Origin: Candidatus Omnitrophota bacterium
GTDB lineage: Bacteria; Omnitrophota; Gorgyraeia; Zapsychrales; Fredricksoniimonadaceae
Assembly (NCBI GenBank): GCA_013285735.1
Contig: JABDGZ010000002.1
Span: 5,952 to 69,951, forward strand
Direction: 5' to 3'
DNA: 64,000 nt
A model generated the notes under the pieces. That model was not told where the DNA came from, made no database searches, and saw nothing but the letters and a program-made list of their open reading frames with translations. The stretch's first letter is position 1. Each line of letters begins with the position of its first letter. Shown in pieces: positions 1-64,000 of the stretch. A program made the position numbers and the translations under genes.

Positions 1-1486
1 TAATTTCAGAATCAATGAGTAATACCTCAGCAACAACCGTTCTTCCTAAATACCCGTTATGGCAATGCTCACAACCATGAGCCTTATAAAGCATTTGATT
101 TTCCTGCATTAAATATTTTTCCTCGTAGGGTTCAAGCATATATTGAATACTAACGAATGAATTTTTACAAAAAGGGCAAAGCTTTCTGACTAATCTTTGG
201 GAAACCACCGCTACCAAACAACTGGAAATATTTACAGCATCCACACCTAAATCTTTTAATCTTAAAATTGCTGAGATTGGATCATTAGTATGCAAGGTCG
301 AGAAAATTTGAAGACCGGTATTAGCCGCACGCATTGATTCTTCGGCTGTCTCCCGATCACGAATTTCACCAATTAAAATCACATTGGGGTCTTGCCGTAA
401 AAACGCCCTGATGGCCATCCCAAAGGTTAAATTTTGTGACTGCTCAACCTCAACTTGGGACATTAACGAATGTGTGATTTCCACCGGGTCTTCAATGGTA
501 AGGATCTTTTTAGAAATCGATTTGATTTGGTTTAATACCGCTGAGAGGGTTGTTGATTTTCCGCTGCCGGTCGGTCCAGTCACTAAAATCAATCCGTGAG
601 GAACAATGATCGCTTGATCGATTAACTTCTGGTTATGTTCTGAATAGCCTAAACTTTCCAAAGGGATGGAGGCCCTGGCCTTATCGAGCAAGCGCAAAAC
701 AATGCTAGGCCCATGGATTGTCGGGACTTGTGAAAATCGAACGTCAACCTTCTTGGCCATTTCTATAAATTCATGATCAAATCTGCCATCCTGTATACCA
801 TAATCACAGGGATTACCCTTACATTTAGTTAAGATAATATTAGCTAGCTTAGGTATATACTCCGGCTTAAGGCAGCTGATCGGTGTTAACAACCCATCAA
901 TTCTAAATCGAATATCCGTCGTTTTACCGGTGGGCTCGATATGAATGTCAGTACTACGGGTAATGATCGCTAAATTAATAATGCCATTAAGCCAGGATGC
1001 TAGCGAATCCATCCCTTCTGATTTCAAAGATTCAATTTCTGAAAGCAATTTTTGCCTGTTTTGATCCAATATAATGACATCCAACGCGTTTCTGACGTCA
1101 CTTTCCGCGCCAATATAAAAATTCACTCCTTTATTACCAAAATAATTCTTAAGAAAATCTGTAACTTCTACATCATCTATAAATGAAACAACGAATGATG
1201 GCGTCCCTCCATTCTTTAATGGAAATATCTGATGCGCGCAAAAATAATCTAAACCTATCTCTTCAATAACACTGTAATCAGGGATATATTCATCTTTAAA
1301 TCGTTTCCATTTAATCTGTTTAGAAAGACAATCGGCTAAATCGTAATCATTGATAAAATTGTGATGTTTTAAAATCGATCCGATACGAATCTTAGGGTTA
1401 GTTTTCTTGTACTCAAGGCAATGATCAAGCTGATCTTGAGTTATTTGCCGTTCTTCAATTAATATTTCACCAATTTTGGCCAACAT
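1..1486 (-). CDS. Type II/IV secretion-family assembly ATPase (GspE/PilB/MshE-like); C-terminal end cut by window edge
   Basis: Absent from the ORF track because it runs off the window. My minus-strand translation from the ATG at 1484-1486 gives MLAKIGEILIEERQ... It contains Walker A HGLILVTGPTGSGKSTTLS (antisense of + ORF 384-599), ILIGEIRD, and the tetracysteine motif LCPFCKNSF...HGCEHCHNGYLGR typical of GspE/PilB. Confidence 0.9.
   Translation of the reverse strand, partial: MLAKIGEILIEERQITQDQLDHCLEYKKTNPKIRIGSILKHHNFINDYDLADCLSKQIKWKRFKDEYIPDYSVIEEIGLDYFCAHQIFPLKNGGTPSFVVSFIDDVEVTDFLKNYFGNKGVNFYIGAESDVRNALDVIILDQNRQKLLSEIESLKSEGMDSLASWLNGIINLAIITRSTDIHIEPTGKTTDIRFRIDGLLTPISCLKPEYIPKLANIILTKCKGNPCDYGIQDGRFDHEFIEMAKKVDVRFSQVPTIHGPSIVLRLLDKARASIPLESLGYSEHNQKLIDQAIIVPHGLILVTGPTGSGKSTTLSAVLNQIKSISKKILTIEDPVEITHSLMSQVEVEQSQNLTFGMAIRAFLRQDPNVILIGEIRDRETAEESMRAANTGLQIFSTLHTNDPISAILRLKDLGVDAVNISSCLVAVVSQRLVRKLCPFCKNSFVSIQYMLEPYEEKYLMQENQMLYKAHGCEHCHNGYLGRTVVAEVLLIDSEI
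1316..1477 (-). other. Tandem MshEN-like motifs at the ATPase N-terminus (candidate c-di-GMP binding site)
   Basis: KIGEILIEERQITQDQLDHCLEYK and RIGSILKHHNFINDYDLADCLSKQ, separated by a ~6-aa spacer. They loosely fit the published 24-residue MshEN pattern RLGxx(L/V/I)(L/V/I)xxG(L/V/I)(L/V/I)xxxxLxxxLxxQ, but the central G is not conserved. Confidence 0.4.
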
Positions 1487-1489
1487 TTA

Positions 1490-2128
1490 TTATTCCGGTT
1501 TATACTCAATGGTTTTAGTTAAATCTTGAGGTGCGCTAAAATGAAGCGTTACGCTAGAATCAGAAATCGACATGACCTGAATACTATCCGTAGGGCTGGT
1601 TTTTTCTTTAACCTGAAAGTTAACACCAGCAATGGAAAGTATTGCCTCTTTTTTGACGCTATCCCCACCGATATACTCAACCTTAATTTCCGGGAAACTA
1701 TTCTTACCATCAACCGTGGTTTCTTTAAAAGCACCCATATTATCCATCTTTAATTTATTAATCTCAGCAAGGGCTTTTTCCTGTTCAAGTTCAAGATTGG
1801 TTTGTTCAAGTTTCATTTTCAAATATTTAGTTTGTTTCTGTTGTTGGCGGTCACTGTCAAGTTGTTCTTGAAGCGTGGTATCATTTTCTTTAGAAGTATC
1901 TAATTCTGACTCCCTTGTAAGCGTCCCATCCAAGGGTTGATTTTGAGTAACCGATTTTACTGAAGTATCTTTATCCGGCCCTATTTGAGAAGCAGGCAAA
2001 GTCTCAACACCTTCAGGTATAGATGAATCTGTTCTGTAAATGACCTTCCATAAAATCACTGCAATTATTAAAACAGTCAGCAGGGAAAGAATGATGATTG
2101 ATTTGACTGACAATTTTTTAAAGTCCAT
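1490..2128 (-). CDS. Pilus-assembly accessory protein, PilP/MshK-like (putative)
   Basis: N-terminal TM helix, a Q/E/K-rich coiled coil, and a C-terminal beta-rich domain (IKVEYIGGDSVKKEAILSIAGVNFQVKEK...VMSISDSSVTLHF). Lies between the PilO-like gene and the ATPase, with an 11-nt overlap with the upstream gene. Confidence 0.4.
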   Translation of the reverse strand: MDFKKLSVKSIIILSLLTVLIIAVILWKVIYRTDSSIPEGVETLPASQIGPDKDTSVKSVTQNQPLDGTLTRESELDTSKENDTTLQEQLDSDRQQQKQTKYLKMKLEQTNLELEQEKALAEINKLKMDNMGAFKETTVDGKNSFPEIKVEYIGGDSVKKEAILSIAGVNFQVKEKTSPTDSIQVMSISDSSVTLHFSAPQDLTKTIEYKPE

Positions 2129-2612
2129 ATACTTCTCCTTTAACTATTAAATTATTGGTATCTTTGTCAATTTCAGAAGCCAAAAAATCTGTGTTTTTCT
2201 CCAATAAATGAATATCGTCTAACACTGCCCCCATATCGGCCTCTTTTGAGAAATTATCGACCACGATCCTAATTTTTAATCCTCTGACACCTCTGTATGC
2301 TGTATCAACATATTGATCGGCAATATCCTTCACATCTTTAGCCCCTTCTAACTGAACATTCATATTTGTTCCGCTATAACTTTCTAATAACCTGATTTGA
2401 TTCATAACCAACCCATATTCTGTTGATAAAAGTACCGGCTCGTGTTCGACTAAAGATTCTTTATCTTTGATTTTCTGTTTCATATCAAGACTGTTGGCTT
2501 CCAACTGTGATTCTTCATCTCTTAAATTGCTGATCTGTACTCCCGTAGACATTCCCAAATTCACTAAAATAATCGACACAATAAAAGAAATAAAAATAAC
2601 TATTTTATTCAT
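2118..2612 (-). CDS. PilO/GspM/MshJ-like pilus-assembly membrane protein (putative)
   Basis: Single N-terminal TM, a coiled coil, then a small alpha/beta C-terminal domain. 4-nt overlap with the upstream gene. Call rests on operon context. Confidence 0.45.
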   Translation of the reverse strand: MNKIVIFISFIVSIILVNLGMSTGVQISNLRDEESQLEANSLDMKQKIKDKESLVEHEPVLLSTEYGLVMNQIRLLESYSGTNMNVQLEGAKDVKDIADQYVDTAYRGVRGLKIRIVVDNFSKEADMGAVLDDIHLLEKNTDFLASEIDKDTNNLIVKGEVYGL

Positions 2613-3796
2613 AGGGTTATGCTCAAATGCTTGCCGGGTTGGTTATTAACAAAAGTGTCTTTAATATCCACATTCTTTAAAATCCTTACTCTAGGAATAG
2701 GATCAAATGGTTCGCCATTATCAGCAGACAGAGATAATTCTAAATTCCAGTTGTCTGATTTAATAAATTTAAATGAATCTACTTCGTAACTTGCAGGGAT
2801 TAAATCAATAACTGCAAGGTAAGCTATCCCATAATTAAGGGATTTATGATTTCTTAGATCCTCCCGATACGTCTCTCTATCTAATAATCTTAATTTTTCA
2901 TCCAATTGCTCATTGACTTGCCGGTCCCAATCACATTGTTTGCTAATTAGCCCCCACTCAATTTTATTAAACAAAAAATAAAATAAACCAACCGCAACTA
3001 CACATAGTGAGCAAATAGTAGTTGTGACACTTTTCTTTAATTCAAAAGCTCTTCGTTTTTTAAGAATTTCCTCTGGCAATACGTACTTGATGGAAGGATT
3101 TATTTCCTTTAAACCATCTAGCGCAGGATAGGTAACATCTAAATATTCAACCGGCAACTTTTCCTCATTCTTTAAAATCTCAGCAGCTAATGCTTGATTA
3201 TTAACCACTATGAGAAATTCCGTACTTAAACGACTTAGATATTCCTCTGTCTTCTTAAAGAAGTCAATTTGAGAACGCTTGATTTCAGGTAAGATATCCT
3301 CGCCATTATTGACAATAACTCTTGTCCGGCTAAACTTTAAACCATCAAAGACTGTCAATAATTTTTCCCTACCAAGATCATCTACAAAAACAATCGTCTT
3401 ATGAAGATCGACTTTTTTATTAACAAGCGTATTGCGAAGTGCAATACCATAAGGAATAAAGGATTCAACCTTTTGAGGCCGTATTAAAGAATATACCTCT
3501 CTTACCTTCTGTTCTTTGATACCTATGACTTGAAATAAATTGTTATCAATCCGCTCATCCTGAATAATATAGGCTTCATGCTGGTAAAGTTCTTTGAACT
3601 TACGCACCAAGATACTATCTTTCTTTTCGATGGGACTTTCCACTGCAGCAGCGATAAGGACATCCACATCAACAACACAAAGATTGACTTTTTCAACGGA
3701 TTCTAGAATTTCTTTAGAATTATTGTCTCTGTTTAGACGACGGACATTGACACCATCGCTAATTAGAATCTCGTTATTAAATAATAAATAGTTCAT
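2609..3796 (-). CDS. PilM-PilN fusion-like (MshI-like) pilus-assembly protein (putative)
   Basis: ~260-aa cytoplasmic N-terminal part, one internal TM (TTTICSLCVVAVGLFYFLF), and a periplasmic coiled-coil/alpha-beta C-terminus. ATGA overlap with the secretin stop. Confidence 0.45.
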   Translation of the reverse strand: MNYLLFNNEILISDGVNVRRLNRDNNSKEILESVEKVNLCVVDVDVLIAAAVESPIEKKDSILVRKFKELYQHEAYIIQDERIDNNLFQVIGIKEQKVREVYSLIRPQKVESFIPYGIALRNTLVNKKVDLHKTIVFVDDLGREKLLTVFDGLKFSRTRVIVNNGEDILPEIKRSQIDFFKKTEEYLSRLSTEFLIVVNNQALAAEILKNEEKLPVEYLDVTYPALDGLKEINPSIKYVLPEEILKKRRAFELKKSVTTTICSLCVVAVGLFYFLFNKIEWGLISKQCDWDRQVNEQLDEKLRLLDRETYREDLRNHKSLNYGIAYLAVIDLIPASYEVDSFKFIKSDNWNLELSLSADNGEPFDPIPRVRILKNVDIKDTFVNNQPGKHLSITL

Positions 3797-5595
3797 ATAT
3801 TCTTAATCACACTTTTAGGCGTAATAATAATCACCAACTCCGTCTTTTGACTTGATCTGGCTTTATATTGAAAAGCATTTCCCAAGAAAGGAATTTTGTC
3901 CAGGTAAGGAATCCCCTGAGCCGAATTATTCTTAGTACTACTAATAAGTCCACCCAAAATCAAGGTCTTATTAGGTTCAACCCCAACATTAGTCGTAATA
4001 CTTTTAGTTGAAACCTGCGGCTCTTGGATAGTCAATCCGTTACCAACAGGAACATTAGTCATGGAATCAAGGGTGTTTACTGCTGCTGAAATATTCAACA
4101 CAGTTTTTTTGTCTTCCATTTTTGCTTCCAATCTCATTGTTAAACCATCCGAAACTTCTGAGGTAGTAACATTAGATTGCGTAACATTATTACCGATGGT
4201 TTGGCCTGTCCCTGAAATGTACGGGATACTGGTCACTTCCTGGATCACAGCTGGGAACATGTTGGAAACCGTGATCGAAGGCCTGCTGACAACATTCACG
4301 TCCCCCATGGAATCCAAAGCTTTAAGCACCATTGATACCCCGCCATTACTTGTTCCGCTTCCAGAATCCGGACCAGTCGCTGATAAGGTTAATAACTGTC
4401 CACTTAAAAATCCTGCTGAAGAAAAATTAGTCGAAGCCGTAATGTTATTAAGCCCTGCAAATTTCTTGGCAATGGTATTCCAATCAATACCGGTTTCATG
4501 ATCAGCCGACAGGGTTACTTCTATGATTTGGATCTCAAAGCTCTGTTGACGGCCTAAACTTTCATTGATTGTCGAAACCAGATCCCCAATTTTGTCTAAT
4601 ACCGCAGGCTTATCTGTCACAATAATGGAGCCGCTGACCTTATTAATAGAGTAGCTGCCAACTTCCGGTGTTATCATCGATTTCACGTTGTTCTCTAAAT
4701 CTGTCCATAGTGAAAGTTTCGGTGAACTATTTTCGTAATAAATCTTTGTCCCCACCTTAACTTGCTGGTTCTGTTGATTTGTTTGAGCGGCACTATTATT
4801 GTTACTAGTATTGTCCGCGAAAGAATCATTCGAAGTCTCATCAGAAAATGATTGGTCAACAGCAGGCATGCTAACATTAAATATCCTGGTCTCTGTTTCT
4901 GTGATGATCAAATCTTCTTGGGAAACCTTGAATCCATATCCAAATTTATAGAGAAGACTTTTCAATGCTCTCCAAACTTCAATATTTTCAAGATTAATGG
5001 ATGTTTTTTGAACATCAATATCTGGAGTTGTAATAACGTTATACCCCGTGACTTCAGAAATAGTAGAAAGGTAAACCTTAAGGGGCAGATCATTACCCTT
5101 TAATGTAATTCTCAAATTTAATGCTGAAGGCAGATTCGGGGATTGACTTTTCGTTTGGCTTACAGATTCTTTCTTCTCTATAATAGATGCAGGTAAAATG
5201 TCCATTTTAACCGCAATTGTTTTATCTTCATTCTTATCTGCAATACTTGTCATCCTATGAATGATTAATTTTGTATAAAAATTATCATTAGCCACACAAC
5301 GCAATACATAATCTTCTCCAGATATACCGCTAATCGTCATTTCTGCAGTTTCCTGGTCAGTGGGCATTAATTCCAAGGTGTCTAATTTTTTATCATTCCT
5401 TTGAATAACGTAAGTGTCTGCGCCAAAACCGCGGATAACAGCATTGATAGGTTCTGGAAAAATCACGGAAGTCATATGATCTTTCTTCACATGCACGTAT
5501 ATTTCATTGCCATCGTATACATAATCTTTTATTTCCGCGTGTGCGATTGACCCAAATAATAAAATGAAAAGAATAATAGGCGTGAATATTTTCAT
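3793..5595 (-). CDS. Secretin (PilQ/MshL/GspD family)
   Basis: Signal peptide MKIFTPIILFILLFGSIAHA. N0/N1-like modules (GSIIVTDKPAVLDKIGDLVSTIN). Canonical secretin C-domain: VVSRPSITVSNMFPAVIQ...LILGGLISSTKNNSAQGIPYLDKIPFLGNAFQYKARSSQKTELVIIITPK. Confidence 0.9.
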   Translation of the reverse strand: MKIFTPIILFILLFGSIAHAEIKDYVYDGNEIYVHVKKDHMTSVIFPEPINAVIRGFGADTYVIQRNDKKLDTLELMPTDQETAEMTISGISGEDYVLRCVANDNFYTKLIIHRMTSIADKNEDKTIAVKMDILPASIIEKKESVSQTKSQSPNLPSALNLRITLKGNDLPLKVYLSTISEVTGYNVITTPDIDVQKTSINLENIEVWRALKSLLYKFGYGFKVSQEDLIITETETRIFNVSMPAVDQSFSDETSNDSFADNTSNNNSAAQTNQQNQQVKVGTKIYYENSSPKLSLWTDLENNVKSMITPEVGSYSINKVSGSIIVTDKPAVLDKIGDLVSTINESLGRQQSFEIQIIEVTLSADHETGIDWNTIAKKFAGLNNITASTNFSSAGFLSGQLLTLSATGPDSGSGTSNGGVSMVLKALDSMGDVNVVSRPSITVSNMFPAVIQEVTSIPYISGTGQTIGNNVTQSNVTTSEVSDGLTMRLEAKMEDKKTVLNISAAVNTLDSMTNVPVGNGLTIQEPQVSTKSITTNVGVEPNKTLILGGLISSTKNNSAQGIPYLDKIPFLGNAFQYKARSSQKTELVIIITPKSVIKNI

Positions 5596-5818
5596 AATTG
5601 ACTCCGTGGGGGGAATTAATTTAATAGTCTTGGGGGGAAGACAAAATCAATGCTACATTGATATTGTTTATTTGTCAACTATTAATTTGATTATTAAACA
5701 AATATTCACTAAACAAAAAACCTCCATCCGACTAAAGAATCGACCGGAAGCTTGCCCAAACTTTATGCTTATGTCATTGTATTATTTTGCCAAAAGGGCG
5801 TGAAATTGTACTATATAA

Positions 5819-6868
5819 TCATGATTGCCATTCTGCCTGAAGCATTGAGGCTAAAAAACCTGCCCCAAAAGAAAAACAGGTGACAGTATCTTGGTCTTGT
5901 AATTGACCCATTAAAATATTCTTTAAAACAAATAGAACCGATGGCGAAGACATATTGCCATATTCTCTCAAAACTTGACGGGAAGGTAACATATCATCAT
6001 TCGAAAGCCCGAGACGATGTTGGATGGCATCTAAAACCTTTTTTCCACCAGAATGAAAGGCATAATGAGCATGCCCCGCCAAAGAGTCCTTATATAGGGA
6101 ATAAATGGCATTGGCCACGATCTCTGGCACCTTGGGAGAAATTACGTTACATAAACGCGCATCAAGGTATTTAAAACGTAACTCATCACGAAATTGGGGC
6201 CACAACAGTGATGAGATATTCTTTATACGCAAACCTACCATTTTAGGCTGATTAGTGAGTAAAACAGCTGCTGCACCATCTGAAAAAATAGAATTTGATA
6301 AGATAAGTTCAGGTTTCTCAGCCCAATGTGTTGCTGCTGAACAAATCTCTGTTGCTATCACCAAAACAGTAGAATCCGGATATCTATTTAAATAGTCGTC
6401 GGCTGCCCGTAAAGCTGGTAATGCGCCCGTACAGCCTAAGCCTACCAAATCCAAGGCATAAATATTTTCCTGCAAACCAAGGCGTTGACTTACATACGTA
6501 CTTAAGCCAGGACAAAGATAACCTGTACAGGTGCATACAAAAATCGCATCAATATCTTGGGGACGATAGTCCCGCTTTTTGAGAAGTTTTTGAGCAGCTT
6601 CGACGGATAAATCTACTGCCCAATGCTCAAAACGTTTCATTTTCTCATCCAGCGATTCAGCCAATAGAATCTGTGGATTGTTCCACGCAAAATACCGACG
6701 ATGAATCCCGTCATCCAATAAAAATTTCTTATAGAGATCTAACGCACGCGTTGATAGCTTCACCTGCTCAGTCAAAACAGCTAAAACTTCCTGCTGTGTC
6801 AGGCTATGCGCAGGATTAGCTGTCTCAACGTCTAGAATAATCGCTTGTGAAGACTGATTGATCGTCAT
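5819..6868 (-). CDS. Type III polyketide synthase (chalcone/stilbene synthase superfamily)
   Basis: IILDVETANP start. Catalytic Cys context FVCTCTGYLCPGLS, His context FHSGGKKVLD, Asn context GNMSSPSVLFVL, and C-terminal FSFGAGF. Confidence 0.85.
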   Translation of the reverse strand: MTINQSSQAIILDVETANPAHSLTQQEVLAVLTEQVKLSTRALDLYKKFLLDDGIHRRYFAWNNPQILLAESLDEKMKRFEHWAVDLSVEAAQKLLKKRDYRPQDIDAIFVCTCTGYLCPGLSTYVSQRLGLQENIYALDLVGLGCTGALPALRAADDYLNRYPDSTVLVIATEICSAATHWAEKPELILSNSIFSDGAAAVLLTNQPKMVGLRIKNISSLLWPQFRDELRFKYLDARLCNVISPKVPEIVANAIYSLYKDSLAGHAHYAFHSGGKKVLDAIQHRLGLSNDDMLPSRQVLREYGNMSSPSVLFVLKNILMGQLQDQDTVTCFSFGAGFLASMLQAEWQS

Positions 6869-7994
6869 GATAAATATCTTCTGTCTTTGAAACCCTTGTT
6901 TTTTGAAAAATAGTTTTTATCAAAAAAAAGCTCAGCACAGGAACGGACATACACCATTCTATAGCCCAAGGGTATTTTAAGAAGCCCTGTGCTATAAATG
7001 CCCAATGCATTTGTTTCTTCAATCTTTTCTGAATTTGTTCAACTTGAACCTTTCTATCTTTTTGGCGACAATCAAATTCATAAGCACAATTCTTAGCAGT
7101 ACTTAAAGCAATGGCCATCCCGTCACCCGTAAAAGACGGAATAACCATACGCTGATCTCCCAGGAAATATACATTTCTATGGCTGCTTTGATCACGCAAG
7201 AATCCATAGGGAATGTGGCTGATGGCACAAACCGGCTCAATAAAATCAGCTTGGTGAAAAACTGCGTCTAATTGGCGATTGGAACGGCGTAAATACGCGA
7301 GAACTGCGTCAAAATTTCCGTTTAAAGCCTTATAAATCTTTTTGTCGATAAGAAAACAGAAGTTCATTGCCTCATCTTCCACCGGGCAAATCCCTCCATA
7401 ACCTCCAGGAAATGAAAATAACGCGGTTGTTTCTTTAAATTCATGACCTTGATCCTTAAAACGGATATGGGTCTTTAAGCCTACATAAGAATTATCTTTT
7501 CCCTCGCGCTTATGCTCTTTGGAATGATCGTGTTTGCCAGTGGCTATAAACAGATAACGCGCATAAAAATCATCGGTGATTGTTTCGATCCTTATCAAAC
7601 CTTCCTCTTCTTGATGATAACTCCTCATGCATATACTTCTAAAAACATCCACCCCCGCATGCCTGGCATTATTCAAAAGTTCTTCATCAAGTTGATAACG
7701 CGACATGCCCCGGCCTGGAAAAGGAAAAGTGAATTCAACTTTCGATCGAGGTGAAGATAATCGAAAATATTTGATAACAGGGATATCATCATCTAAAAAG
7801 ATTCCCATCTCTTTAAGATACCCCAAAGCCTCAAAACTTAAAAACTCCCCACAAACCTTATGGTGCGGCCCGTTGGTTTTCTCCAAAAGAGCAACCTTGT
7901 ATCCAAGATTTATCAGATGGTATGCCGCCGTTGACCCGGCCACTCCCCCACCGACCACTACACATTCATAAAGATTTTTCATAGCGGATACCAT
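6825..7994 (-). CDS. FAD-dependent oxidoreductase/monooxygenase (geranylgeranyl-reductase-like fold)
   Basis: N-terminal dinucleotide fold VVVGGGVAGSTAAYHLINLGYKVALLEK and GD motif YFLGDQRMVIPSFTGDGM. Overlaps both neighbouring genes. Confidence 0.75.
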   Translation of the reverse strand: MVSAMKNLYECVVVGGGVAGSTAAYHLINLGYKVALLEKTNGPHHKVCGEFLSFEALGYLKEMGIFLDDDIPVIKYFRLSSPRSKVEFTFPFPGRGMSRYQLDEELLNNARHAGVDVFRSICMRSYHQEEEGLIRIETITDDFYARYLFIATGKHDHSKEHKREGKDNSYVGLKTHIRFKDQGHEFKETTALFSFPGGYGGICPVEDEAMNFCFLIDKKIYKALNGNFDAVLAYLRRSNRQLDAVFHQADFIEPVCAISHIPYGFLRDQSSHRNVYFLGDQRMVIPSFTGDGMAIALSTAKNCAYEFDCRQKDRKVQVEQIQKRLKKQMHWAFIAQGFLKYPWAIEWCMSVPVLSFFLIKTIFQKTRVSKTEDIYHDDQSVFTSDYSRR

Positions 7995-8676
7995 AACGAA
8001 AATTAGGATACCAGGAAATCTTGATATGGTCTAAATTAAATCCTGCTTGAGTGAGAAGATCAACCCACTCTTGACGTCGAAAACTGCGGGCAACGGATAA
8101 TGGCGCATCATGACAAATCAGCTGGTTAAATCTACACAGGCTATTAAAACATTTAATAAAATAGTACGCAATCATATGCCGATGAAGATCAGAAACAAAC
8201 CACCCAATACGCGCATGATCACTCATCCACTGCGTTAACTTCACGATTTCCTGATTGGTCAGATGATGCATGGTCAGCGAATTAATGATTAAATCGTAAT
8301 CCGCATTTCCATGATCGGAGAATATGTCACCATGAATAAAATTAATATCAGGAGGGCTGATTGTAACTGCTGAAGAAATAATATCAGGATTTAGATCAAT
8401 CCCTGTTAACTCTAAAGAGAAACTCCTGGTACACCCATCATCGTGAATACGTCTAAGGATTTCACCATCCCCGCATCCTATGTCCAAAATCTTTATTTTA
8501 CGATTGGAGCCGTACCGCTTTAAAAAATACGCAACCGCACGCATCGTCGGCCAATAACCAAGAGTATAAACATTGATACTCTTTATTTGTTGATAGGTTT
8601 GTCGCAATGTCCCCGTATCCACCTGAGGATCATCGATGCATTCCTTGGCATGACTGCGATGCTCTAATCGAATCAT
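7966..8676 (-). CDS. Class I SAM-dependent methyltransferase
   Basis: Motif I ILDIGCGDGEIL; post-I acidic residue and LIINSLTMHHL. Confidence 0.8.
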   Translation of the reverse strand: MIRLEHRSHAKECIDDPQVDTGTLRQTYQQIKSINVYTLGYWPTMRAVAYFLKRYGSNRKIKILDIGCGDGEILRRIHDDGCTRSFSLELTGIDLNPDIISSAVTISPPDINFIHGDIFSDHGNADYDLIINSLTMHHLTNQEIVKLTQWMSDHARIGWFVSDLHRHMIAYYFIKCFNSLCRFNQLICHDAPLSVARSFRRQEWVDLLTQAGFNLDHIKISWYPNFRYGIRYEKSL

Positions 8677-8694
8677 CGACCTTCTCCCTGCGCC

Positions 8695-9177
8695 CTACCT
8701 TGTTCTTTGTTCAAGCTCAAGAAGGTATTGTTTCATGGGAATCCCACCGCCATACCCACCAATGGCACCATCAGAAGCAATAACCCGATGACAGGGAACA
8801 ATAATACAGATTGGGTTTTTTCCATTCGCTGTACCTACAGCCCGGACAGCTTTTGGATTCTTAATCTTCCGAGCAATGTCCTTATAAGATACCGTCTTAC
8901 CGTAAGGGATACGGGACAATTCATTCCACACCTTCACCTGAAAATCAGTACCTAAAAATTTAAAGGCAAGATCAAACGTCGTTCTTTTTCCTGCAAAATA
9001 TTCTTCAAGCTGCTTAACAACATTGCTTAATATTTTCTCTGCTGGTTTCTCTCGATCCAGGATTTTGACCAATTTTACTGGCTGCTTCGTGAAAAATATA
9101 CCCTGCAAACCATTAGGTGACGCCACCAGATATAACGGCCTGACCTTTGATTTCATTTCATATTGAACTTTATCCAT
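8695..9177 (-). CDS. ogt: Methylated-DNA--protein-cysteine methyltransferase
   Basis: Active-site IVPCHRVI and the helix-turn-helix region YGKTVSYKDIARKIKNPKAVRAVGTANGKNP. The gene ends in TAG (8695-8697). Confidence 0.9.
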   Translation of the reverse strand: MDKVQYEMKSKVRPLYLVASPNGLQGIFFTKQPVKLVKILDREKPAEKILSNVVKQLEEYFAGKRTTFDLAFKFLGTDFQVKVWNELSRIPYGKTVSYKDIARKIKNPKAVRAVGTANGKNPICIIVPCHRVIASDGAIGGYGGGIPMKQYLLELEQRTR

Positions 9178-9274
9178 TTATTACCCCCTTCTTAATTACA
9201 AAAGAATACACCATTTAAAACAAAAGGCATAGCCATAAATCTTGGCGGTGCCTTTTTAATATAATTCCAGAATA

Positions 9275-10309
9275 TTATGAAGTCAATCCACGCTGTGCCT
9301 GTCGTTGGGGACGCCAGACGCTTAAATATTGTGCTAGAAAGTACGAGCCAATCACTAATACGAGGGAAAAAACTTGAGCCAAAAGGCTTTCGGCTGATGG
9401 GTAAATCGCAAACCAAACGTTAAGCCAGCCTGGCATATTGATATTAAGGGTCGTGGTCCCAAGCCAATTAGCCTGCTGCATTTCTTGCACGCTTTCACCA
9501 ACCATGACGATCAAGACCATCCCAAGCATAATTCCCGTCAGCACAAGCATCTTGCGATACGGAAGTTTATGGTGGGCAACAAAGGTAATGACAGCCACCA
9601 TGGCTGTCAGTATCAAACCAATCACTACACCTTCAAGTACCACGGCCGTACCTGCTTTGAGCCGTAAACTTTGCAAAAATAAGACAACTTCAAAGCCTTC
9701 ACGGTAGACTGAAGTAAATCCGACAAGTACCAATCCCTTAAAGATAACTGAAGTAGGCTTGGAACTATTAACGATATCCTGCTTACGCTGATTGTGGTGA
9801 GATATCCATCCGGTCCAATAAATTTTATGAAAAAACCAATTCATAATGACCAAAAGGACGATGATGGCGAGTAAACCAGTACCTGCTTGAATATCTAATT
9901 CAGGAGCATTAATATTAGAGATAATGCCCACCACAATAAACCATGTGGCCACACTGGCTAAAAATGAAAGCCCTGCGCCCAAACTAACCGGCTTCCAATA
10001 GTCTTGAGTAGTCCGCACCAAACTTGCCGTTAACGCTGCAAGCACAAGGATTGCTTCCAGCCCTTCACGGAAGACCAGGATACCTGTGTCCATCACCACC
10101 GCAAATTTACTTAAGTGATTGTTCGTTGGGTCAGGATTACCAGATGCCGTCAGGCCTTGCCAAATAAGGGCCGCAAGTACGGAAACACCCATGATGACCA
10201 AAGAAATATTGATCACAGTTTTCCAGGCCCGGCTTTGCGGCTGGCCCTGGACCTGTAGTACAGAATCAATAATTTCTTCTTCGTTTTTTTCTATCATCGT
10301 TTCTTTCAT
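9275..10309 (-). CDS. FTR1/EfeU-family high-affinity iron permease
   Basis: Two REXXE motifs in TM helices (REGLEAILV and REGFEVVLF); polytopic. Confidence 0.85.
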   Translation of the reverse strand: MKETMIEKNEEEIIDSVLQVQGQPQSRAWKTVINISLVIMGVSVLAALIWQGLTASGNPDPTNNHLSKFAVVMDTGILVFREGLEAILVLAALTASLVRTTQDYWKPVSLGAGLSFLASVATWFIVVGIISNINAPELDIQAGTGLLAIIVLLVIMNWFFHKIYWTGWISHHNQRKQDIVNSSKPTSVIFKGLVLVGFTSVYREGFEVVLFLQSLRLKAGTAVVLEGVVIGLILTAMVAVITFVAHHKLPYRKMLVLTGIMLGMVLIVMVGESVQEMQQANWLGTTTLNINMPGWLNVWFAIYPSAESLLAQVFSLVLVIGSYFLAQYLSVWRPQRQAQRGLTS

Positions 10310-10357
10310 GGTATGAAGAGTTTCCCATTCTAACTTATCCAGGACAAAATTTCAAAA

Positions 10358-11101
10358 TTAAAATTCGTACTCAAGCACCCACTTTATTTCTCCTCGGGGA
10401 GCCGCATCAGATATGCCAAATAAGTAACCAACATCATAATTGACATGCCCGAACAAATGACCGTAAAAGCACGGGCCCACCTGATGGCTTTGTTGATTAT
10501 AATCAAGCTGGTGAGAAATCGCGCTAAAATCGTTCCAATACTCGAAACCAGGTTCGAAATACTGAAACAGACGATATTTAGTGCTCCACGATATCCCGCC
10601 ATCAGTATGCGTATCAGCGCCTCCACCGACCTCTTTATTAAAACTAATGTTTAGCGTATTGGAAATCTTCTGAAAATCTTTTTCCAACAGTATTTTACCT
10701 TCAAACTGCCCTACCTGTTTATTGATAAGCGGCGCCTCATAAGCCAAATAAATCCCTGGATCCACCCAATATTCTCCCTTGGGAGCTAGTTGAAAAATAT
10801 TTTCCCACTCCATATGAGTGGCTTGAAACTTAGTAATAGCATCATCTGTTGGCTGAGTTTCTGTTTCAAGTTCTAATTCCGTATGCCAAAAACTGTTTAC
10901 TCCGTAACCCACCGAGTAATGATATTCTTGTACAGCATTCTTATCCTTATGAGGATCAGAATCATACAATCCTGTACTTTCAAGCTCCCATTCCCCTTCC
11001 TCGGCGTTAGGCGAAAAAACGTCCTTTTCAGCATAAGCAGGATGAGATAAACCAATGGCACATAAAAAAGCAATAGTGGTTAACGTAACTTTTAACTTCA
11101 C
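10358..11101 (-). CDS. Putative outer-membrane beta-barrel protein
   Basis: Signal peptide ending HPAYA/EK, alternating aromatic-rich beta-strand pattern, and the C-terminal ...WVLEYEF typical of OMPs. Sits between the cupredoxin and FTR1 genes. Confidence 0.45.
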   Translation of the reverse strand: MKLKVTLTTIAFLCAIGLSHPAYAEKDVFSPNAEEGEWELESTGLYDSDPHKDKNAVQEYHYSVGYGVNSFWHTELELETETQPTDDAITKFQATHMEWENIFQLAPKGEYWVDPGIYLAYEAPLINKQVGQFEGKILLEKDFQKISNTLNISFNKEVGGGADTHTDGGISWSTKYRLFQYFEPGFEYWNDFSAISHQLDYNQQSHQVGPCFYGHLFGHVNYDVGYLFGISDAAPRGEIKWVLEYEF

Positions 11102-11129
11102 TTAAGACCTCCTGTTTATATTTGTAAAA

Positions 11130-11155
11130 GATTCCCGCTTATCAAGGGAATGACA
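11130..11155. repeat. Hairpin repeat family 1 (GGATTCCCGC...GCGGGAATGAC type), degenerate copy
   Basis: gattcccgcttatcaagggaatgac; intergenic between the cupredoxin and OMP genes. Confidence 0.6.
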
Positions 11156-11172
11156 AGTAACGTAGTAAATAT

Positions 11173-11508
11173 TTATTGAGCAACAATAACACCTGTGGAA
11201 CTTTTATGAAAATCCGCCCAATACTTATACGTTCCTGGCTGTAAGGGCCCCAGATAAACAATCATTTTTTTATTGCCTTCTACGACCTGTTCACGGTCTA
11301 AGTCAAAACTTTCAAATTCTTCTGGCGTTGGGTCTTGATTATCAACTGTTACCTGAAGCTTTTGGCCAGCAGCGACCGTTAATTGGGCTGGATCAAATTG
11401 ATGATTCTTAATCACAATGGTATTAGGCGCCTGAGTTTCAGCCAAAGACAAAACCGGCAACCAAACACAAACACCTAAAACTAAATAAACAATCAGACGA
11501 ACAACCAT
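11173..11508 (-). CDS. Cupredoxin-like periplasmic protein (FtrB/EfeO-N-like)
   Basis: Signal/TM MVVRLIVYLVLGVCVWLPVLSLAE, then a single beta-sandwich (IVIKNHQFDPAQLTVAAGQKLQVTVDNQD...GTYKYWADFH). Start moved from 11556 to the ATG at 11506-11508, which has AAGGAG 6 nt upstream. The longer ORF start lies inside a hairpin repeat. Confidence 0.65.
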   Translation of the reverse strand: MVVRLIVYLVLGVCVWLPVLSLAETQAPNTIVIKNHQFDPAQLTVAAGQKLQVTVDNQDPTPEEFESFDLDREQVVEGNKKMIVYLGPLQPGTYKYWADFHKSSTGVIVAQ

Positions 11509-11530
11509 GACATTCTCCTTAAGTAGCTTA

Positions 11531-11554
11531 TCATTCCCGCAAAAGCGGGAATCC
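11531..11554. repeat. Hairpin repeat family 1
   Basis: tcattcccgcaaaagcgggaatcc; 8-bp stem, 4-nt loop. Creates the spurious MDSRFCGND extension of ORF 11173-11556. Confidence 0.8.
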
Positions 11555-11592
11555 ATTAAAATTTTTTATACCCTAATACGTTATTATTTACC

Positions 11593-11820
11593 TTATTTAA
11601 TCCCTTTCTTTTTCCTTACGGGCAATTTACTCTTCCAACCTTCTCCCAAACAACTGGAACAATCCGAAAGCATCTGTTCATACGGCACCAGGCATATTTG
11701 CTTGCTGCGGGGACATTTTAATTCATAGCCCTCTCTAGTCTTAATATAGAGCAGCTTGCCGGCGTCGGATCTTACTTCCGTGATCTTCTCCCCGTTTCTG
11801 GTAATAATTTTTTCTTTCAT
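11593..11820 (-). CDS. Hypothetical small protein
   Basis: ORF only. Four Cys (C-x6-C ... C-x2-C) and a basic tail. No recognisable family. Confidence 0.3.
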   Translation of the reverse strand: MKEKIITRNGEKITEVRSDAGKLLYIKTREGYELKCPRSKQICLVPYEQMLSDCSSCLGEGWKSKLPVRKKKGIK

Positions 11821-11976
11821 ATTCTACGGAAGAAATAAAAAGCCCTACTTCTGGTTTAGAAAAGGGCTCTGGATGCAAGATCGCACGCCTCTGTTTATCC
11901 AATGATGTAACTAAGTCGACTTACGACTTAGTTTAGTAATTTATTTTATTTTGTCAAGAAAAAAACTTAAGCAGAT

Positions 11977-12357
11977 TTAAAGGCGTGCTATCCATAATAA
12001 AAAACTAGGGATCATAATCCCCATCAACAAACAACCCCAAACAATCCATCCTTGGGCATACTTAAAGGCCATGATAATACCTAATATGGTCGTGGCCAAT
12101 ACTCCCACTGACATCAAAACAATCAACCACTGCAAAGGCACTGATGGCTGAGGAACCATTGCCCTGTCAACCCATCTCTGATTTTTATGAACTTGTGAAA
12201 GTGATTTGATAATTGCAGGCGGCTCGTAGCTGCCGTCTTCGCTAGCGTGATTCAAATTAAATGTCTGCCAAGATCCGCTGATGATGAAAAAAAGAAGCAA
12301 TGGGGCGAAAAAAACTCCTAAATACAGATGTATACTTCTCATCACTTTAATATTCAT
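11977..12357 (-). CDS. Small membrane protein, PepSY-associated-TM-like (putative)
   Basis: MRSIHLYLGVFFAPLLLFFIISGSWQTF resembles the PepSY_TM/PiuB helix signature. Two to three TM segments. Confidence 0.35.
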   Translation of the reverse strand: MNIKVMRSIHLYLGVFFAPLLLFFIISGSWQTFNLNHASEDGSYEPPAIIKSLSQVHKNQRWVDRAMVPQPSVPLQWLIVLMSVGVLATTILGIIMAFKYAQGWIVWGCLLMGIMIPSFLLWIARL

Positions 12358-12489
12358 AATCTAACCAACTTTTTGTCTGCCTCATCCTTATATACATTCC
12401 GTTATTGAGCGTCGAATTATATCTAAGAATCGGATTTAAGGAAAGAATTATATGTAAAGGGACTTTTACATGATAACCTATAAGAATAT

Positions 12490-14364
12490 ATGCCTAAACT
12501 GACTGTTGATAAAAAAACTTTGCCTCATGCTGGCCTTACTCTTGCAGCCCTTGGAATTGTTTTTGGTGATATCGGAACCAGCCCGCTGTATACCTTAAAA
12601 ACCGTTCTTGATCTTGCCGGCGGAAAGGCAACACCCGAAGCTGCGCTGGGGCTTGTATCCCTTATTATCTGGACGCTGTTAATCACTGTATCTCTTAAAT
12701 ATGTGACCTTTGTGATGCGGGCTGATAATAACGGCGAAGGCGGCATCATGGCGCTGATGTCCTTGCTGAGACAGCATAAACATCATCGCCCTGTGATCAT
12801 TGCCCTTGGACTTTTTGGAGCGGCACTTATCTACGGCGATGGCGCCATCACACCAGCGATTTCGGTACTATCAGCTATCGAGGGCTTGAAAATAGCAGCC
12901 CCGGCGATGACGCCCTATGTTTTACTAATTTCGATTGCTATTCTTCTTACTCTGTTTGCTTTTCAATCGCAAGGAACCGCACGGATTGGGGGTGTTTTTG
13001 GACCTGTGATGACTGTATGGTTTCTTGTCATTGGCATTTTGGGCCTGTGGGGTATTGTGCAACATCCGGCTGTGCTTGCAGCTTTTAACCCTTGGTGCGG
13101 ATTCCATTATCTCCTCACTAATGGGGCAAAAGGTTTTTTAGTTCTTGGCGGTGTCTTTCTGGCTGTAACTGGGGCCGAAGCGCTTTTTGCTGACATGGGG
13201 CATTTTGGCGCAAGCCCTATTCGTTTGGCGTGGTATGGACTAGTCTTGCCTTCCTTGATCTTGAATTATACAGGGCAAGCAGCCTTACTGATGTCCGGCG
13301 GCCCGGTCAGCGATAACATTTTCTATCAATTATGCCCTGCACCTCTGCTTTTACCCTTAATTATTCTTGCCACCGTAGCCACTGTTATTGCCAGCCAGTC
13401 GATTATCACCGGAGCCTATTCCATGACACGGCAGGCCATTCAACTTGGGCAGTGCCCACGCCTGAAGATCACACAAACATCGTCGGAAGGTTACGGTCAA
13501 ATCTATATCGGCGCTGTGAATTGGATATTGATGATTGTCACGATAGGAATAACTTGTTTTTTCGGCAGTTCAGATCGTTTGGCTGCTGCCTATGGCATTG
13601 CGGTGTCCTTGACCATGCTGCTGACAACAGCACTACTTTTTGTGGTGTCACGAGAAGTCTGGAAATGGAATCTTTTAGTCAGTCTCGCAGTCACAGGCAC
13701 ATTTTTCTGCATTGACGCGGCTTTTTTTAGTGCGAATTCCTTAAAAATCCTGGATGGCGGTTGGGTACCACTGGTTCTTGCTATCGTAATTTATACAATC
13801 ATGTTGACCTGGCGACGGGGTTATGTTGCCTTGACAAAAGGGATATACTCCCTGGCCGTACCTGTTAATGATTTTATCACGTACCTTAAAACTACAGCTG
13901 TACACCGTATTTCCGGCACCGCCGTATTTATCACCAAGACAACCGAAAAAACGCCGCCGATTATCGTCTGGCAAGTCACTTTTAACAAGGTGTTGCATGA
14001 GCATGTTATTGCGCTCGCGGTTGTTACCACTCAAACTCCTTGGGTTGAAGAGGACAAAAGATTCACTGTTGAGTGCCTTGCCCCCAATTTTTGGCGGGTG
14101 ATTGGGTTTTACGGTTTTATGGAGAAACCAGATATTCCGCTGCTTTTAGAGCAGATAAAAAAACATGGATGTAATCTTGATTTAAGTGATATCGTTTATT
14201 ACGTCCCGCACGAAACCATCCTGCACTGTACCCAAGGCACCGGATTACCCTTATGGCAAGAAAAAATCTTCGCCTTTCTCCTGCGCAACTCGGCGCAAAT
14301 CGATGAGTACTTAAACTTGCCGCGTAAATCTGTGATCGAGGTTGGCAGGCAGATCGAAATCTGA
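12490..14364 (+). CDS. kup: KUP/HAK/KT potassium uptake transporter
   Basis: Hallmark GIVFGDIGTSPLYT near the N-terminus, 12 TM segments, and a cytoplasmic C-terminal domain. Confidence 0.9.
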   Translation: MPKLTVDKKTLPHAGLTLAALGIVFGDIGTSPLYTLKTVLDLAGGKATPEAALGLVSLIIWTLLITVSLKYVTFVMRADNNGEGGIMALMSLLRQHKHHRPVIIALGLFGAALIYGDGAITPAISVLSAIEGLKIAAPAMTPYVLLISIAILLTLFAFQSQGTARIGGVFGPVMTVWFLVIGILGLWGIVQHPAVLAAFNPWCGFHYLLTNGAKGFLVLGGVFLAVTGAEALFADMGHFGASPIRLAWYGLVLPSLILNYTGQAALLMSGGPVSDNIFYQLCPAPLLLPLIILATVATVIASQSIITGAYSMTRQAIQLGQCPRLKITQTSSEGYGQIYIGAVNWILMIVTIGITCFFGSSDRLAAAYGIAVSLTMLLTTALLFVVSREVWKWNLLVSLAVTGTFFCIDAAFFSANSLKILDGGWVPLVLAIVIYTIMLTWRRGYVALTKGIYSLAVPVNDFITYLKTTAVHRISGTAVFITKTTEKTPPIIVWQVTFNKVLHEHVIALAVVTTQTPWVEEDKRFTVECLAPNFWRVIGFYGFMEKPDIPLLLEQIKKHGCNLDLSDIVYYVPHETILHCTQGTGLPLWQEKIFAFLLRNSAQIDEYLNLPRKSVIEVGRQIEI

Positions 14365-14373
14365 GTGTTAATC

Positions 14374-15555
14374 TTAAAAATGGATTTCTGTTCTTAACAT
14401 AAAAACACTAGCGTTTTTAATCGCATCTTCACCATTTGGATGTTGAACATATTGAATATCCGGTTGCAGATATACTCCATCGTGGATTTGAATTTGATAC
14501 GTCCATTCATACGTTGTCTCATTGCTGCCTTGCCCCGCTGCTCGCAGTTTATCGCTAAAGTAAGAATCAGTACAAGCAATTCCCATCACGTCTTTGGGGC
14601 GAAAAGGTATAAGGCCGGTATAGTTTAATCCCCCTGCCAAAGAATCCTCAACAGTGTTACGATCCTCAGGCGATCCCCCACCAAAAATGAATATATTAAG
14701 CCCTTGGGTTTCATTAACTTGATAAATCCTCTGATCAAGCATAGCGTACGTCCCATAATCGCCGTCAATATTTCCCACATCGGTGCTGTTATACCAAAAC
14801 CCACCTTTAATCGTTCCTGCCAAGCCTCCTTCTACAGGAAGCTTATAATGATACTGCCCTTCTTCAATACTTAAAAGGCCTTCTCCGTTACCGAAATGAG
14901 TGCTGTGGTCGTTAACATCATTATTTAAAGGATTGCCTTGAAAAAAACCTGCTAAAAAATCAAAATTTTCGTTGGGAGAATATTTAAGCCTTGCGGCTGG
15001 AACAGGCTCAGGGTAGATAGCATCGCTATTATTGCCAACCCAAAAAGAAGACATGATATTCATAGAACTATTGATATAAAGATTCCCGGAATCACTGACT
15101 AAGAATTCCGAATTTAAATCAACTAACCCAAATTTGACGGAAAATTTATTATCAAAAAGACTTTGCTGGTACCATCCCTCATAAATACGGGTTGAACGGG
15201 TGGCCTCGATATCGCTGACAGTTTGTAAATCACCCACCATATGATCTGCGGTTGGTTTCAATCCTCCATGAACATTTAGCAGATCTAAATGAAGGAGTCC
15301 TCCTTGAAGAAGGCCGGCTTTCTCTAAATCAAGATCACTAACAAAATCAAAACGTCCGAGCCATGTATTATTGTCAATCAGACCTCCTTTATAAACACTG
15401 ATATAATCTTCAATGACATACGGATCAAAGGTAAGCCCTTTAGATGCTAAAAAATCTCTCTGGCTTTTAAAAAGAATACCATCATCTGCAAATGTTAGAG
15501 TAATCGGTAAAAAAATGATAGATGTCCCAATGAGAATTGAAAATATATTTCTCAT
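14374..15555 (-). CDS. Carbohydrate-selective porin, OprB family
   Basis: Signal peptide, beta-strand-rich sequence, and the family-typical C-terminal region YLQPDIQYVQHPNG ... MLRTEIHF. Confidence 0.7.
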   Translation of the reverse strand: MRNIFSILIGTSIIFLPITLTFADDGILFKSQRDFLASKGLTFDPYVIEDYISVYKGGLIDNNTWLGRFDFVSDLDLEKAGLLQGGLLHLDLLNVHGGLKPTADHMVGDLQTVSDIEATRSTRIYEGWYQQSLFDNKFSVKFGLVDLNSEFLVSDSGNLYINSSMNIMSSFWVGNNSDAIYPEPVPAARLKYSPNENFDFLAGFFQGNPLNNDVNDHSTHFGNGEGLLSIEEGQYHYKLPVEGGLAGTIKGGFWYNSTDVGNIDGDYGTYAMLDQRIYQVNETQGLNIFIFGGGSPEDRNTVEDSLAGGLNYTGLIPFRPKDVMGIACTDSYFSDKLRAAGQGSNETTYEWTYQIQIHDGVYLQPDIQYVQHPNGEDAIKNASVFMLRTEIHF

Positions 15556-15558
15556 GGT

Positions 15559-16902
15559 CTATCCTTTTATCCAACCTTGAACAGTAACCCACACTAAATA
15601 CACATTTAATACAAGAATCACAGCCGCGGATATCCATGAAAGCACTATAAGCCATGGTGCATTAACAAAGATCCCCATTTTCTTCTTATCGCAGGTAAAG
15701 ATAACCAGTGGGATTACCGCGAAACTTAATTGAAGGGATAAAATAACCTGACTTAAAATCAATAAATTGTTTGTTCCCTTTTCTCCAAACATCGACGCCA
15801 CAATGGCTGCAGGGATAATCGCTATCAACCGGGTTATCATACGCCTAACCCATGGACGCAGGCGGATATTCAGAAATCCTTCCATAACAATCTGGCCTGC
15901 CAAGGTCCCTGTTAAGGTGGCATTCTGTCCGGACGCTAAAAGTGCAATCGCAAACACTATACTTGCCAAAGAAGCCCCCAAAACCGGAGATAATAAATGG
16001 TATGCATCCTGAATTTCTGCTACGTCCTGATGTCCACTATTATGGAATGCTGCGGCAGCCAGGACCAAAATCGCGGCATTGATAAAGAACGCAAGCATTA
16101 AAGCAACAGCTGAGTCAATGGCCGCGAAATGGAGGGCCATCTTCTTGCCCTTTTCGTTTCGCTCAAACGCCCGGGTTTGCACAATACTCGAATGCAGATA
16201 CAGATTATGTGGCATAACTGTAGCCCCTAAAATCCCAATGGCGATATATAGCATGCTGGGATTAGTGACGATCTCAGGTCTGGGTAATAAATTCGACAAG
16301 AACAACGGTAACGAAGGGTTTGAAACAACCATCTCATAGGCAAAACATGTTCCAATTAAGACGATCAACCCTCCCACTATACTTTCAATAATACGAAACC
16401 CCTTATACTGTAAGAATAAAATAACAAGAACGTCAAACGCAGTAAGGAAGATACCTACAATAATAGGAAGATGAAAAAGCAGATTCAAGGCAATGGCAGA
16501 CCCAATGACTTCAGCCAAATCACATGAGGCGATGGCTATCTCTGCTCCAAGCCATAACATGATGGATACTGGTTTACTGTAATGGTCACGGCAGGCTTGG
16601 GCCAAATCACGTTCGGTAACAATGCCAAGTTTAAGAGACAAATGTTGCAACAGAATGGCTAAAAAGTTGGAAATCAATATCACGGACAATAAAATGTAAC
16701 CATATTGAGCTCCACCAGCTAAATCCGTGGCCCAATTACCTGGATCCATGTAACCAACCGCGATGATAAGTCCCGGCCCTAAAAATGCCAGCATTTTACG
16801 GCCCCAATTAGCATTTGCTGGCACCTGGACGGTTGAATGCACTTCTGATAAACTTACTGTTTTACTGTCCTGCCTCCATGCCAACTTCATAATTCCCACC
16901 AC
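15559..16902 (-). CDS. mntH: Nramp-family divalent metal (Mn2+/Fe2+) transporter
   Basis: GPGLIIAVGYMDPGNWATDLAGGAQYGY and MPHNLYLHS motifs. Confidence 0.9.
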   Translation of the reverse strand: MVGIMKLAWRQDSKTVSLSEVHSTVQVPANANWGRKMLAFLGPGLIIAVGYMDPGNWATDLAGGAQYGYILLSVILISNFLAILLQHLSLKLGIVTERDLAQACRDHYSKPVSIMLWLGAEIAIASCDLAEVIGSAIALNLLFHLPIIVGIFLTAFDVLVILFLQYKGFRIIESIVGGLIVLIGTCFAYEMVVSNPSLPLFLSNLLPRPEIVTNPSMLYIAIGILGATVMPHNLYLHSSIVQTRAFERNEKGKKMALHFAAIDSAVALMLAFFINAAILVLAAAAFHNSGHQDVAEIQDAYHLLSPVLGASLASIVFAIALLASGQNATLTGTLAGQIVMEGFLNIRLRPWVRRMITRLIAIIPAAIVASMFGEKGTNNLLILSQVILSLQLSFAVIPLVIFTCDKKKMGIFVNAPWLIVLSWISAAVILVLNVYLVWVTVQGWIKG

Positions 16903-16943
16903 CTATTATTGATATACTGTCTCATAATTATTTCAAAAAAAAT

Positions 16944-17441
16944 TTATACTTCCTTTAACTGACAATCCTTACAAATTCCATAAAAGTGCATTTCATGGCC
17001 TAAAATTTTAAAACCCTGTTTTTCCAAATATTGATGATAAATCTTATCTTCCTTCCTATCCGGAAATTCAATAAAATTGTGGCAGCGGATACATTGGGCG
17101 TGGTGATGGGGCTTCTCATCATAAACATGTTCAAAATGGCGGTGCTTGTCTCCAAAGGCGGTTTCACGGATAATACCAGCTTCTAATAAGTCATTCAGCA
17201 CACGAAAAACAGTTGGCCTGGAGACTTTTAGTTTCTTCTGTAAGCATTCTTTGACGAGTTCTTCCGCCGTAAAATGCCCATGTGAACGCATAACCTCATC
17301 AAAAATAATCTCCCGGCCGTGACTTACCCTGCGTCCAGCCTTGGCTAAATGACGCAAAAATTTGGCGCGTTCATTCTCAATCATTTGTAGATCAACCTTT
17401 AGCATATGAGATACTGTATCATTAAGAAAAAAACAAGTCAA
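16944..17441 (-). CDS. Fur-family metalloregulator
   Basis: Winged-helix region (VSRPTVFRVLNDLLEAGII), HHHAQCIRCHNFIEF and ICKDC metal sites. The true start may be the internal MLKVDLQ at 17408. Confidence 0.85.
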   Translation of the reverse strand: MTCFFLNDTVSHMLKVDLQMIENERAKFLRHLAKAGRRVSHGREIIFDEVMRSHGHFTAEELVKECLQKKLKVSRPTVFRVLNDLLEAGIIRETAFGDKHRHFEHVYDEKPHHHAQCIRCHNFIEFPDRKEDKIYHQYLEKQGFKILGHEMHFYGICKDCQLKEV

Positions 17442-17475
17442 GAAAAAATAATACTCACCGCTAGTATTGAAGTGG

Positions 17476-18240
17476 TTATTTTTTGTAATTCGCAGTTACA
17501 TCTATGGCAGAAACATATTTAAGTTCGGGGGCCCAGCGCATGGGGAAAATTAAAGAAGTTTTCTTAAAGCTGCTGGCATAGATAGGATGACTAGCATCTG
17601 CTTGTGAGGCTTTAGTTGTGAACCAGGCATGATCTAAAATGTTTGGTTCAGCAGCGCCTGTATAATGCCACCTTCCATCCCAAATCTCAACCCAGGTATG
17701 ATTACCACTTTCGTCAGGCCACATCGGAATTGCCGCAATCCGGGCTGGAATACCGACCGAACGCAGAGCATCGACCAACAAAATCGAAAGACCCGTACAA
17801 GAAGCATAATGGGCTTTAATAGACTCATACGGACTTTGATCAGGCTTAGGTCGTTTATCTGCGCTATAGGAAACATGCAGGGTATCGAAAACATATTTGT
17901 TTAATCTTATCACCGCCTGATCTATGGTTTTACTTTCCTGGGCGATTTTGATAAAGCGTTGATGAAAATCTGCGCGCCAATCATCTCGCAGCTCATTAAG
18001 AGAAGCATACGGCAAAACATCGTTGAGAAAAATATTTTTTGGAATACTCTTACCCCAAGGAACCTCATCCATCACCTGGTAGGCAAGCTTCGTATTTTCA
18101 ACCAGGAAGGCAGGCGATAAGCCTGTGCGGTCTTGGGGGGGCATATTCGCCATCAAAAAACTTAAGCCTTCATCTTCTTGATTTGCCCACGCAGGATTGG
18201 TACAAAAGAATAACAATATAAAGGCAATTAAAAACTTCAT
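17476..18240 (-). CDS. Secreted transglutaminase-like cysteine protease-fold protein
   Basis: Signal peptide. Catalytic Cys context YASCTGLSILLVDALRSVGIPARI and GNHTWVEIWDGRWH. Confidence 0.7.
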   Translation of the reverse strand: MKFLIAFILLFFCTNPAWANQEDEGLSFLMANMPPQDRTGLSPAFLVENTKLAYQVMDEVPWGKSIPKNIFLNDVLPYASLNELRDDWRADFHQRFIKIAQESKTIDQAVIRLNKYVFDTLHVSYSADKRPKPDQSPYESIKAHYASCTGLSILLVDALRSVGIPARIAAIPMWPDESGNHTWVEIWDGRWHYTGAAEPNILDHAWFTTKASQADASHPIYASSFKKTSLIFPMRWAPELKYVSAIDVTANYKK

Positions 18241-19412
18241 AGGGCCTTGATCAATTGCTCGGCCACACGGGTATTGAGCGTAAAATTCTTGGTAAGCCAG
18301 GACTCTGTCATTTGTTCTTTATACTTAGGCCAACAAGAGCCCCAAGTATTCCAGCCAGTCACAGGCCCCATGCGATTGACCCAGGGATCATTGGGGTAAT
18401 AACTAAAAACGCCATCAGGAAAGGTAAAATTCTTGACCGCCTTATACGTCCAATAGCTCCAATGAAAACCAAAATCATTAAAAGCTTTAAGTTCATCGCG
18501 CAGGTACTCATGTTCATGGGAAAACCCTTTACGGTAATTAACCCCAAATTCACCCACATGCACTGGCCGTTGTTTTTTCTGTGCAAATTTAAAGTACCCT
18601 TCCATCCGACGACGGATTGCATCCTTATTGCAAGTTTTCCAGGGATAATCCATGTAAGGTATTAAATTAAAAGCAAACTCCATCGGTTCATAATAATGAA
18701 TGCTATAAAGCCAATTATCATCTTGAAAATCATCCAGGACATCAATTTTCTGGGCCCAAAAATCACCTTCAATAAAAAGCATGTGATTCTTATCAGAACG
18801 ACGGATAGCCTTGATGGCTTCACAGTAGAATTCATTGAGCAGGGCAACATTGTCTAACACTGACTCATTAAGCAAATCATATCCTGCGATAATCGTTTCA
18901 TCTTTATACCGGTCAGCTATTTTTTCCCATAAAGCATAGATGATTTGACGATTAGATTTCTTTGTCCAAAAATCAGTACGGCGATCAACACTATCAGAAT
19001 GCCAATCAGGATTCTGCGCTCCAGGGGCCGCATGCAAATCCAGGATTACGTAAATCTTATACTTGCGTGCCCAAGCAATAGCTTGGTCTAAATAAGTAAT
19101 GGTCTTAGGATCAGCAGCAATTTTGTAGTGAAACGACAGACGGATACAATTCATCCCCCAGGAAGCCACTTGTTTAAAATCATCCTCAGTAATAAAATTT
19201 GCTCTGAATCGCAGTAAAAGCTCAGCCAAGGCCTTGGCTCCGCATTGTTTAATAAAATTTTTTTCAAAGATTTGCTGAGCCATGTGCGGTGACTGTAAAA
19301 AGTACGCTTCCATCATCAACCACCCGCCGAAATTAACACCCTTAAGATGTATGGGCTCGCCCTTAGCATCAACGATGGATGTTTTATGCCGCTTTAAAAA
19401 TGCCTTGCTCAT
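18237..19412 (-). CDS. Glycoside hydrolase family 5
   Basis: GVNFGGWL, IRLSF, acid/base context DLLNES, HYYEP, and nucleophile context HVGEFGV. No signal peptide visible. Confidence 0.75.
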   Translation of the reverse strand: MSKAFLKRHKTSIVDAKGEPIHLKGVNFGGWLMMEAYFLQSPHMAQQIFEKNFIKQCGAKALAELLLRFRANFITEDDFKQVASWGMNCIRLSFHYKIAADPKTITYLDQAIAWARKYKIYVILDLHAAPGAQNPDWHSDSVDRRTDFWTKKSNRQIIYALWEKIADRYKDETIIAGYDLLNESVLDNVALLNEFYCEAIKAIRRSDKNHMLFIEGDFWAQKIDVLDDFQDDNWLYSIHYYEPMEFAFNLIPYMDYPWKTCNKDAIRRRMEGYFKFAQKKQRPVHVGEFGVNYRKGFSHEHEYLRDELKAFNDFGFHWSYWTYKAVKNFTFPDGVFSYYPNDPWVNRMGPVTGWNTWGSCWPKYKEQMTESWLTKNFTLNTRVAEQLIKAL

Positions 19413-20230
19413 ATCAACTCCTTGACTTTTAGAATTCTTATAAATTCTCCAGCGGCTGTGGGCTCTGCGGTGATAGATCCGTCATTATGCCCGCCATTGA
19501 TCTTTAAAAACTCTTTAGGTACACAGGCAGCTTCAAAAAGTTTTTGGCCAACCCAATACGGCACCACCTCATCTTCGGGACTATGGATAAATAATTTAGG
19601 AACTTTCAAGTCCCTTACCTTATTAATAGAATCAAATTTAAGGCTAAGTAAAAAAGAAGGCACAAAAGGATAGTGGACCCGGGCCATATCCGCGGCATTT
19701 GTAATGGATGACTCTACAACCAGTAAAGCAGCCTTGCGGTGTGTTGCCAAATCTACAACCACCACACCCCCCAAAGAAGCGCCATAAAAAATCATCTTAT
19801 CCATCTCCACATCCCCGCGTGATTGAAGATAATCATAGGCTGCCTGCGCATCTAAATATACACCTGCCTCCGACGGCTTACCTTCACTTTTACCATAACC
19901 GCGGTAATCAAAAATAAATACACTTAAACCCAGATCATAAAAAAATTTAACCTTCAATAACCTGTCACTCATGTTGCCGGCATTACCGTGGGCAAAGAAA
20001 AGTGTCGATTCACGACCAAAAGGATTTTTAAAAAACCAACCATTGATCCTGACATTATCACTGGCTTTAAAATACACATCCTCCCAAGGCAAATCCATGA
20101 TCAATGGACTAACAGCCATGTCGCGGCTTGGAAAAAATACACCGACAGTTTCTAAATAACGTACCAAGGCAAAAAAAGCAGCCAGCACCACTGCAACAAT
20201 CATTAACACATTGATTAATAGGATCGGCAT
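19409..20230 (-). CDS. Alpha/beta hydrolase
   Basis: HGNAGN, DYRGYGKSEG, and the nucleophile elbow GASLGG. N-terminal TM anchor. Confidence 0.75.
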   Translation of the reverse strand: MPILLINVLMIVAVVLAAFFALVRYLETVGVFFPSRDMAVSPLIMDLPWEDVYFKASDNVRINGWFFKNPFGRESTLFFAHGNAGNMSDRLLKVKFFYDLGLSVFIFDYRGYGKSEGKPSEAGVYLDAQAAYDYLQSRGDVEMDKMIFYGASLGGVVVVDLATHRKAALLVVESSITNAADMARVHYPFVPSFLLSLKFDSINKVRDLKVPKLFIHSPEDEVVPYWVGQKLFEAACVPKEFLKINGGHNDGSITAEPTAAGEFIRILKVKELI

Positions 20231-20235
20231 GGCTT

Positions 20236-20634
20236 TTATAAACTGCGTTGGGGAATCAAGGACAGCATCAGCCGAATGGCTTTTAGGATATCTTCAATTC
20301 GGCAAGGTTTGGTTAAATAGTGATCCGCTTGCATACTCACGCCTTTTTTTAAACTTTCCAAATCCTTTATGGCTGAAATGATAATAACCGGCTGCCATCT
20401 TTTAGTCGGAGGATTCTGGCGTAACTGGCTCAGCACCGCCCATCCATCCATTTTAGGCATTTTTAAATCTAAAAGGATGATATCCGGCAGCTCGTTAACA
20501 ATCTTGTACCACGCCTCTTGGCCATCCTGCGCTGTAATAATTTCATAACCCTTAGAAGCGATCTTCTTGGCCATAATCCCAAGAACCGCCTCTTCATCAT
20601 CTGCTATCAATATTTTGATCGGATGCTTGCTCAT
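20236..20634 (-). CDS. Stand-alone response-regulator receiver protein
   Basis: ILIADDEE ... IILLDLKMPKMDG ... ISAIKD ... YLTKP. Confidence 0.85.
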   Translation of the reverse strand: MSKHPIKILIADDEEAVLGIMAKKIASKGYEIITAQDGQEAWYKIVNELPDIILLDLKMPKMDGWAVLSQLRQNPPTKRWQPVIIISAIKDLESLKKGVSMQADHYLTKPCRIEDILKAIRLMLSLIPQRSL

Positions 20635-21104
20635 CTGGCTGAAGAATAATTCTTAAGATCGTAATGAATTAATTTCTCAGGCATATCAATGCGATCAATG
20701 ACAACTTGGGCCTTGGCAAAGAAATTATCTGCCATCGTGTCATGATAATTGGAGAATACCACCACCCTTTTAATACCTGCTGTTATCAACGCCTTGGCGC
20801 AAGTAGTACAGGGCATATTAGTCACATAAGCAGTCGCCCCATCAACAGCATGACCACGACGGGCAGCCTGGACTATAGCATTCATCTCAGCGTGCACCGT
20901 ACGCACGCAGTGATTGTCTACCAAAAGACATCCTATATCCTCGCAATGCTCATCACCTGGAATGGAACCATTGTATCCTGTTGCGATAACGTTCTTATTT
21001 TTAACTAATACGGCACCGCAATGCATACGCGGGCAGGTGGCGCGTTCAGAGGCCAACATCGCCAATTTCAAAAAATATTCGTCCCAATTAGGTCTTTTAG
21101 CCAT
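20631..21104 (-). CDS. dCMP deaminase (ComEB family)
   Basis: Zinc motifs HAEMNAI and PCTTCAKALI. Confidence 0.85.
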   Translation of the reverse strand: MAKRPNWDEYFLKLAMLASERATCPRMHCGAVLVKNKNVIATGYNGSIPGDEHCEDIGCLLVDNHCVRTVHAEMNAIVQAARRGHAVDGATAYVTNMPCTTCAKALITAGIKRVVVFSNYHDTMADNFFAKAQVVIDRIDMPEKLIHYDLKNYSSAR

Positions 21105-21159
21105 AAATAATCCTTTTCTTATATTAACAAATTCCGCCTGTATTGTGAAATTTTTCGGC

Positions 21160-22332
21160 TTATATTTTAGACAGCCTTTTCATTATTAAGCCCACCGCTT
21201 TTTGGAAAACAGGTGCCGGTGGCAACAAACTCAAAACAATATAAGCTTCCCTTTCAAAATCAAAAAAATAACCAGGATAAACCCATACATGGTCTTCCCG
21301 TAAAAATTCTAATACCCATTCTTCTTCTGATTTGATCGCAGGTATGCGTAAGGTCGCATACCATCCCCCTTGGAGAGATAATAACTCTGCATGTTCGTTC
21401 AAATGATCTGAAAGCCATTGCCAATTGGCTTTGACCCTGGAGATTATCTGCCCCTGAATCTCTGGAGCATAATCCAGCCAAACACTCAATGCATTTTGAA
21501 CTGGCGTATTAACAGACAAATACGTATCCGCAATAGTTTCAAGCCGGGCTAATGATTCCTTCAATGCCTCTTGAGGACCCGAAGCTAAAATCCAGGCACA
21601 TTTCATTTGTGGAAGGCCTATTGTTTTTGACAAACCCCCTAATGTAAAGGTCAATATTGCCTTATTCCCTGCACAAGAGACCGCATCACTTGGGATTAAG
21701 GAATATTCAAAGAAAACTTCGTCGGAAATAATGGATACCTGATGTTTACGACAAAATTCATTTAGGAAATTTAATTCCGCACGACTGATATAGGAGCCTG
21801 TTGGATTATTGGGATTAACTAAAATGATGGCCCTGGTTTTAGCATCTACCAAACGCTCCAGTGCCTGCAAATCCAAACACCAGCGGCCGCCTTCATATTG
21901 GAGCGGGTAATAATCAAAAGCCACATCATTAATTTCCAATAAAAATTGAAACAAGGGATAGCTTGGGCGCGGAATCAGGACTTTTTCGCCTGGATTGACC
22001 AACAATCTCATTAAGAATGAATACGCTTCTGAAGTGCTGGCAGTCAAAACAATATCACTGGGCGACACATGTAATTGTTGACAGGTGTAATGTTGAGCCA
22101 CCACCTTGCGGGCTGAGACCATGCCGCAAGCATCGGGCTGGTAATGAAAGTTTTCTTCTTTTGTTAAAACTGAAAGCATTCCTTCGGGATATAAAAAACC
22201 GCAGCTCGTTGGATTAGACGCTGTTAAATCAATCACAGGGATACCCTGCGCCTGAAGCTCTTCGAATGCTTTGTTTAAAGCATTAGTTTCCTGCTGCCAA
22301 TTAGTTCGACGGGCGAAAGAAAATTTATCCAT
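21160..22332 (-). CDS. PLP-dependent aminotransferase, class I/II
   Basis: LVNPNNPTG, SDEVF, and the lysine context GGLSKTIGLPQMK. Confidence 0.8.
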   Translation of the reverse strand: MDKFSFARRTNWQQETNALNKAFEELQAQGIPVIDLTASNPTSCGFLYPEGMLSVLTKEENFHYQPDACGMVSARKVVAQHYTCQQLHVSPSDIVLTASTSEAYSFLMRLLVNPGEKVLIPRPSYPLFQFLLEINDVAFDYYPLQYEGGRWCLDLQALERLVDAKTRAIILVNPNNPTGSYISRAELNFLNEFCRKHQVSIISDEVFFEYSLIPSDAVSCAGNKAILTFTLGGLSKTIGLPQMKCAWILASGPQEALKESLARLETIADTYLSVNTPVQNALSVWLDYAPEIQGQIISRVKANWQWLSDHLNEHAELLSLQGGWYATLRIPAIKSEEEWVLEFLREDHVWVYPGYFFDFEREAYIVLSLLPPAPVFQKAVGLIMKRLSKI

Positions 22333-23020
22333 TTTGTTTAAGCTGGGCTAATTCTTTCTCTTTAGCGGCAAAAGCTTTCTTTAATTCATCAAATTCACTT
22401 TTAGTCACCCATTGAACATCTTCCCGCTTTTCTTTAAGCTGGGAATTTTCATATTTTAAGTCCCGAATTTCTTTGACATTGGATTCAAGAGTAGCTTGCT
22501 GGCTGCCAGCTTTGATGGATAACTGACGCTTTTCCTCAACAAGCTGTTCATGTTTTATTTTTATTTCCTGCAATTCACGTTCCAGGCGCAGGCGATTGGA
22601 ATGCTCTTTTTCCAAGTCACCTTCCGTACGGTAAATCTGGTCTTTAAAATCCTTTTCATGGTGCTTAAATTTTTCGAGGGTCTCTTGTTCTTTTTCACGC
22701 CAGCTTTTTTCGAGGGCCAATTTTTCAACTAAATCTTTTGTCTCAGCCTTGTGCTCATCAGCCACCTGCTGGATCCTTCTTTGGTCCATTTTCATTTTTT
22801 CAATTTCACCCAGCAAAGATTGATTATGCTTCTCCCAGCGTTCGGCGATGGATTTCCAGTCTTTGCCAGCATCAACACCCGCAGGGTCAGGGGTCAAAAC
22901 AGGCTTTCTTTCTTTTTCTTTTTTCTTTTTAGCCTTGACTACCGGATCTGAAGGTAAGGAATAAATAACGATGGCTAAAACTATTAAAACGACAAAACTA
23001 AAAATAATGATCCAAAACAT
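22325..23020 (-). CDS. Membrane-anchored coiled-coil protein, unknown function
   Basis: N-terminal TM followed by ~190 aa of K/E/Q-rich heptad-like sequence. Confidence 0.5.
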   Translation of the reverse strand: MFWIIIFSFVVLIVLAIVIYSLPSDPVVKAKKKKEKERKPVLTPDPAGVDAGKDWKSIAERWEKHNQSLLGEIEKMKMDQRRIQQVADEHKAETKDLVEKLALEKSWREKEQETLEKFKHHEKDFKDQIYRTEGDLEKEHSNRLRLERELQEIKIKHEQLVEEKRQLSIKAGSQQATLESNVKEIRDLKYENSQLKEKREDVQWVTKSEFDELKKAFAAKEKELAQLKQNG

Positions 23021-23105
23021 ATCACTTCCTTTGCCTATAAGATAAATTTATACCGTCAATTAGTATACCAAAATACCACAGAAAACACCGAAAGGCAAAA
23101 GGCGT

Positions 23106-24713
23106 TTAGGGAACGCCTAACTTCTTTAAATTGATTCGGGCCTGAACAAATGATGGGTCAACTTGCAGAGCTCGCTCAAGGTTCAGATAGGCATCTTTCT
23201 TGTCGCCCAAGTGAAGATACACAAAAGCCATATTATTATACAAAGACGCATCTTTGCCATCAATAGCCGTCGCCTGCCTGTACTTATCCAAACTCCATTT
23301 CCACTGCCCCATCGCAGCTTCATTCTGGGCCCAATCGAATAAAATTTCCTTTTCAAATCCCAAGTAAAACTTCTCCGCTGTTACGTTGCTTGCCCGCTTC
23401 GCATAAGCAGACATGATTGTAAAAGCTTTATTAAAATGCCCCTCTGCCAAATCAGGACGTCCATTAAAATAATATGCCTTAGCCAAAAGTAAATGCCCAC
23501 GCCCAAAATGTGGTTCATACTGCAGCATACGTTCAAATAAGGCTGTTTCACTTCTCCAAGAGGTATTTTGATACCAGGTTAATGAAAGACAGCTAACCAC
23601 GATAAGGCCTAATAGCAATTCTCTAAAATGCTTTAAAAAATGATCTGCCACAAAGAGTACTACGATCAAAATACCTACGATGGGTAAATATAAAAAATGC
23701 TCAGCCGTAAGGATGAATGAATACTCATTGATCAAAGGGGCAATGTTTAGCACTGGAAGAAGTGCAGCCAGAAACCAGCCAAATCCCAAAATCATCGTTG
23801 GCCGTGCTTGAGGCCATCGTTTAAATATATAAAAAATACCTGCGATAGATAGCAAAGCCAAAATCCAGGAAATACCATTAGATTGCAAAATATCTGTGCT
23901 GCGATAATAATGTAAATCATACGGTAAAAATATCAGACGCAAATCCATCCCTAGACATCGGGGTATCGCGGCCAAGCGTAAATACAATTCACCGGGAGAC
24001 GCCATGATATCTTTTAACAATGATGCACCGGTGACAAAATGCCGTAGCCATAATAGAACACCGGCGACTAAAACCCAACAAAACCACGAAGGAAAGTTTA
24101 AAGAGATTGCTTCGTCGGGCTTCGCCCTCCTCGCAATGACACTTTTATAACAATCAATAACTATCACCAAAGGCACAAACATCACAGCTTGTTCCTTGCT
24201 AAGACAAGCTATCACAAAAAATAGTAAACTGACTGCATACCATTTCCTTAAATAGGCATTTAAAGCCAATAAGACTCCTAAGGCCATCCAAAGATTTGAG
24301 ATTCCTGCAATACAAGCGACCGCCTCGGTCTGCACCGGATGGATCAAAAACAACAAAGACACGGCCCAAGCTATACGCTCGGGCAAATCTAATTTTAACA
24401 GCAGACAAAAAAGCAAAAGCCCATTAATAATATGGACGATGATATTGAATAAATGAAATCCAAAAGGATGGGGGCCAAAGAAATGATATTCTAAACGGTA
24501 AATAATTTCTAATACCGGACGATAATACGTATTGATACCATCTGAGGCTGCGGGTAGTTTAAACGCTTCCGTCCAATGATTTAATTCGGTAATGTGCGGA
24601 TTTTTGAGGATGAAAACGACATCATCGTGAACAAAAGGATGCCGGATAGCATTAAAAAAGGCAAGTAATCCAAAAAAAATTAACGCTAAATAACCTGCCT
24701 TGCGAAACATCAA
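23106..24713 (-). CDS. Polytopic membrane protein with C-terminal TPR repeats (TMTC/PMT-like glycosyltransferase-C fold, putative)
   Basis: About 10 TM segments; YYRPVLEIIYRLEYHFFG near the N-terminus; TPR-like C-terminal ~150 aa. Carries an in-frame hairpin repeat (VIARRAKPDEAIS). Confidence 0.5.
   Translation of the reverse strand: MMFRKAGYLALIFFGLLAFFNAIRHPFVHDDVVFILKNPHITELNHWTEAFKLPAASDGINTYYRPVLEIIYRLEYHFFGPHPFGFHLFNIIVHIINGLLLFCLLLKLDLPERIAWAVSLLFLIHPVQTEAVACIAGISNLWMALGVLLALNAYLRKWYAVSLLFFVIACLSKEQAVMFVPLVIVIDCYKSVIARRAKPDEAISLNFPSWFCWVLVAGVLLWLRHFVTGASLLKDIMASPGELYLRLAAIPRCLGMDLRLIFLPYDLHYYRSTDILQSNGISWILALLSIAGIFYIFKRWPQARPTMILGFGWFLAALLPVLNIAPLINEYSFILTAEHFLYLPIVGILIVVLFVADHFLKHFRELLLGLIVVSCLSLTWYQNTSWRSETALFERMLQYEPHFGRGHLLLAKAYYFNGRPDLAEGHFNKAFTIMSAYAKRASNVTAEKFYLGFEKEILFDWAQNEAAMGQWKWSLDKYRQATAIDGKDASLYNNMAFVYLHLGDKKDAYLNLERALQVDPSFVQARINLKKLGVP
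24103..24140. repeat. Hairpin repeat family 2 (GAGATTGCTTCG...GCAATGAC type), in frame in the TPR membrane protein
   Basis: gagattgcttcgtcgggcttcgccctcctcgcaatgac; encodes VIARRAKPDEAIS. Confidence 0.75.
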
Positions 24714-25063
24714 CCAGCCAAGTCTTTCTTAAAATTTGCGGCAAAAATCTTAATCCGTTCAAAATACCCGTCGATATCGGAAGCTACCTCTGCCATACCA
24801 TCGGTTTTACCTTCTTTAGCCAGCATCTCCAATTTAAGGCAAGCCGCATGCAAAGGCTTGGCAGAAATATTTCCCGAAGAGCCTTTCATTGAATGGGCAA
24901 TTTCCTTAACCTTGGCGATATCATTAGCCGCAATGGCTTCCCCCAGGGCTTTTCTTTTAACTATAAAATCTTCCTCATAAATATCAAAAAGTTCGGCGAG
25001 CAATTCTTTATCATCTTGCACACGTTCTAAAACATCTTTTAAATCAATAATTTCTTCGCTCAT
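24710..25063 (-). CDS. Histidine phosphotransfer (Hpt) protein
   Basis: HSMKGSSGNISA phosphorylatable-His motif; ~115-aa helical protein. Confidence 0.8.
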   Translation of the reverse strand: MSEEIIDLKDVLERVQDDKELLAELFDIYEEDFIVKRKALGEAIAANDIAKVKEIAHSMKGSSGNISAKPLHAACLKLEMLAKEGKTDGMAEVASDIDGYFERIKIFAANFKKDLAG

Positions 25064-25076
25064 AATAATCTCTCCG

Positions 25077-27062
25077 TTAATTTTTTAAACGCTGGGTAAC
25101 AAGACTGACAATTTCTTCATAAAGTAAATTACGGTCAATAGGCTTGGATACATAGCCGTCCATCCCTGATGCCAGATACCGTTCCCTGTCCCCGGCCATG
25201 GCATTGGCTGTCATCGCAATAACAGGGACATGAAGGCCTGTTTGCTTTTCTTCCCGACGGATAACTTGGGTGGCTTCAATACCGCTAAGAAGCGGCATAT
25301 TATCATCCATCAAAATCACATCAAAGGTCTGGTCATTTAAAACATTCAAAACTTCCTGGCCATTGTTAGCGACCGTCACCTTCCAGCCTAATTTCTCCAA
25401 AATCCTGATGGCAATACGTTGATTGACCGTATTATCCTCTGCTAGCAGGATACGCAAATTTTGTAACTCTGACGGCACTGCAGATTGGGTAGATTCTGCC
25501 CCAGCTTTCTGTTCCACTGTTGCATTCCCAAACGCATCCGGGTGATAACCAAAAATGATAACAAAACGAAAAGTACTCCCTGTCCCTTCTATACTCTCAA
25601 CCTCAATAGACCCACGCATCATCTCAACGATTTTCTTACAAATAGCCAATCCCAGGCCAGTACCCCCATAACGCCGGGCAGTGGTATTATGCGCGTCGGT
25701 AAACACATCAAAAATATGAGGTAAATTCTTAGACGATATACCAATGCCGCTATCAACAATCTCAAACACCAATTCACAATCTTTTTTCGTCAGTGATTTC
25801 ATTTTGACATTAACCAAGACCTTACCCTTATGGGTGAATTTAATCGCGTTATTGACCAAGTTAACAATAACCTGACGCAGCCTGACAGGATCTCCTGTCA
25901 ATAGCCGCGGAATTTCCGGATCAATAGTCCAGACAACATCCACACCCTTATTACGCGCCAGAACCATCAAGCCCTTGCACACATTTTTGACAACGTCCGG
26001 AACATTAATCTCTATTTCTTCGATCACAACCTTCCCTGCCTGGGCACGGGAAAGATCCAGAATATCATTGATCAGGCTCAATAAATTATCCGCTGCGTCT
26101 TTGGCTACTTTTAAATTATCTTTTTGTTCCTCATTCAATGGCGTATCCAGCGTCAAGTCAATCATGCCGATAATAGCATTCATCGGCGTACGTACCTCGT
26201 GCGACATCTTGGCCAAAAAAACACTTTTAGCGCTATTAGCTTCTTCCGCAGCCAATTTAGCCTGCAAGATCAATTCATTCGCATGTTTGCGTTCGGTGAT
26301 GTCCTGAAGCATCCCCACCGAACCAACAATCTTGCCCCTATCATCTTTAAGGATATTGACCGACAAATCCACGTCTATCACAGAACCGTCTTTGCGAATG
26401 ACCTTGGTCTCCATATGATGCATAAACCCGCTTTGACGGATGTTTAAAGAACGGATCATCTTCCATTCTTCGGGAGGATACAAGCTGCTCACTTGCCTGC
26501 ACAGGAGATCTTGAGGCCCCATTCCCAAAAGTTTCTGGGCAAAACTGTTCCAGGAAACAATCTGCTCCTTCTCATCGGTCATGGTGATCGCTGCGGCGGA
26601 GTTATCTAAAATGATACGTAATTTATTTTCTGACTCACGCATCTGATGCTGGGCCAATTTCTCTCGTGTGATATCATTCAAAATACCAATGGACCCGATC
26701 ACCTGTCCCTTGGTGTCTTTCAAAACAGATATAGAAGCGCTGACATCAAGCAAAGAACCGTCTTTGCAAAGGACCTGGGTATCGATATTAGAAAGCATGC
26801 CTTTATGACGTATGTTCATAGAACGTATACGCTTCCACTCTTTAGGTTGGTATAACGAACTAACAGGCTTATTAAACAAGTCTGCCTTGCTCATGCCTAG
26901 CATCTTCTCGGCCATAGGGTTCCAGGCGACGATACGTTCCTGGCTGTCGGTGACCGTGATTGCGGAAGGAGAATGGTCAAAAACAATCTTAAAAAGCTGC
27001 CTAGACTCAGCATTATCCTTTTGTAATTGTTCTTCGACATTAATTTCTTTTGGTTTGATCAT
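25077..27062 (-). CDS. Hybrid sensor histidine kinase (2x PAS, HisKA, HATPase_c, receiver)
   Basis: Two PAS-like repeats (ITVTDSQERIVAWNPMAEKMLG / ITMTDEKEQIVSWNSFAQKLLG), H-box SHEVRTPMNAIIGM, N-box NLVNNAIKFT, DSGIGI, GGTGLGLAI, and a C-terminal receiver (ILLAEDN...ILMDDNMPLLSG...SKP). Confidence 0.9.
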   Translation of the reverse strand: MIKPKEINVEEQLQKDNAESRQLFKIVFDHSPSAITVTDSQERIVAWNPMAEKMLGMSKADLFNKPVSSLYQPKEWKRIRSMNIRHKGMLSNIDTQVLCKDGSLLDVSASISVLKDTKGQVIGSIGILNDITREKLAQHQMRESENKLRIILDNSAAAITMTDEKEQIVSWNSFAQKLLGMGPQDLLCRQVSSLYPPEEWKMIRSLNIRQSGFMHHMETKVIRKDGSVIDVDLSVNILKDDRGKIVGSVGMLQDITERKHANELILQAKLAAEEANSAKSVFLAKMSHEVRTPMNAIIGMIDLTLDTPLNEEQKDNLKVAKDAADNLLSLINDILDLSRAQAGKVVIEEIEINVPDVVKNVCKGLMVLARNKGVDVVWTIDPEIPRLLTGDPVRLRQVIVNLVNNAIKFTHKGKVLVNVKMKSLTKKDCELVFEIVDSGIGISSKNLPHIFDVFTDAHNTTARRYGGTGLGLAICKKIVEMMRGSIEVESIEGTGSTFRFVIIFGYHPDAFGNATVEQKAGAESTQSAVPSELQNLRILLAEDNTVNQRIAIRILEKLGWKVTVANNGQEVLNVLNDQTFDVILMDDNMPLLSGIEATQVIRREEKQTGLHVPVIAMTANAMAGDRERYLASGMDGYVSKPIDRNLLYEEIVSLVTQRLKN

Positions 27063-27358
27063 ATTTTATTTTTAGTACATTGGATATTTTTAAGGATCGC
27101 AACCAGATTAAGCGCTCCCACAACGATGGCCAAAATGGTCAGGCAAATTTTGAACATATGGACCCATCCCGCGTGAAAATCTTCGGGCTTTAGGGCATGC
27201 AAGATTAACGACACCAAAAGAACAATAACAAGGATAGAAAAACCGCAGATCAGAAAAATAAAAAAAGAAAAAAGGCAAGCAATCAAAATAACATAAAGAT
27301 TGTAGTTAAATAAAGAACCCTTAGACATTTTACTGGCAGCAATTCCAATACGTAGCAT
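27059..27358 (-). CDS. Small membrane protein, unknown function
   Basis: Three hydrophobic helices; ATGA-type overlap with the kinase start. Confidence 0.4.
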   Translation of the reverse strand: MLRIGIAASKMSKGSLFNYNLYVILIACLFSFFIFLICGFSILVIVLLVSLILHALKPEDFHAGWVHMFKICLTILAIVVGALNLVAILKNIQCTKNKI

Positions 27359-27408
27359 AGTATTATGTTACCACTGAAAGTTTAACGCGCCAAATACAGA
27401 TTAAAATT

Positions 27409-28047
27409 CTATCGTTCGAATTTAACCACGTTCTGCCACCAGGCATGACTATCCCAGGAAAGCGCCTGTTGCCATAGTTTTCGGGCAGTGGCCGTCTTTA
27501 AATAGTCCGGGGCGCGTTTAAAAAACGTCCGTGCCACGGGATAGCCGTTATCTACATATTCTTTAGCCTGGATCAGACACTCTAAAATATCCGCATCACG
27601 GGCTACAATGCTTTCGACAGATTTCTGTCCCTCATAATCCCCGCGCATCGCTTGTAAGGATGCTTTGACTTTTTTTTCTAAAGAAGCAATCTGGTCGGCA
27701 AAAGCTTTTTTTTCAGCTTCACGGAAATCAATATAATAGTGGCCCATTTTATGCAGATCATTAATACGTGCTTCATGAATATCATTAAAAAGCGTCATGG
27801 TCACGACTTTAAACGGATCAACCCCTTCACAATGGGCAATGTAATAGCCAATCACCGCACAGCGAAAGCAATGCTCCGCCACTGTCTCGGGATTTTCAAT
27901 ACCAGCCACCCACCAGCCGCTGCGCTTAACGCGTTTCAAAAGCCCGGCCTCGGCAAAAAAATTAAGTGCCGCAACCTGAGGGTTAATTTTCTTAGTTTTT
28001 TTGACGGACGATTTCATAACACAACATGGCGGTCGCATGAGCGACAT
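27409..28047 (-). CDS. HD-domain phosphohydrolase (YfbR-like, putative)
   Basis: VAEHCFRCAVIGYYIA ... LFNDIHEARINDL ... ARDADILE pattern. The annotated start overlaps rlmB, so the true start is probably internal. Confidence 0.55.
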   Translation of the reverse strand: MSLMRPPCCVMKSSVKKTKKINPQVAALNFFAEAGLLKRVKRSGWWVAGIENPETVAEHCFRCAVIGYYIAHCEGVDPFKVVTMTLFNDIHEARINDLHKMGHYYIDFREAEKKAFADQIASLEKKVKASLQAMRGDYEGQKSVESIVARDADILECLIQAKEYVDNGYPVARTFFKRAPDYLKTATARKLWQQALSWDSHAWWQNVVKFER

Positions 28048-28708
28048 TAAGCGACATCCGCTGATTTTTCATAGGGACCATCACCTTTGCATCCAATTTT
28101 TTAAGGTTAATCTCCCGAACACCTTTTTCCTCAGAACCCATCACCAACCCTAGTGGAAACTGTAATGTGACTTCTGTAAGACTTTTGGCATCTTCAACAA
28201 CAGTGCCCACCATCCAAAAGCCCATCTTCTTCGCTTTTTCAATGGCGTTACCCAAATTAGAAACCTTGGCCACCGATAAATAATTCTCCCCGCCGCAGGC
28301 AACCCGTAAAACAGATTCGGTCACACTCACTGATTCTGTTGTCGGAAGGACAATATCAAAAATACCCAAAGCCCCACAAGTACGGATTATACCACCTAAG
28401 TTTTGAGGGTCATTCAGATTATCCAAAAAAACCGGCGTGCGTTTTTTTTCCAAAGCACTCTGCAGTAAATCATCTATTGGCACATACGCAAAATCTTCGA
28501 TATCAGCCATGATGCCCTGAGTATTCAAATTTTGAGCCAATCGCTGAATCTTAGAATGCGGTACCGTTTGCACACTAATGCCCCACTGATTACATTTTTT
28601 GCGGATATACATCAAATCCACATGGTCTTCATCGATCATGAGCCGGCGGATCGATTTAGGATTAGATTTCAAACGTTCAATAACTGGATTCTTACCGTAT
28701 AGTTTCAT
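27992..28708 (-). CDS. rlmB: SpoU/TrmH-family 23S rRNA 2'-O-methyltransferase
   Basis: N-terminal substrate-binding domain LYGKNPVIERL. SpoU motifs NLGGIIRTCGALG, LVMGSEEKGV and SLNVAHATAMLCYE. Confidence 0.8.
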   Translation of the reverse strand: MKLYGKNPVIERLKSNPKSIRRLMIDEDHVDLMYIRKKCNQWGISVQTVPHSKIQRLAQNLNTQGIMADIEDFAYVPIDDLLQSALEKKRTPVFLDNLNDPQNLGGIIRTCGALGIFDIVLPTTESVSVTESVLRVACGGENYLSVAKVSNLGNAIEKAKKMGFWMVGTVVEDAKSLTEVTLQFPLGLVMGSEEKGVREINLKKLDAKVMVPMKNQRMSLNVAHATAMLCYEIVRQKN

Positions 28709-29922
28709 TTTTCCCTCGGATCTGACACCCGTCCCATAAATAAAATATGCCCTGTTTTATTGTCCTGAATCACAAATATAAAAGGATGATCGACACGGAA
28801 TATTTTAGGCTTCTTGATAGGCATAGCCACTGCGCCCATAGTCATAACAACCGCAGTTGCAGCAGCGGCTTCAGTCCCTTCTTCAGAAGTATCAATCCAT
28901 GCCTTATGATAAACTTGACCAATATAAAAAGGTTCATCGGATTTTAAATATGCCATTCCTGAAAAATTTGCATCATTTCTATCAAATGCCAGCTTCATTC
29001 CCATGCCAATGAGCATATTGCTCATCTCATCTTTCCATTCAAATTTAAATTTTGGAAGAAAGACATTTACTTCTTGAGATATCATACTCTTCTGCCACTG
29101 CTGTAGCATATCCATTGTTAAAATCTTTTCTAAACTCTGATTATCTTTTGAACGCGGTAGAATAATAAGCATGGAGAGATCATAACCTTTATAAAAAAGC
29201 TTCAAAACTTGAACCTGATCATTATCAAAATAATAAAATGACTTACCTAAAAGCGACATCATATCCGTCTGTATAGACTGATCAGGGGTAAGCCAAAAAC
29301 TGCCCAATTTTGTATTCTTTTTCTTAAATAATGTCTCCCATTTACCTTTAAAATACACCGCGTCAGTTAAAACTAAACGCGTGCTAGGCGTGATGCTGCC
29401 AGCAGGCAAAAGATTATTGATACGATTATTGGTATTATCAGAAACCCACGTATTAATTGTCCCGCGAGACCCTTCTGGATTAGCAACAAAATCCAAATTG
29501 CGCGCTTCTGCGGAATATGTCCCCTTGACCAAACTTAAATAATCCTCTTTAAATGGATACGCCTTCTGCGCCCAAAGGGCGTTTGCCACGGAAAGTTCAT
29601 AGGCTTTATCAGGGCGATTGATTTGCTGGATGAAAGTTGAAGTTTCTGTCCGTCTTGAAACATCATCAGTATTATAATGCAGGACAGTACGCATCTCTTG
29701 GGCAGTTTGTCCACGCGCACCTTCATAGGTCATGCCTAGCGCGCTGGAAAGACTGTACGGTGAAAAAAAGATATTGCCTTTATTGGCAGCAAGACGGGAA
29801 TAAAGGTCAAAAGCAAATTGATTGTCTGATTGGGATAAATTCGAAGCTGATTGGGCGAATCCTAAAGAATTAACTGAGACAAAAAGAGCTAATGTTAAAC
29901 AAAAAGAAGAAAATATTTTCAC
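28705..29922 (-). CDS. Secreted serpin (serine protease inhibitor)
   Basis: Signal peptide. NIFFSPYSLSSALGMTYEGARGQT. Inhibitory-type hinge SEEGTEAAAATAV. C-terminal FRVDHPFIFVIQDNKTGHILFMGRVSDP. Confidence 0.85.
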   Translation of the reverse strand: MKIFSSFCLTLALFVSVNSLGFAQSASNLSQSDNQFAFDLYSRLAANKGNIFFSPYSLSSALGMTYEGARGQTAQEMRTVLHYNTDDVSRRTETSTFIQQINRPDKAYELSVANALWAQKAYPFKEDYLSLVKGTYSAEARNLDFVANPEGSRGTINTWVSDNTNNRINNLLPAGSITPSTRLVLTDAVYFKGKWETLFKKKNTKLGSFWLTPDQSIQTDMMSLLGKSFYYFDNDQVQVLKLFYKGYDLSMLIILPRSKDNQSLEKILTMDMLQQWQKSMISQEVNVFLPKFKFEWKDEMSNMLIGMGMKLAFDRNDANFSGMAYLKSDEPFYIGQVYHKAWIDTSEEGTEAAAATAVVMTMGAVAMPIKKPKIFRVDHPFIFVIQDNKTGHILFMGRVSDPREK

Positions 29923-29942
29923 CGTTAACCCCCTAATCCTCT

Positions 29943-30680
29943 CTACTTTTTAATTCCCAATCGCAAATAAAAAAGTGGTTTCAAAATACTCCACCAGCTA
30001 AGAATGGGGATCATTTTGGTGTAGCCGCCGAGCTTCTTGGGCGGGTAAATCTTGGTCACAAAGACCTCTTTAAATTTATAACCTAAAGTAATCACCTTCC
30101 ATAAAATGTATGGTTCCAACTCATAGGTATCGAGCCATTCCTGGTTTAAATTGATCCGTGCATCATCGAAAATACTAAGCCGGATAGCACGAAACCCATT
30201 GGTGGTATCGGTAACATGCCGGCCGCTAAAAAGTGTAAAAACCCAGGGATGAAGCCGGGTGGCTAATTTTCGATAAAATGGCATTTGCCCGCCGGAACCA
30301 ACCTGTCCCAAATAACGAGAGCCTTGAATCAAATCATATTGCTCACTGATAATAGGTGCCAGTAGTTGAGGAATCTCCTGGGGATTATCTTTATCATTAC
30401 CTGCCATGATAACAATGATATCATACTTATGCCCCCTGGCATATTCAACACCCGTACGTATGGCCGCACCAACTCCTCGCCGCTGTTGGTGCTTAACACT
30501 CATGACCCCGCGGTCCTTGTAGGAAGCGATCATTTCTGTCGTGCCGTCATCCGAGCCATCATCCACAATCAAATAATCTGCCTTGGAAGGCATCTGGCTT
30601 TTAAGGAACCGTTCGATGACACTGCCTAATTTAATCTTTTCATTGAAAGCTACTGGCACCACTAATACTTTGGGGGTCAT
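29943..30680 (-). CDS. Family 2 glycosyltransferase (Dpm1/GtrB-like)
   Basis: VVPVAFNE ... LIVDDGSDDGT ... GNDKD ... TNGFRA. Confidence 0.8.
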   Translation of the reverse strand: MTPKVLVVPVAFNEKIKLGSVIERFLKSQMPSKADYLIVDDGSDDGTTEMIASYKDRGVMSVKHQQRRGVGAAIRTGVEYARGHKYDIIVIMAGNDKDNPQEIPQLLAPIISEQYDLIQGSRYLGQVGSGGQMPFYRKLATRLHPWVFTLFSGRHVTDTTNGFRAIRLSIFDDARINLNQEWLDTYELEPYILWKVITLGYKFKEVFVTKIYPPKKLGGYTKMIPILSWWSILKPLFYLRLGIKK

Positions 30681-31255
30681 AAAACAACGATCATATTATT
30701 AGTGATTTGGTAAGAAGCGCCACAGGCGCATTTAAATTCATCACTTAACGTACGTCCGCAACGGCAGGCATACCCTGCCCATCGCGCTGGATTTCCAACG
30801 ACAATCGTATAATTAGGAACACTTTTGACAACCACGGCACCTGCCCCGATTACCGCATAGGCACCTATGGTCACACCGCACATCACCGTGGCATTAGCTC
30901 CGATCGTAGCACCTTTTTTTACAAGGGTCTCTTCTAAAACCCAGGGATCTTCCCGGTGACTGCGTGGATTGCGATCATTGATAAAAGCCACCCCGGCACC
31001 GACAAAAACATCATCCTCCAAGGTCACCCCGTCAAAAACCGCCACGCCATTTTTCAAAGTCACATGATTGCCGATGACGGCACCACGCTCTACATAACAC
31101 CCGTCACAAATATTACAATTCTCACCGATGATGGCCCCTTCCAGGATATTAGCATTGGCCCATACACGGGTACCTCTGCCTATTTGTGCCTTAGGATGTA
31201 CCAGTGCTCGTTCGTGCGTAAAAAAACTCAAGATTCCCTGTTCCTTTCTTGGCAA
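30677..31255 (-). CDS. Left-handed beta-helix (hexapeptide) sugar N-acetyltransferase
   Basis: Repeated [LIV]G hexapeptide pattern throughout, plus a Cys-rich C-terminal tail (CRCG...CACG). Confidence 0.75.
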   Translation of the reverse strand: MPRKEQGILSFFTHERALVHPKAQIGRGTRVWANANILEGAIIGENCNICDGCYVERGAVIGNHVTLKNGVAVFDGVTLEDDVFVGAGVAFINDRNPRSHREDPWVLEETLVKKGATIGANATVMCGVTIGAYAVIGAGAVVVKSVPNYTIVVGNPARWAGYACRCGRTLSDEFKCACGASYQITNNMIVVL

Positions 31256-31263
31256 AGGTCTTT

Positions 31264-32277
31264 TTATAGCTTAACTAACTCGCCTCTGCGGTTAATGGAT
31301 TCCCCGATTGCCGCCAGGGTACGTACCACATCTGCTGCCTTGGCAGCATCCGCTAAGAGCGGCTGTTGATTCTTTTCGACGCACTGTAGAAAATACAGTG
31401 CTTGCGCTTTTAAGGGCTCATTAAAACCAATTTTAGGGATAGTGATACTCCCCTCACGAGAAAGCAATTGAAACTCCCCGTAGGTTTCATAATACACGGA
31501 AGTTTTTTCAACATGCTTATCATAAAGTTTGATTGGCCCTTCAGCATCCAAATCATCCCATGCCACCATTTTCTGACTGCCCACGACGGTAATTTGACGC
31601 ACCTTTTTAGGGTCCAACCAGCTGACATGGACATTGACCATGATATTATCCGGATAGTCAAGGGTGGCAAAGCCCAAATCTTCTAAATTACCACCCAGAC
31701 ATTTATGCCCCCGTGCTGAAACTGATACCGGAGCGCTATTAAAAAGAAAATTAAAAATGGAAATGTCATGCGGCGCTAGATCCCAAAGAGCATTAACATC
31801 ATACCGAAAAGGCCCCAGGTTGGTACGCTCAGAATGCGCGTAATGGATCTTGCCCATTTCACCAGAAGCAATATATTCACGTAATTTGACGATGCCTTGA
31901 TTAAATACAAAAATATGCCCGGTCATCAATAGCTTCCCGACAGACTTGGCTATATCACCTAACTGCAGGCACTCATCAGCGTTCATGGCTAAAGGTTTTT
32001 CGCAAAGCACATGTTTACCTGCCTGCAGCGCTTCCTGGGTAATTTTAAAATGAAAATTGGTGGGAACTGCCACCACGACTGCATCGATAGCAGGGTTACT
32101 CAAGATTTCTTTGTAATTCTTGGTGGTTACAATTTCAGGAAAAAGCGCGGAGATAGAGGCCAGGCGCTTTTCATCCAAATCCGCACACATCAATACGCGT
32201 GAATTAGCCAACTGGGAAAAAATACGGATATGATTCGGGCCCCAATGCCCGCAACCAATAACGCCAACTGAGATCAT
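31264..32277 (-). CDS. Gfo/Idh/MocA-family sugar-nucleotide oxidoreductase (WbpB-like)
   Basis: MISVGVIGCGHWGPNH Rossmann start and EKPLA motif. Start set at the ATG 32275-32277, which has GGAGGA upstream, rather than the ORF-track 32304. Confidence 0.8.
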   Translation of the reverse strand: MISVGVIGCGHWGPNHIRIFSQLANSRVLMCADLDEKRLASISALFPEIVTTKNYKEILSNPAIDAVVVAVPTNFHFKITQEALQAGKHVLCEKPLAMNADECLQLGDIAKSVGKLLMTGHIFVFNQGIVKLREYIASGEMGKIHYAHSERTNLGPFRYDVNALWDLAPHDISIFNFLFNSAPVSVSARGHKCLGGNLEDLGFATLDYPDNIMVNVHVSWLDPKKVRQITVVGSQKMVAWDDLDAEGPIKLYDKHVEKTSVYYETYGEFQLLSREGSITIPKIGFNEPLKAQALYFLQCVEKNQQPLLADAAKAADVVRTLAAIGESINRRGELVKL

Positions 32278-32409
32278 TCTGTTACTTCCTCCAAATATAA
32301 ACAAATATAAATTTTAACCCATTATACTGAAACTCAACTAAAACCCAAAGTCTTTCTTTGGGGATTTAATGGTTGCCAATTATGTTGTCTTTGCATTAGA
32401 ATAACACCC

Positions 32410-32817
32410 ATGAAAAATTTAAAAAATATTTTTTTCATAGGCTTGACCTTAGTGTCCGTATTTAATCTATATCAAGCCTATGCTCAGGCCATTGCACAGC
32501 TCCAGGACCATACAAGTATCCCCCTGCATAGCCTGGGATATCAATTCATGGGATTAGAAAATGTTTTCAAACATGTCCATACCGTCGGTTATTTTACAGA
32601 TAAAGACCTTAATAACCCCTTAGCCGTAGCCCAATTTGAACAAGCTCAATATATGCTGGTACCAACTGTTTTGGACCTTAATCATACCCAATACCGCTGG
32701 GTGATATTTGATTGCACCAGTCCACAGGTGGCGATGGAAGCAATACAGCATCTAGGATTAACTCCCATGAAAGCAAATCACGGCATTATTTTGGCCTTTA
32801 ATCCTAATGGAAGTTAG
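32410..32817 (+). CDS. Hypothetical secreted protein
   Basis: Signal peptide (IGLTLVSVFNLYQAYA); no recognisable motif. Confidence 0.4.
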   Translation: MKNLKNIFFIGLTLVSVFNLYQAYAQAIAQLQDHTSIPLHSLGYQFMGLENVFKHVHTVGYFTDKDLNNPLAVAQFEQAQYMLVPTVLDLNHTQYRWVIFDCTSPQVAMEAIQHLGLTPMKANHGIILAFNPNGS

Positions 32818-32823
32818 TCAAAA

Positions 32824-34116
32824 ATGATCTATTTTTTAGGTATCCTTATTAGTTTTGCGGCAGGCTTCCTTTTAATACGCCTGTTAACAGATGGCCGCCT
32901 TAATTTTATCCTGCATATTTTATTAGCCTTGGCACTGGGCTTAGGGATAAATGGTACTGCAGCTTTTTATACGCATATCCTTTTAAATCAACCCAATCGA
33001 TTTATTCCTATCGGACTCGTATTGTTTCTTATAACCTACCTGTTTTTTTTAAATAATAAAAATATATCCTTCCCTAAGTTTTCATTTACGCAAGCCCATG
33101 GATGGGGATTGCTGACCTTAGGTGTTTTGACTATTCCATTAGCTGTCAGTGGTCTTCATTACCCTCTGGGTGGATGGGATGCGTGGTCCTGCTGGAGCCT
33201 GAAGGCAAAATTTATTTTTTTAGGACAGGAAAACTGGAAGGATATGCTTGATCCCGGTCTTTGGCGCAGTAACACGCATTATCCGCTTCTTTGGCCTCTG
33301 ATCAATGTATGGTTTTGGGATTTAGGTGGTCATTTTGACCAAACAGTACCCATGCTTAACAGTATTATTTTTGCCTTGTTAACCGCCGGGATATTACTTT
33401 TCGGACTTTTGGAATTGACTGGCATGCTGCTGCCTTCCCTATTCGCCGCTGTCATTGTGATAGCCTTACCTTTTGGTGTAACCTTATACACCAGCCAATA
33501 TAGCGATAGCCTGTTGGGCCTTTATCTACTATCAGCCTTCATCTGTTTGCTCTTGGCAGAAAAAAATAAGCTGCCTAAACTCAAAATATTAAGCATGGTA
33601 TTTTTAGGACTGATGAGCTTTACTAAAAATGAAGGATTGATTGTTTCTGGCATTGCGGTGTTACTTATTCTTTGGCACGAACGCTCTCACAAAAAAGAAT
33701 TAAAAAATCTTGTTCTAGCTTTTGCAATCGCTCTTTTGCCTACCATTATCTTTACACTTTTCATGGCCCCTAAAAATGAAGCTTTTATCAATGGATTAAC
33801 ATCGACGGACAAGCCCACCGATTGGTCACGTTTAATGATCATTTTAGTTTATCCTTGGTTTGAATTTATCTCTGGTAAATGGAACTGTTTTTGGCTGCTG
33901 GTCGCTGGTGGAATTTTACTGTCGGGAAAGAAATTATGGCAGTCCACCCTTGGAGTGATTGGCTTTAGTCTAATCCTATATCTGGGAGTGGTGATGGCTT
34001 ATTACGATGTTAATACTTTTTTTGAAATCAGCTGGTGGCTGTCAACAACCCTCTCGCGTATTCTCTTCGCACTAGTACCGACCATCGCCTTATGGATCGG
34101 CGTTGCTTTATTGTAA
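32824..34116 (+). CDS. Polytopic membrane protein (possible GT-C type glycosyltransferase)
   Basis: About 12 TM segments. Lies next to divergently transcribed sugar-modification genes. No diagnostic motif recognised. Confidence 0.35.
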   Translation: MIYFLGILISFAAGFLLIRLLTDGRLNFILHILLALALGLGINGTAAFYTHILLNQPNRFIPIGLVLFLITYLFFLNNKNISFPKFSFTQAHGWGLLTLGVLTIPLAVSGLHYPLGGWDAWSCWSLKAKFIFLGQENWKDMLDPGLWRSNTHYPLLWPLINVWFWDLGGHFDQTVPMLNSIIFALLTAGILLFGLLELTGMLLPSLFAAVIVIALPFGVTLYTSQYSDSLLGLYLLSAFICLLLAEKNKLPKLKILSMVFLGLMSFTKNEGLIVSGIAVLLILWHERSHKKELKNLVLAFAIALLPTIIFTLFMAPKNEAFINGLTSTDKPTDWSRLMIILVYPWFEFISGKWNCFWLLVAGGILLSGKKLWQSTLGVIGFSLILYLGVVMAYYDVNTFFEISWWLSTTLSRILFALVPTIALWIGVALL

Positions 34117-37089
34117 TCTTTGCCGCAACTCAATTAAAATGGGAAGATTTACAACGGACTCGATTTCAGTAATTTCAGGGATAAAACCCTGGATACGGCT
34201 TAGTTGGGCCATGTCTTGCTGAGATAAGGGCAACGGTACACCACGCCCGTTGCGTTTGATTTGTAAATTCAAATTTGCGGAATTAAAATCAATACCACCA
34301 TTCAAAGCTTGGTCTGAAGGTGGTTTGAGATTCGTTCGCATTGGTAATTTCGGTGGTTGGCCAGCATGCGGCTTGATATTTTGAGTTAAATAATATACGA
34401 TCCATGCCGCGACAACTACCAATACCAATGCTATCACTTTGGGCAGCCTATCCTCACGGTAGTCTACGCTCCCATCTTTATCTGTCATTATCGCTGTTGC
34501 TATCGTTGCAGCAGCTATTGCGTTTGGGGAACCTATATCTTTAAATCTTCTAAGCCACATCCTTGCCAAGTTAATTGCTTTAAGATTATCCTCACCCTTA
34601 CTTATCATTGTCACAGCTGCTTCTGTTGCAGCAGTCGCTTCTGTGTTGTCCAATTCACTAAATTCCAAAGACAGGTCTTTTACCGTTCTGATTGCTTTAC
34701 TTTCATTAATCTTTGTACCATCACTCGCCACTGTATCTATCAACATCGCTGCCATCATCACTTCAAAAGTAGTAAGCTGCTTCTATTCTGAAAACCAAAT
34801 TACCATTTCTTTTGCTTTACTCTCAACCATCCCTTTACTTATCATTATCGCCATGATGATAGCTCCAACTTGACCAGCTTTTACAATTAATCTTTTTGCC
34901 AATAAAATTGCATCCTTCTCCTCCATACCACCACTGATCAGTCTCCCTGCCGTTATTGTTGCAAAAGGCGTCTCTTCTCTCCTCCAATGATAAAACTCCG
35001 ATATTAATCGTTCTGCCATGATTCCAGCTTTAAGCTGTCCCCTTCTTTTATTCACTAATCTAGCAGCTGTTGTCGTCCCCAAAAATATTATGTCTGAATT
35101 ATCTTTTCCAATCTTTCTAAACGTGTCAACTAAGTATTCTGCCGTGGATATTGCTTTATTACTATTCATCGCAGCGTCATAACTAACTTGTGCTTTATCT
35201 GTCAGTATCGCTGCTGCCATTGTAGCGGCTGCTGTTGCATTGGGAGAACCTAAACGACTAAACCTTTTAAGCCAGCCCCTTGCCATCCCAATAGCTTCCC
35301 TTGGGTCTATCCCCTTAGCTATCATTCTCGCTGTTGCTTCTGTCCCGGCAATTGCTTCTAGCTTACCCAAATCACTAAATTCTGACGTCAGGTCTCTTGA
35401 CGTTCTAATGGCTATGGCCTCACTTATCTTGGCACCTATCATAATAGATGCTGTCATCAGTTCTTGAGTGGAAAGCTGCTTTTGTTCCCATAACCAAGCT
35501 GTCATTTCTTTTGCTTCATTTTCTTTCATCCCTTGACTTATCATTGTCGCCATTAATATGGCACCTATATCACCATATTCTGAAATTAAATTCTTTGTCA
35601 TTGGGATTGCGTTCTTTTCCTCTATCCCTCCTCTTATCAATCTCCCTGCTGTTATCGTTGCAACTGGCGTATCTTTTTTGCTCCATCTGAAAAATTCCCG
35701 AAACAGTCGTTCTGTCAAATCAACAGCTTCAACTTGCCCTCTTTTTTCATTGATCAATCCCGCCGCTGTGTTTGTTCCCAAAAATAATATTTCAAGGTCA
35801 TTATATTTTCTGAACATTGCGACCAAATTCTCTGCTGTAGAATTTGCCACAATACTATTCATCGCCGCGTCAGCTTCTTTGTCTGTTTCAAGCGAAACAG
35901 CTGCCCTATCTATATCTCCTACCAAAGCAGAACGGTCAATGCTATGGGATATAGTAAGAGACATATCCTTATTATTTACGATTTCTAATATTCCTCTACC
36001 ATAACCATGCATTCCATTGTCAATACCGCTATATTTAACTGCCCCACCGGAAAAATATTTTCTTGGAATTGCTTCCTTGGTATATTTGTCCACATCTTCT
36101 TTGATGTAGTTAAACACCCCTTTCTTAAAAGCCTTAAGATATTGTTGGTAGATTTGATGTTGAGATTGCTTCGCTTCGCTCGCAATGACACCAGGATCAT
36201 TACTTGTAAAACCAGTAACTCCCTGCACCTTGGCTTGGTTGGCATAAACCTTTCCTAATAATGATTCCTTAAGAGCGTGTTTATACCACGTGGCTAAAAT
36301 CATGCCGCTATAAATCTGGCGTAGGTTAGCAAAATTCTTACCTTCATTGACTTCGCGCTCGAGTTCGGGAAGGACGATTTCACGGATGACTTGGGAGCCT
36401 ATGGAATGGATGTTATTAGTAGTTCCAGAATGTTTTTGTAAAGAAAGATAGTCTTCTTCCAGCATCACTTTAAGATGATTGCGCAAGACATATACCGTAT
36501 TACCGCTTTCATAAACTGCAGCTTCGTCAGGGATGATCCAGACTTTATTAAATGTGTTGACGGGAATATTGGTGACGCCATATTCTTTAAATGCTCGCTC
36601 ATAGACTCTATTCCAGAATTTTTTGCCTAAATTATCTTCGGGATAAATCAAACTCGAGGTGATTTGCTTTAAGATGTAGTCCTGTGCGAGAAGGTCTCGA
36701 CCCATTTCAGTCTTGCCAAAATCATCCTTAATAATACGGTTCTTTTCATACGGAGAGAGATTGACCCACTGGTCATTATCAGGAACAGTCAAAGAGGCTA
36801 AAAAATATTTTACTAATTTAGTATATTGCTCTTGTTTCTGAATTTCATTTAACGGCTCATCCCCGCGATGAATGAGAAAATCAAATTGTAGGGCATTGTC
36901 AGGATGGATGACCATTCCTACCAAATGTGCAGGTGTATATGTTGAACTTAAATGCACCAATATTCCGGGAGCAGGTAAGTGAAATTCACCTTCAACGCTA
37001 TACATTGGTTCTGCCTTGGCAGTTGGATTAGGGCCAATGGTGTTGACAAAAAATGCCAATAGGATAATAAAAGACACACAGCTACGCAT
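34108..37089 (-). pseudogene. Head-cargo-tail paralog B, interrupted by one in-frame TAG at 34783-34785 (ORFs 34783-37089 and 34108-34761 are in the same frame)
   Basis: 37089 and 34761 are both multiples of 3, so the two ORFs share a frame. Reading through gives ...KEMVIWFSE*KQLTTFEVMMAAML..., which continues the internal ~230-aa repeat; compare repeat 1 ...KEMTAWLWEQKQLSTQELMTASIM... Signal peptide, head domain, 2 repeats, a TM (VIALVLVVVAAWIVYYL), and a GGIDFN tail. Confidence 0.8.
36162..36189. repeat. Hairpin repeat family 2, in frame in the paralog B head domain
   Basis: gagattgcttcgcttcgctcgcaatgac; encodes VIASEAKQSQ. It is absent at the aligned position of paralogs A and C. Confidence 0.85.
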
Positions 37090-37096
37090 AGTGAAA

Positions 37097-37117
37097 GTAT
37101 GCCATATTATTTATAGA
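37097..37117 (-). promoter_or_regulatory. Conserved upstream motif shared with the giant paralog (minus strand AATAATATGGCATAC)
   Basis: + strand gtatgccatattatt here versus gtgtgccatattata at 57526-57544. I saw 'gccatattat' only at these two positions, each just upstream of a paralog start. Confidence 0.3.
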
Positions 37118-37140
37118 TAAACAAGGAAGGGGGTATTGCG

Positions 37141-37617
37141 CTACGGCCGTTTGATCTTTTTGATCTTATACTTCAAAATCCCGGCAGGGACCTTGATCTC
37201 CAAGGTCTCACCTGCTTTATGACCTAATAATCCCTTACCGATGGGCGAAAAAATGGAGATTTTGTTTTCTTCATAACTGGCTTCTTCCGGCGAGACTAAC
37301 ATATACGTCAACTCTTCATCATTGTCCAAGTCCTGCATGGTGACAATGGCACCGATGAAAATCTTGTCCGAGGGGATATTTTCATTCTCGATAATACGCA
37401 CATTAGCCAGCTTCCCCTCTAGCTCGGAAATACGCGACTCATTATGCGCCTGCGCCTCTTTGGCCGCGTCATATTCCGCATTCTCAGATATATCCCCCTG
37501 GGCACGGGCCTCACCGATGGCCTTGGCAATTTTCTGGCGCTCGGTTGTCTTGAGGCTTTCTAACTGATCCTGCAGTTTGTGAAAACCCGCCCTGGTCAAA
37601 TAAACTTCATTACCCAT
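37141..37617 (-). CDS. greA: Transcription elongation factor GreA
   Basis: LTRAGFHKLQDQLESLK...EARAQGDISENAEYDAAKEAQ; C-terminal FKBP-like domain. Ends in TAG. Confidence 0.9.
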   Translation of the reverse strand: MGNEVYLTRAGFHKLQDQLESLKTTERQKIAKAIGEARAQGDISENAEYDAAKEAQAHNESRISELEGKLANVRIIENENIPSDKIFIGAIVTMQDLDNDEELTYMLVSPEEASYEENKISIFSPIGKGLLGHKAGETLEIKVPAGILKYKIKKIKRP

Positions 37618-37618
37618 A

Positions 37619-37849
37619 TTACATCGCCTCGATGGCCTTGATCATGATCGGAACGACCCCTTGTGATTCTTCTTTGCTCATGCGGCCTAATTTGGTAAAA
37701 CTCCATGTGCCGTCGATCTGATTCTCACGGGTAACCTGCAATTTCTTGGGGGCCCCATTATAAGAATAAACTCCGACGCTGATACGGGTGTTCTGGAAAT
37801 CAATAACCTCTTTAAATGAAGATACATCTAACGTTGCATCGTAAGGCAT
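37619..37849 (-). CDS. Small conserved protein, possibly PC4/YdbC-like ssDNA-binding fold
   Basis: 76 aa; ISVGVYSYNGAPKKLQVTRE...FTKLGRMSKEE resembles YdbC-type proteins. Weak call. Confidence 0.3.
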   Translation of the reverse strand: MPYDATLDVSSFKEVIDFQNTRISVGVYSYNGAPKKLQVTRENQIDGTWSFTKLGRMSKEESQGVVPIMIKAIEAM

Positions 37850-37876
37850 TTGTTTGTCCTTTCTTTAGGTTAAAAT

Positions 37877-38173
37877 TTACGACAATCCCGGCATATTAAA
37901 CCCAGGCATATTTTTCATTTTATTGGCCGCCGCCTGCTGAGAACGTTTGATGGCGGTATTAATATTCTTTAGAAGATCCATCTGAACACGGTTCTTATTA
38001 CCAGCATTCAAAAGGCCTTCTTCGATATCAATGGATTGAAATATCTGCGCCCCATTAACTACCAACTTGATGCCACGAGTTTCTGAAACCTCGATGATGG
38101 TGGACTCTAATTCTTTCTTGAGTATATCCGCCTGCTTTTTCATTTCCATCAGCTTTTTGACTTGATCTAACAT
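37877..38173 (-). CDS. YbaB/EbfC-family nucleoid-associated protein
   Basis: ~100 aa; QVKKLMEMKKQADILKKELESTIIEVSETRGIKLVVNGAQ pattern. Confidence 0.75.
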   Translation of the reverse strand: MLDQVKKLMEMKKQADILKKELESTIIEVSETRGIKLVVNGAQIFQSIDIEEGLLNAGNKNRVQMDLLKNINTAIKRSQQAAANKMKNMPGFNMPGLS

Positions 38174-38250
38174 GCGCGCTCCTAAGTATTAAATAATATA
38201 TAGTTTATAGAAAGTATTTTATACCTCAACTTTAGACTTTTGGCAAGTGC

Positions 38251-38544
38251 TTAGTGTAACCTCATGGATAAATCATATAAACTGCTTACCAGGAACTTTT
38301 GCAAAAATATAATAATAAAAAACACAATAATAGGTGAAATATCAATGGGCAGGGGCGGCAGCAGACGGCGAACCGGCTCAAGTACCGGTTCAGTGACCTT
38401 CATGAGAAATTGCACGATCGGATTAAACGGATCAGGATTAACCCAGCTTATCAGGGCACGAATCAAAATCAACCAGTACATGAGGGTCAAAAGAATGCCG
38501 ACCACTGAAGCCAACGCATCTACAAAATTACCTAAAATAAACAT
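38251..38544 (-). CDS. YggT-family membrane protein
   Basis: LILIRALISWVNPDPFNPIVQFLMKVTEPVLEPVRRLLP. Confidence 0.75.
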   Translation of the reverse strand: MFILGNFVDALASVVGILLTLMYWLILIRALISWVNPDPFNPIVQFLMKVTEPVLEPVRRLLPPLPIDISPIIVFFIIIFLQKFLVSSLYDLSMRLH

Positions 38545-38556
38545 GCAATACTCCTC

Positions 38557-39153
38557 TTAAAAAACTTTAAATAAACTATTGTCCAGCAACTTTTCATCGA
38601 CCCTGTTAAGAAGTTTTTTAGTTTTAATAGAAATATATTTCCATTCGTGCAGCACATCCTGCACGCCCTGGCTGGTCGCCTGCAGGGAAACCGCAGTACT
38701 TGTAATAACCGCAGCCATATCTTCCACATCCAAGGGATCTTCACCAATGATAGGGGCCGTTGGATCAAAGGCTTTTAAAGAATGATCCTCGCTGATTTCA
38801 ATAAGTTTCTGACCCAGAACACCCTCGGTCCTGATACTGATCTTGGAACATTTACGAAACTCGAACTCATATTTCTTAAAAATATCCAAACGCACCTTAA
38901 GGCTGCGCCCATCAATGGGCTCTGTTAAAAAATCCACAGAGCCAACAACACCCACATCAACACCGGAAATACGGATAGGAGCCCCTTGCACCAGGCCGCC
39001 CACTTGATTAAAAAGAGCAATGACCTGAAACTTAGGTTCTGTCAGCCCGCGGTCAATCCCTATAATAAATATGCTGACTATGATCATAACCAGGCACGTG
39101 ATGAAAAACAGGCCCGCTGCTATTTTCTTAAAATGTCCGCCGTTATTCTCCAT
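38557..39153 (-). CDS. mlaD: MlaD/MCE-domain protein of an Mla-like ABC system
   Basis: N-terminal TM, then an MCE domain (FNQVGGLVQGAPIRISGVDVGVVGSVDF). Start moved to the ATG 39151-39153 (MENNGGHFKK) because the ORF-track start at 39261 overlaps mlaF. Confidence 0.75.
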   Translation of the reverse strand: MENNGGHFKKIAAGLFFITCLVMIIVSIFIIGIDRGLTEPKFQVIALFNQVGGLVQGAPIRISGVDVGVVGSVDFLTEPIDGRSLKVRLDIFKKYEFEFRKCSKISIRTEGVLGQKLIEISEDHSLKAFDPTAPIIGEDPLDVEDMAAVITSTAVSLQATSQGVQDVLHEWKYISIKTKKLLNRVDEKLLDNSLFKVF

Positions 39154-39226
39154 CTTTTTACACCCCCACCTGAGCGCCTGCCTATCGGCAGGCTTCTCCC
39201 CCGTCAAAGGGGGAATGTTACCATGT

Positions 39227-39955
39227 TCAAACAGTTGACATCTGCAAAAATTCCCGCACAAAAGGAACTTGAGAAGCTTTTATTTGCTCCGCTGTTCCCA
39301 TGGCCGCAATATGGCAATCATTGATGATGATAAGCCTTGAAGCAATACGAAAAGAATTATTCACATCATGTGAGGTCATCACCGTCGTTGAACCTATCTG
39401 TTGAGAAACATGACGGATCAAATCCGATATATCACGGCTGCGGATCGGATCCAACCCTGAGGTTGGCTCATCACACAACAAAACCTTGGCGCCCAGGACA
39501 ATGGCGCGGGCGAGCCCCACCCGTTTTTTCATCCCGCCGCTTAATTCATCAGGGAATTTAGATTCCACCCCATCCAAATCTACCAATTTTAAAACCTCAC
39601 GCACACGCCCCGCTATTTCCTCAGGTTTAAGGCTGGTGTGTTCCCGCAAAGGAAAAGCCACATTATCAAACACATCCATAAAATCGTATAAAGCCCCTTC
39701 CTGAAACAAATAACCCATATTGCAGCGTACCTTCAACAATTGTTCTTCATTCAAAGAATCAATGTCAACCCCATCAATGATAACCCGTCCCTGATCAGGA
39801 CGAAATAAACCAATCAAATGTTTTAACAGCACTGTTTTACCAGCCCCGCTTAAACCCAATACGGAAATGATCTCTCCCTCGCTGACATCGAAAGTAATGT
39901 CTTCCAGGACAGGCTGATCTCCCAATTTTTTATACAGGCCTTCAACTTTAATCAT
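39227..39955 (-). CDS. mlaF: ABC transporter ATP-binding protein, MlaF-like
   Basis: Walker A GLSGAGKT, signature LSGGMKKRVGLARA, Walker B LLCDEPTSGLD. Start set at MIKVEGLYK (39953-39955). Confidence 0.85.
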   Translation of the reverse strand: MIKVEGLYKKLGDQPVLEDITFDVSEGEIISVLGLSGAGKTVLLKHLIGLFRPDQGRVIIDGVDIDSLNEEQLLKVRCNMGYLFQEGALYDFMDVFDNVAFPLREHTSLKPEEIAGRVREVLKLVDLDGVESKFPDELSGGMKKRVGLARAIVLGAKVLLCDEPTSGLDPIRSRDISDLIRHVSQQIGSTTVMTSHDVNNSFRIASRLIIINDCHIAAMGTAEQIKASQVPFVREFLQMSTV

Positions 39956-40301
39956 CGTCCCGACGCTCAAAATAACGAAATTTATTTTTATCAAATTTCG
40001 TATAAATGCGATCATACGGTTTCGTGGCTATTTTCTCCACAAAGACCTGCACGCCTTTGTATTCAGCAACTTGATAAACTTCTGAATCTTGCAAGACTTC
40101 GTAATCATTGACCGGATACCATTTAGACCCGTCAAAATCAATCGGGTCGCCATCACGTATCCATCCAGCCTCAATAACAGGTGCCGGATAACTTTGTATT
40201 TGGCCGTCATTATTGCCGGAATTGACAGACGCGCATCCGCCCAAAAATCCTGTAAGCATAAACCACAGGCTAAACCCCAGGAGCCTTTGCTTAGTTTTCA
40301 T
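39948..40301 (-). CDS. Small lipoprotein, unknown function
   Basis: Lipobox LTGFLGGC/AS. Inserted between the MlaE-like and MlaF-like genes, with an 8-nt overlap with mlaF. Confidence 0.55.
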   Translation of the reverse strand: MKTKQRLLGFSLWFMLTGFLGGCASVNSGNNDGQIQSYPAPVIEAGWIRDGDPIDFDGSKWYPVNDYEVLQDSEVYQVAEYKGVQVFVEKIATKPYDRIYTKFDKNKFRYFERRDDD

Positions 40302-40304
40302 ACC

Positions 40305-41096
40305 TTACCCCCAGAATGTTAAAATAATTTTGGTCAACACTGTATTAGATACAATCACCGCGATATAGGAATACGCTACAGCCTTGGTGGTAAAACGACC
40401 GACACCGGTGGCCCCGCCCTGAGTAAAAAATCCCTGATAACAGCAAATCCATCCAACAATAATAGCAAAAAAGAAAACTTTAACAAAACCGCTAAAGAAA
40501 TCCACGAAACCTACCGCGTCCATGGTCTGATGGATATAAAAAGCACCCGGCATATGCGCCTGGGTTATCGCGATCATATACCCGCCCAGCATCCCCAACA
40601 CTTCCGAAATGATCACCAGCGCTGGCAATACCAGCACACATGCCAAAAAACGCGGCACCACCAAAAACTCGATAGGGTTGACTCCCATCACACGGGTCGC
40701 CTGAATTTGGTCTTGCGTATTCATGGTACCTAATTCCGCGGTTATCCCTGCCCCTGCCTTACCGGAAAAAATCAACGCTGTAAATACAGGGCTCATCTCA
40801 CGCAACAAAGAAAGAACTACAAGACGGGCAATAAATTCTTTGGCCCCAAAACGCTGCAAGGTAGTAAAACCCTGTAAACCCAGCACTGTGCCCGTCGCAA
40901 ATGATGTCAACATCACGATCACAATCGACTGCACGCCCTGCTCGTATACCTGGTCTAAAACATCGTTCCACCGGACACGGCCGCGAAAGATCAATGATAT
41001 GATGTCCCCCAAAAAGAAAATGGCTTCACCAATACTACGCAGGTGTCCGTAAAAATTCTTTAGCAAACGAGGGACCATTATTTTTCTTTCAGCCAA
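40305..41096 (-). CDS. mlaE: ABC transporter permease, MlaE-like
   Basis: ~260 aa, 5-6 TM segments, and the C-terminal ICCYQGFFTQGGATGVGRFTTKAV signature. Confidence 0.8.
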   Translation of the reverse strand: MAERKIMVPRLLKNFYGHLRSIGEAIFFLGDIISLIFRGRVRWNDVLDQVYEQGVQSIVIVMLTSFATGTVLGLQGFTTLQRFGAKEFIARLVVLSLLREMSPVFTALIFSGKAGAGITAELGTMNTQDQIQATRVMGVNPIEFLVVPRFLACVLVLPALVIISEVLGMLGGYMIAITQAHMPGAFYIHQTMDAVGFVDFFSGFVKVFFFAIIVGWICCYQGFFTQGGATGVGRFTTKAVAYSYIAVIVSNTVLTKIILTFWG

Positions 41097-41578
41097 AAAG
41101 ACCTAAACTCTTTATTGATCTTTTCCTGATGGCTTAATGAAATATATTTTCCACCAGTGTCCTGACGCACATGAGACTCTTTGGATTTAGCTGTAAATGC
41201 CTCAACACTCATGATACGGGCACCCAATGAACGCGCGTAAAGAAAAATATCCTTATCATTGGAAACGACCACGCAATTCTTTTGATCCGCGTCCTCTTCG
41301 ACCATACGCTTGATCTTATCGTCCGCAGAACATCCATCTGAAAAAATCACCCGTATATCCCCGTAAGGGGTGGAGCCAAAATAATCTGGATGACCGTCAA
41401 AGACCACTGTCACCGGGTTATTCACGCTTCCCTGGGGACGCGTGTTTGCGATCCATTTCAAAAATCCCAAGCGCCCGTCTTCAAGAGGGAGATCTCTGAA
41501 GGCTGCCATCTGCTTGAGGATGTTGTACCCGTCCAGAAGATAATGTAGTGACATATAATAGCCCGCCCAAAAGCCCAT
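41078..41578 (-). CDS. NYN/YacP-like (Rae1-type) nuclease-domain protein
   Basis: YLLDGYNIL ... VTVVFDG ... VIFS...ADDKIKRMVE ... VVVSNDKDI. The start is probably internal (MSLHY). Confidence 0.55.
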   Translation of the reverse strand: MGFWAGYYMSLHYLLDGYNILKQMAAFRDLPLEDGRLGFLKWIANTRPQGSVNNPVTVVFDGHPDYFGSTPYGDIRVIFSDGCSADDKIKRMVEEDADQKNCVVVSNDKDIFLYARSLGARIMSVEAFTAKSKESHVRQDTGGKYISLSHQEKINKEFRSFWLKEK

Positions 41579-42473
41579 TAATGATGGTAAATGCAGAGTT
41601 AATAAGACTTAAACCCCCCGCCATTTCCTTGGATACCCCCACCAAAGGAAGCAGATAAACCCAGCCGATTTCCCGGAAACCTAATCCTCCGATGGAAGGC
41701 AGGGAAGTCACGACACAAACAATGGGCGAAAAAATAATAAAATACACCAGTGATATATTTTGATGCATTCCTTTAGCTGTCAGATAAAATTCTATCGCCA
41801 AAATGATCTGTGCCCCGATAGAAATCATGATTGCTTCCCAACCATTTTTCTGACGGCCTTTCAAAAGAACGATATCATAATGCAATTTCATTAAACTTTC
41901 TTTGACCTTGGGCCATGACGCAAAGGCCTTACAAGCAAATGAAAAAATCCGATGACTAAAAAGAGTGATCACAATGATTCCAGAAACAATGGTCATGGCC
42001 GCAATCGCTACAATGACCAATCTATTCTCGATGATGCCGTGGCCAAAAATAAAAGCCACTGCCGCTAAAATAACTATTCCTGCAAATCCGCTTAAACGAT
42101 CCAGCACAATGGAGGCAAATACCTTAGGCCTATGGCCGGTTTCTTTGGCCAATCCCATACCCCTGATCAAATCACTGCCAATTGTCGAAATCGGTGCCAG
42201 GTTCCAGAAAAGTCCTATAAAATACCACCAGGCACAGGTAGTTCGCCGGGCCTTCAGCCCCACTGCCTTCATCAAAATCCGCCACCGCAAAATAATTAAA
42301 AAATTAATCAAAAAGAAAACAATCGCAGCAGCACTCATATAGCGCATATCTGATCCCTTGATCGCCTGCCATATGTGCTTGTAATCAATGGTGACAAAAA
42401 CCCATGCCAGCAAAACAAAACTTAAAAAGCAAGGAAGTACAATAGAAATAATATTCTTCAATTTTGGGTCCAT
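41481..42473 (-). CDS. Flippase-like / LPG-synthase-TM (UPF0104) family membrane protein
   Basis: 8 TM segments; GGLGFREIG motif near the C-terminus. Confidence 0.5.
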   Translation of the reverse strand: MDPKLKNIISIVLPCFLSFVLLAWVFVTIDYKHIWQAIKGSDMRYMSAAAIVFFLINFLIILRWRILMKAVGLKARRTTCAWWYFIGLFWNLAPISTIGSDLIRGMGLAKETGHRPKVFASIVLDRLSGFAGIVILAAVAFIFGHGIIENRLVIVAIAAMTIVSGIIVITLFSHRIFSFACKAFASWPKVKESLMKLHYDIVLLKGRQKNGWEAIMISIGAQIILAIEFYLTAKGMHQNISLVYFIIFSPIVCVVTSLPSIGGLGFREIGWVYLLPLVGVSKEMAGGLSLINSAFTIINGLLGGLLYVTTLSSGRVQHPQADGSLQRSPS

Positions 42474-43384
42474 CAGGACTTAACTCCTAAGGCAGCCTGG
42501 TAACCCTGTTCTGCAATATAGGAACTACGGACCAAAGGCCCGCTCTCTACATACACAAAACCCATTGCTAATCCTTTTTGACGGTACTTTTCAAATTCTT
42601 CAGGGTCAAGAAAACGTTCGACCGGCAGGTGACGTTTGCGTTGAGTCGGCGCTAAATATTGGCCAATGGTCAAAATCTGGCAGCCAGCCTCAAGAAGCTC
42701 ATTCATCACCTCAACAATTTCCTCGTCAGTCTCACCAATACCGACCATTAAAGATGATTTTATAAAGCTATGGGTATTAAGTTCACGAAAACGGCGCAGC
42801 ACCTTCAAAGAACGGTCATGCAAAGCCTGCGGACGAATATAGGGTGCAAGACGCCTGACTGTTTCTATATTATGGCTGATCACCTCGGGTGCCGCATCAC
42901 TCAATATTTTCAATGACGCTTCCTTGGCAGAAAAATCCGGGATCAACACTTCAATTTTAACGTCCGGGGTAAGGTGTCGGATAGCCTCGATCGTTTTGGC
43001 AAACTGGAGAGCTCCCTCATCTTCAATATCATCACGGGCGACTGAAGTTACCACCACATAACGTAAACCTAATTGTTGAACAGCCAACGCCACATTCTGA
43101 GGCTCTTCCATATCAATCAAATCCGGACGTCCGGCCGGAACAGAACAAAAGCGGCAGGCGCGTGTACAAGTGCCCCCTAAAATCATAAAGGTTGCCACAC
43201 CCTCTTTCCAGCAAGTACCCATATTCGGGCAATTGGCAGATTCGCAAACCGTATGCAGGCGGCTGCCACGAAAAAGTTCTTTCATGCTCCGGATCTTATT
43301 CATATCTGGAATTTCCTGCTTAAACCAGCTCGGCAGCTTTACCAGACCTGAATCAAATTTTTCTTTTGTAATCATCGTCGTCAC
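42473..43384 (-). CDS. lipA: Lipoyl synthase
   Basis: CESANCPNMGTCW auxiliary cluster and the CTRACRFCSV radical-SAM motif. Confidence 0.95.
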   Translation of the reverse strand: MTTMITKEKFDSGLVKLPSWFKQEIPDMNKIRSMKELFRGSRLHTVCESANCPNMGTCWKEGVATFMILGGTCTRACRFCSVPAGRPDLIDMEEPQNVALAVQQLGLRYVVVTSVARDDIEDEGALQFAKTIEAIRHLTPDVKIEVLIPDFSAKEASLKILSDAAPEVISHNIETVRRLAPYIRPQALHDRSLKVLRRFRELNTHSFIKSSLMVGIGETDEEIVEVMNELLEAGCQILTIGQYLAPTQRKRHLPVERFLDPEEFEKYRQKGLAMGFVYVESGPLVRSSYIAEQGYQAALGVKS

Positions 43385-43898
43385 CCAGCACGTTGCCGGC
43401 GTAGGTTCCTTTTTTCATCTGTGCTACAATCCGCGTACGATCGCGAGGAGATAAATAATCAAGGATTAATTTCCCTTGTAAATGATCATATTCATGTTGA
43501 AACACCTTGGCCACGAGTCCATTTAACTGGGCCCGCACCTGGTGATTTTCCTGATCGGTAAATTCCACCCAAATGGTCTTGGCGCGTTTGACATCGACCA
43601 ACACGCGAGGAATGCTCAAGCACCCTTCTTCCATAACCTCGCCGCCTGCGGTCCTGATAATCTTGGGATTAATAGCAGCGAAAATCTCTTTCCCGGTATC
43701 CACCACAAAAATCTGTTCATTGATACCTATTTGAGGTGCCGCTAAGCCAACCCCTCTGCAGGCGACCATGGTCTCGAACATCGCTGCGATCAGCATGCGC
43801 TCAACCGGACCGACTTCCTTGATTGCTTTGGATTTTGTTTCCAGGCATGGGTCACCATAAAGCCTGATTTTTAAGGGACCAAACATCATATAAACCAC
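43353..43898 (-). CDS. def: Peptide deformylase
   Basis: GVGLAAPQIG, EGCLS and QHEYDHL motifs. Confidence 0.95.
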   Translation of the reverse strand: MVYMMFGPLKIRLYGDPCLETKSKAIKEVGPVERMLIAAMFETMVACRGVGLAAPQIGINEQIFVVDTGKEIFAAINPKIIRTAGGEVMEEGCLSIPRVLVDVKRAKTIWVEFTDQENHQVRAQLNGLVAKVFQHEYDHLQGKLILDYLSPRDRTRIVAQMKKGTYAGNVLGDDDDYKRKI

Positions 43899-43900
43899 AC

Positions 43901-43925
43901 GTCATTCCCGCGAAAGCGGGAATCC
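43901..43925. repeat. Hairpin repeat family 1
   Basis: gtcattcccgcgaaagcgggaatcc; lies between panD and def. Confidence 0.85.
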
Positions 43926-43930
43926 ATTTA

Positions 43931-44284
43931 TTAAATCTTTTTTATTTTGTTCTTTGGATCAAGATAAACGATTTTAGGTTGAAGACGACGGGCTTCTGCG
44001 ACTTCTAACAAGCCATAACTTAAAATAATCAAACGGTCTCCCACATATCCATGACGGGCTGCAGGGCCGTTTAGGCAGATAACACCAGAAGCAGGTTCGC
44101 CTGCGATCACATAGGTTTCTAAACGGTTACCGGTATTTTCATTAAGCACATGCACTTTTTCACCAGGAATCATACCAACTGCCTTGAGGATATCCGAATC
44201 AATGGTGATACTACCCTCATATTTCAATTCAGCCTGGGTGATGGTCGCATGTCCTATCTTTGATTTTAAAACTTCAATAAGCAT
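43931..44284 (-). CDS. panD: Aspartate 1-decarboxylase
   Basis: MLIEVLKSKIGHATITQAELKYEGSITID (Gly-Ser self-cleavage site). Start moved from 44347 to the ATG 44282-44284 because the longer ORF begins inside a hairpin repeat (MDSRFPLRG...). Confidence 0.9.
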   Translation of the reverse strand: MLIEVLKSKIGHATITQAELKYEGSITIDSDILKAVGMIPGEKVHVLNENTGNRLETYVIAGEPASGVICLNGPAARHGYVGDRLIILSYGLLEVAEARRLQPKIVYLDPKNKIKKI

Positions 44285-44296
44285 ATTTATACTATT

Positions 44297-44345
44297 GTCA
44301 TTCCCGCGACTTCGAAGAAGCCCTCGAAGAGGAAAGCGGGAATCC
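44297..44345. repeat. Hairpin repeat family 1, long variant with nested palindrome
   Basis: gtcattcccgcgacttcgaagaagccctcgaagaggaaagcgggaatcc; lies between trxA and panD. Confidence 0.8.
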
Positions 44346-44355
44346 ACAATTCCTT

Positions 44356-44676
44356 TTATAAATGCGTGTTTAATTTAGCTAATAACTTATCTTTTGGCAT
44401 CGCACCAACTATTTGGTCAACAGGCTGTCCGCCTTTGAAGATCAGCAGCGTCGGTATAGACATCACATTAAACTTACCCGCCAACTCCGGCACCTCATCC
44501 ACGTTGACCTTGGTCATTTTCATCTTACCCTGTAATTCCGTGGATAATTGGTCAATAATAGGAGCTATCATCTTGCAAGGGCCGCACCATTCAGCCCAAA
44601 AATCGACCAAAACCGGAAGTTGCGATTTCACGACTTCGGCTTCAAAATTCTTTTCATCCAAATGTAAAGCGCCCAT
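44356..44676 (-). CDS. trxA: Thioredoxin
   Basis: WAEWCGPCK active site; ~106 aa. Confidence 0.95.
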   Translation of the reverse strand: MGALHLDEKNFEAEVVKSQLPVLVDFWAEWCGPCKMIAPIIDQLSTELQGKMKMTKVNVDEVPELAGKFNVMSIPTLLIFKGGQPVDQIVGAMPKDKLLAKLNTHL

Positions 44677-44698
44677 AATCTAATCCTTTCCTAAGCAA

Positions 44699-44728
44699 TA
44701 AAAAATCCCAATGCCTGTTCTTTGGGAT
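44699..44728 (-). terminator. Candidate intrinsic terminator downstream of the DUF819-like gene
   Basis: Read on the minus strand: 7-bp stem ATCCCAA/TTGGGAT, 10-nt loop, followed by TTTTTTAT. Confidence 0.5.
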
Positions 44729-44795
44729 ATTGTATGTTTATTATATATTTGTTGTGAATATATATCAAATACTATCGTTTTGATATTCTATCTCC

Positions 44796-45965
44796 CTAGT
44801 GAGCGAATAACCGGCATATTTGTCCTGTAATTATACCATTATAGGCACCCAAGGTGTGGCCCAAAATGGCTAAAAGCAGTCCTACGGATGCAAAGCCTGG
44901 CTGATAAACTTCCGCGACTACCGGTGCAGAAACTAATCCTGCAAGATTAGACAAAGAAGCAGTGGCGACTAAAAATAATGGTGCGCGGATCAGGCGGGCA
45001 GTCACCAGCAATATCATTACATGAATTAAAATCACCACCACCCCTGCCGCGAGTAAAATCCCCACCTGAGAAGCATTACTTAAACTGGCACGGGCACCGA
45101 TGCTCGTTAGCACAAAATATAAAATCCATTTGCCAAATTTGTTAGCACCTGTGTGCGGGATACGGCTTATCGGTGTCATAGACAAAATAATGGCCGTGGT
45201 GGTGACCAAAATAACGGTCCAGGCGTAAGGTGTAAGAATATTTTTTCCTGTTGGTAAATAAATAGATACGGCTTTAGCCGCCAAGCCGATACTAAAAGCT
45301 AACACCAAAATAATAATAGCATTACCTATGTTAAGAGATTGCTTCGCCTCGCCCGCAATTGTAGAAACTCTACTGCTTAAATCATCCAGGATCCGCCGAT
45401 CAGCGCGGTTCCATTTGTCAAAATCTATTTGCCGTGCGGCTAAAGAAATTAAAATACCCACCCATACATACGGTAAAATCGTATCCACGATGACCATCGG
45501 CAAAAAAACAGCGTCAGGTGTATTCAAAGCTTCTTTGACTGCAACCATATTGGCACTTCCCCCGGTCCAGGATGCAGACAAAGCCCCAAACCCTCCCCAA
45601 AATTGCGGGCCAACCAAAGGTTTAAAAATAATAAAACTAATGACCATGCCAAGCATGATGCCGAATGACCCGGCAAAAAACATCACCAATGCCGCAGGCC
45701 CTAGGCGGGAAATGGCCTTAAAATCCACATTAAGCAAGAGCAAAAAAAGCGCCGGCGGTAAAAGGCATTTGGTTATCTCTTGAAATAAGGAACTTTTAGC
45801 ATCAATAAGCCCACAGGTGGATAAAACCATGGGCAAGAAATAAATCCAGAACATCGAGGGCAGGAATTTAAATAAAAATTTGGTACGCGGGTTTCCCGCT
45901 AAAAACAAAATAGTAAATTCGACAGCTAAGAGAACAAGGATTAGAAGTAAATGATGATGGATCAT
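44796..45965 (-). CDS. DUF819-like polytopic membrane protein (putative transporter)
   Basis: About 12 TM segments. Its position downstream of the dipeptide epimerase is a recurrent context as I recall it. Carries an in-frame hairpin repeat (TIAGEAKQSLNIG). Ends in TAG. Confidence 0.5.
   Translation of the reverse strand: MIHHHLLLILVLLAVEFTILFLAGNPRTKFLFKFLPSMFWIYFLPMVLSTCGLIDAKSSLFQEITKCLLPPALFLLLLNVDFKAISRLGPAALVMFFAGSFGIMLGMVISFIIFKPLVGPQFWGGFGALSASWTGGSANMVAVKEALNTPDAVFLPMVIVDTILPYVWVGILISLAARQIDFDKWNRADRRILDDLSSRVSTIAGEAKQSLNIGNAIIILVLAFSIGLAAKAVSIYLPTGKNILTPYAWTVILVTTTAIILSMTPISRIPHTGANKFGKWILYFVLTSIGARASLSNASQVGILLAAGVVVILIHVMILLVTARLIRAPLFLVATASLSNLAGLVSAPVVAEVYQPGFASVGLLLAILGHTLGAYNGIITGQICRLFAH
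45334..45362. repeat. Hairpin repeat family 2 (diverged), in frame in the DUF819-like gene
   Basis: agagattgcttcgcctcgcccgcaattgt; encodes TIAGEAKQSL. Confidence 0.6.
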
Positions 45966-47041
45966 TTTAAGGGGACTACACCAATACCGCTTTTGACCTT
46001 GCTTAAATCATACATTCCCTGCGTCGATAAATAGGGATTGCGGGCCACTTCGCCCTTGATAAAAAACGGTGTATCCAGATCGATAAAATCAAAACAGCCC
46101 AGGCCTGCGGCTAGATGCGCTGAGGTTGTCATGGCTAAATTTGATTCCATCATCCCGCCGATCATCAGTTTGACACCAGCGGCATGAGCAAAACGGCTGA
46201 TCTCAAGGGCGTGGACTAATCCAGTTTTCATAAGTTTGACATTAATGGCACCCGCGGCCTTTTCTTTGATGATACGAAGCGCATCAGACAGTGAGGAGGC
46301 GCTTTCATCCGCACATACGCATACCTTGGATTCGCGTGTAACTTGTTTTAATCCTTCCCAGTCAGTTTTAGGAACAGGCTGTTCAATCAAATCCGGTACA
46401 ATCCCAATCTTGTTTAACGATTTTAGAAACTGCAGGGTTTGGCGTGCGGAATACCCTTGATTAGCATCGAGGATGATTTGTGCACGTGGAGCAATATTAG
46501 AAACTGCTTCTACCCGTTTAAAATCCATATCCATATCACGGCCGATTTTAATCTTAAAAGCACGGAAACCTTGGGCTTTAAATTCTTTGGTTTTTGCCTT
46601 GGTCTCCTCGAGATCAGCAATAACAATGGTAATATCCGTACGCACACGCTTTGGCGTCGAAGCCCACAGACGCCATAATGGAATACGCAAATACCGTGTC
46701 AGCGCATCAAAAATAGCCATCTCAACCGCAGCCACTGCACTTTGATTATGGGGCAGACGTTCATGCAGCTGTACTGAAATATCTAAATAATCATCGATGG
46801 ATTTCCCCTTGAGCCAAAGGGCGATGCTTTTTAAATTCTTTAAAGTCTGGTCAATAGTTTCACCGGTAATATGCGTTGCGACTGCCGCCTCGCCATAACC
46901 TTTGGTGCCGTCTTTCAGTTCTATAGTGAATAAAATATTTTCTAAATGATCGTGCTGGCCGGTGGCTATACGAAATGGCTGGAATAAAGGAGCTTGAAAA
47001 AATTTAACGGAAGTTTTTACGACGAGCTGTTGTTTATTCAA
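45962..47041 (-). CDS. Dipeptide epimerase (L-Ala-D/L-Glu epimerase type, enolase superfamily)
   Basis: FKIKIGRD, ILDANQGY, LIEQPV, VCADES, NVKLMKTG and DLDTP motifs of the MLE-subgroup epimerases. Confidence 0.8.
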   Translation of the reverse strand: MNKQQLVVKTSVKFFQAPLFQPFRIATGQHDHLENILFTIELKDGTKGYGEAAVATHITGETIDQTLKNLKSIALWLKGKSIDDYLDISVQLHERLPHNQSAVAAVEMAIFDALTRYLRIPLWRLWASTPKRVRTDITIVIADLEETKAKTKEFKAQGFRAFKIKIGRDMDMDFKRVEAVSNIAPRAQIILDANQGYSARQTLQFLKSLNKIGIVPDLIEQPVPKTDWEGLKQVTRESKVCVCADESASSLSDALRIIKEKAAGAINVKLMKTGLVHALEISRFAHAAGVKLMIGGMMESNLAMTTSAHLAAGLGCFDFIDLDTPFFIKGEVARNPYLSTQGMYDLSKVKSGIGVVPLK

Positions 47042-48380
47042 TCGTCACAGTCCTTGTTAAACGCCGCAACAAAGACCCTCTTTCTGATCCCTGCCCCAAG
47101 GACAGGTCCGAGATGATCACCCGATCAATGGCATAAGAAATCTCTTTCTGGTCCACGATTTGTTTATAGCTGGTGGTGTCATGGATGGCGTAAGGTTTTC
47201 CATTGACCATGCCTAAATAAAGCATGATATGCCCTTTCATGGCTAAAAGAGTGTTACCTGCAGGGGATTTGGCAATAGCGGCAATCTTTGTCATATCATC
47301 ACTCTTTTCGTCGAAATCCACGGCACTGTTGCTGACCTGTTTCTGATCTTTGGAATCACGCGGTAAAGAAATTCCAACGGTCGCAAAAACCATTTGTAAA
47401 AATCTGGAACAATCCTGCTCACCGTACATATCTCCCCAGCCATAAGGTTGATTGAGCATCATCAAGGCTTGCTTATAAATATTCCGTGCGGTAAAAGGTA
47501 AAAACCCGGTATTGACATCTTCTGCATTCATAAACGCTTCTTTAACTGCCAAATTACCATCGGCATCCATCACCGGAACATTAATTGTCACACGCCCGGC
47601 GTCAACGCTGGTCAAGGGCAGGCGCATGCCCATGCGCACGTAATCATAATAATCAGTCATGGGTTCATTCAAGAAAATATCCGCCTTTGGCTTGATAACA
47701 ACCGCAAAATCTTTATCTTCAGCAAATTCTTTGACCTGATCAATATCTCCTAAAGCAATATTTTTAGCCTCAACCCACCCATCGCTGATTTCCGTCAGTA
47801 CATAATACCAAAGCCCATCTGCGGAGGTATGCACCACCGCAACCGGCGTCCCTACATCCAGGGCACTATTTTGCAGTTGGTCAAAATCATAATCATCTTT
47901 TTGTTCATATAGGCCTTCATTCGTCGGTAAAAATCGCTGTGAGGCAAAATGCACCACCAAACCATAGCGGGGAGCAACACCTATGACCACCCCACTTAAA
48001 TTCATGTTACGTTTAACATCATCCATAAAATCCTGATCATCCCTCACACCGGCAGAGGTGTAATAGTTTTTAGCCACAATATCCGACAAAGTCTTTTCAA
48101 GATCATCCAGCAATGACTCTGTTTTTAAGTCCTGAATAAGGGTAAAAATATCCTTGGTTAATTTTTTATCTGTGCGCAGGCTGGTATTGAATTGGTCAAT
48201 CGCATCAGGGTTCATGATCACAGCATCGGGTGAGGGGTGGCGACTGATCCAAAAACCAGCTGTTTTCATCATGCGCAGGGAATGCCCTATGAGAGATGGT
48301 GCTTCATAGTTAACACCTTCCTGGGCTAAAACACTGGAAGAAGAAAGCAAAATAAAAATGAGGGCAAATTCAAACTTCAT
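47034..48380 (-). CDS. NlpC/P60 peptidase with N-terminal SH3b-like domains (YkfC-like gamma-D-Glu-diamino acid endopeptidase)
   Basis: Signal peptide. Catalytic Cys context GEQDCSRFLQMVFATVGISLPRDS and His context GHIMLYLG. Confidence 0.75.
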   Translation of the reverse strand: MKFEFALIFILLSSSSVLAQEGVNYEAPSLIGHSLRMMKTAGFWISRHPSPDAVIMNPDAIDQFNTSLRTDKKLTKDIFTLIQDLKTESLLDDLEKTLSDIVAKNYYTSAGVRDDQDFMDDVKRNMNLSGVVIGVAPRYGLVVHFASQRFLPTNEGLYEQKDDYDFDQLQNSALDVGTPVAVVHTSADGLWYYVLTEISDGWVEAKNIALGDIDQVKEFAEDKDFAVVIKPKADIFLNEPMTDYYDYVRMGMRLPLTSVDAGRVTINVPVMDADGNLAVKEAFMNAEDVNTGFLPFTARNIYKQALMMLNQPYGWGDMYGEQDCSRFLQMVFATVGISLPRDSKDQKQVSNSAVDFDEKSDDMTKIAAIAKSPAGNTLLAMKGHIMLYLGMVNGKPYAIHDTTSYKQIVDQKEISYAIDRVIISDLSLGQGSERGSLLRRLTRTVTIE

Positions 48381-48435
48381 AAATTTATTTTATCACAAAC
48401 CCCCCAACACCCAAACAATGTTTGCTTATTTGTGT

Positions 48436-51400
48436 TTAAGTAGACGAAGCCTGCAGCTTATGCTGCAGTTCACTTAAGATTGGCAGATTTACAGCAGGCC
48501 TGATTTCGATGATTTCAGGTATAAAGCCTTGGATATTGTTAAGCCGGGTCATGTCTTGTAAGGCCATAGGAAGCGGCACCCCACGACCATCGCGTCGGAT
48601 TATTAAATTCAAATTCGAAGAATTAAAATTAATACCACCTAAGTCTTCAGAAGATACTGCTGGAGCCATGCCAGAAAAAGTAAACGTGTCCATATGCGTC
48701 GGCCGCGACACCACATTAACTCCACTACCAAATGCAGGTAATGCAGCAGCTACTAGTAAAGAAAGTGATGATGCTAATTGCCTCACAGTCATCGAATTGT
48801 CCATTACATCAGCCAAGTTAGATAAGAGCTCTGGCGTAGACATTGGCTTTGGCAATAACCGCATTATTTTAGGCATATTCTTGAATGGAAGATGCTCACC
48901 AGGCTTGCTATATTCCCCATGATTACCACTCCAAAATACTCGCGGCATATTGGAAACTCTCGGATCAGTGCTAATACTAATTCTTCTAGCCAACTCTTCA
49001 CCATCCATAACAGGCATATTAATATCAGAAATCATCCCATCAAATTTTTTATCTGGATCTTCCAACAATTTCAACGCTTCTTCTCCATTATTAGCAATCG
49101 TGACATTAAGACCCAACACTTTTCCCCACATCCCCAACGACTTAGTAATAGGTTCTTCATCATCAATAATCAAAATATTCTTTCCAGTAAAGAATGTTTT
49201 TAAATCCTCCATTGATCTTGTCGTAATCATCGCCGTATCCAAGACTTTTTTAACCGCCTTACCTACTTCGCTACTAAGATTAAATCTCCCCTTAGCAAAG
49301 AAATGCCCATCTTCAATAGGAATTCCTGCCGCTCGTAAATCTGCTGCGCTACTATCTCCGCTTGTAGCAAAAACAGGGATTTTCTTACCGTGATCTTGCT
49401 CAACCTTATCTAAAGCCTCTTTAATAGTCGGTATCCAACCCCTTACATCAGTCACCAAGGCGTCTACTTCCTCTCCATGTTCTTCCATAATCTTTGCGAG
49501 CTGTTTTGGATTATGCGCTTCTAAAACCACATACCCCATTCTTCTTAGTGCATCTGTAATATCCATTTGAATAAATATTTCATCTTCTGCAACCACAACA
49601 ACCTTTTCTCCTGTGGTCGTCATCGCCACATCAGCGAAAAGATCCCTTGCTACAAAGGCAGATCTCCTTCTAGGATTTTCTTCAAAATAACGTCTTCCTG
49701 CAAATGTACCTGCCCACTGATTTAATGCTCTTTCATACAAAACTTCCACATGCACATTTAATTCAGTTCCTGGTTTATACACATCTTCATATGTCACTGG
49801 AACTCTGATTTCTGCGTAATTACTGATAGGCCAAACAAGAACTACCTTTTCATCTGGATGCCGTTGCAAAATCTTTTCTACAACTATACAAGAATTAGAA
49901 AGAGAAGCTCCAGCTTTTATCGGATTTACTTCTATGGGAAAATCCTCAGCCCGCCATTGCTTCCATTTTAAAGATGCCGCTCCTTCCAAAACTGCATTGA
50001 GAGCAATGGTGTCATTAATAGTACTAGCTGCTATTTCAATTTCACCTCTATCACGGCTTGTAATAATATTGTCTAAATCTGCCAAAGGCATAGCCGATAC
50101 AATTTGCGACACTTCACCGATTCCATTTTTTCTTCCATTTAATATATCAGCCAGACGCTGGACAGTTATCCGCCTGGGATCTATGGGACCTTCCCTGCCA
50201 GAGATCTGGGTGTAATATGTCCGTCTTAATCGTCCAACCACAACCCCTTCTCTTGCTTCTCTTAACTCATTTATCATTCGGAGAATTAATTCTTTATGTT
50301 GTGGGATGACACTGCTTCTTGGTCTTTTCTCAAATGATTCTGCTATCTTTGTTAATTCGTAAGGAGACGCATAGTCAATAATTGAAGCTACTCCACTCAT
50401 AAATCTGCCAGTCTGATCCTCAGTAGTAGTTGCAGATCTCTGCGACAAATAAATTAAACTCTCAACAGCTATTTCTGTGCTCTGTACATCCAAGGCTCGA
50501 TTCATAATAACTCTAAAAATTTCAATCAACTTTGGAAAAATAGTTCTATCCTGAAAAAGTAGACTATGTAATTCGTCCGATTGCCTTAGAATATGGTCTA
50601 CCATTTGCATCACTACTTCTGCTCTTCTGCTAGTGACCATGGGCAAACCCCTGACTTCATCTCTTACGTTTACAGCTTCTCCCCGTGAATTTAAATAAAT
50701 CCCGATTGGAAATCTAGTTTCCCCACCATTAAGTAATTTATTAACTCCAACTGTTCTTAAATACCCGCAAATTAAATCTACTATTATTGGTAAATCTTCT
50801 ACCGAATAAGAACCGCCTAATTCTCCTAATAATTTCTTGAAAAAAGCGCTAATGGCTACTTGATAATCTCCCACGAAGCTCAGTTCTCTAATAGCTTTGG
50901 GTTGAGCCCAATACCAATATTCTTGATTTCTAACTGCATCATCTGTCTCTTTCAGCAACGCACTTTTAACCATTTTTTCTGACCTTAACACCACCCTCGA
51001 CCTTTCAAAATCGCTTCCTGGCACCGGTATTGGGCTAACCAAAGCAAATCCCAAAATTCTTCGATTAAATCCCCTCACATCATCGACATATTGATATAGA
51101 AAAAATGGACGCAAACTCTTAACATCGAGTGTCTCTAACAATGCTTTTGCTTTTTCAAATTCAATTTTAGCCTGTTCAAAATTCTCTGAATCTAGCGCCT
51201 TTGTTCCATTTTTCATATATCTTTGAATGACTGGGCCATTTTCCTCATACGTCGTCTCAAAACGCCCCCTATCACCGCTGGGACGGACACTCCCTTTCTC
51301 ATATTCCTTCTTAAATTTTAAATACGTTTCTACTGTCCCAGACTTTGAACCATACACTTTTTCCAATATTGATCTGGTTTCAACTCCTAAAACCTTGGTA

Positions 51401-54400
51401 CGTCGTTCAAGCAAATTCATTTTTGCAAACACCATACACAGTTTTCCACTAGGAAGTTCTATCAAAACATGATTTGCAATTAATGCTTCTATAATTTTGT
51501 TACCAATAAGTTTAGCCAATGGTGGCAGCTGATCGATAAAACTTGTTCTATCAAAGTCAGCCAAAGATTCCATGGCTTCTATGGCTTCTTTTACCGCATT
51601 TAAATCATTCCTTTGGTAATAAACAACCGCATATTTAAGCCTAAAATACTCATCAAATAAATTCCCGAGATCCACTGTTAAGCCCATTTGTTGATGCAAC
51701 GCTACCAGATTAGAATAGGCAAGGCTTAATTCTGCATTTGCATCATCCCGTTCTCCTGCTCTAATCAATTCTTCACACGCTTTCAACTGGTCTTCAACCC
51801 GTACTTTTGGATCTATTACCGTTGTCATCGACTGATCTCCCAAGCCTAAAAAACGAAGCAGTGGTTTATCGCTGGGAGGATGTCCCAAAAATTCCTCTTG
51901 ATTCTCAGCCTCGTGATTGCTTCCACCTGGCTCTAAAATTAAAGTTCGAAATTCTCTTCCCACTTGAGGATCAAAATCCACCGTCCTATCATCGCCTTCG
52001 CCCACGATCCTCATTGCTTTTATAAAACGTTCGCCGTCATCCTCTGCAACCCCGAGCGATTCGGCATATGTAGAAAAACGTGCATCATAATTTGATCCCA
52101 TAATATGCCGCCATGCAGCTTGATAATGCGTCCCTGCTGTCGGATAGATTCCTGCCTCATTCATCGTGTTAAAATAAACTTCAGTTGAGCTGCCAGGCAC
52201 GCCCGTATGATATCTTAAATCAACAAGAGATAATGCCACCCTCTCAAGCCAGGTATACGCTTGCCCCACCTTGCTTGAAGCTATCATCTTATTAAGTAGA
52301 TCATCCGAAACTTTCTTTCCTTGAATTCTTCCATTTTTTCCTATAATTCTTCTGAGGATTTCGGGATGATATACCATGTTTTCAAACATCTGCGAAGGGA
52401 CTTCATCAGCACCACGCTTTACCCCATGAATTCCGGAAAGTGATGGGTATTTAGCTCTTGTAAGTGCCGCATGCATCAGGTGGCCAAATTCATGCATAAA
52501 TATCGCTACTTCTTTATATGTAAAATTATTTCCTGAGAAATTAGCCACCATCCCTTCCACTGTAGGCTCATACGTCCCATCCGGATGCTCATAAGCTCGA
52601 CGCATGTTGAAGACAGCAAAACCACCTTGCTTACCATCATGCGCCTTTATATCTAAATAAAATTGTCCGATAAAATTCCCTGTTGTTGTATCACTCACTG
52701 AAAAAAGCCTGGCATCTTTATGCCAAGCATTGGTTGAGCCTCTAGGCACTTCTGTAAACGTAACATCCAGGATTTCTTGATAAATATCTAATATATTATT
52801 AATTGTTCTATCAATAGGAAATAGTTCACTCAATTTACTTGGATCAAAACCTAAAATTCTTTCTCTTAATAAATTTTGATAATATGCTCTCTCCCAATTT
52901 TCAATTTTCGTGGCTGATCGATCTGTCTCTTTCTTTATATCAAGAAGCTGAGCTTCTTCTTCCGCTACAAGCGGCATTAAGCCAGTCTTTAACTGATTTA
53001 AAAAACTTTCCACCTCTTGACGATCGTTAGACATATACCTTTTGATGATATAATCAGCATATGTATCATAACCAAGTATCTTAGCAAGCTCCTCACGTCT
53101 CCCCAGGACCTCTTCAAGCAGGGAAACATTATTTAAAGACTGTTGTAAAATAGGAAGAATTCTAGAAAATTTATCCCCAAAGATGGCTGACATACGTTCA
53201 GAATCTTGCCTCAATTTTAATGTTAAAACAATTTCCGTAGGACTTTTGCGCCTTGCCCAACCGTTATCGATCAATATTTGGGAATCTTCATCCCAGCTAA
53301 GTCCATTAGTTTTATCTTTCTCAAATTGATCTTTTGTTACTACCTCTTCACCGGCAGCCCGATTATTATAGGCAAATTCAACTTGTTTCCGAAGAGCAGC
53401 ATTAGTAGACAACTGCATAAATCTGTCATATTGGATGGGAGAAGAGAACTTATTGATAACATATCCTTCTGTCTGTGGATCATAAAAACTTTTTAGTTCA
53501 TCACCTTTAAAAATACCTTCAAGATCACTCTCAGACACCTGAATATTCATTTTATACCCACCAAGATTTGCCTGAAACTGGCTAATTAATCCCCCTATTT
53601 CTCCTCTAATTTCAAGGACTCTTGCCTGCTGCTCGTCAGTCAATTTTAATCCAGACAAACCTATCCCAAGATCTCTAAAATCATCGAGTGTCCAGTCCAA
53701 AAGATACTGGTCTGTTTCATCTAATTTTTCTCCCTTAGCCTGATATTCTGCAATCGCATCATAAATTTCACTTCTTGTACGGGATTTTCTTAAAACTGGC
53801 AAAATCCTTGATTCAAAATCATCGCCGATGGCTGCTGTCATCTTCGCTACTAGATTTTTATCATTCAAATTTACAGTTATGCGTATCTTGGTGGGGCTTA
53901 TGCGCCAGGCCCATCCATTTTCAACTAATTTTTTAGAAACCTCATCCCAATCAGCTCCGATGTCCTCCCTTGTAACAGTTCCTAAATATATATACCCCAT
54001 CAGCAATTGGTTTGTTGCCAGACGAATTGCCTCAGCCGTATTATGCAATTCTGTATCAGGGGTAACAAAAGGAATGATTTGCCAATCCAAAGCATTAAAT
54101 AATTCTGCCCTGGCAATATCAAATGCAGCGACAGTATTCTGAAAGGTCCTTTGTTCGACCGGCCTATTAATAATTTCCTCTACCTCTGCCTCAAGCCTGT
54201 CTCTAGCCGCATTAATTTTCGCTTTAAACTCTTCAGCTGTTAATTCTTCAAAATTATTCTCTGGTAGCGGCTCATCTAAGACTGTGTTAATCTCTACACC
54301 ATCATTACTGATCGTTATTTTATGTGTAGAAGTTCTAATGACTACTTGATTATTTTTATTCACCTTTTCCGTATATATTTTCTTCACACCCTTAATGTAG

Positions 54401-57400
54401 ACAACGGCACCTCGAGCATCCACCCCAACAGCTTTAAGACTTTTTTCTTCTGATTCATATTGCCGGGCTAACGGTGCAATTAATGATGACAAACCAAAAA
54501 ACTTTACAACACCCTGCTGCTGATCAACAATACTAAAAGTTCCAGCCCTATACTCCGTCAACTTGTACGCATACTCACCCTCTTGAGTGATTTCTCTATC
54601 TACTTTAGCGATACCATCATAAAGAACCACCGCTACACCCCGTGGCCTAGCTAACACTTTTAATCTTTTAAATTCTTCAATCGCTTTGGCACCTGGATGC
54701 CAATGATAAGAAGGACTTCCATATAATCTTTCATCACTAACGGGGGCAAGTGGATAAGAAACAGCAGCTTCATGTCCTGTTACAATCTTTGTTAAAAATT
54801 GATCTTTTATTATCCATCTCTCACCACTTTTAGGGTTAATTAAAACTGTCCCTTCTGGCAAAAGCCGCATCTCTTCCCTAGCCTTTTTATTTTCTATCGT
54901 CATTGCATTGTCAGGCATAACAAGGGCTACTTGTATAAGAAACTCTGCAATTTCTTGAGCGTCTTTCGGATAATTCTGTTCATCTGGCCGTATCTCAATC
55001 CCAGGTAATGCGTCTTGAAGTATGCCTCTAAACTTTTCATCGGCGTACGCGGTTTGCCATAGTTGTGATCTCAATTCAGGGTACTCAAGACTCCTTGCAA
55101 TTGCCAAAACAGTTCCACGATCAAAACCAGGCACAGCATTTATGCGCGTGGCAGCATCCTCAATTTTAGATACCTTATCAGAAAGTCCGGTTTCGCTAGA
55201 AATTGTTACTTGCGTTTGACCAGGCGCACTTATCTTCCTGGCAACTACCACCAAAACATTTGATTCAACTTTAACCTTACCAGATGGAATACTCGGGTCA
55301 TGATAAAAAACCCGATTACCTGTATTAAAAATCATCACATTTGCGTTACTTGGGATATTCCGTACCTGCATACGGTTAACTTCGAGTGTTGCTCCTTTTA
55401 TTTCAGATTCTATTAATTGAAAACCTGCTTTCTGTAAAGAGGCATCAAGCGCTGTTTTAAACATATCTACGGCGTCCACCTTAACAGACCTTACCTTTAA
55501 AATCCTCAATATGTCCGCAAAAAGTCCTTCATACTGTTCTTGCAGCTGAGCAGGTGAATTTTGAATCTCAACAAAATATTTTAACGGATCTTTAAGGTAA
55601 TCACTCAGTAATTTTACATCTGCGTCATGCATTTTATGTCGGCTTGTCGCAAAACTCATTGCTAACGCTCTACGGTTAACCTTCAAATAACTCCGCATGA
55701 CCTTTTGATTTGTTCCAGGCATAAACGAGACAGCAGGGAAAAAAACTGCATCTTGAGATGCCATTACTACATCAGCCGATGGTGCCAAATCAATAAACCC
55801 AACCATTAAGCCATCTTCCCTTAAAACACGATGCATTTCTGCTGTCGCATGATCCAAATCAAAAAATGTATCCAGGACAGCATAGCTGACAATACCAGGT
55901 ATTGAATTATTAGGAAACTGCATCGCATTGACGTTAACAACAATCTTGGGCGTGTCATATTGATTACGTTTCAAATTATCTTCAATGACATCTGATTGAA
56001 TAATACGCCCTCTCATTCCTTGAGCAAGACGAGAAAGCTCCCCTTCCCCACTTCCTATCTCTAAAATCGGCGAAGTAGTATGACCAAAATATTGCGCTAA
56101 TGTATTTCCAACAACCATACTCGTGGCAGGTCTAAAATCTTGTCTGAATTCATTGTACATTCTAAACACTTCAGGGGTGTTCCATAGCGGTGGACGTTGA
56201 TCACCATTCATCGCTTCGTCACCGCTGTTCAGATTTTCTTTTTCACCTGTTCCATGAATATCGGTTTTGACAACTTCATCTTTTCCCTCTGCAAACTCGT
56301 CAGGTATTTGATCCACAACTTCTGCTGGCAATGTTACAAAATCATGGACAACTGCAACGTTAGGAACCAGGTATGGAATTCCATTAGGTCCCATCCTTAC
56401 AAGGCTTCTCCTAAACCCACCTGAAAAATACTTCCTCGGAATAGCTTCATTGGTGTACTTATCCACATCTTCCTTGATGTAATTAAAGACACCTTTTTTG
56501 AACGCCTTCAAATAACGTTCATAGATTGCTTCATTGGTTTTGGGGTCCTGGTCAACACCTTTGACCTTGGCTTTGTCGGCATACACCTTCCCTAATAGTG
56601 ACTCCTTCAAGGCTTTCTTATACCAGGTCGCAAGCACCATGCCGCTGTACATTTGGCGCAAGCTTGCAAAATTCTTACCTTCATTGACTTCTTTTTCTAA
56701 TTCGGGAAGGATGATTTCACGGATGACTTGGGAAGCGATCGCATGGGTGTTGTTCTTGTTATGGATTCCCGCTTTCGCGGGAATGACATTATTGATCGCG
56801 GAATGTTTTTGTAAGGACAGATAGTCTTCTTCTAACATCACCTTTAAATGGCTTTGGAGAATGTAGGCGGTGTTGCCGCTTTCGTAGACAATGGCTTGAT
56901 CCGGCACAATCCACACTTTATTAAACGTATTCACTGGAATACTGGTGGTGTGGTATTCTTTCCAGGCACGTTCATAGATCCTAGCCCAAAACTTCTTACC
57001 CAAACCATCTTCGGGATAAATCAGGCTTGAAGTGATTTGTTTGAGCATATAATCTTGGGCCAAAAGGTCCCGGCCCATTTCAGTTTTTCCGAAATCGTCC
57101 TTAATAATACGATTATGTTCATACGGGGATAGATTGACCCATTGGTCTTCATCAGGAATGGTCAAAGAGGCCAGAAAATATTTGACCAATTTCGTATATT
57201 CTAGCTTTTTTTGATCACTATCTAATTCTTGATCGCCTTTATGGATTAAAAAATCAAACTGCAAAGCATTATCCGGATGAATGGTTATGCCCTGTAAATA
57301 GGCCGGTGTAAATTCAGGACTTAAATGCACCATCACTCCAGGCATTGGCAAACGCGGCATCTGATCCTGTGACAACTGGGCATAGGCCGGGCTTTTAACC

Positions 57401-57495
57401 GAAGTAACGATAAAAGCAACTAAAATAACTATAGAAGTAATTTTATATATTCTTCTTAACATAATCTTAACAATTTTTAGGGTACATGGGACCAT
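48436..57495 (-). CDS. Giant (3019 aa) head-cargo-tail paralog A: signal peptide, conserved head, SAM-MTase, unknown regions, M3 zinc peptidase, 2 receiver domains, conserved tail
   Basis: Uninterrupted 9,060-nt ORF; domain motifs are listed in the sub-features below. The start is either 57495 (GGGAG 2 nt upstream, which is too close) or M12 at 57462. Both give a signal-peptide-like N-terminus ...IVTSVKSPAYA/QL. Confidence 0.9.
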   Translation of the reverse strand: MVPCTLKIVKIMLRRIYKITSIVILVAFIVTSVKSPAYAQLSQDQMPRLPMPGVMVHLSPEFTPAYLQGITIHPDNALQFDFLIHKGDQELDSDQKKLEYTKLVKYFLASLTIPDEDQWVNLSPYEHNRIIKDDFGKTEMGRDLLAQDYMLKQITSSLIYPEDGLGKKFWARIYERAWKEYHTTSIPVNTFNKVWIVPDQAIVYESGNTAYILQSHLKVMLEEDYLSLQKHSAINNVIPAKAGIHNKNNTHAIASQVIREIILPELEKEVNEGKNFASLRQMYSGMVLATWYKKALKESLLGKVYADKAKVKGVDQDPKTNEAIYERYLKAFKKGVFNYIKEDVDKYTNEAIPRKYFSGGFRRSLVRMGPNGIPYLVPNVAVVHDFVTLPAEVVDQIPDEFAEGKDEVVKTDIHGTGEKENLNSGDEAMNGDQRPPLWNTPEVFRMYNEFRQDFRPATSMVVGNTLAQYFGHTTSPILEIGSGEGELSRLAQGMRGRIIQSDVIEDNLKRNQYDTPKIVVNVNAMQFPNNSIPGIVSYAVLDTFFDLDHATAEMHRVLREDGLMVGFIDLAPSADVVMASQDAVFFPAVSFMPGTNQKVMRSYLKVNRRALAMSFATSRHKMHDADVKLLSDYLKDPLKYFVEIQNSPAQLQEQYEGLFADILRILKVRSVKVDAVDMFKTALDASLQKAGFQLIESEIKGATLEVNRMQVRNIPSNANVMIFNTGNRVFYHDPSIPSGKVKVESNVLVVVARKISAPGQTQVTISSETGLSDKVSKIEDAATRINAVPGFDRGTVLAIARSLEYPELRSQLWQTAYADEKFRGILQDALPGIEIRPDEQNYPKDAQEIAEFLIQVALVMPDNAMTIENKKAREEMRLLPEGTVLINPKSGERWIIKDQFLTKIVTGHEAAVSYPLAPVSDERLYGSPSYHWHPGAKAIEEFKRLKVLARPRGVAVVLYDGIAKVDREITQEGEYAYKLTEYRAGTFSIVDQQQGVVKFFGLSSLIAPLARQYESEEKSLKAVGVDARGAVVYIKGVKKIYTEKVNKNNQVVIRTSTHKITISNDGVEINTVLDEPLPENNFEELTAEEFKAKINAARDRLEAEVEEIINRPVEQRTFQNTVAAFDIARAELFNALDWQIIPFVTPDTELHNTAEAIRLATNQLLMGYIYLGTVTREDIGADWDEVSKKLVENGWAWRISPTKIRITVNLNDKNLVAKMTAAIGDDFESRILPVLRKSRTRSEIYDAIAEYQAKGEKLDETDQYLLDWTLDDFRDLGIGLSGLKLTDEQQARVLEIRGEIGGLISQFQANLGGYKMNIQVSESDLEGIFKGDELKSFYDPQTEGYVINKFSSPIQYDRFMQLSTNAALRKQVEFAYNNRAAGEEVVTKDQFEKDKTNGLSWDEDSQILIDNGWARRKSPTEIVLTLKLRQDSERMSAIFGDKFSRILPILQQSLNNVSLLEEVLGRREELAKILGYDTYADYIIKRYMSNDRQEVESFLNQLKTGLMPLVAEEEAQLLDIKKETDRSATKIENWERAYYQNLLRERILGFDPSKLSELFPIDRTINNILDIYQEILDVTFTEVPRGSTNAWHKDARLFSVSDTTTGNFIGQFYLDIKAHDGKQGGFAVFNMRRAYEHPDGTYEPTVEGMVANFSGNNFTYKEVAIFMHEFGHLMHAALTRAKYPSLSGIHGVKRGADEVPSQMFENMVYHPEILRRIIGKNGRIQGKKVSDDLLNKMIASSKVGQAYTWLERVALSLVDLRYHTGVPGSSTEVYFNTMNEAGIYPTAGTHYQAAWRHIMGSNYDARFSTYAESLGVAEDDGERFIKAMRIVGEGDDRTVDFDPQVGREFRTLILEPGGSNHEAENQEEFLGHPPSDKPLLRFLGLGDQSMTTVIDPKVRVEDQLKACEELIRAGERDDANAELSLAYSNLVALHQQMGLTVDLGNLFDEYFRLKYAVVYYQRNDLNAVKEAIEAMESLADFDRTSFIDQLPPLAKLIGNKIIEALIANHVLIELPSGKLCMVFAKMNLLERRTKVLGVETRSILEKVYGSKSGTVETYLKFKKEYEKGSVRPSGDRGRFETTYEENGPVIQRYMKNGTKALDSENFEQAKIEFEKAKALLETLDVKSLRPFFLYQYVDDVRGFNRRILGFALVSPIPVPGSDFERSRVVLRSEKMVKSALLKETDDAVRNQEYWYWAQPKAIRELSFVGDYQVAISAFFKKLLGELGGSYSVEDLPIIVDLICGYLRTVGVNKLLNGGETRFPIGIYLNSRGEAVNVRDEVRGLPMVTSRRAEVVMQMVDHILRQSDELHSLLFQDRTIFPKLIEIFRVIMNRALDVQSTEIAVESLIYLSQRSATTTEDQTGRFMSGVASIIDYASPYELTKIAESFEKRPRSSVIPQHKELILRMINELREAREGVVVGRLRRTYYTQISGREGPIDPRRITVQRLADILNGRKNGIGEVSQIVSAMPLADLDNIITSRDRGEIEIAASTINDTIALNAVLEGAASLKWKQWRAEDFPIEVNPIKAGASLSNSCIVVEKILQRHPDEKVVLVWPISNYAEIRVPVTYEDVYKPGTELNVHVEVLYERALNQWAGTFAGRRYFEENPRRRSAFVARDLFADVAMTTTGEKVVVVAEDEIFIQMDITDALRRMGYVVLEAHNPKQLAKIMEEHGEEVDALVTDVRGWIPTIKEALDKVEQDHGKKIPVFATSGDSSAADLRAAGIPIEDGHFFAKGRFNLSSEVGKAVKKVLDTAMITTRSMEDLKTFFTGKNILIIDDEEPITKSLGMWGKVLGLNVTIANNGEEALKLLEDPDKKFDGMISDINMPVMDGEELARRISISTDPRVSNMPRVFWSGNHGEYSKPGEHLPFKNMPKIMRLLPKPMSTPELLSNLADVMDNSMTVRQLASSLSLLVAAALPAFGSGVNVVSRPTHMDTFTFSGMAPAVSSEDLGGINFNSSNLNLIIRRDGRGVPLPMALQDMTRLNNIQGFIPEIIEIRPAVNLPILSELQHKLQASST
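48439..48639 (-). other. Conserved tail domain (paralog A), unknown family
   Basis: GGINFNSSNLNLIIRRDGRGVPLPMALQDMTRLNNIQGFIPEIIEIRPAVNLPILSELQHKLQ. Equivalent tails lie at 34111-34300 (B) and 60962-61177 (C). Confidence 0.8.
48817..49182 (-). other. Receiver (REC) domain 2 within paralog A, canonical
   Basis: NILIIDDEE ... GMISDINMPVMDG ... VFWSG ... LLPKP. Confidence 0.8.
49261..49605 (-). other. Receiver (REC) domain 1 within paralog A, divergent
   Basis: KVVVVAEDE ... ALVTDVRG ... VFATSGD ... FFAKG. Confidence 0.6.
51850..54264 (-). other. M3-family (thimet oligopeptidase / Dcp / oligopeptidase A-like) zinc metallopeptidase domain within paralog A
   Basis: HEFGH at 52480-52494 (aa 1668-1672), followed ~25 aa later by DEVPSQMFENMV, the E-x-PSQ third-ligand motif of M3. 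N-terminal helical region RTFQNTVAAFD. Contains two inserted ~55-aa repeats. Confidence 0.8.
55786..56133 (-). other. Class I SAM-dependent methyltransferase domain within paralog A
   Basis: Motif I ILEIGSGEGE (I477 at 56065-56067), acidic post-I IIQSD, NAMQFPNNSIPGIVS, and HRVLREDGLMV. Confidence 0.7.
56416..57360 (-). other. Conserved head domain (paralog A), unknown family
   Basis: aa ~45-360, ending IPRKYFSGG. Collinear with 36043-36990 (paralog B) and 63113-64000 (paralog C). Confidence 0.8.
56763..56787. repeat. Hairpin repeat family 1, in frame inside the giant gene (encodes VIPAKAGIH)
   Basis: ggattcccgctttcgcgggaatgac. Paralogs B and C lack these ~12 codons at the aligned position. 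Confidence 0.85.
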
Positions 57496-57525
57496 TTCTC
57501 CCTGTTTTCAAGCTATATAGGGAAG

Positions 57526-57544
57526 TGTGCCATATTATATAAGC
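57526..57544 (-). promoter_or_regulatory. Conserved upstream motif (minus strand TATAATATGGCACAC), includes a TATAAT -10-like hexamer
   Basis: Shared with 37097-37117 upstream of paralog B. Lies 31-49 nt upstream of the ATG at 57495. Confidence 0.3.
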
Positions 57545-57566
57545 ACTGTCAAGTGAGTGGGCTTTT

Positions 57567-57974
57567 TTAAGGATAAATAAACTGAATCGGCGTTTGAACG
57601 TCCGGATGCAGGCTTTTATGCACTGGACAGCTCTGGGCTGCGGCTTCAAGCATGCTGCGCTTATCCTGAGGAATGCCAGGAGCCATATGAAGGATAACAC
57701 TGATACTGCCAATACGCCGCACAGGTGCAGTGATCATTTCCTTGCTAACTTCAACCTTAGTCCCTTTAATATCAATATTATGCTTTGCTGCGGCAATGCC
57801 CATAATGGTGAGCATACAAGAGCCTAAAGCTGCTGCCACTAAATCAGTTGGAGAAAAAGCTTCTCCACGGCCCATATTATCCTTGGGAGCATCTGTACGG
57901 ATAACAGTGCCTGAAGGTTCGTGGGTTAAACTGCAGCGCAGCTGACCTTCATAAATAATATTCGTTTTAACCAT
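57567..57974 (-). CDS. OsmC/Ohr-family peroxiredoxin-like protein
   Basis: ~135 aa with two conserved Cys contexts (ALGSCMLT and AAQSCPVHKSL). Confidence 0.8.
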   Translation of the reverse strand: MVKTNIIYEGQLRCSLTHEPSGTVIRTDAPKDNMGRGEAFSPTDLVAAALGSCMLTIMGIAAAKHNIDIKGTKVEVSKEMITAPVRRIGSISVILHMAPGIPQDKRSMLEAAAQSCPVHKSLHPDVQTPIQFIYP

Positions 57975-57991
57975 ATTTACTCCTATCTTAT

Positions 57992-58021
57992 GGATCCCCG
58001 ATTAAAACATTCGGGGATGAC
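57992..58021. repeat. Hairpin repeat family 1, sequence variant (GGATCCCCGA...TCGGGGATGAC)
   Basis: ggatccccgattaaaacattcggggatgac; lies between the MFS and OsmC genes. Confidence 0.6.
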
Positions 58022-58062
58022 GAACAACTGTGAGTGTCGGGTATGACGACCCGTTAAAAACG

Positions 58063-59328
58063 CTAATGAACAGGCTCTATGATAATGCCTTTTTGAATAT
58101 ACACCGGCCTTATATACTTTCTTAGTGTTTTCAGCTGTAAAGCGTATACGATGGCAGCTATGATACAAAATAATCCACCCCAGAGCAAGGTATTATCCGC
58201 CCCGATTTTTGCGGCCAAAACTCCTGAAAATAAAGAACCAAAAGGCGACAGGCCCATAAATGCCATTGTATAAAAACTCATCACGCGCCCCCGCTTGTCT
58301 TCCTCGACGATAGTTTGCAAAATAATATTGGAAGATGCCATCTGCACCATCATACCGAATCCGGAAAATAAAAGTATCGGCATGCCAATCATCAAAACAG
58401 ATGTGCGGGAAAAAACAATGATCCCTAGACCAAAAATGCCGGCTGCCCATGCAATAACCTTACCTAAACCCAAAACATTTTTCCGTCCAGCTAAATAAAT
58501 AGCTCCGGTCAATGCCCCTAAACCCGATGCCGCCATCAATAATCCCAAGGTCCTTGAACCGCCATGAAAAATATCTCTGGCAAAAACAGGCATCAAGGCC
58601 TGGCTGCCCCCGGCAACAAAACTAATCACTGCTAAGAGCATTAAAATAGTACGGATCGGCATAAAATTTAAAGCATACGAAAAGCCTTCTTTTAGCTGGA
58701 GCATAACTGGTTCCTTATGACGGCTCGAACGCTCCCAACGGGGTAGTTTCATCATCACTAAAGAAAACAACACCGCGATATAACTCAACGCATTGATCAA
58801 AAAACATGTGCCTTCCCCGAAGAGGGCAATCAAAATACCCCCGATGGACGGGCCGATGAGACGGGCAGCATTCACCATGGAAGAATTAAGCGCAATGGCA
58901 TTACTTAAATCTTCTCTCTCGTTAATCATGTCCACCGTAAAAGACTGGCGTACCGGAATATCAAAGGCATTCACAGCCCCTAAAAAGAAACTCAAACAAA
59001 GGATATGCCAGACCGCAATCGTATGCGTCACGTAAAGCACAAAAAGCACCAATGCCTGCAGCATAGCTAAAGATTGGGTGATGAGTAAAAGACGGTGGCG
59101 ATGATGGCGGTCAGCAATCACACCAGCCAAAGGAGCCAAAAGAAAGGTGGATATCTGACTGGAGAAGCCGACTAATCCTAACAAAAACGCGGAATTAGTC
59201 ATACTATAGACCAACCAGGAAACCGCAATCATCTGCATCCATGTACCGATAAGCGAAATGCTCTGCCCGGCGAAAAAAAGACGATAATTTTTATGGCGCA
59301 AGGCGCGAAAAACTGTTTTAATGTTCAT
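58063..59328 (-). CDS. MFS transporter (EntS/DUF894-like)
   Basis: 12 TM segments; GVIADRHHRHRLL loop motif between TM2 and TM3. Confidence 0.8.
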   Translation of the reverse strand: MNIKTVFRALRHKNYRLFFAGQSISLIGTWMQMIAVSWLVYSMTNSAFLLGLVGFSSQISTFLLAPLAGVIADRHHRHRLLLITQSLAMLQALVLFVLYVTHTIAVWHILCLSFFLGAVNAFDIPVRQSFTVDMINEREDLSNAIALNSSMVNAARLIGPSIGGILIALFGEGTCFLINALSYIAVLFSLVMMKLPRWERSSRHKEPVMLQLKEGFSYALNFMPIRTILMLLAVISFVAGGSQALMPVFARDIFHGGSRTLGLLMAASGLGALTGAIYLAGRKNVLGLGKVIAWAAGIFGLGIIVFSRTSVLMIGMPILLFSGFGMMVQMASSNIILQTIVEEDKRGRVMSFYTMAFMGLSPFGSLFSGVLAAKIGADNTLLWGGLFCIIAAIVYALQLKTLRKYIRPVYIQKGIIIEPVH

Positions 59329-59349
59329 AGAATTTTTAATTATATCAAA

Positions 59350-59378
59350 GATTCCCGCTTAAAGCATGCGGGAATGAC
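59350..59378. repeat. Hairpin repeat family 1
   Basis: gattcccgcttaaagcatgcgggaatgac; in the divergent MFS intergenic region. Confidence 0.75.
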
Positions 59379-59390
59379 ATTATTTAATTT

Positions 59391-60653
59391 ATGCCAAGCA
59401 AAATTTCAACTCATCACTTTGCCACTGCCCTTAAAAATCCTGATATCCGTTTTTGGATCGGTTCTGTTGGATTTTTTACTTTAGGCAGCCGGGCTTTGGC
59501 CGTGGTCATTGGTTTTCAAATTTATAGAATCACCCATAGTGCTTTGTGCTTGGGCTGGTTAGGCCTCGTCGAAGCTATTCCAGCTCTTTCGTTGGTTTTG
59601 ATAGGCGGTTATGTGGCCGATCATTTTAGCCGCCGTAAAATCCTTTTAATTACCAGAGCATCGTCTTGTATTTGTGCTTTAGCCTTAGCCTCCTTGTCTG
59701 CGCAAAGTTATGCTCATTCCCTGATAGGTCTTTACGCTGTTGTTTTCGCCGCTGGAATCGCCCGCGGTTTCGCAGACCCTGCCAACAGCGCCTTTGAAGC
59801 CCAAATAGTGCCTAAGACAATAACTGTTAATGGTGCGTCCTGGATTGCCAGTGTCTGGGTTGGATGTTCTGTCGTGGGACCTGCTATTATTGGTTTTGTA
59901 TTTGATGCTTGGGGTGCTTATGGCAGCTACATTCTCATCACAGCCTTTTTTATTCTCTCCTGGTTTTTCACCCTGGCGATTGGCCCCAAACCCCAAATCA
60001 TGCCTCAACAAAAAGAACCTATTTTAAAAAGCATTACTTCAGGCTGGCGCTTTGTATTGAGCCAGCAGCCTCTTTGGGGTGCCATGACCCTGGATTTAAT
60101 TGCCGTTCTTTTTGGTGGAGTGATCGCCCTTTTGCCGATTTATGCCAGCGATATTTTACACGTCGGCGCCAAAGGTCTGGGCTTGCTTAATGCCGCCACC
60201 TCGGTAGGGGCTTTGGCCACTATGCTCTATGCAACCAAACACCCGCCCATTGCCAAGGCTGGACGCAATTTACTTTTTACCGTCGCTGGTTTTGGCGTGA
60301 GTATACTTATTTTTGGCTTCTCTAAAAATTTCTTATTGTCTCTATTCGCTTTGGCCTTAAGCGGTGTGTTCGACGGGATCAGCATGGTGATACGGCGCTC
60401 CATGGTCAGGCTTTTATCACCTGATGATATGCGCGGACGGATCTCTGCGGTGAGTTGGATATTCATCTGTTCTTCTAATGAATTAGGGGCTTTTGAAAGC
60501 GGCATGATGGCAGCGTGGATCGGGGCCATCCCTTGCGTTGCCGTCGGCGGTGTTATTACTTTAGCGGTGGTGGGCTTGACGGCAAGTATCGCCCCGCAAC
60601 TGCGTAAGTTACGTTTTGATCCTCACACCATGGAACGCGTTTACTTACCGTAA
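59391..60653 (+). CDS. MFS transporter (EntS/DUF894-like), divergent paralog of 58063-59328
   Basis: 12 TM segments; GGYVADHFSRRKILL loop motif. Same architecture as its divergently transcribed neighbour. Confidence 0.8.
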   Translation: MPSKISTHHFATALKNPDIRFWIGSVGFFTLGSRALAVVIGFQIYRITHSALCLGWLGLVEAIPALSLVLIGGYVADHFSRRKILLITRASSCICALALASLSAQSYAHSLIGLYAVVFAAGIARGFADPANSAFEAQIVPKTITVNGASWIASVWVGCSVVGPAIIGFVFDAWGAYGSYILITAFFILSWFFTLAIGPKPQIMPQQKEPILKSITSGWRFVLSQQPLWGAMTLDLIAVLFGGVIALLPIYASDILHVGAKGLGLLNAATSVGALATMLYATKHPPIAKAGRNLLFTVAGFGVSILIFGFSKNFLLSLFALALSGVFDGISMVIRRSMVRLLSPDDMRGRISAVSWIFICSSNELGAFESGMMAAWIGAIPCVAVGGVITLAVVGLTASIAPQLRKLRFDPHTMERVYLP

Positions 60654-60931
60654 TCATTCCCAGTAAAAGAATTATCCCCGGCAAAAGGAGCAACCGTTGA
60701 GTTACCCACCTGCTGTTGATAACTATCCCCGGCAAAATAGGTATTGTCCGCTTGTATAGTGTTCGTTCCAACAAACTGATTATCTGTCTGTTGATGAACA
60801 TCTTCGCCTACAAATGAACTATTGTCCCCGACGAAAGAGCTGTCTGTCTTTTGTGCAACCTCATCGGCAAGAACTTTGTAGGTCAAGCTGAAACCGAATA
60901 ACACTAAAATCAGCAATAAATATTTCTTCAT
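60641..60931 (-). CDS. Small secreted protein made of F-x-G-[DET] repeats
   Basis: Signal peptide MKKYLLLILVLFGFSLTYKVLA, then SSFVGD, SSFVGE, NQFVGT, TYFAGD, APFAGD and NSFTGN. Lies 27 nt downstream of paralog C. Confidence 0.5.
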   Translation of the reverse strand: MKKYLLLILVLFGFSLTYKVLADEVAQKTDSSFVGDNSSFVGEDVHQQTDNQFVGTNTIQADNTYFAGDSYQQQVGNSTVAPFAGDNSFTGNDYGK

Positions 60932-60958
60932 AACCTTATTTTTAACACAAACAAGGAC

Positions 60959-63900
60959 CTAATTCAACACTTGATGGTACGGAATATCTGATTCAAGACT
61001 CAAGAAGACTGGCAGATTGGTAAGCGGAACAATGGATCGAATTTTAAATTCCAGGCCATCAAAACCCTCAGTCTTGATACGCGCAATCATGGCCGAGTCA
61101 AAGTTCATTGAGATACCCTTGTCACCTTTTTGAATATTCATTTTCATATTACGGGAATTGAAATCAATACCACCAGGATCTAGCATCGCCCCATCTTTTC
61201 CTGCTTTCTTTCTTTGAGCTGCCATTCTACTAAGTTTTTCATCATCATACGAGCTACTATAGTCACGGTCCTTTACCCTGGTGGTGGGCACTGTGTTAAA
61301 TTCTCGATCGAAAAAGATAGCGACTGTTCCATTTCTAAGATTAATTCTAGGTATTATCCTAATTACATTAACATGTCTTTCAAGAGAATCAGATAGAGGC
61401 ACTTTAACATGATATATCGCCGCCATAAATATAAAACGCCAAAGAATGTATTCACCATTATTAAGACCAATAATACCGACGGGAAAATTCATATTACAAG
61501 GGGCCTCTAATAATATAGGGTACATTTGTTTTTTCTCGACATCTGACATTGTAGGTAAAACCATATTAGAACCGTCTTTTCCTTTAAGACCATAAAACTT
61601 GTCTTGAATTACGCCATATTCAACTTTAATACCATTTTCGACTACCACCATTGGAACTATGTAACCATTGCTTATCAATTCCTGCCATTGGGCATCTGAA
61701 AATTTTTGTTTTATAACAGTCCGAACAAACAATCCAATGGTCGCATTTAGAATATCTCCCCCCTCAGAAGTAAAAATGAGCCTAGCTTCCTTAAAATATA
61801 CTCCATCTAAATGGGCCCAACGTAACAGTCTTTTTAATTGAGTACGTGTTGGTGAATCATCCAACATTAGCGGCCTGTTATAAATCTTCATTTTTTGACC
61901 TATTTCAGGACCATCTTCCTGCACCCCCAACTTCAAAACCAATCCTTTTTTAAATTTCCTTGGCGGTGCAAGCGTATCCATGGCTTGATCCTTAAACTGA
62001 ACAGCCCCTCCAAAAGGCTTGGCAGTAAAACTGTCTAAATTTTCTGGATCTTCTTGACTTAATTCTAGTACATAGCATTTTTGTTTATCTTTTTTTAATG
62101 ACATTTTGAAAAATACACCGATCCTTATTTGAATCTCTTCTAAATTCTTTAATTGAGCCTTTTGCAAAATATCATAAATTTGACTCTTCATCTTTAAATT
62201 CCAAGCTTTGGGAAGGGCCTTTATAAAATCTACTCTATTCATGTTATAGAATTGTTTGGAAATTCTACCTCTGATGTCGATAAATCCACCCTGTAACAAT
62301 ACCCCCCTTATCAAATGATCTACATCTGCTGACGGAGTTGGAGTGGTAGGCTGAGACGATTGAGAGATGGTTGAAAATGCTAGTTTTGCGACAACTCCAG
62401 AATTTTCGTTAAGAGAATCTGAAGCGGTATTTTCAAACAACTCTGCAATATTTTTGCTAACATCAATTTCTTTACCTAAAAGACTCTCATGAAAATATCC
62501 CATTGTCTTATCTAAAACGATTTTACCATTACCTTTAATAGCTTTGACTATAGCCTCTTCAGTAAGCGCAATGGCATGCTTGTTTTGATCTTGAGCTATC
62601 CTGTCAATAATTTGCCCTTGCTCTTTATTGGTCAAGTCTGTATCAACAATATAGGAAATACGGACCTTGGGGATTCCATTTCCTAAAATACGGATAATTT
62701 TCCTAATTAAAACTTTAGATTCCGAAACAGATTTTGGCCAGGATTCCGGCAATTTATCGAGTAAACGTGCTGTGCTTTCTTGACCTACAAATTCTTCTTT
62801 AGCTTCACGTGCCATAGCCTCCAATATGCTTTCACGATCTTTTTCTAAATAATACCATTTCAAAAATTTAGAAAATAAACTGCCCCGAAGGCCCTCTAAA
62901 CGCAAATCAAACACATCTTCCTTCTCAATGGTCTTCAACCCTTTAAACATTCCTAAAACTTTTGCCTTTGCTTTCGTCCCACCTATCAATGCTGAATCTA
63001 CACGGGCAGGAAAAGCATCAACAGTCGCAATAAATTCATGCCCCGGTGAATCTAACATTGAAGCATCAACATTCTCAACAACACTTGGCGTTATCCCCTC
63101 CCAAATATCTTCCCCACCTGAGAAATATTTTCTCGGAATAGATTGCTGACTGATTTTATCAATATCTTCTTTAATATAATTAAACACACCTTTCTTATAC
63201 GCCCGTAAGTAACGATTGAATATTTCTTCGTTGGTTTTTAGATCAGCCTGATTTATCCCAACCTTGACCTTACTTTGATTACCATAAATCTGTGTAAGGA
63301 TGGCATTTTTAAGAGCTGTTTTATACCAGCTGGCCAGGATCATCGAATAGAACATCTGACGTAAAGGGGCAAAATTTCTGCCTTGATTGACTTCCTTTTC
63401 GATTTGGGGAAGAATGATCGAACGGACTATATTAGACCCTACTGAGTCTATATTGTTGCGAATAACCGTGTGTTTCTGTCGCGCCAAGTAATCCTCTTCC
63501 AGCATCACCTTTAAATGCGCGCCAACCACATAGGCGACGTTGCCACGCTCATAAACATCCGCCCTGTCAGCCACTATCCACACCTTATTAAAGGTGTTAA
63601 CAGGCACTTGTGTTGTCCCGTATAATTCTTGAGCTTTAGAATAAACCTCATCCCAAAAAGTCTTACCCAAATTTTTCTCAGGATAAATCAAAGAAGCTGT
63701 TAATTGCTTCAAGATATAATCCTGCGCCAACATATCGCGGCCCATTTCTGTCTGGGCTAAGTTTGAAGCAATCATCCTGTTTTTCTCATAGGGAGACAGA
63801 TTGACCCATAAATCCTTTTCAGGAATGGTCATTGCGGCCAGGAAGTATTTGATGAGTTTTGAAGATTCTTGTTTGAGCTGTTTTTGTTGTTTGGAAAGGG

Positions 63901-64000
63901 AATCAGTGCCGGTATCAATAATAAAATCAAAAAGAAAAGGATTTTCAGGATGGACTTTCAGCCCCTTAATGAGTATTGGCTCATAAGTAGGGCTTAGGTT
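60959..64000 (-). CDS. Head-cargo-tail paralog C; N-terminal end lies outside the window
   Basis: The ORF track starts at an internal Met (63832). My translation of 63833-64000 stays open and homologous to the head: NLSPTYEPILIKGLKVHPENPFLFDFIIDTGTDSLSKQQKQLKQESSKLIKYFLAAMTIPEKDLWVNLSPYEKNR... The tail is GGIDFNSRNMKMNIQKGDKGISMNF... Confidence 0.85.
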   Translation of the reverse strand, partial: NLSPTYEPILIKGLKVHPENPFLFDFIIDTGTDSLSKQQKQLKQESSKLIKYFLAAMTIPEKDLWVNLSPYEKNRMIASNLAQTEMGRDMLAQDYILKQLTASLIYPEKNLGKTFWDEVYSKAQELYGTTQVPVNTFNKVWIVADRADVYERGNVAYVVGAHLKVMLEEDYLARQKHTVIRNNIDSVGSNIVRSIILPQIEKEVNQGRNFAPLRQMFYSMILASWYKTALKNAILTQIYGNQSKVKVGINQADLKTNEEIFNRYLRAYKKGVFNYIKEDIDKISQQSIPRKYFSGGEDIWEGITPSVVENVDASMLDSPGHEFIATVDAFPARVDSALIGGTKAKAKVLGMFKGLKTIEKEDVFDLRLEGLRGSLFSKFLKWYYLEKDRESILEAMAREAKEEFVGQESTARLLDKLPESWPKSVSESKVLIRKIIRILGNGIPKVRISYIVDTDLTNKEQGQIIDRIAQDQNKHAIALTEEAIVKAIKGNGKIVLDKTMGYFHESLLGKEIDVSKNIAELFENTASDSLNENSGVVAKLAFSTISQSSQPTTPTPSADVDHLIRGVLLQGGFIDIRGRISKQFYNMNRVDFIKALPKAWNLKMKSQIYDILQKAQLKNLEEIQIRIGVFFKMSLKKDKQKCYVLELSQEDPENLDSFTAKPFGGAVQFKDQAMDTLAPPRKFKKGLVLKLGVQEDGPEIGQKMKIYNRPLMLDDSPTRTQLKRLLRWAHLDGVYFKEARLIFTSEGGDILNATIGLFVRTVIKQKFSDAQWQELISNGYIVPMVVVENGIKVEYGVIQDKFYGLKGKDGSNMVLPTMSDVEKKQMYPILLEAPCNMNFPVGIIGLNNGEYILWRFIFMAAIYHVKVPLSDSLERHVNVIRIIPRINLRNGTVAIFFDREFNTVPTTRVKDRDYSSSYDDEKLSRMAAQRKKAGKDGAMLDPGGIDFNSRNMKMNIQKGDKGISMNFDSAMIARIKTEGFDGLEFKIRSIVPLTNLPVFLSLESDIPYHQVLN

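Follow-up and report, generated by a model that had tools for sequence, protein, structure and literature searches.

An oriented NTS/SRM-type hairpin repeat lies in frame within a giant gene of an Omnitrophota bacterium

A 3019-aa open reading frame (ORF) on the minus strand (48436..57495) of the Omnitrophota DNA analysed here, a 64-kb stretch referred to below as the window, carries a hairpin repeat in frame. The 25-mer GGATTCCCGCTTTCGCGGGAATGAC lies at 56763-56787 on the plus strand; its reverse complement, GTCATTCCCGCGAAAGCGGGAATCC, is the coding strand of the giant ORF and is translated as VIPAKAGIH (protein context LQKHSAINNVIPAKAGIHNKNNTHAIASQVIREI), with coordinates and translation confirming the in-frame hairpin described in an earlier note on this DNA. 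We consider it probable that this element is an oriented, dRS3-like hairpin of the NTS/SRM family that sits in frame in a tolerated coil of the protein's head domain, is a live repeat and has been spread between heads by short-patch gene conversion.

Family assignment and copies of the element

The core of the giant-gene copy (GTCATTCCCGC-GAAA-GCGGGAATCC; 56763..56787, minus strand, the coding strand of the gene) folds as single-stranded DNA into an 8-bp stem with a GAAA loop (-9.7 kcal/mol, z = -5.5 vs shuffles) and is oriented by non-palindromic flanks, GTC before the palindrome and C after it. Stop codons are absent from five of the six reading frames of the element. The published SRM regular expression (HGTCWYN(0-2)YYVSBRHN(0-5)WNVSBRGN(0-2)RNCYNB) matched the window at 56761-56788 (minus), 43900-43927 (plus) and 59347-59379 (minus), i.e. 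three times vs 0.17 expected. Identity of window sequences to the NTS consensus CGTCATTCCCGCGMAVGCGGGAATCYRG (PMC11893778) was 26/28 and 27/28 positions, the extended match around the giant-gene hairpin (56761-56788, minus) being the one with 26/28. In addition, the core ATTCCCGCGAAAGCGGGAAT at 56765-56784 fits the dRS3 pattern ATTCCC-N8-GGGAAT exactly, which is a pattern match only, dRS3 being a Neisseria term. The exact motif was found in at least 120 genome stretches from many phyla, including Neisseria lactamica, Povalibacter, Devosia and Sphingomonas, and in other phyla it is frequently arranged in +/- pairs with a spacing of 35-110 nt. Small GIY-YIG Ssn nucleases of Neisseria and other bacteria bind the SRM/NTS motif in single-stranded DNA and cut it; the upstream GTC and the C after the palindrome are important, and changes in loop length are tolerated (PMC11893778). 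Judged by its sequence, the giant-gene element belongs to this published family (PMC11893778), so the "family 1" of the earlier note is a real repeat family but not an anonymous one. A full-text literature search for the translated peptides (VIPAKAGI, RFRGND, IASEAKQS and others) returned no paper; the connection to the literature was reached via dRS3 and not via peptide sequences.

Family copies in the window were defined as ATTCCC-N4-40-GGGAAT, with expectations taken from Markov-1 random sequence. This definition yielded six copies (11131, 11533, 43904, 44300, 56765 and 59351) vs 0.4 expected, a clear multi-copy enrichment within 64 kb, and no seventh copy corresponding to the seven claimed earlier. 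Of the six, one lies within the giant gene, and the others are found between genes or immediately before true gene starts. The exact 25-mer is present twice (43901-43925 and 56763-56787; 0.00 expected by chance), with a further copy carrying two mismatches (11530-11554). The exact intergenic copy (43901..43925, plus) lies between ORF 43353..43898 and an aspartate decarboxylase (panD-type) ORF (43931..44347), while a long-loop copy (44297..44345, plus), whose 28-nt loop has its own nested hairpin, is situated just upstream of the likely true start of that decarboxylase. The copy with two mismatches (11530..11554, plus) has an AAAA loop and is located at the 5' end of a cupredoxin-like gene, a degenerate copy (ATTCCCGCTTATCAAGGGAATGAC; 11131..11155, minus) is intergenic, and a copy with a 9-nt loop (59349..59377, minus; SRM match 59347-59379) occupies a divergent intergenic region. 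No inverted doublets were observed among the window copies.

Insertion in the head domain

The giant ORF encodes the head domain, Methyltransf_11, Peptidase_M3 and two Response_reg domains; read by eye, its N-terminus contains a hydrophobic segment resembling a signal peptide (putative). The head domain is Omnitrophota-specific, with 1314 homologs, and a structure model of aa 41-390 (56326..57375, minus) gave no Foldseek match in the PDB at E <= 0.001. The insertion corresponds to approximately residues 198-206 of this model, within a coil (194-209) between two helices in which pLDDT is <50 at residues 196-199 and 203-205. According to the model, the in-frame position in this flexible coil is tolerated, and the predicted low-confidence coil, together with the hairpins of other homologs at the same site, supports the "tolerant protein loop" proposed earlier.

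MAFFT alignment of this head (head A) with two paralogs in the window revealed a 12-codon gap in both paralogs exactly at the palindrome, as expected from the ~12 extra codons previously attributed to head A. Paralog B (768 aa; 34783..37089, minus) has an empty site at this first loop, where it reads LQKHSGTTNNIHSIGSQVIREI, and paralog C (957 aa; 60959..63832, minus), which reads RQKHTVIRNNIDSVGSNIVRSI, has empty sites at both this loop and the second one described below. When head A is compared with B and with its own nearest relative (P0001/L248), a 45-nt loop segment emerges as specific to head A (56749..56793, minus; coding for NNVIPAKAGIHNKNN), comprising the hairpin, 6 nt upstream and a 14-nt tail, ATAACAAGAACAAC, that is present beside the hairpin in every hairpin-carrying head. 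The segment is missing from the nearest relatives of head A (B, C, P0002, P0003, P0005, P0006 and P0001), including P0001, whose flanks are 92% and 90% identical to head A at the amino acid level, and the palindrome is present as DNA in every homolog possessing the segment. Empty sites in close relatives and palindromic DNA in all carriers indicate that the segment is neither an ancestral loop nor a coincidence; relatives all carrying the segment without palindromic DNA would have contradicted the insertion proposed earlier, and this is not what was found. On a neighbour-joining tree of heads, built without support values, the insertion appears at no fewer than 10 separate places, with nearest relatives at >=90% amino acid identity lacking it, and by these comparisons the insertions in heads represent recent turnover.

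An ancestral loop with chance resemblance to the repeat, or an assembly chimera joined at it, is extremely improbable. Close relatives with empty sites refute the former, and chance resemblance is at odds with the expectation for a 25-mer given above. As for a chimera, a short-read assembly of identical sequence ends inside the giant-gene hairpin and inside the copy at 43901, and a mis-join between two hairpin-bearing head genes is conceivable. Run SRR8422745 also contains the sequence of the window. The full giant protein and paralog C had no database record on look-up and, given this short-read break and the lack of another record of the giant protein, continuity across the hairpin in this genome depends on the assembly of the window itself. 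However, head sequence continues in frame on both sides of the hairpin, P0001 being the nearest relative of each flank, and independent contigs from other samples (L001 (48 kb), L002, L004, L005 and L243) contain the same in-frame hairpin internally; moreover, even if two paralogs had been mis-joined, the hairpin would still be in frame within a head gene.

Insertions recur at defined positions. The coil of loop 1 and a second coil ~80 codons downstream contain several GTCAT...ATC hairpin families that differ between homologs, with hairpin-type peptides in ~18 (site 1) and ~12 (site 2) of 123 heads in an alignment read by eye. In the DNA of P0001, site 1 holds a different hairpin with a 12-bp stem, and in that of P0023, GTCATCCCCGA...TCGGGGATCC is found at site 2. 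From these sequences, the head coil is a hot spot that hairpins of this kind have entered repeatedly, and the recurrence at two head loops and the dispersed copies bear out the earlier suggestion that hairpins colonise both intergenic regions and protein loops.

Most likely, head A gained a module of at least 39 nt (the hairpin and an NKNN tail) from another head rather than a fresh insertion of the generic 25-mer. The extra 3' tail AYAACAAGAACAAC accompanies the hairpin in all heads that carry it and is missing from non-head copies, and P0001 has neither this hairpin nor the tail. Both observations count against a fresh transposition, in which a generic 25-28-nt element would have entered head A directly by a REP- or MITE-like cut-and-copy process with no donor head. 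Such an event would be in keeping with the identity of the giant-gene core to the intergenic copy at 43901-43925, with the dispersal of copies over unrelated intergenic sites and with the NTS-ssnA-NTS architecture, which has been likened to an insertion sequence (PMC11893778), but we consider it unlikely, as no target-site duplication was seen in the aligned flanks of 31 copies and Ssn is not known to drive transposition. The interpretation in the earlier note is supported, with the refinement that gain of the larger module by head A is more likely than direct insertion of a generic 25-mer.

Stem conservation and probable gene conversion

The 8-bp stem was intact in 16 of 16 further insertion-bearing heads for which DNA was read (5 from the protein search and 11 from the metagenome scan), with the caveat that the metagenome pattern fixed five of the eight right-arm stem bases and may have under-sampled decayed copies. 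The pattern (GCNGGNATHCANAAYAARAAYAA) was also too degenerate, heads accounting for 11 of its 117 loci. Some decay is present, as in P0010 (GIITSQAKQS) and P0013 (NVIPSSS). Among 13 short-loop heads including head A, synonymous differences per same-amino-acid codon pair were 0.11 in the stem, compared with 0.55 upstream and 0.41 downstream, and every stem difference was the paired change CCC>CCG / GCG>GCC. In contig Ga0207051_1006, the paired stem variant was found in all five copies read, genic and non-genic. A stem variant common to genic and non-genic copies of one genome points to concerted evolution of the repeat family, not to gene-specific selection, and the genic copy behaves, on the evidence of stem sequences, as a live family member and is not a fossil.

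Conservation of the stem within coding sequence, with its one compensatory change, and the identical orientation and frame of the hairpin in all heads bearing it could also reflect selection by the host for a role in cis, such as a translation pause on the mRNA, processing between the head and the rest of the protein, or DNA regulation. We regard this as quite improbable. The compensatory variant also occurs in non-genic copies of the same genome, the closest heads have no hairpin or unrelated hairpins, no T-run or other terminator feature is present at the giant-gene hairpin, and an Rfam scan of the window at the gathering threshold returned zero families.

Evidence for the preferred reading, spread by short-patch conversion, includes a pair of paralogs on one contig (L144 and L157) that are 94-97% identical in windows around the hairpin vs 70% overall, a patch that comes from another genome, paralogs B and C having empty sites in the genome of the window. 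The high-identity patch extends mainly 3'-ward from the hairpin and supports the "recombinogenic" character assigned to the element earlier. The idea that heads exchange large halves with the hairpin as the breakpoint was rejected, since nearest neighbours are concordant on both sides (concordant flank neighbours within rank 2 in 60-73% of insertion-bearing heads vs ~35% of other heads).

Candidate mechanism

We infer an Ssn-type nuclease as the driver. Such an enzyme would act on the single-stranded hairpin and nick just 5' of it, templated repair after the nick would lead to spread and homogenisation of hairpins, and the hairpin with its 3' flank would be copied between paralogous heads by short-patch gene conversion. 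The expected Ssn is a single-domain GIY-YIG protein (cd10448), often flanked by the motif (PMC11893778). Searches with phmmer using an E. coli YhbQ sequence, with a two-sequence HMM (L043/L093) and with a motif regular expression covered the window, L245 and all other loci examined. A GIY-YIG ORF adjoins the element at two loci, L043 and L093, both from other phyla, and these were the only positives. The 64-kb window and 6 kb beyond it, a small part of the genome, yielded no gene for an Ssn/GIY-YIG protein, a Y1 transposase or any other mobile-element function, and no Ssn/GIY-YIG gene was found in the other Omnitrophota contigs examined. In the neighbourhood, Pfam annotation identified housekeeping genes only, with no Y1_Tnp in the window. 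Two ORFs bracketed by copies were considered as nucleases and rejected, 11173..11556 being a cupredoxin-like protein and 43931..44347 the aspartate decarboxylase.

A stronger version, which we put forward tentatively and consider rather unlikely, is that the hairpins of the two loops are programmed initiation sites for nuclease-triggered short-patch conversion among paralogous Omnitrophota heads, with an Ssn-type enzyme nicking just 5' of the hairpin and the break being repaired from a paralog. The logic would be comparable to that of Neisseria NTS repeats arranged around surface-protein genes, and the result would be a diversification or homogenisation system for giant proteins, which in Omnitrophota are probably exported.

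Comparison with known repeat systems

The closest counterpart is the system of NTS/SRM hairpin repeats and SsnA GIY-YIG single-stranded DNA nucleases described by Chenal et al. 2025 (PMC11893778), with which the present element shares a near-identical sequence, oriented GTC/C flanks, a variable loop, many copies and a cross-phylum spread. It differs in its Omnitrophota host, in having no ssn gene in the window and in occurring in frame in a conserved domain at fixed, recurrent loops, whereas NTS are reported to be rarely genic (2% in N. meningitidis 8013; PMC11893778). Similarly, dRS3 has been linked to locally raised gene diversity and recombination (PMC11893778), but in Neisseria it flanks intergenic mosaic elements (NIME) and serves as a phage integration site, neither of which was seen here. 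Rickettsia palindromic elements (RPEs) are inserted in frame in unrelated protein genes at sites predicted to be compatible with fold and function; they are ~150 bp long, encode their own peptide module and were described from Rickettsia genomes (PMC10969869). In-frame insertion into conserved proteins at structurally permissive sites is common to both, while the present element is 25-28 nt (9-15 codons; 45 nt with the loop segment), differs in sequence, belongs to a pan-bacterial family and is found repeatedly at the same two loops within a single domain family. REP/REPIN-RAYT systems also consist of short hairpin repeats, often in inverted doublets and tied to a single-copy domesticated enzyme acting on single-stranded DNA hairpins, but this enzyme is of the HUH/Y1 type, in contrast to the GIY-YIG family associated with NTS/SRM, and no RAYT gene, GTAG head or doublet was found in the window. 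A MITE, with terminal inverted repeats, target-site duplication and a parent IS, does not describe the element, given the 31 copies without duplication and no parent IS.

These results place a hitherto anonymous "translated repeat" (VIPAKAGI-type peptides) in a family that was not characterised until 2025, and extend the range of NTS/SRM to Omnitrophota and to coding regions, in which the original study rarely encountered it. After the RPEs of Rickettsia, this is a second system in which palindromic repeats remodel proteins in frame. Because independent insertions have occurred many times at two defined loops of a single abundant domain, metagenomes can be used to measure permissive-site selection, concerted evolution and hairpin-stimulated conversion. 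Hairpins of this kind also break short-read assemblies within genes and give rise to false N-terminal extensions in gene calls, with spurious ORF starts such as MDSRFRGND.

Other in-frame hairpins

Hairpins of a second family are read in frame elsewhere in the window. One, GTCATTGCGAGCGAAGCGAAGCAATCT (GVIASEAKQS; 36163..36189, minus), is located in loop 2 of paralog B and is absent from A and C. Another, a candidate insertion, is read as VIARRAKPDEAIS (aa 192-204; 24104..24140, minus) in a membrane/TPR protein ORF (23106..24713). A further candidate insertion was observed in a DUF819 gene.

An NTS/SRM-type repeat inside a giant gene

The 25-mer GGATTCCCGCTTTCGCGGGAATGAC lies at 56763-56787 within the 3019-aa ORF 48436..57495 on the minus strand, where its coding-strand reverse complement GTCATTCCCGCGAAAGCGGGAATCC is translated as VIPAKAGI(H) within the peptide LQKHSAINNVIPAKAGIHNKNNTHAIASQVIREI, so that the in-frame palindrome and its VIPAKAGIH reading are as the earlier note described them. 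Folded as ssDNA (-9.7 kcal/mol, z = -5.5), this giant-gene copy forms a stem of 8 bp capped by the loop GAAA. The ~12 extra codons previously attributed to head A (the N-terminal domain of this ORF) were recovered as a 12-codon gap exactly at the palindrome in the paralogous heads B (34783..37089, minus strand) and C (60959..63832, minus strand). The window holds a second exact 25-mer copy (43901-43925) and a two-mismatch copy (11530-11554), with none expected by chance, and the pattern ATTCCC-N4-40-GGGAAT gave six copies (11131, 11533, 43904, 44300, 56765 and 59351; 0.4 expected) rather than the seven first counted. Five of these six fall between genes or immediately before true gene starts. 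The ORFs 11173..11556 and 43931..44347 (both minus strand) encode a cupredoxin-like protein and an aspartate decarboxylase according to Pfam, and their longest-ORF starts, MDSRFCGND... and MDSRFPLRGLLRSRGND..., are hairpin translations. Because the Pfam matches begin 20-25 residues in (Cupredoxin_1 from residue 25, Asp_decarbox from residue 22), these MDSRF...GND N-termini represent translated repeat, and hairpin repeats thus generate false N-terminal extensions in gene calls.

A scan for GTCATTCCCGC-N4-GCGGGAATCC in one genome per species returned at least 120 stretches, with the matches listed coming from, among others, Bacteroidota, Alpha-, Beta-, Gamma- and Deltaproteobacteria, Chloroflexota, Planctomycetes, Nitrospirales, Parcubacteria, Saccharibacteria and one Nanoarchaeota MAG, including isolates of Neisseria lactamica, Povalibacter, Devosia, Sphingomonas, Massilia and Azospirillum; inverted pairs 35-110 nt apart are frequent among them. 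The Neisseria match led through dRS3, whose pattern ATTCCC-N8-GGGAAT the element fits, to the work of Chenal et al. 2025 (PMC11893778) on the 28-nt NTS repeat, CGTCATTCCCGCGMAVGCGGGAATCYRG. The small GIY-YIG protein SsnA binds NTS as ssDNA only and cuts strand-specifically a few nucleotides upstream of it, with GTC before the palindrome and C after it critical for cleavage and binding and with alteration or extension of the loop tolerated (PMC11893778). Ssn homologs flanked by NTS-related "SRM" hairpins number in the thousands, and genic NTS are rare (2% in N. meningitidis 8013) (PMC11893778). The giant-gene copy is identical to the NTS consensus at 26 of 28 positions, carries both the 5' GTC and the 3' C, and matches the SRM regex together with 43900-43927 and 59347-59379 (3 matches in the window vs 0.17 expected). 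Judged by sequence, the repeat is a member of the known NTS/SRM family. A 110-aa GIY-YIG ORF adjoins the element in two loci from other phyla; a search of the window, a further 6 kb outside it and the remaining Omnitrophota contigs examined found no Ssn gene, and the rest of the window encodes only housekeeping functions. Among the matches listed for loci L008-L127, 29 of 164 exact copies lie in stop-free stretches of at least 60 codons on either side, a rough upper bound given the long spurious ORFs of high-GC genomes, and several (e.g. L110, L127, L104 and L058) have >150 stop-free codons on both sides. In-frame genic copies may therefore occur in other phyla too.

Recurrent insertion in two coils of the head domain

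At E <= 1e-10 the head (aa 41-380) has 1314 homologs; where a source is named, it is mostly Candidatus Omnitrophica/Omnitrophota. An AlphaFold2 model (108 sequences; pLDDT 80.9, pTM 0.71) had no significant fold match in the PDB. It places the insertion at residues ~198-206 of a coil (194-209, loop 1) between helices 182-193 and 210-232, with pLDDT <50 at residues 196-199 and 203-205 and of 86-97 in the adjoining 10-residue blocks. The repeat thus sits in frame in a flexible coil, a setting that agrees with the tolerant protein loops suggested earlier.

A, B and C were aligned with 120 homologs, and hairpin peptides were recognised by eye. Loop 1 is highly variable in length in this alignment and contains translated hairpins in ~18 sequences: the VIPAKAGI type in P0004, P0015 and P0022, its long-loop forms in P0023 and P0069, and the types VxASEAKQS, VILSAAKDL, VIARSQATKQS and GQPGDM...KAPQG. 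A second coil, loop 2, ~80 codons downstream between helices 234-273 and 278-293 (pLDDT ~60), contains hairpin peptides in ~12 aligned sequences, including paralog B, where the family-2 hairpin GTCATTGCGAGCGAAGCGAAGCAATCT lies in frame at 36163-36189 (minus strand; GVIASEAKQS) and is missing from A and C. Loop peptides whose DNA was read are palindromes with common GTCAT...ATC ends, as in P0023 (GTCATCCCCGA...TCGGGGATCC), and loop 1 of P0001 (L248) holds an unrelated 129-nt insert with a 12-bp-stem hairpin (GGGGACATGTTC...GAACGTGTCCCC). Hairpins of several families have landed repeatedly in both loops. P0001 is the closest relative of head A, and related peptides, GQPGDM...KAPQG, occur in P0031, P0037, P0071 and P0107; P0010 has a decayed version of the GVIASEAKQS hairpin, and P0118, P0015 and others also carry hairpin peptides at loop 2.

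Maintenance and concerted evolution of the hairpin

The 8-bp stem is intact in every head carrying the family-1 hairpin whose DNA was obtained, five from the protein search and 11 from a metagenome pattern in which the left arm was unconstrained, with loops of GAAA, GAAG, GCAA, GGAA or GAAC, or of 22-34 nt with a nested hairpin. The pairs T3:A3' and C6:G6' fall on third-codon positions on both sides in the head reading frame. Across 13 short-loop heads including A, synonymous differences per same-amino-acid codon pair were 0.11 in the stem, 0.55 upstream and 0.41 downstream, and all stem differences were paired changes of CCC>CCG with GCG>GCC. On contig Ga0207051_1006 this variant is present in 5/5 copies read (two heads at loop 1, one head at loop 2 and two non-head sites). 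The DNA hairpin is thus maintained and co-varies with non-genic copies, and the variant common to genic and non-genic copies indicates that the head stem evolves in concert with the repeat family of its genome. This genome-wide sharing makes it less likely that the hairpin is retained for an RNA or DNA function specific to the gene, as does its absence from close relatives. An ancestral loop or coincidental resemblance, the reading opposed to insertion in the earlier note, is excluded.

The two heads of Ga0207051_1006 are 70% identical overall, rising to 94-97% in windows around the hairpin, mainly 3'-ward; this conversion-like patch centred on the hairpin in one genome is the pattern that short-patch gene conversion would be expected to leave. 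On a neighbour-joining tree built from the conserved head core, heads with the insertion fall in at least 10 separate places, and their nearest relatives often lack it (head A vs P0001, 92%/90% aa identity up/downstream, 81%/79% nt; L157 vs P0013, 94%/90% aa). The 3' tail AYAACAAGAACAAC (NKNN) is nevertheless common to all head copies and absent from non-head copies, which is most simply read as transfer of a module of at least 39 nt from head to head; the shared tail also weakens the alternative that a generic element was freshly transposed into head A. No target-site duplication was found. Comparison of heads gave no sign that whole half-domains are exchanged with the hairpin as their breakpoint.

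An assembly mis-join at the hairpin is improbable but conceivable in this genome, as the Logan contig SRR8422745_2879 (L247), which was assembled independently from short reads and is identical (0 mismatches) to window 43901-56783, starts with the first base of one hairpin copy and stops within the giant-gene copy; both flanks, however, have the same nearest relative, and independent contigs assembled from other samples carry the same in-frame hairpin in their interior. The repeat fragments assemblies within genes.

Several heads and one non-head copy (L157:2169) have partial left-arm duplications directly 5' of the hairpin (L157:3207-3392, L221, L137:698-844, L144:520-678, L169 and L239). The units, tandem or single, comprise a partial left arm and ~13 nt (e.g. 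VIPASSA x3, NVNSVSS xN; (GTCATTCCAGCATCTTCCACT)x3 in L157) and lie on the reported SsnA cut side; they would be consistent with repeated events at that position.

Possible mechanism and relation to known systems

The recurrent coil insertions and the conversion-like patch agree with the earlier proposal of a mobile or recombinogenic element in intergenic sites and tolerant loops. A tentative mechanism, which we consider possible but somewhat short of probable, is that an Ssn-type nuclease would recognise the extruded hairpin on ssDNA and nick just 5' of it, that repair templated by another copy or paralog would spread and homogenise the hairpin with its 3' flank, and that selection would then retain copies only where they are in frame, free of stops and in a permissive loop. 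Five of the element's six reading frames are open.

Like Rickettsia palindromic elements, the element is inserted in frame at permissive sites, but it differs from them in size and sequence definition, and it lacks the defining features of REP/RAYT and of MITE. The repeat family and in-frame palindromic insertion as a phenomenon are already known; what is new is that the two are combined in giant-protein heads of Omnitrophota, that insertion recurs at two fixed loops and that there is evidence for genic copies as live members of the repeat family.

Other observations in the window

The three paralogous heads lie within 30 kb, each fused to an unrelated tail: methyltransferase, M3 peptidase and two receiver domains in 48436..57495, no clear Pfam domain in 34783..37089 (768 aa) and a SMODS-associated NUDIX match just below threshold in 60959..63832 (957 aa). 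A further candidate insertion is GTCATTGCGAGGAGGGCGAAGCCCGACGAAGCAATCT at 24104-24140 (minus strand), whose in-frame translation, VIARRAKPDEAIS, forms aa 192-204 of the membrane/TPR protein 23106..24713 and is flanked by hydrophobic segments. The degenerate family-2-like TIAGEAKQS (aa 202-210; 45336-45362, minus strand) in the DUF819 ORF 44796..45965 may resemble family 2 by chance, or may mark a segment that was replaced with no net insertion, since the Pfam match is a single unbroken stretch of normal length. Long-loop hairpins (44297-44345, plus strand; L006:1427, L006:3647, L162:4718, L243:14058 and L007:3231) keep the outer 8-bp stem around a loop of 22-34 nt, exactly 28 nt in four cases, and each loop contains a nested hairpin, with loop sequences that are all different.
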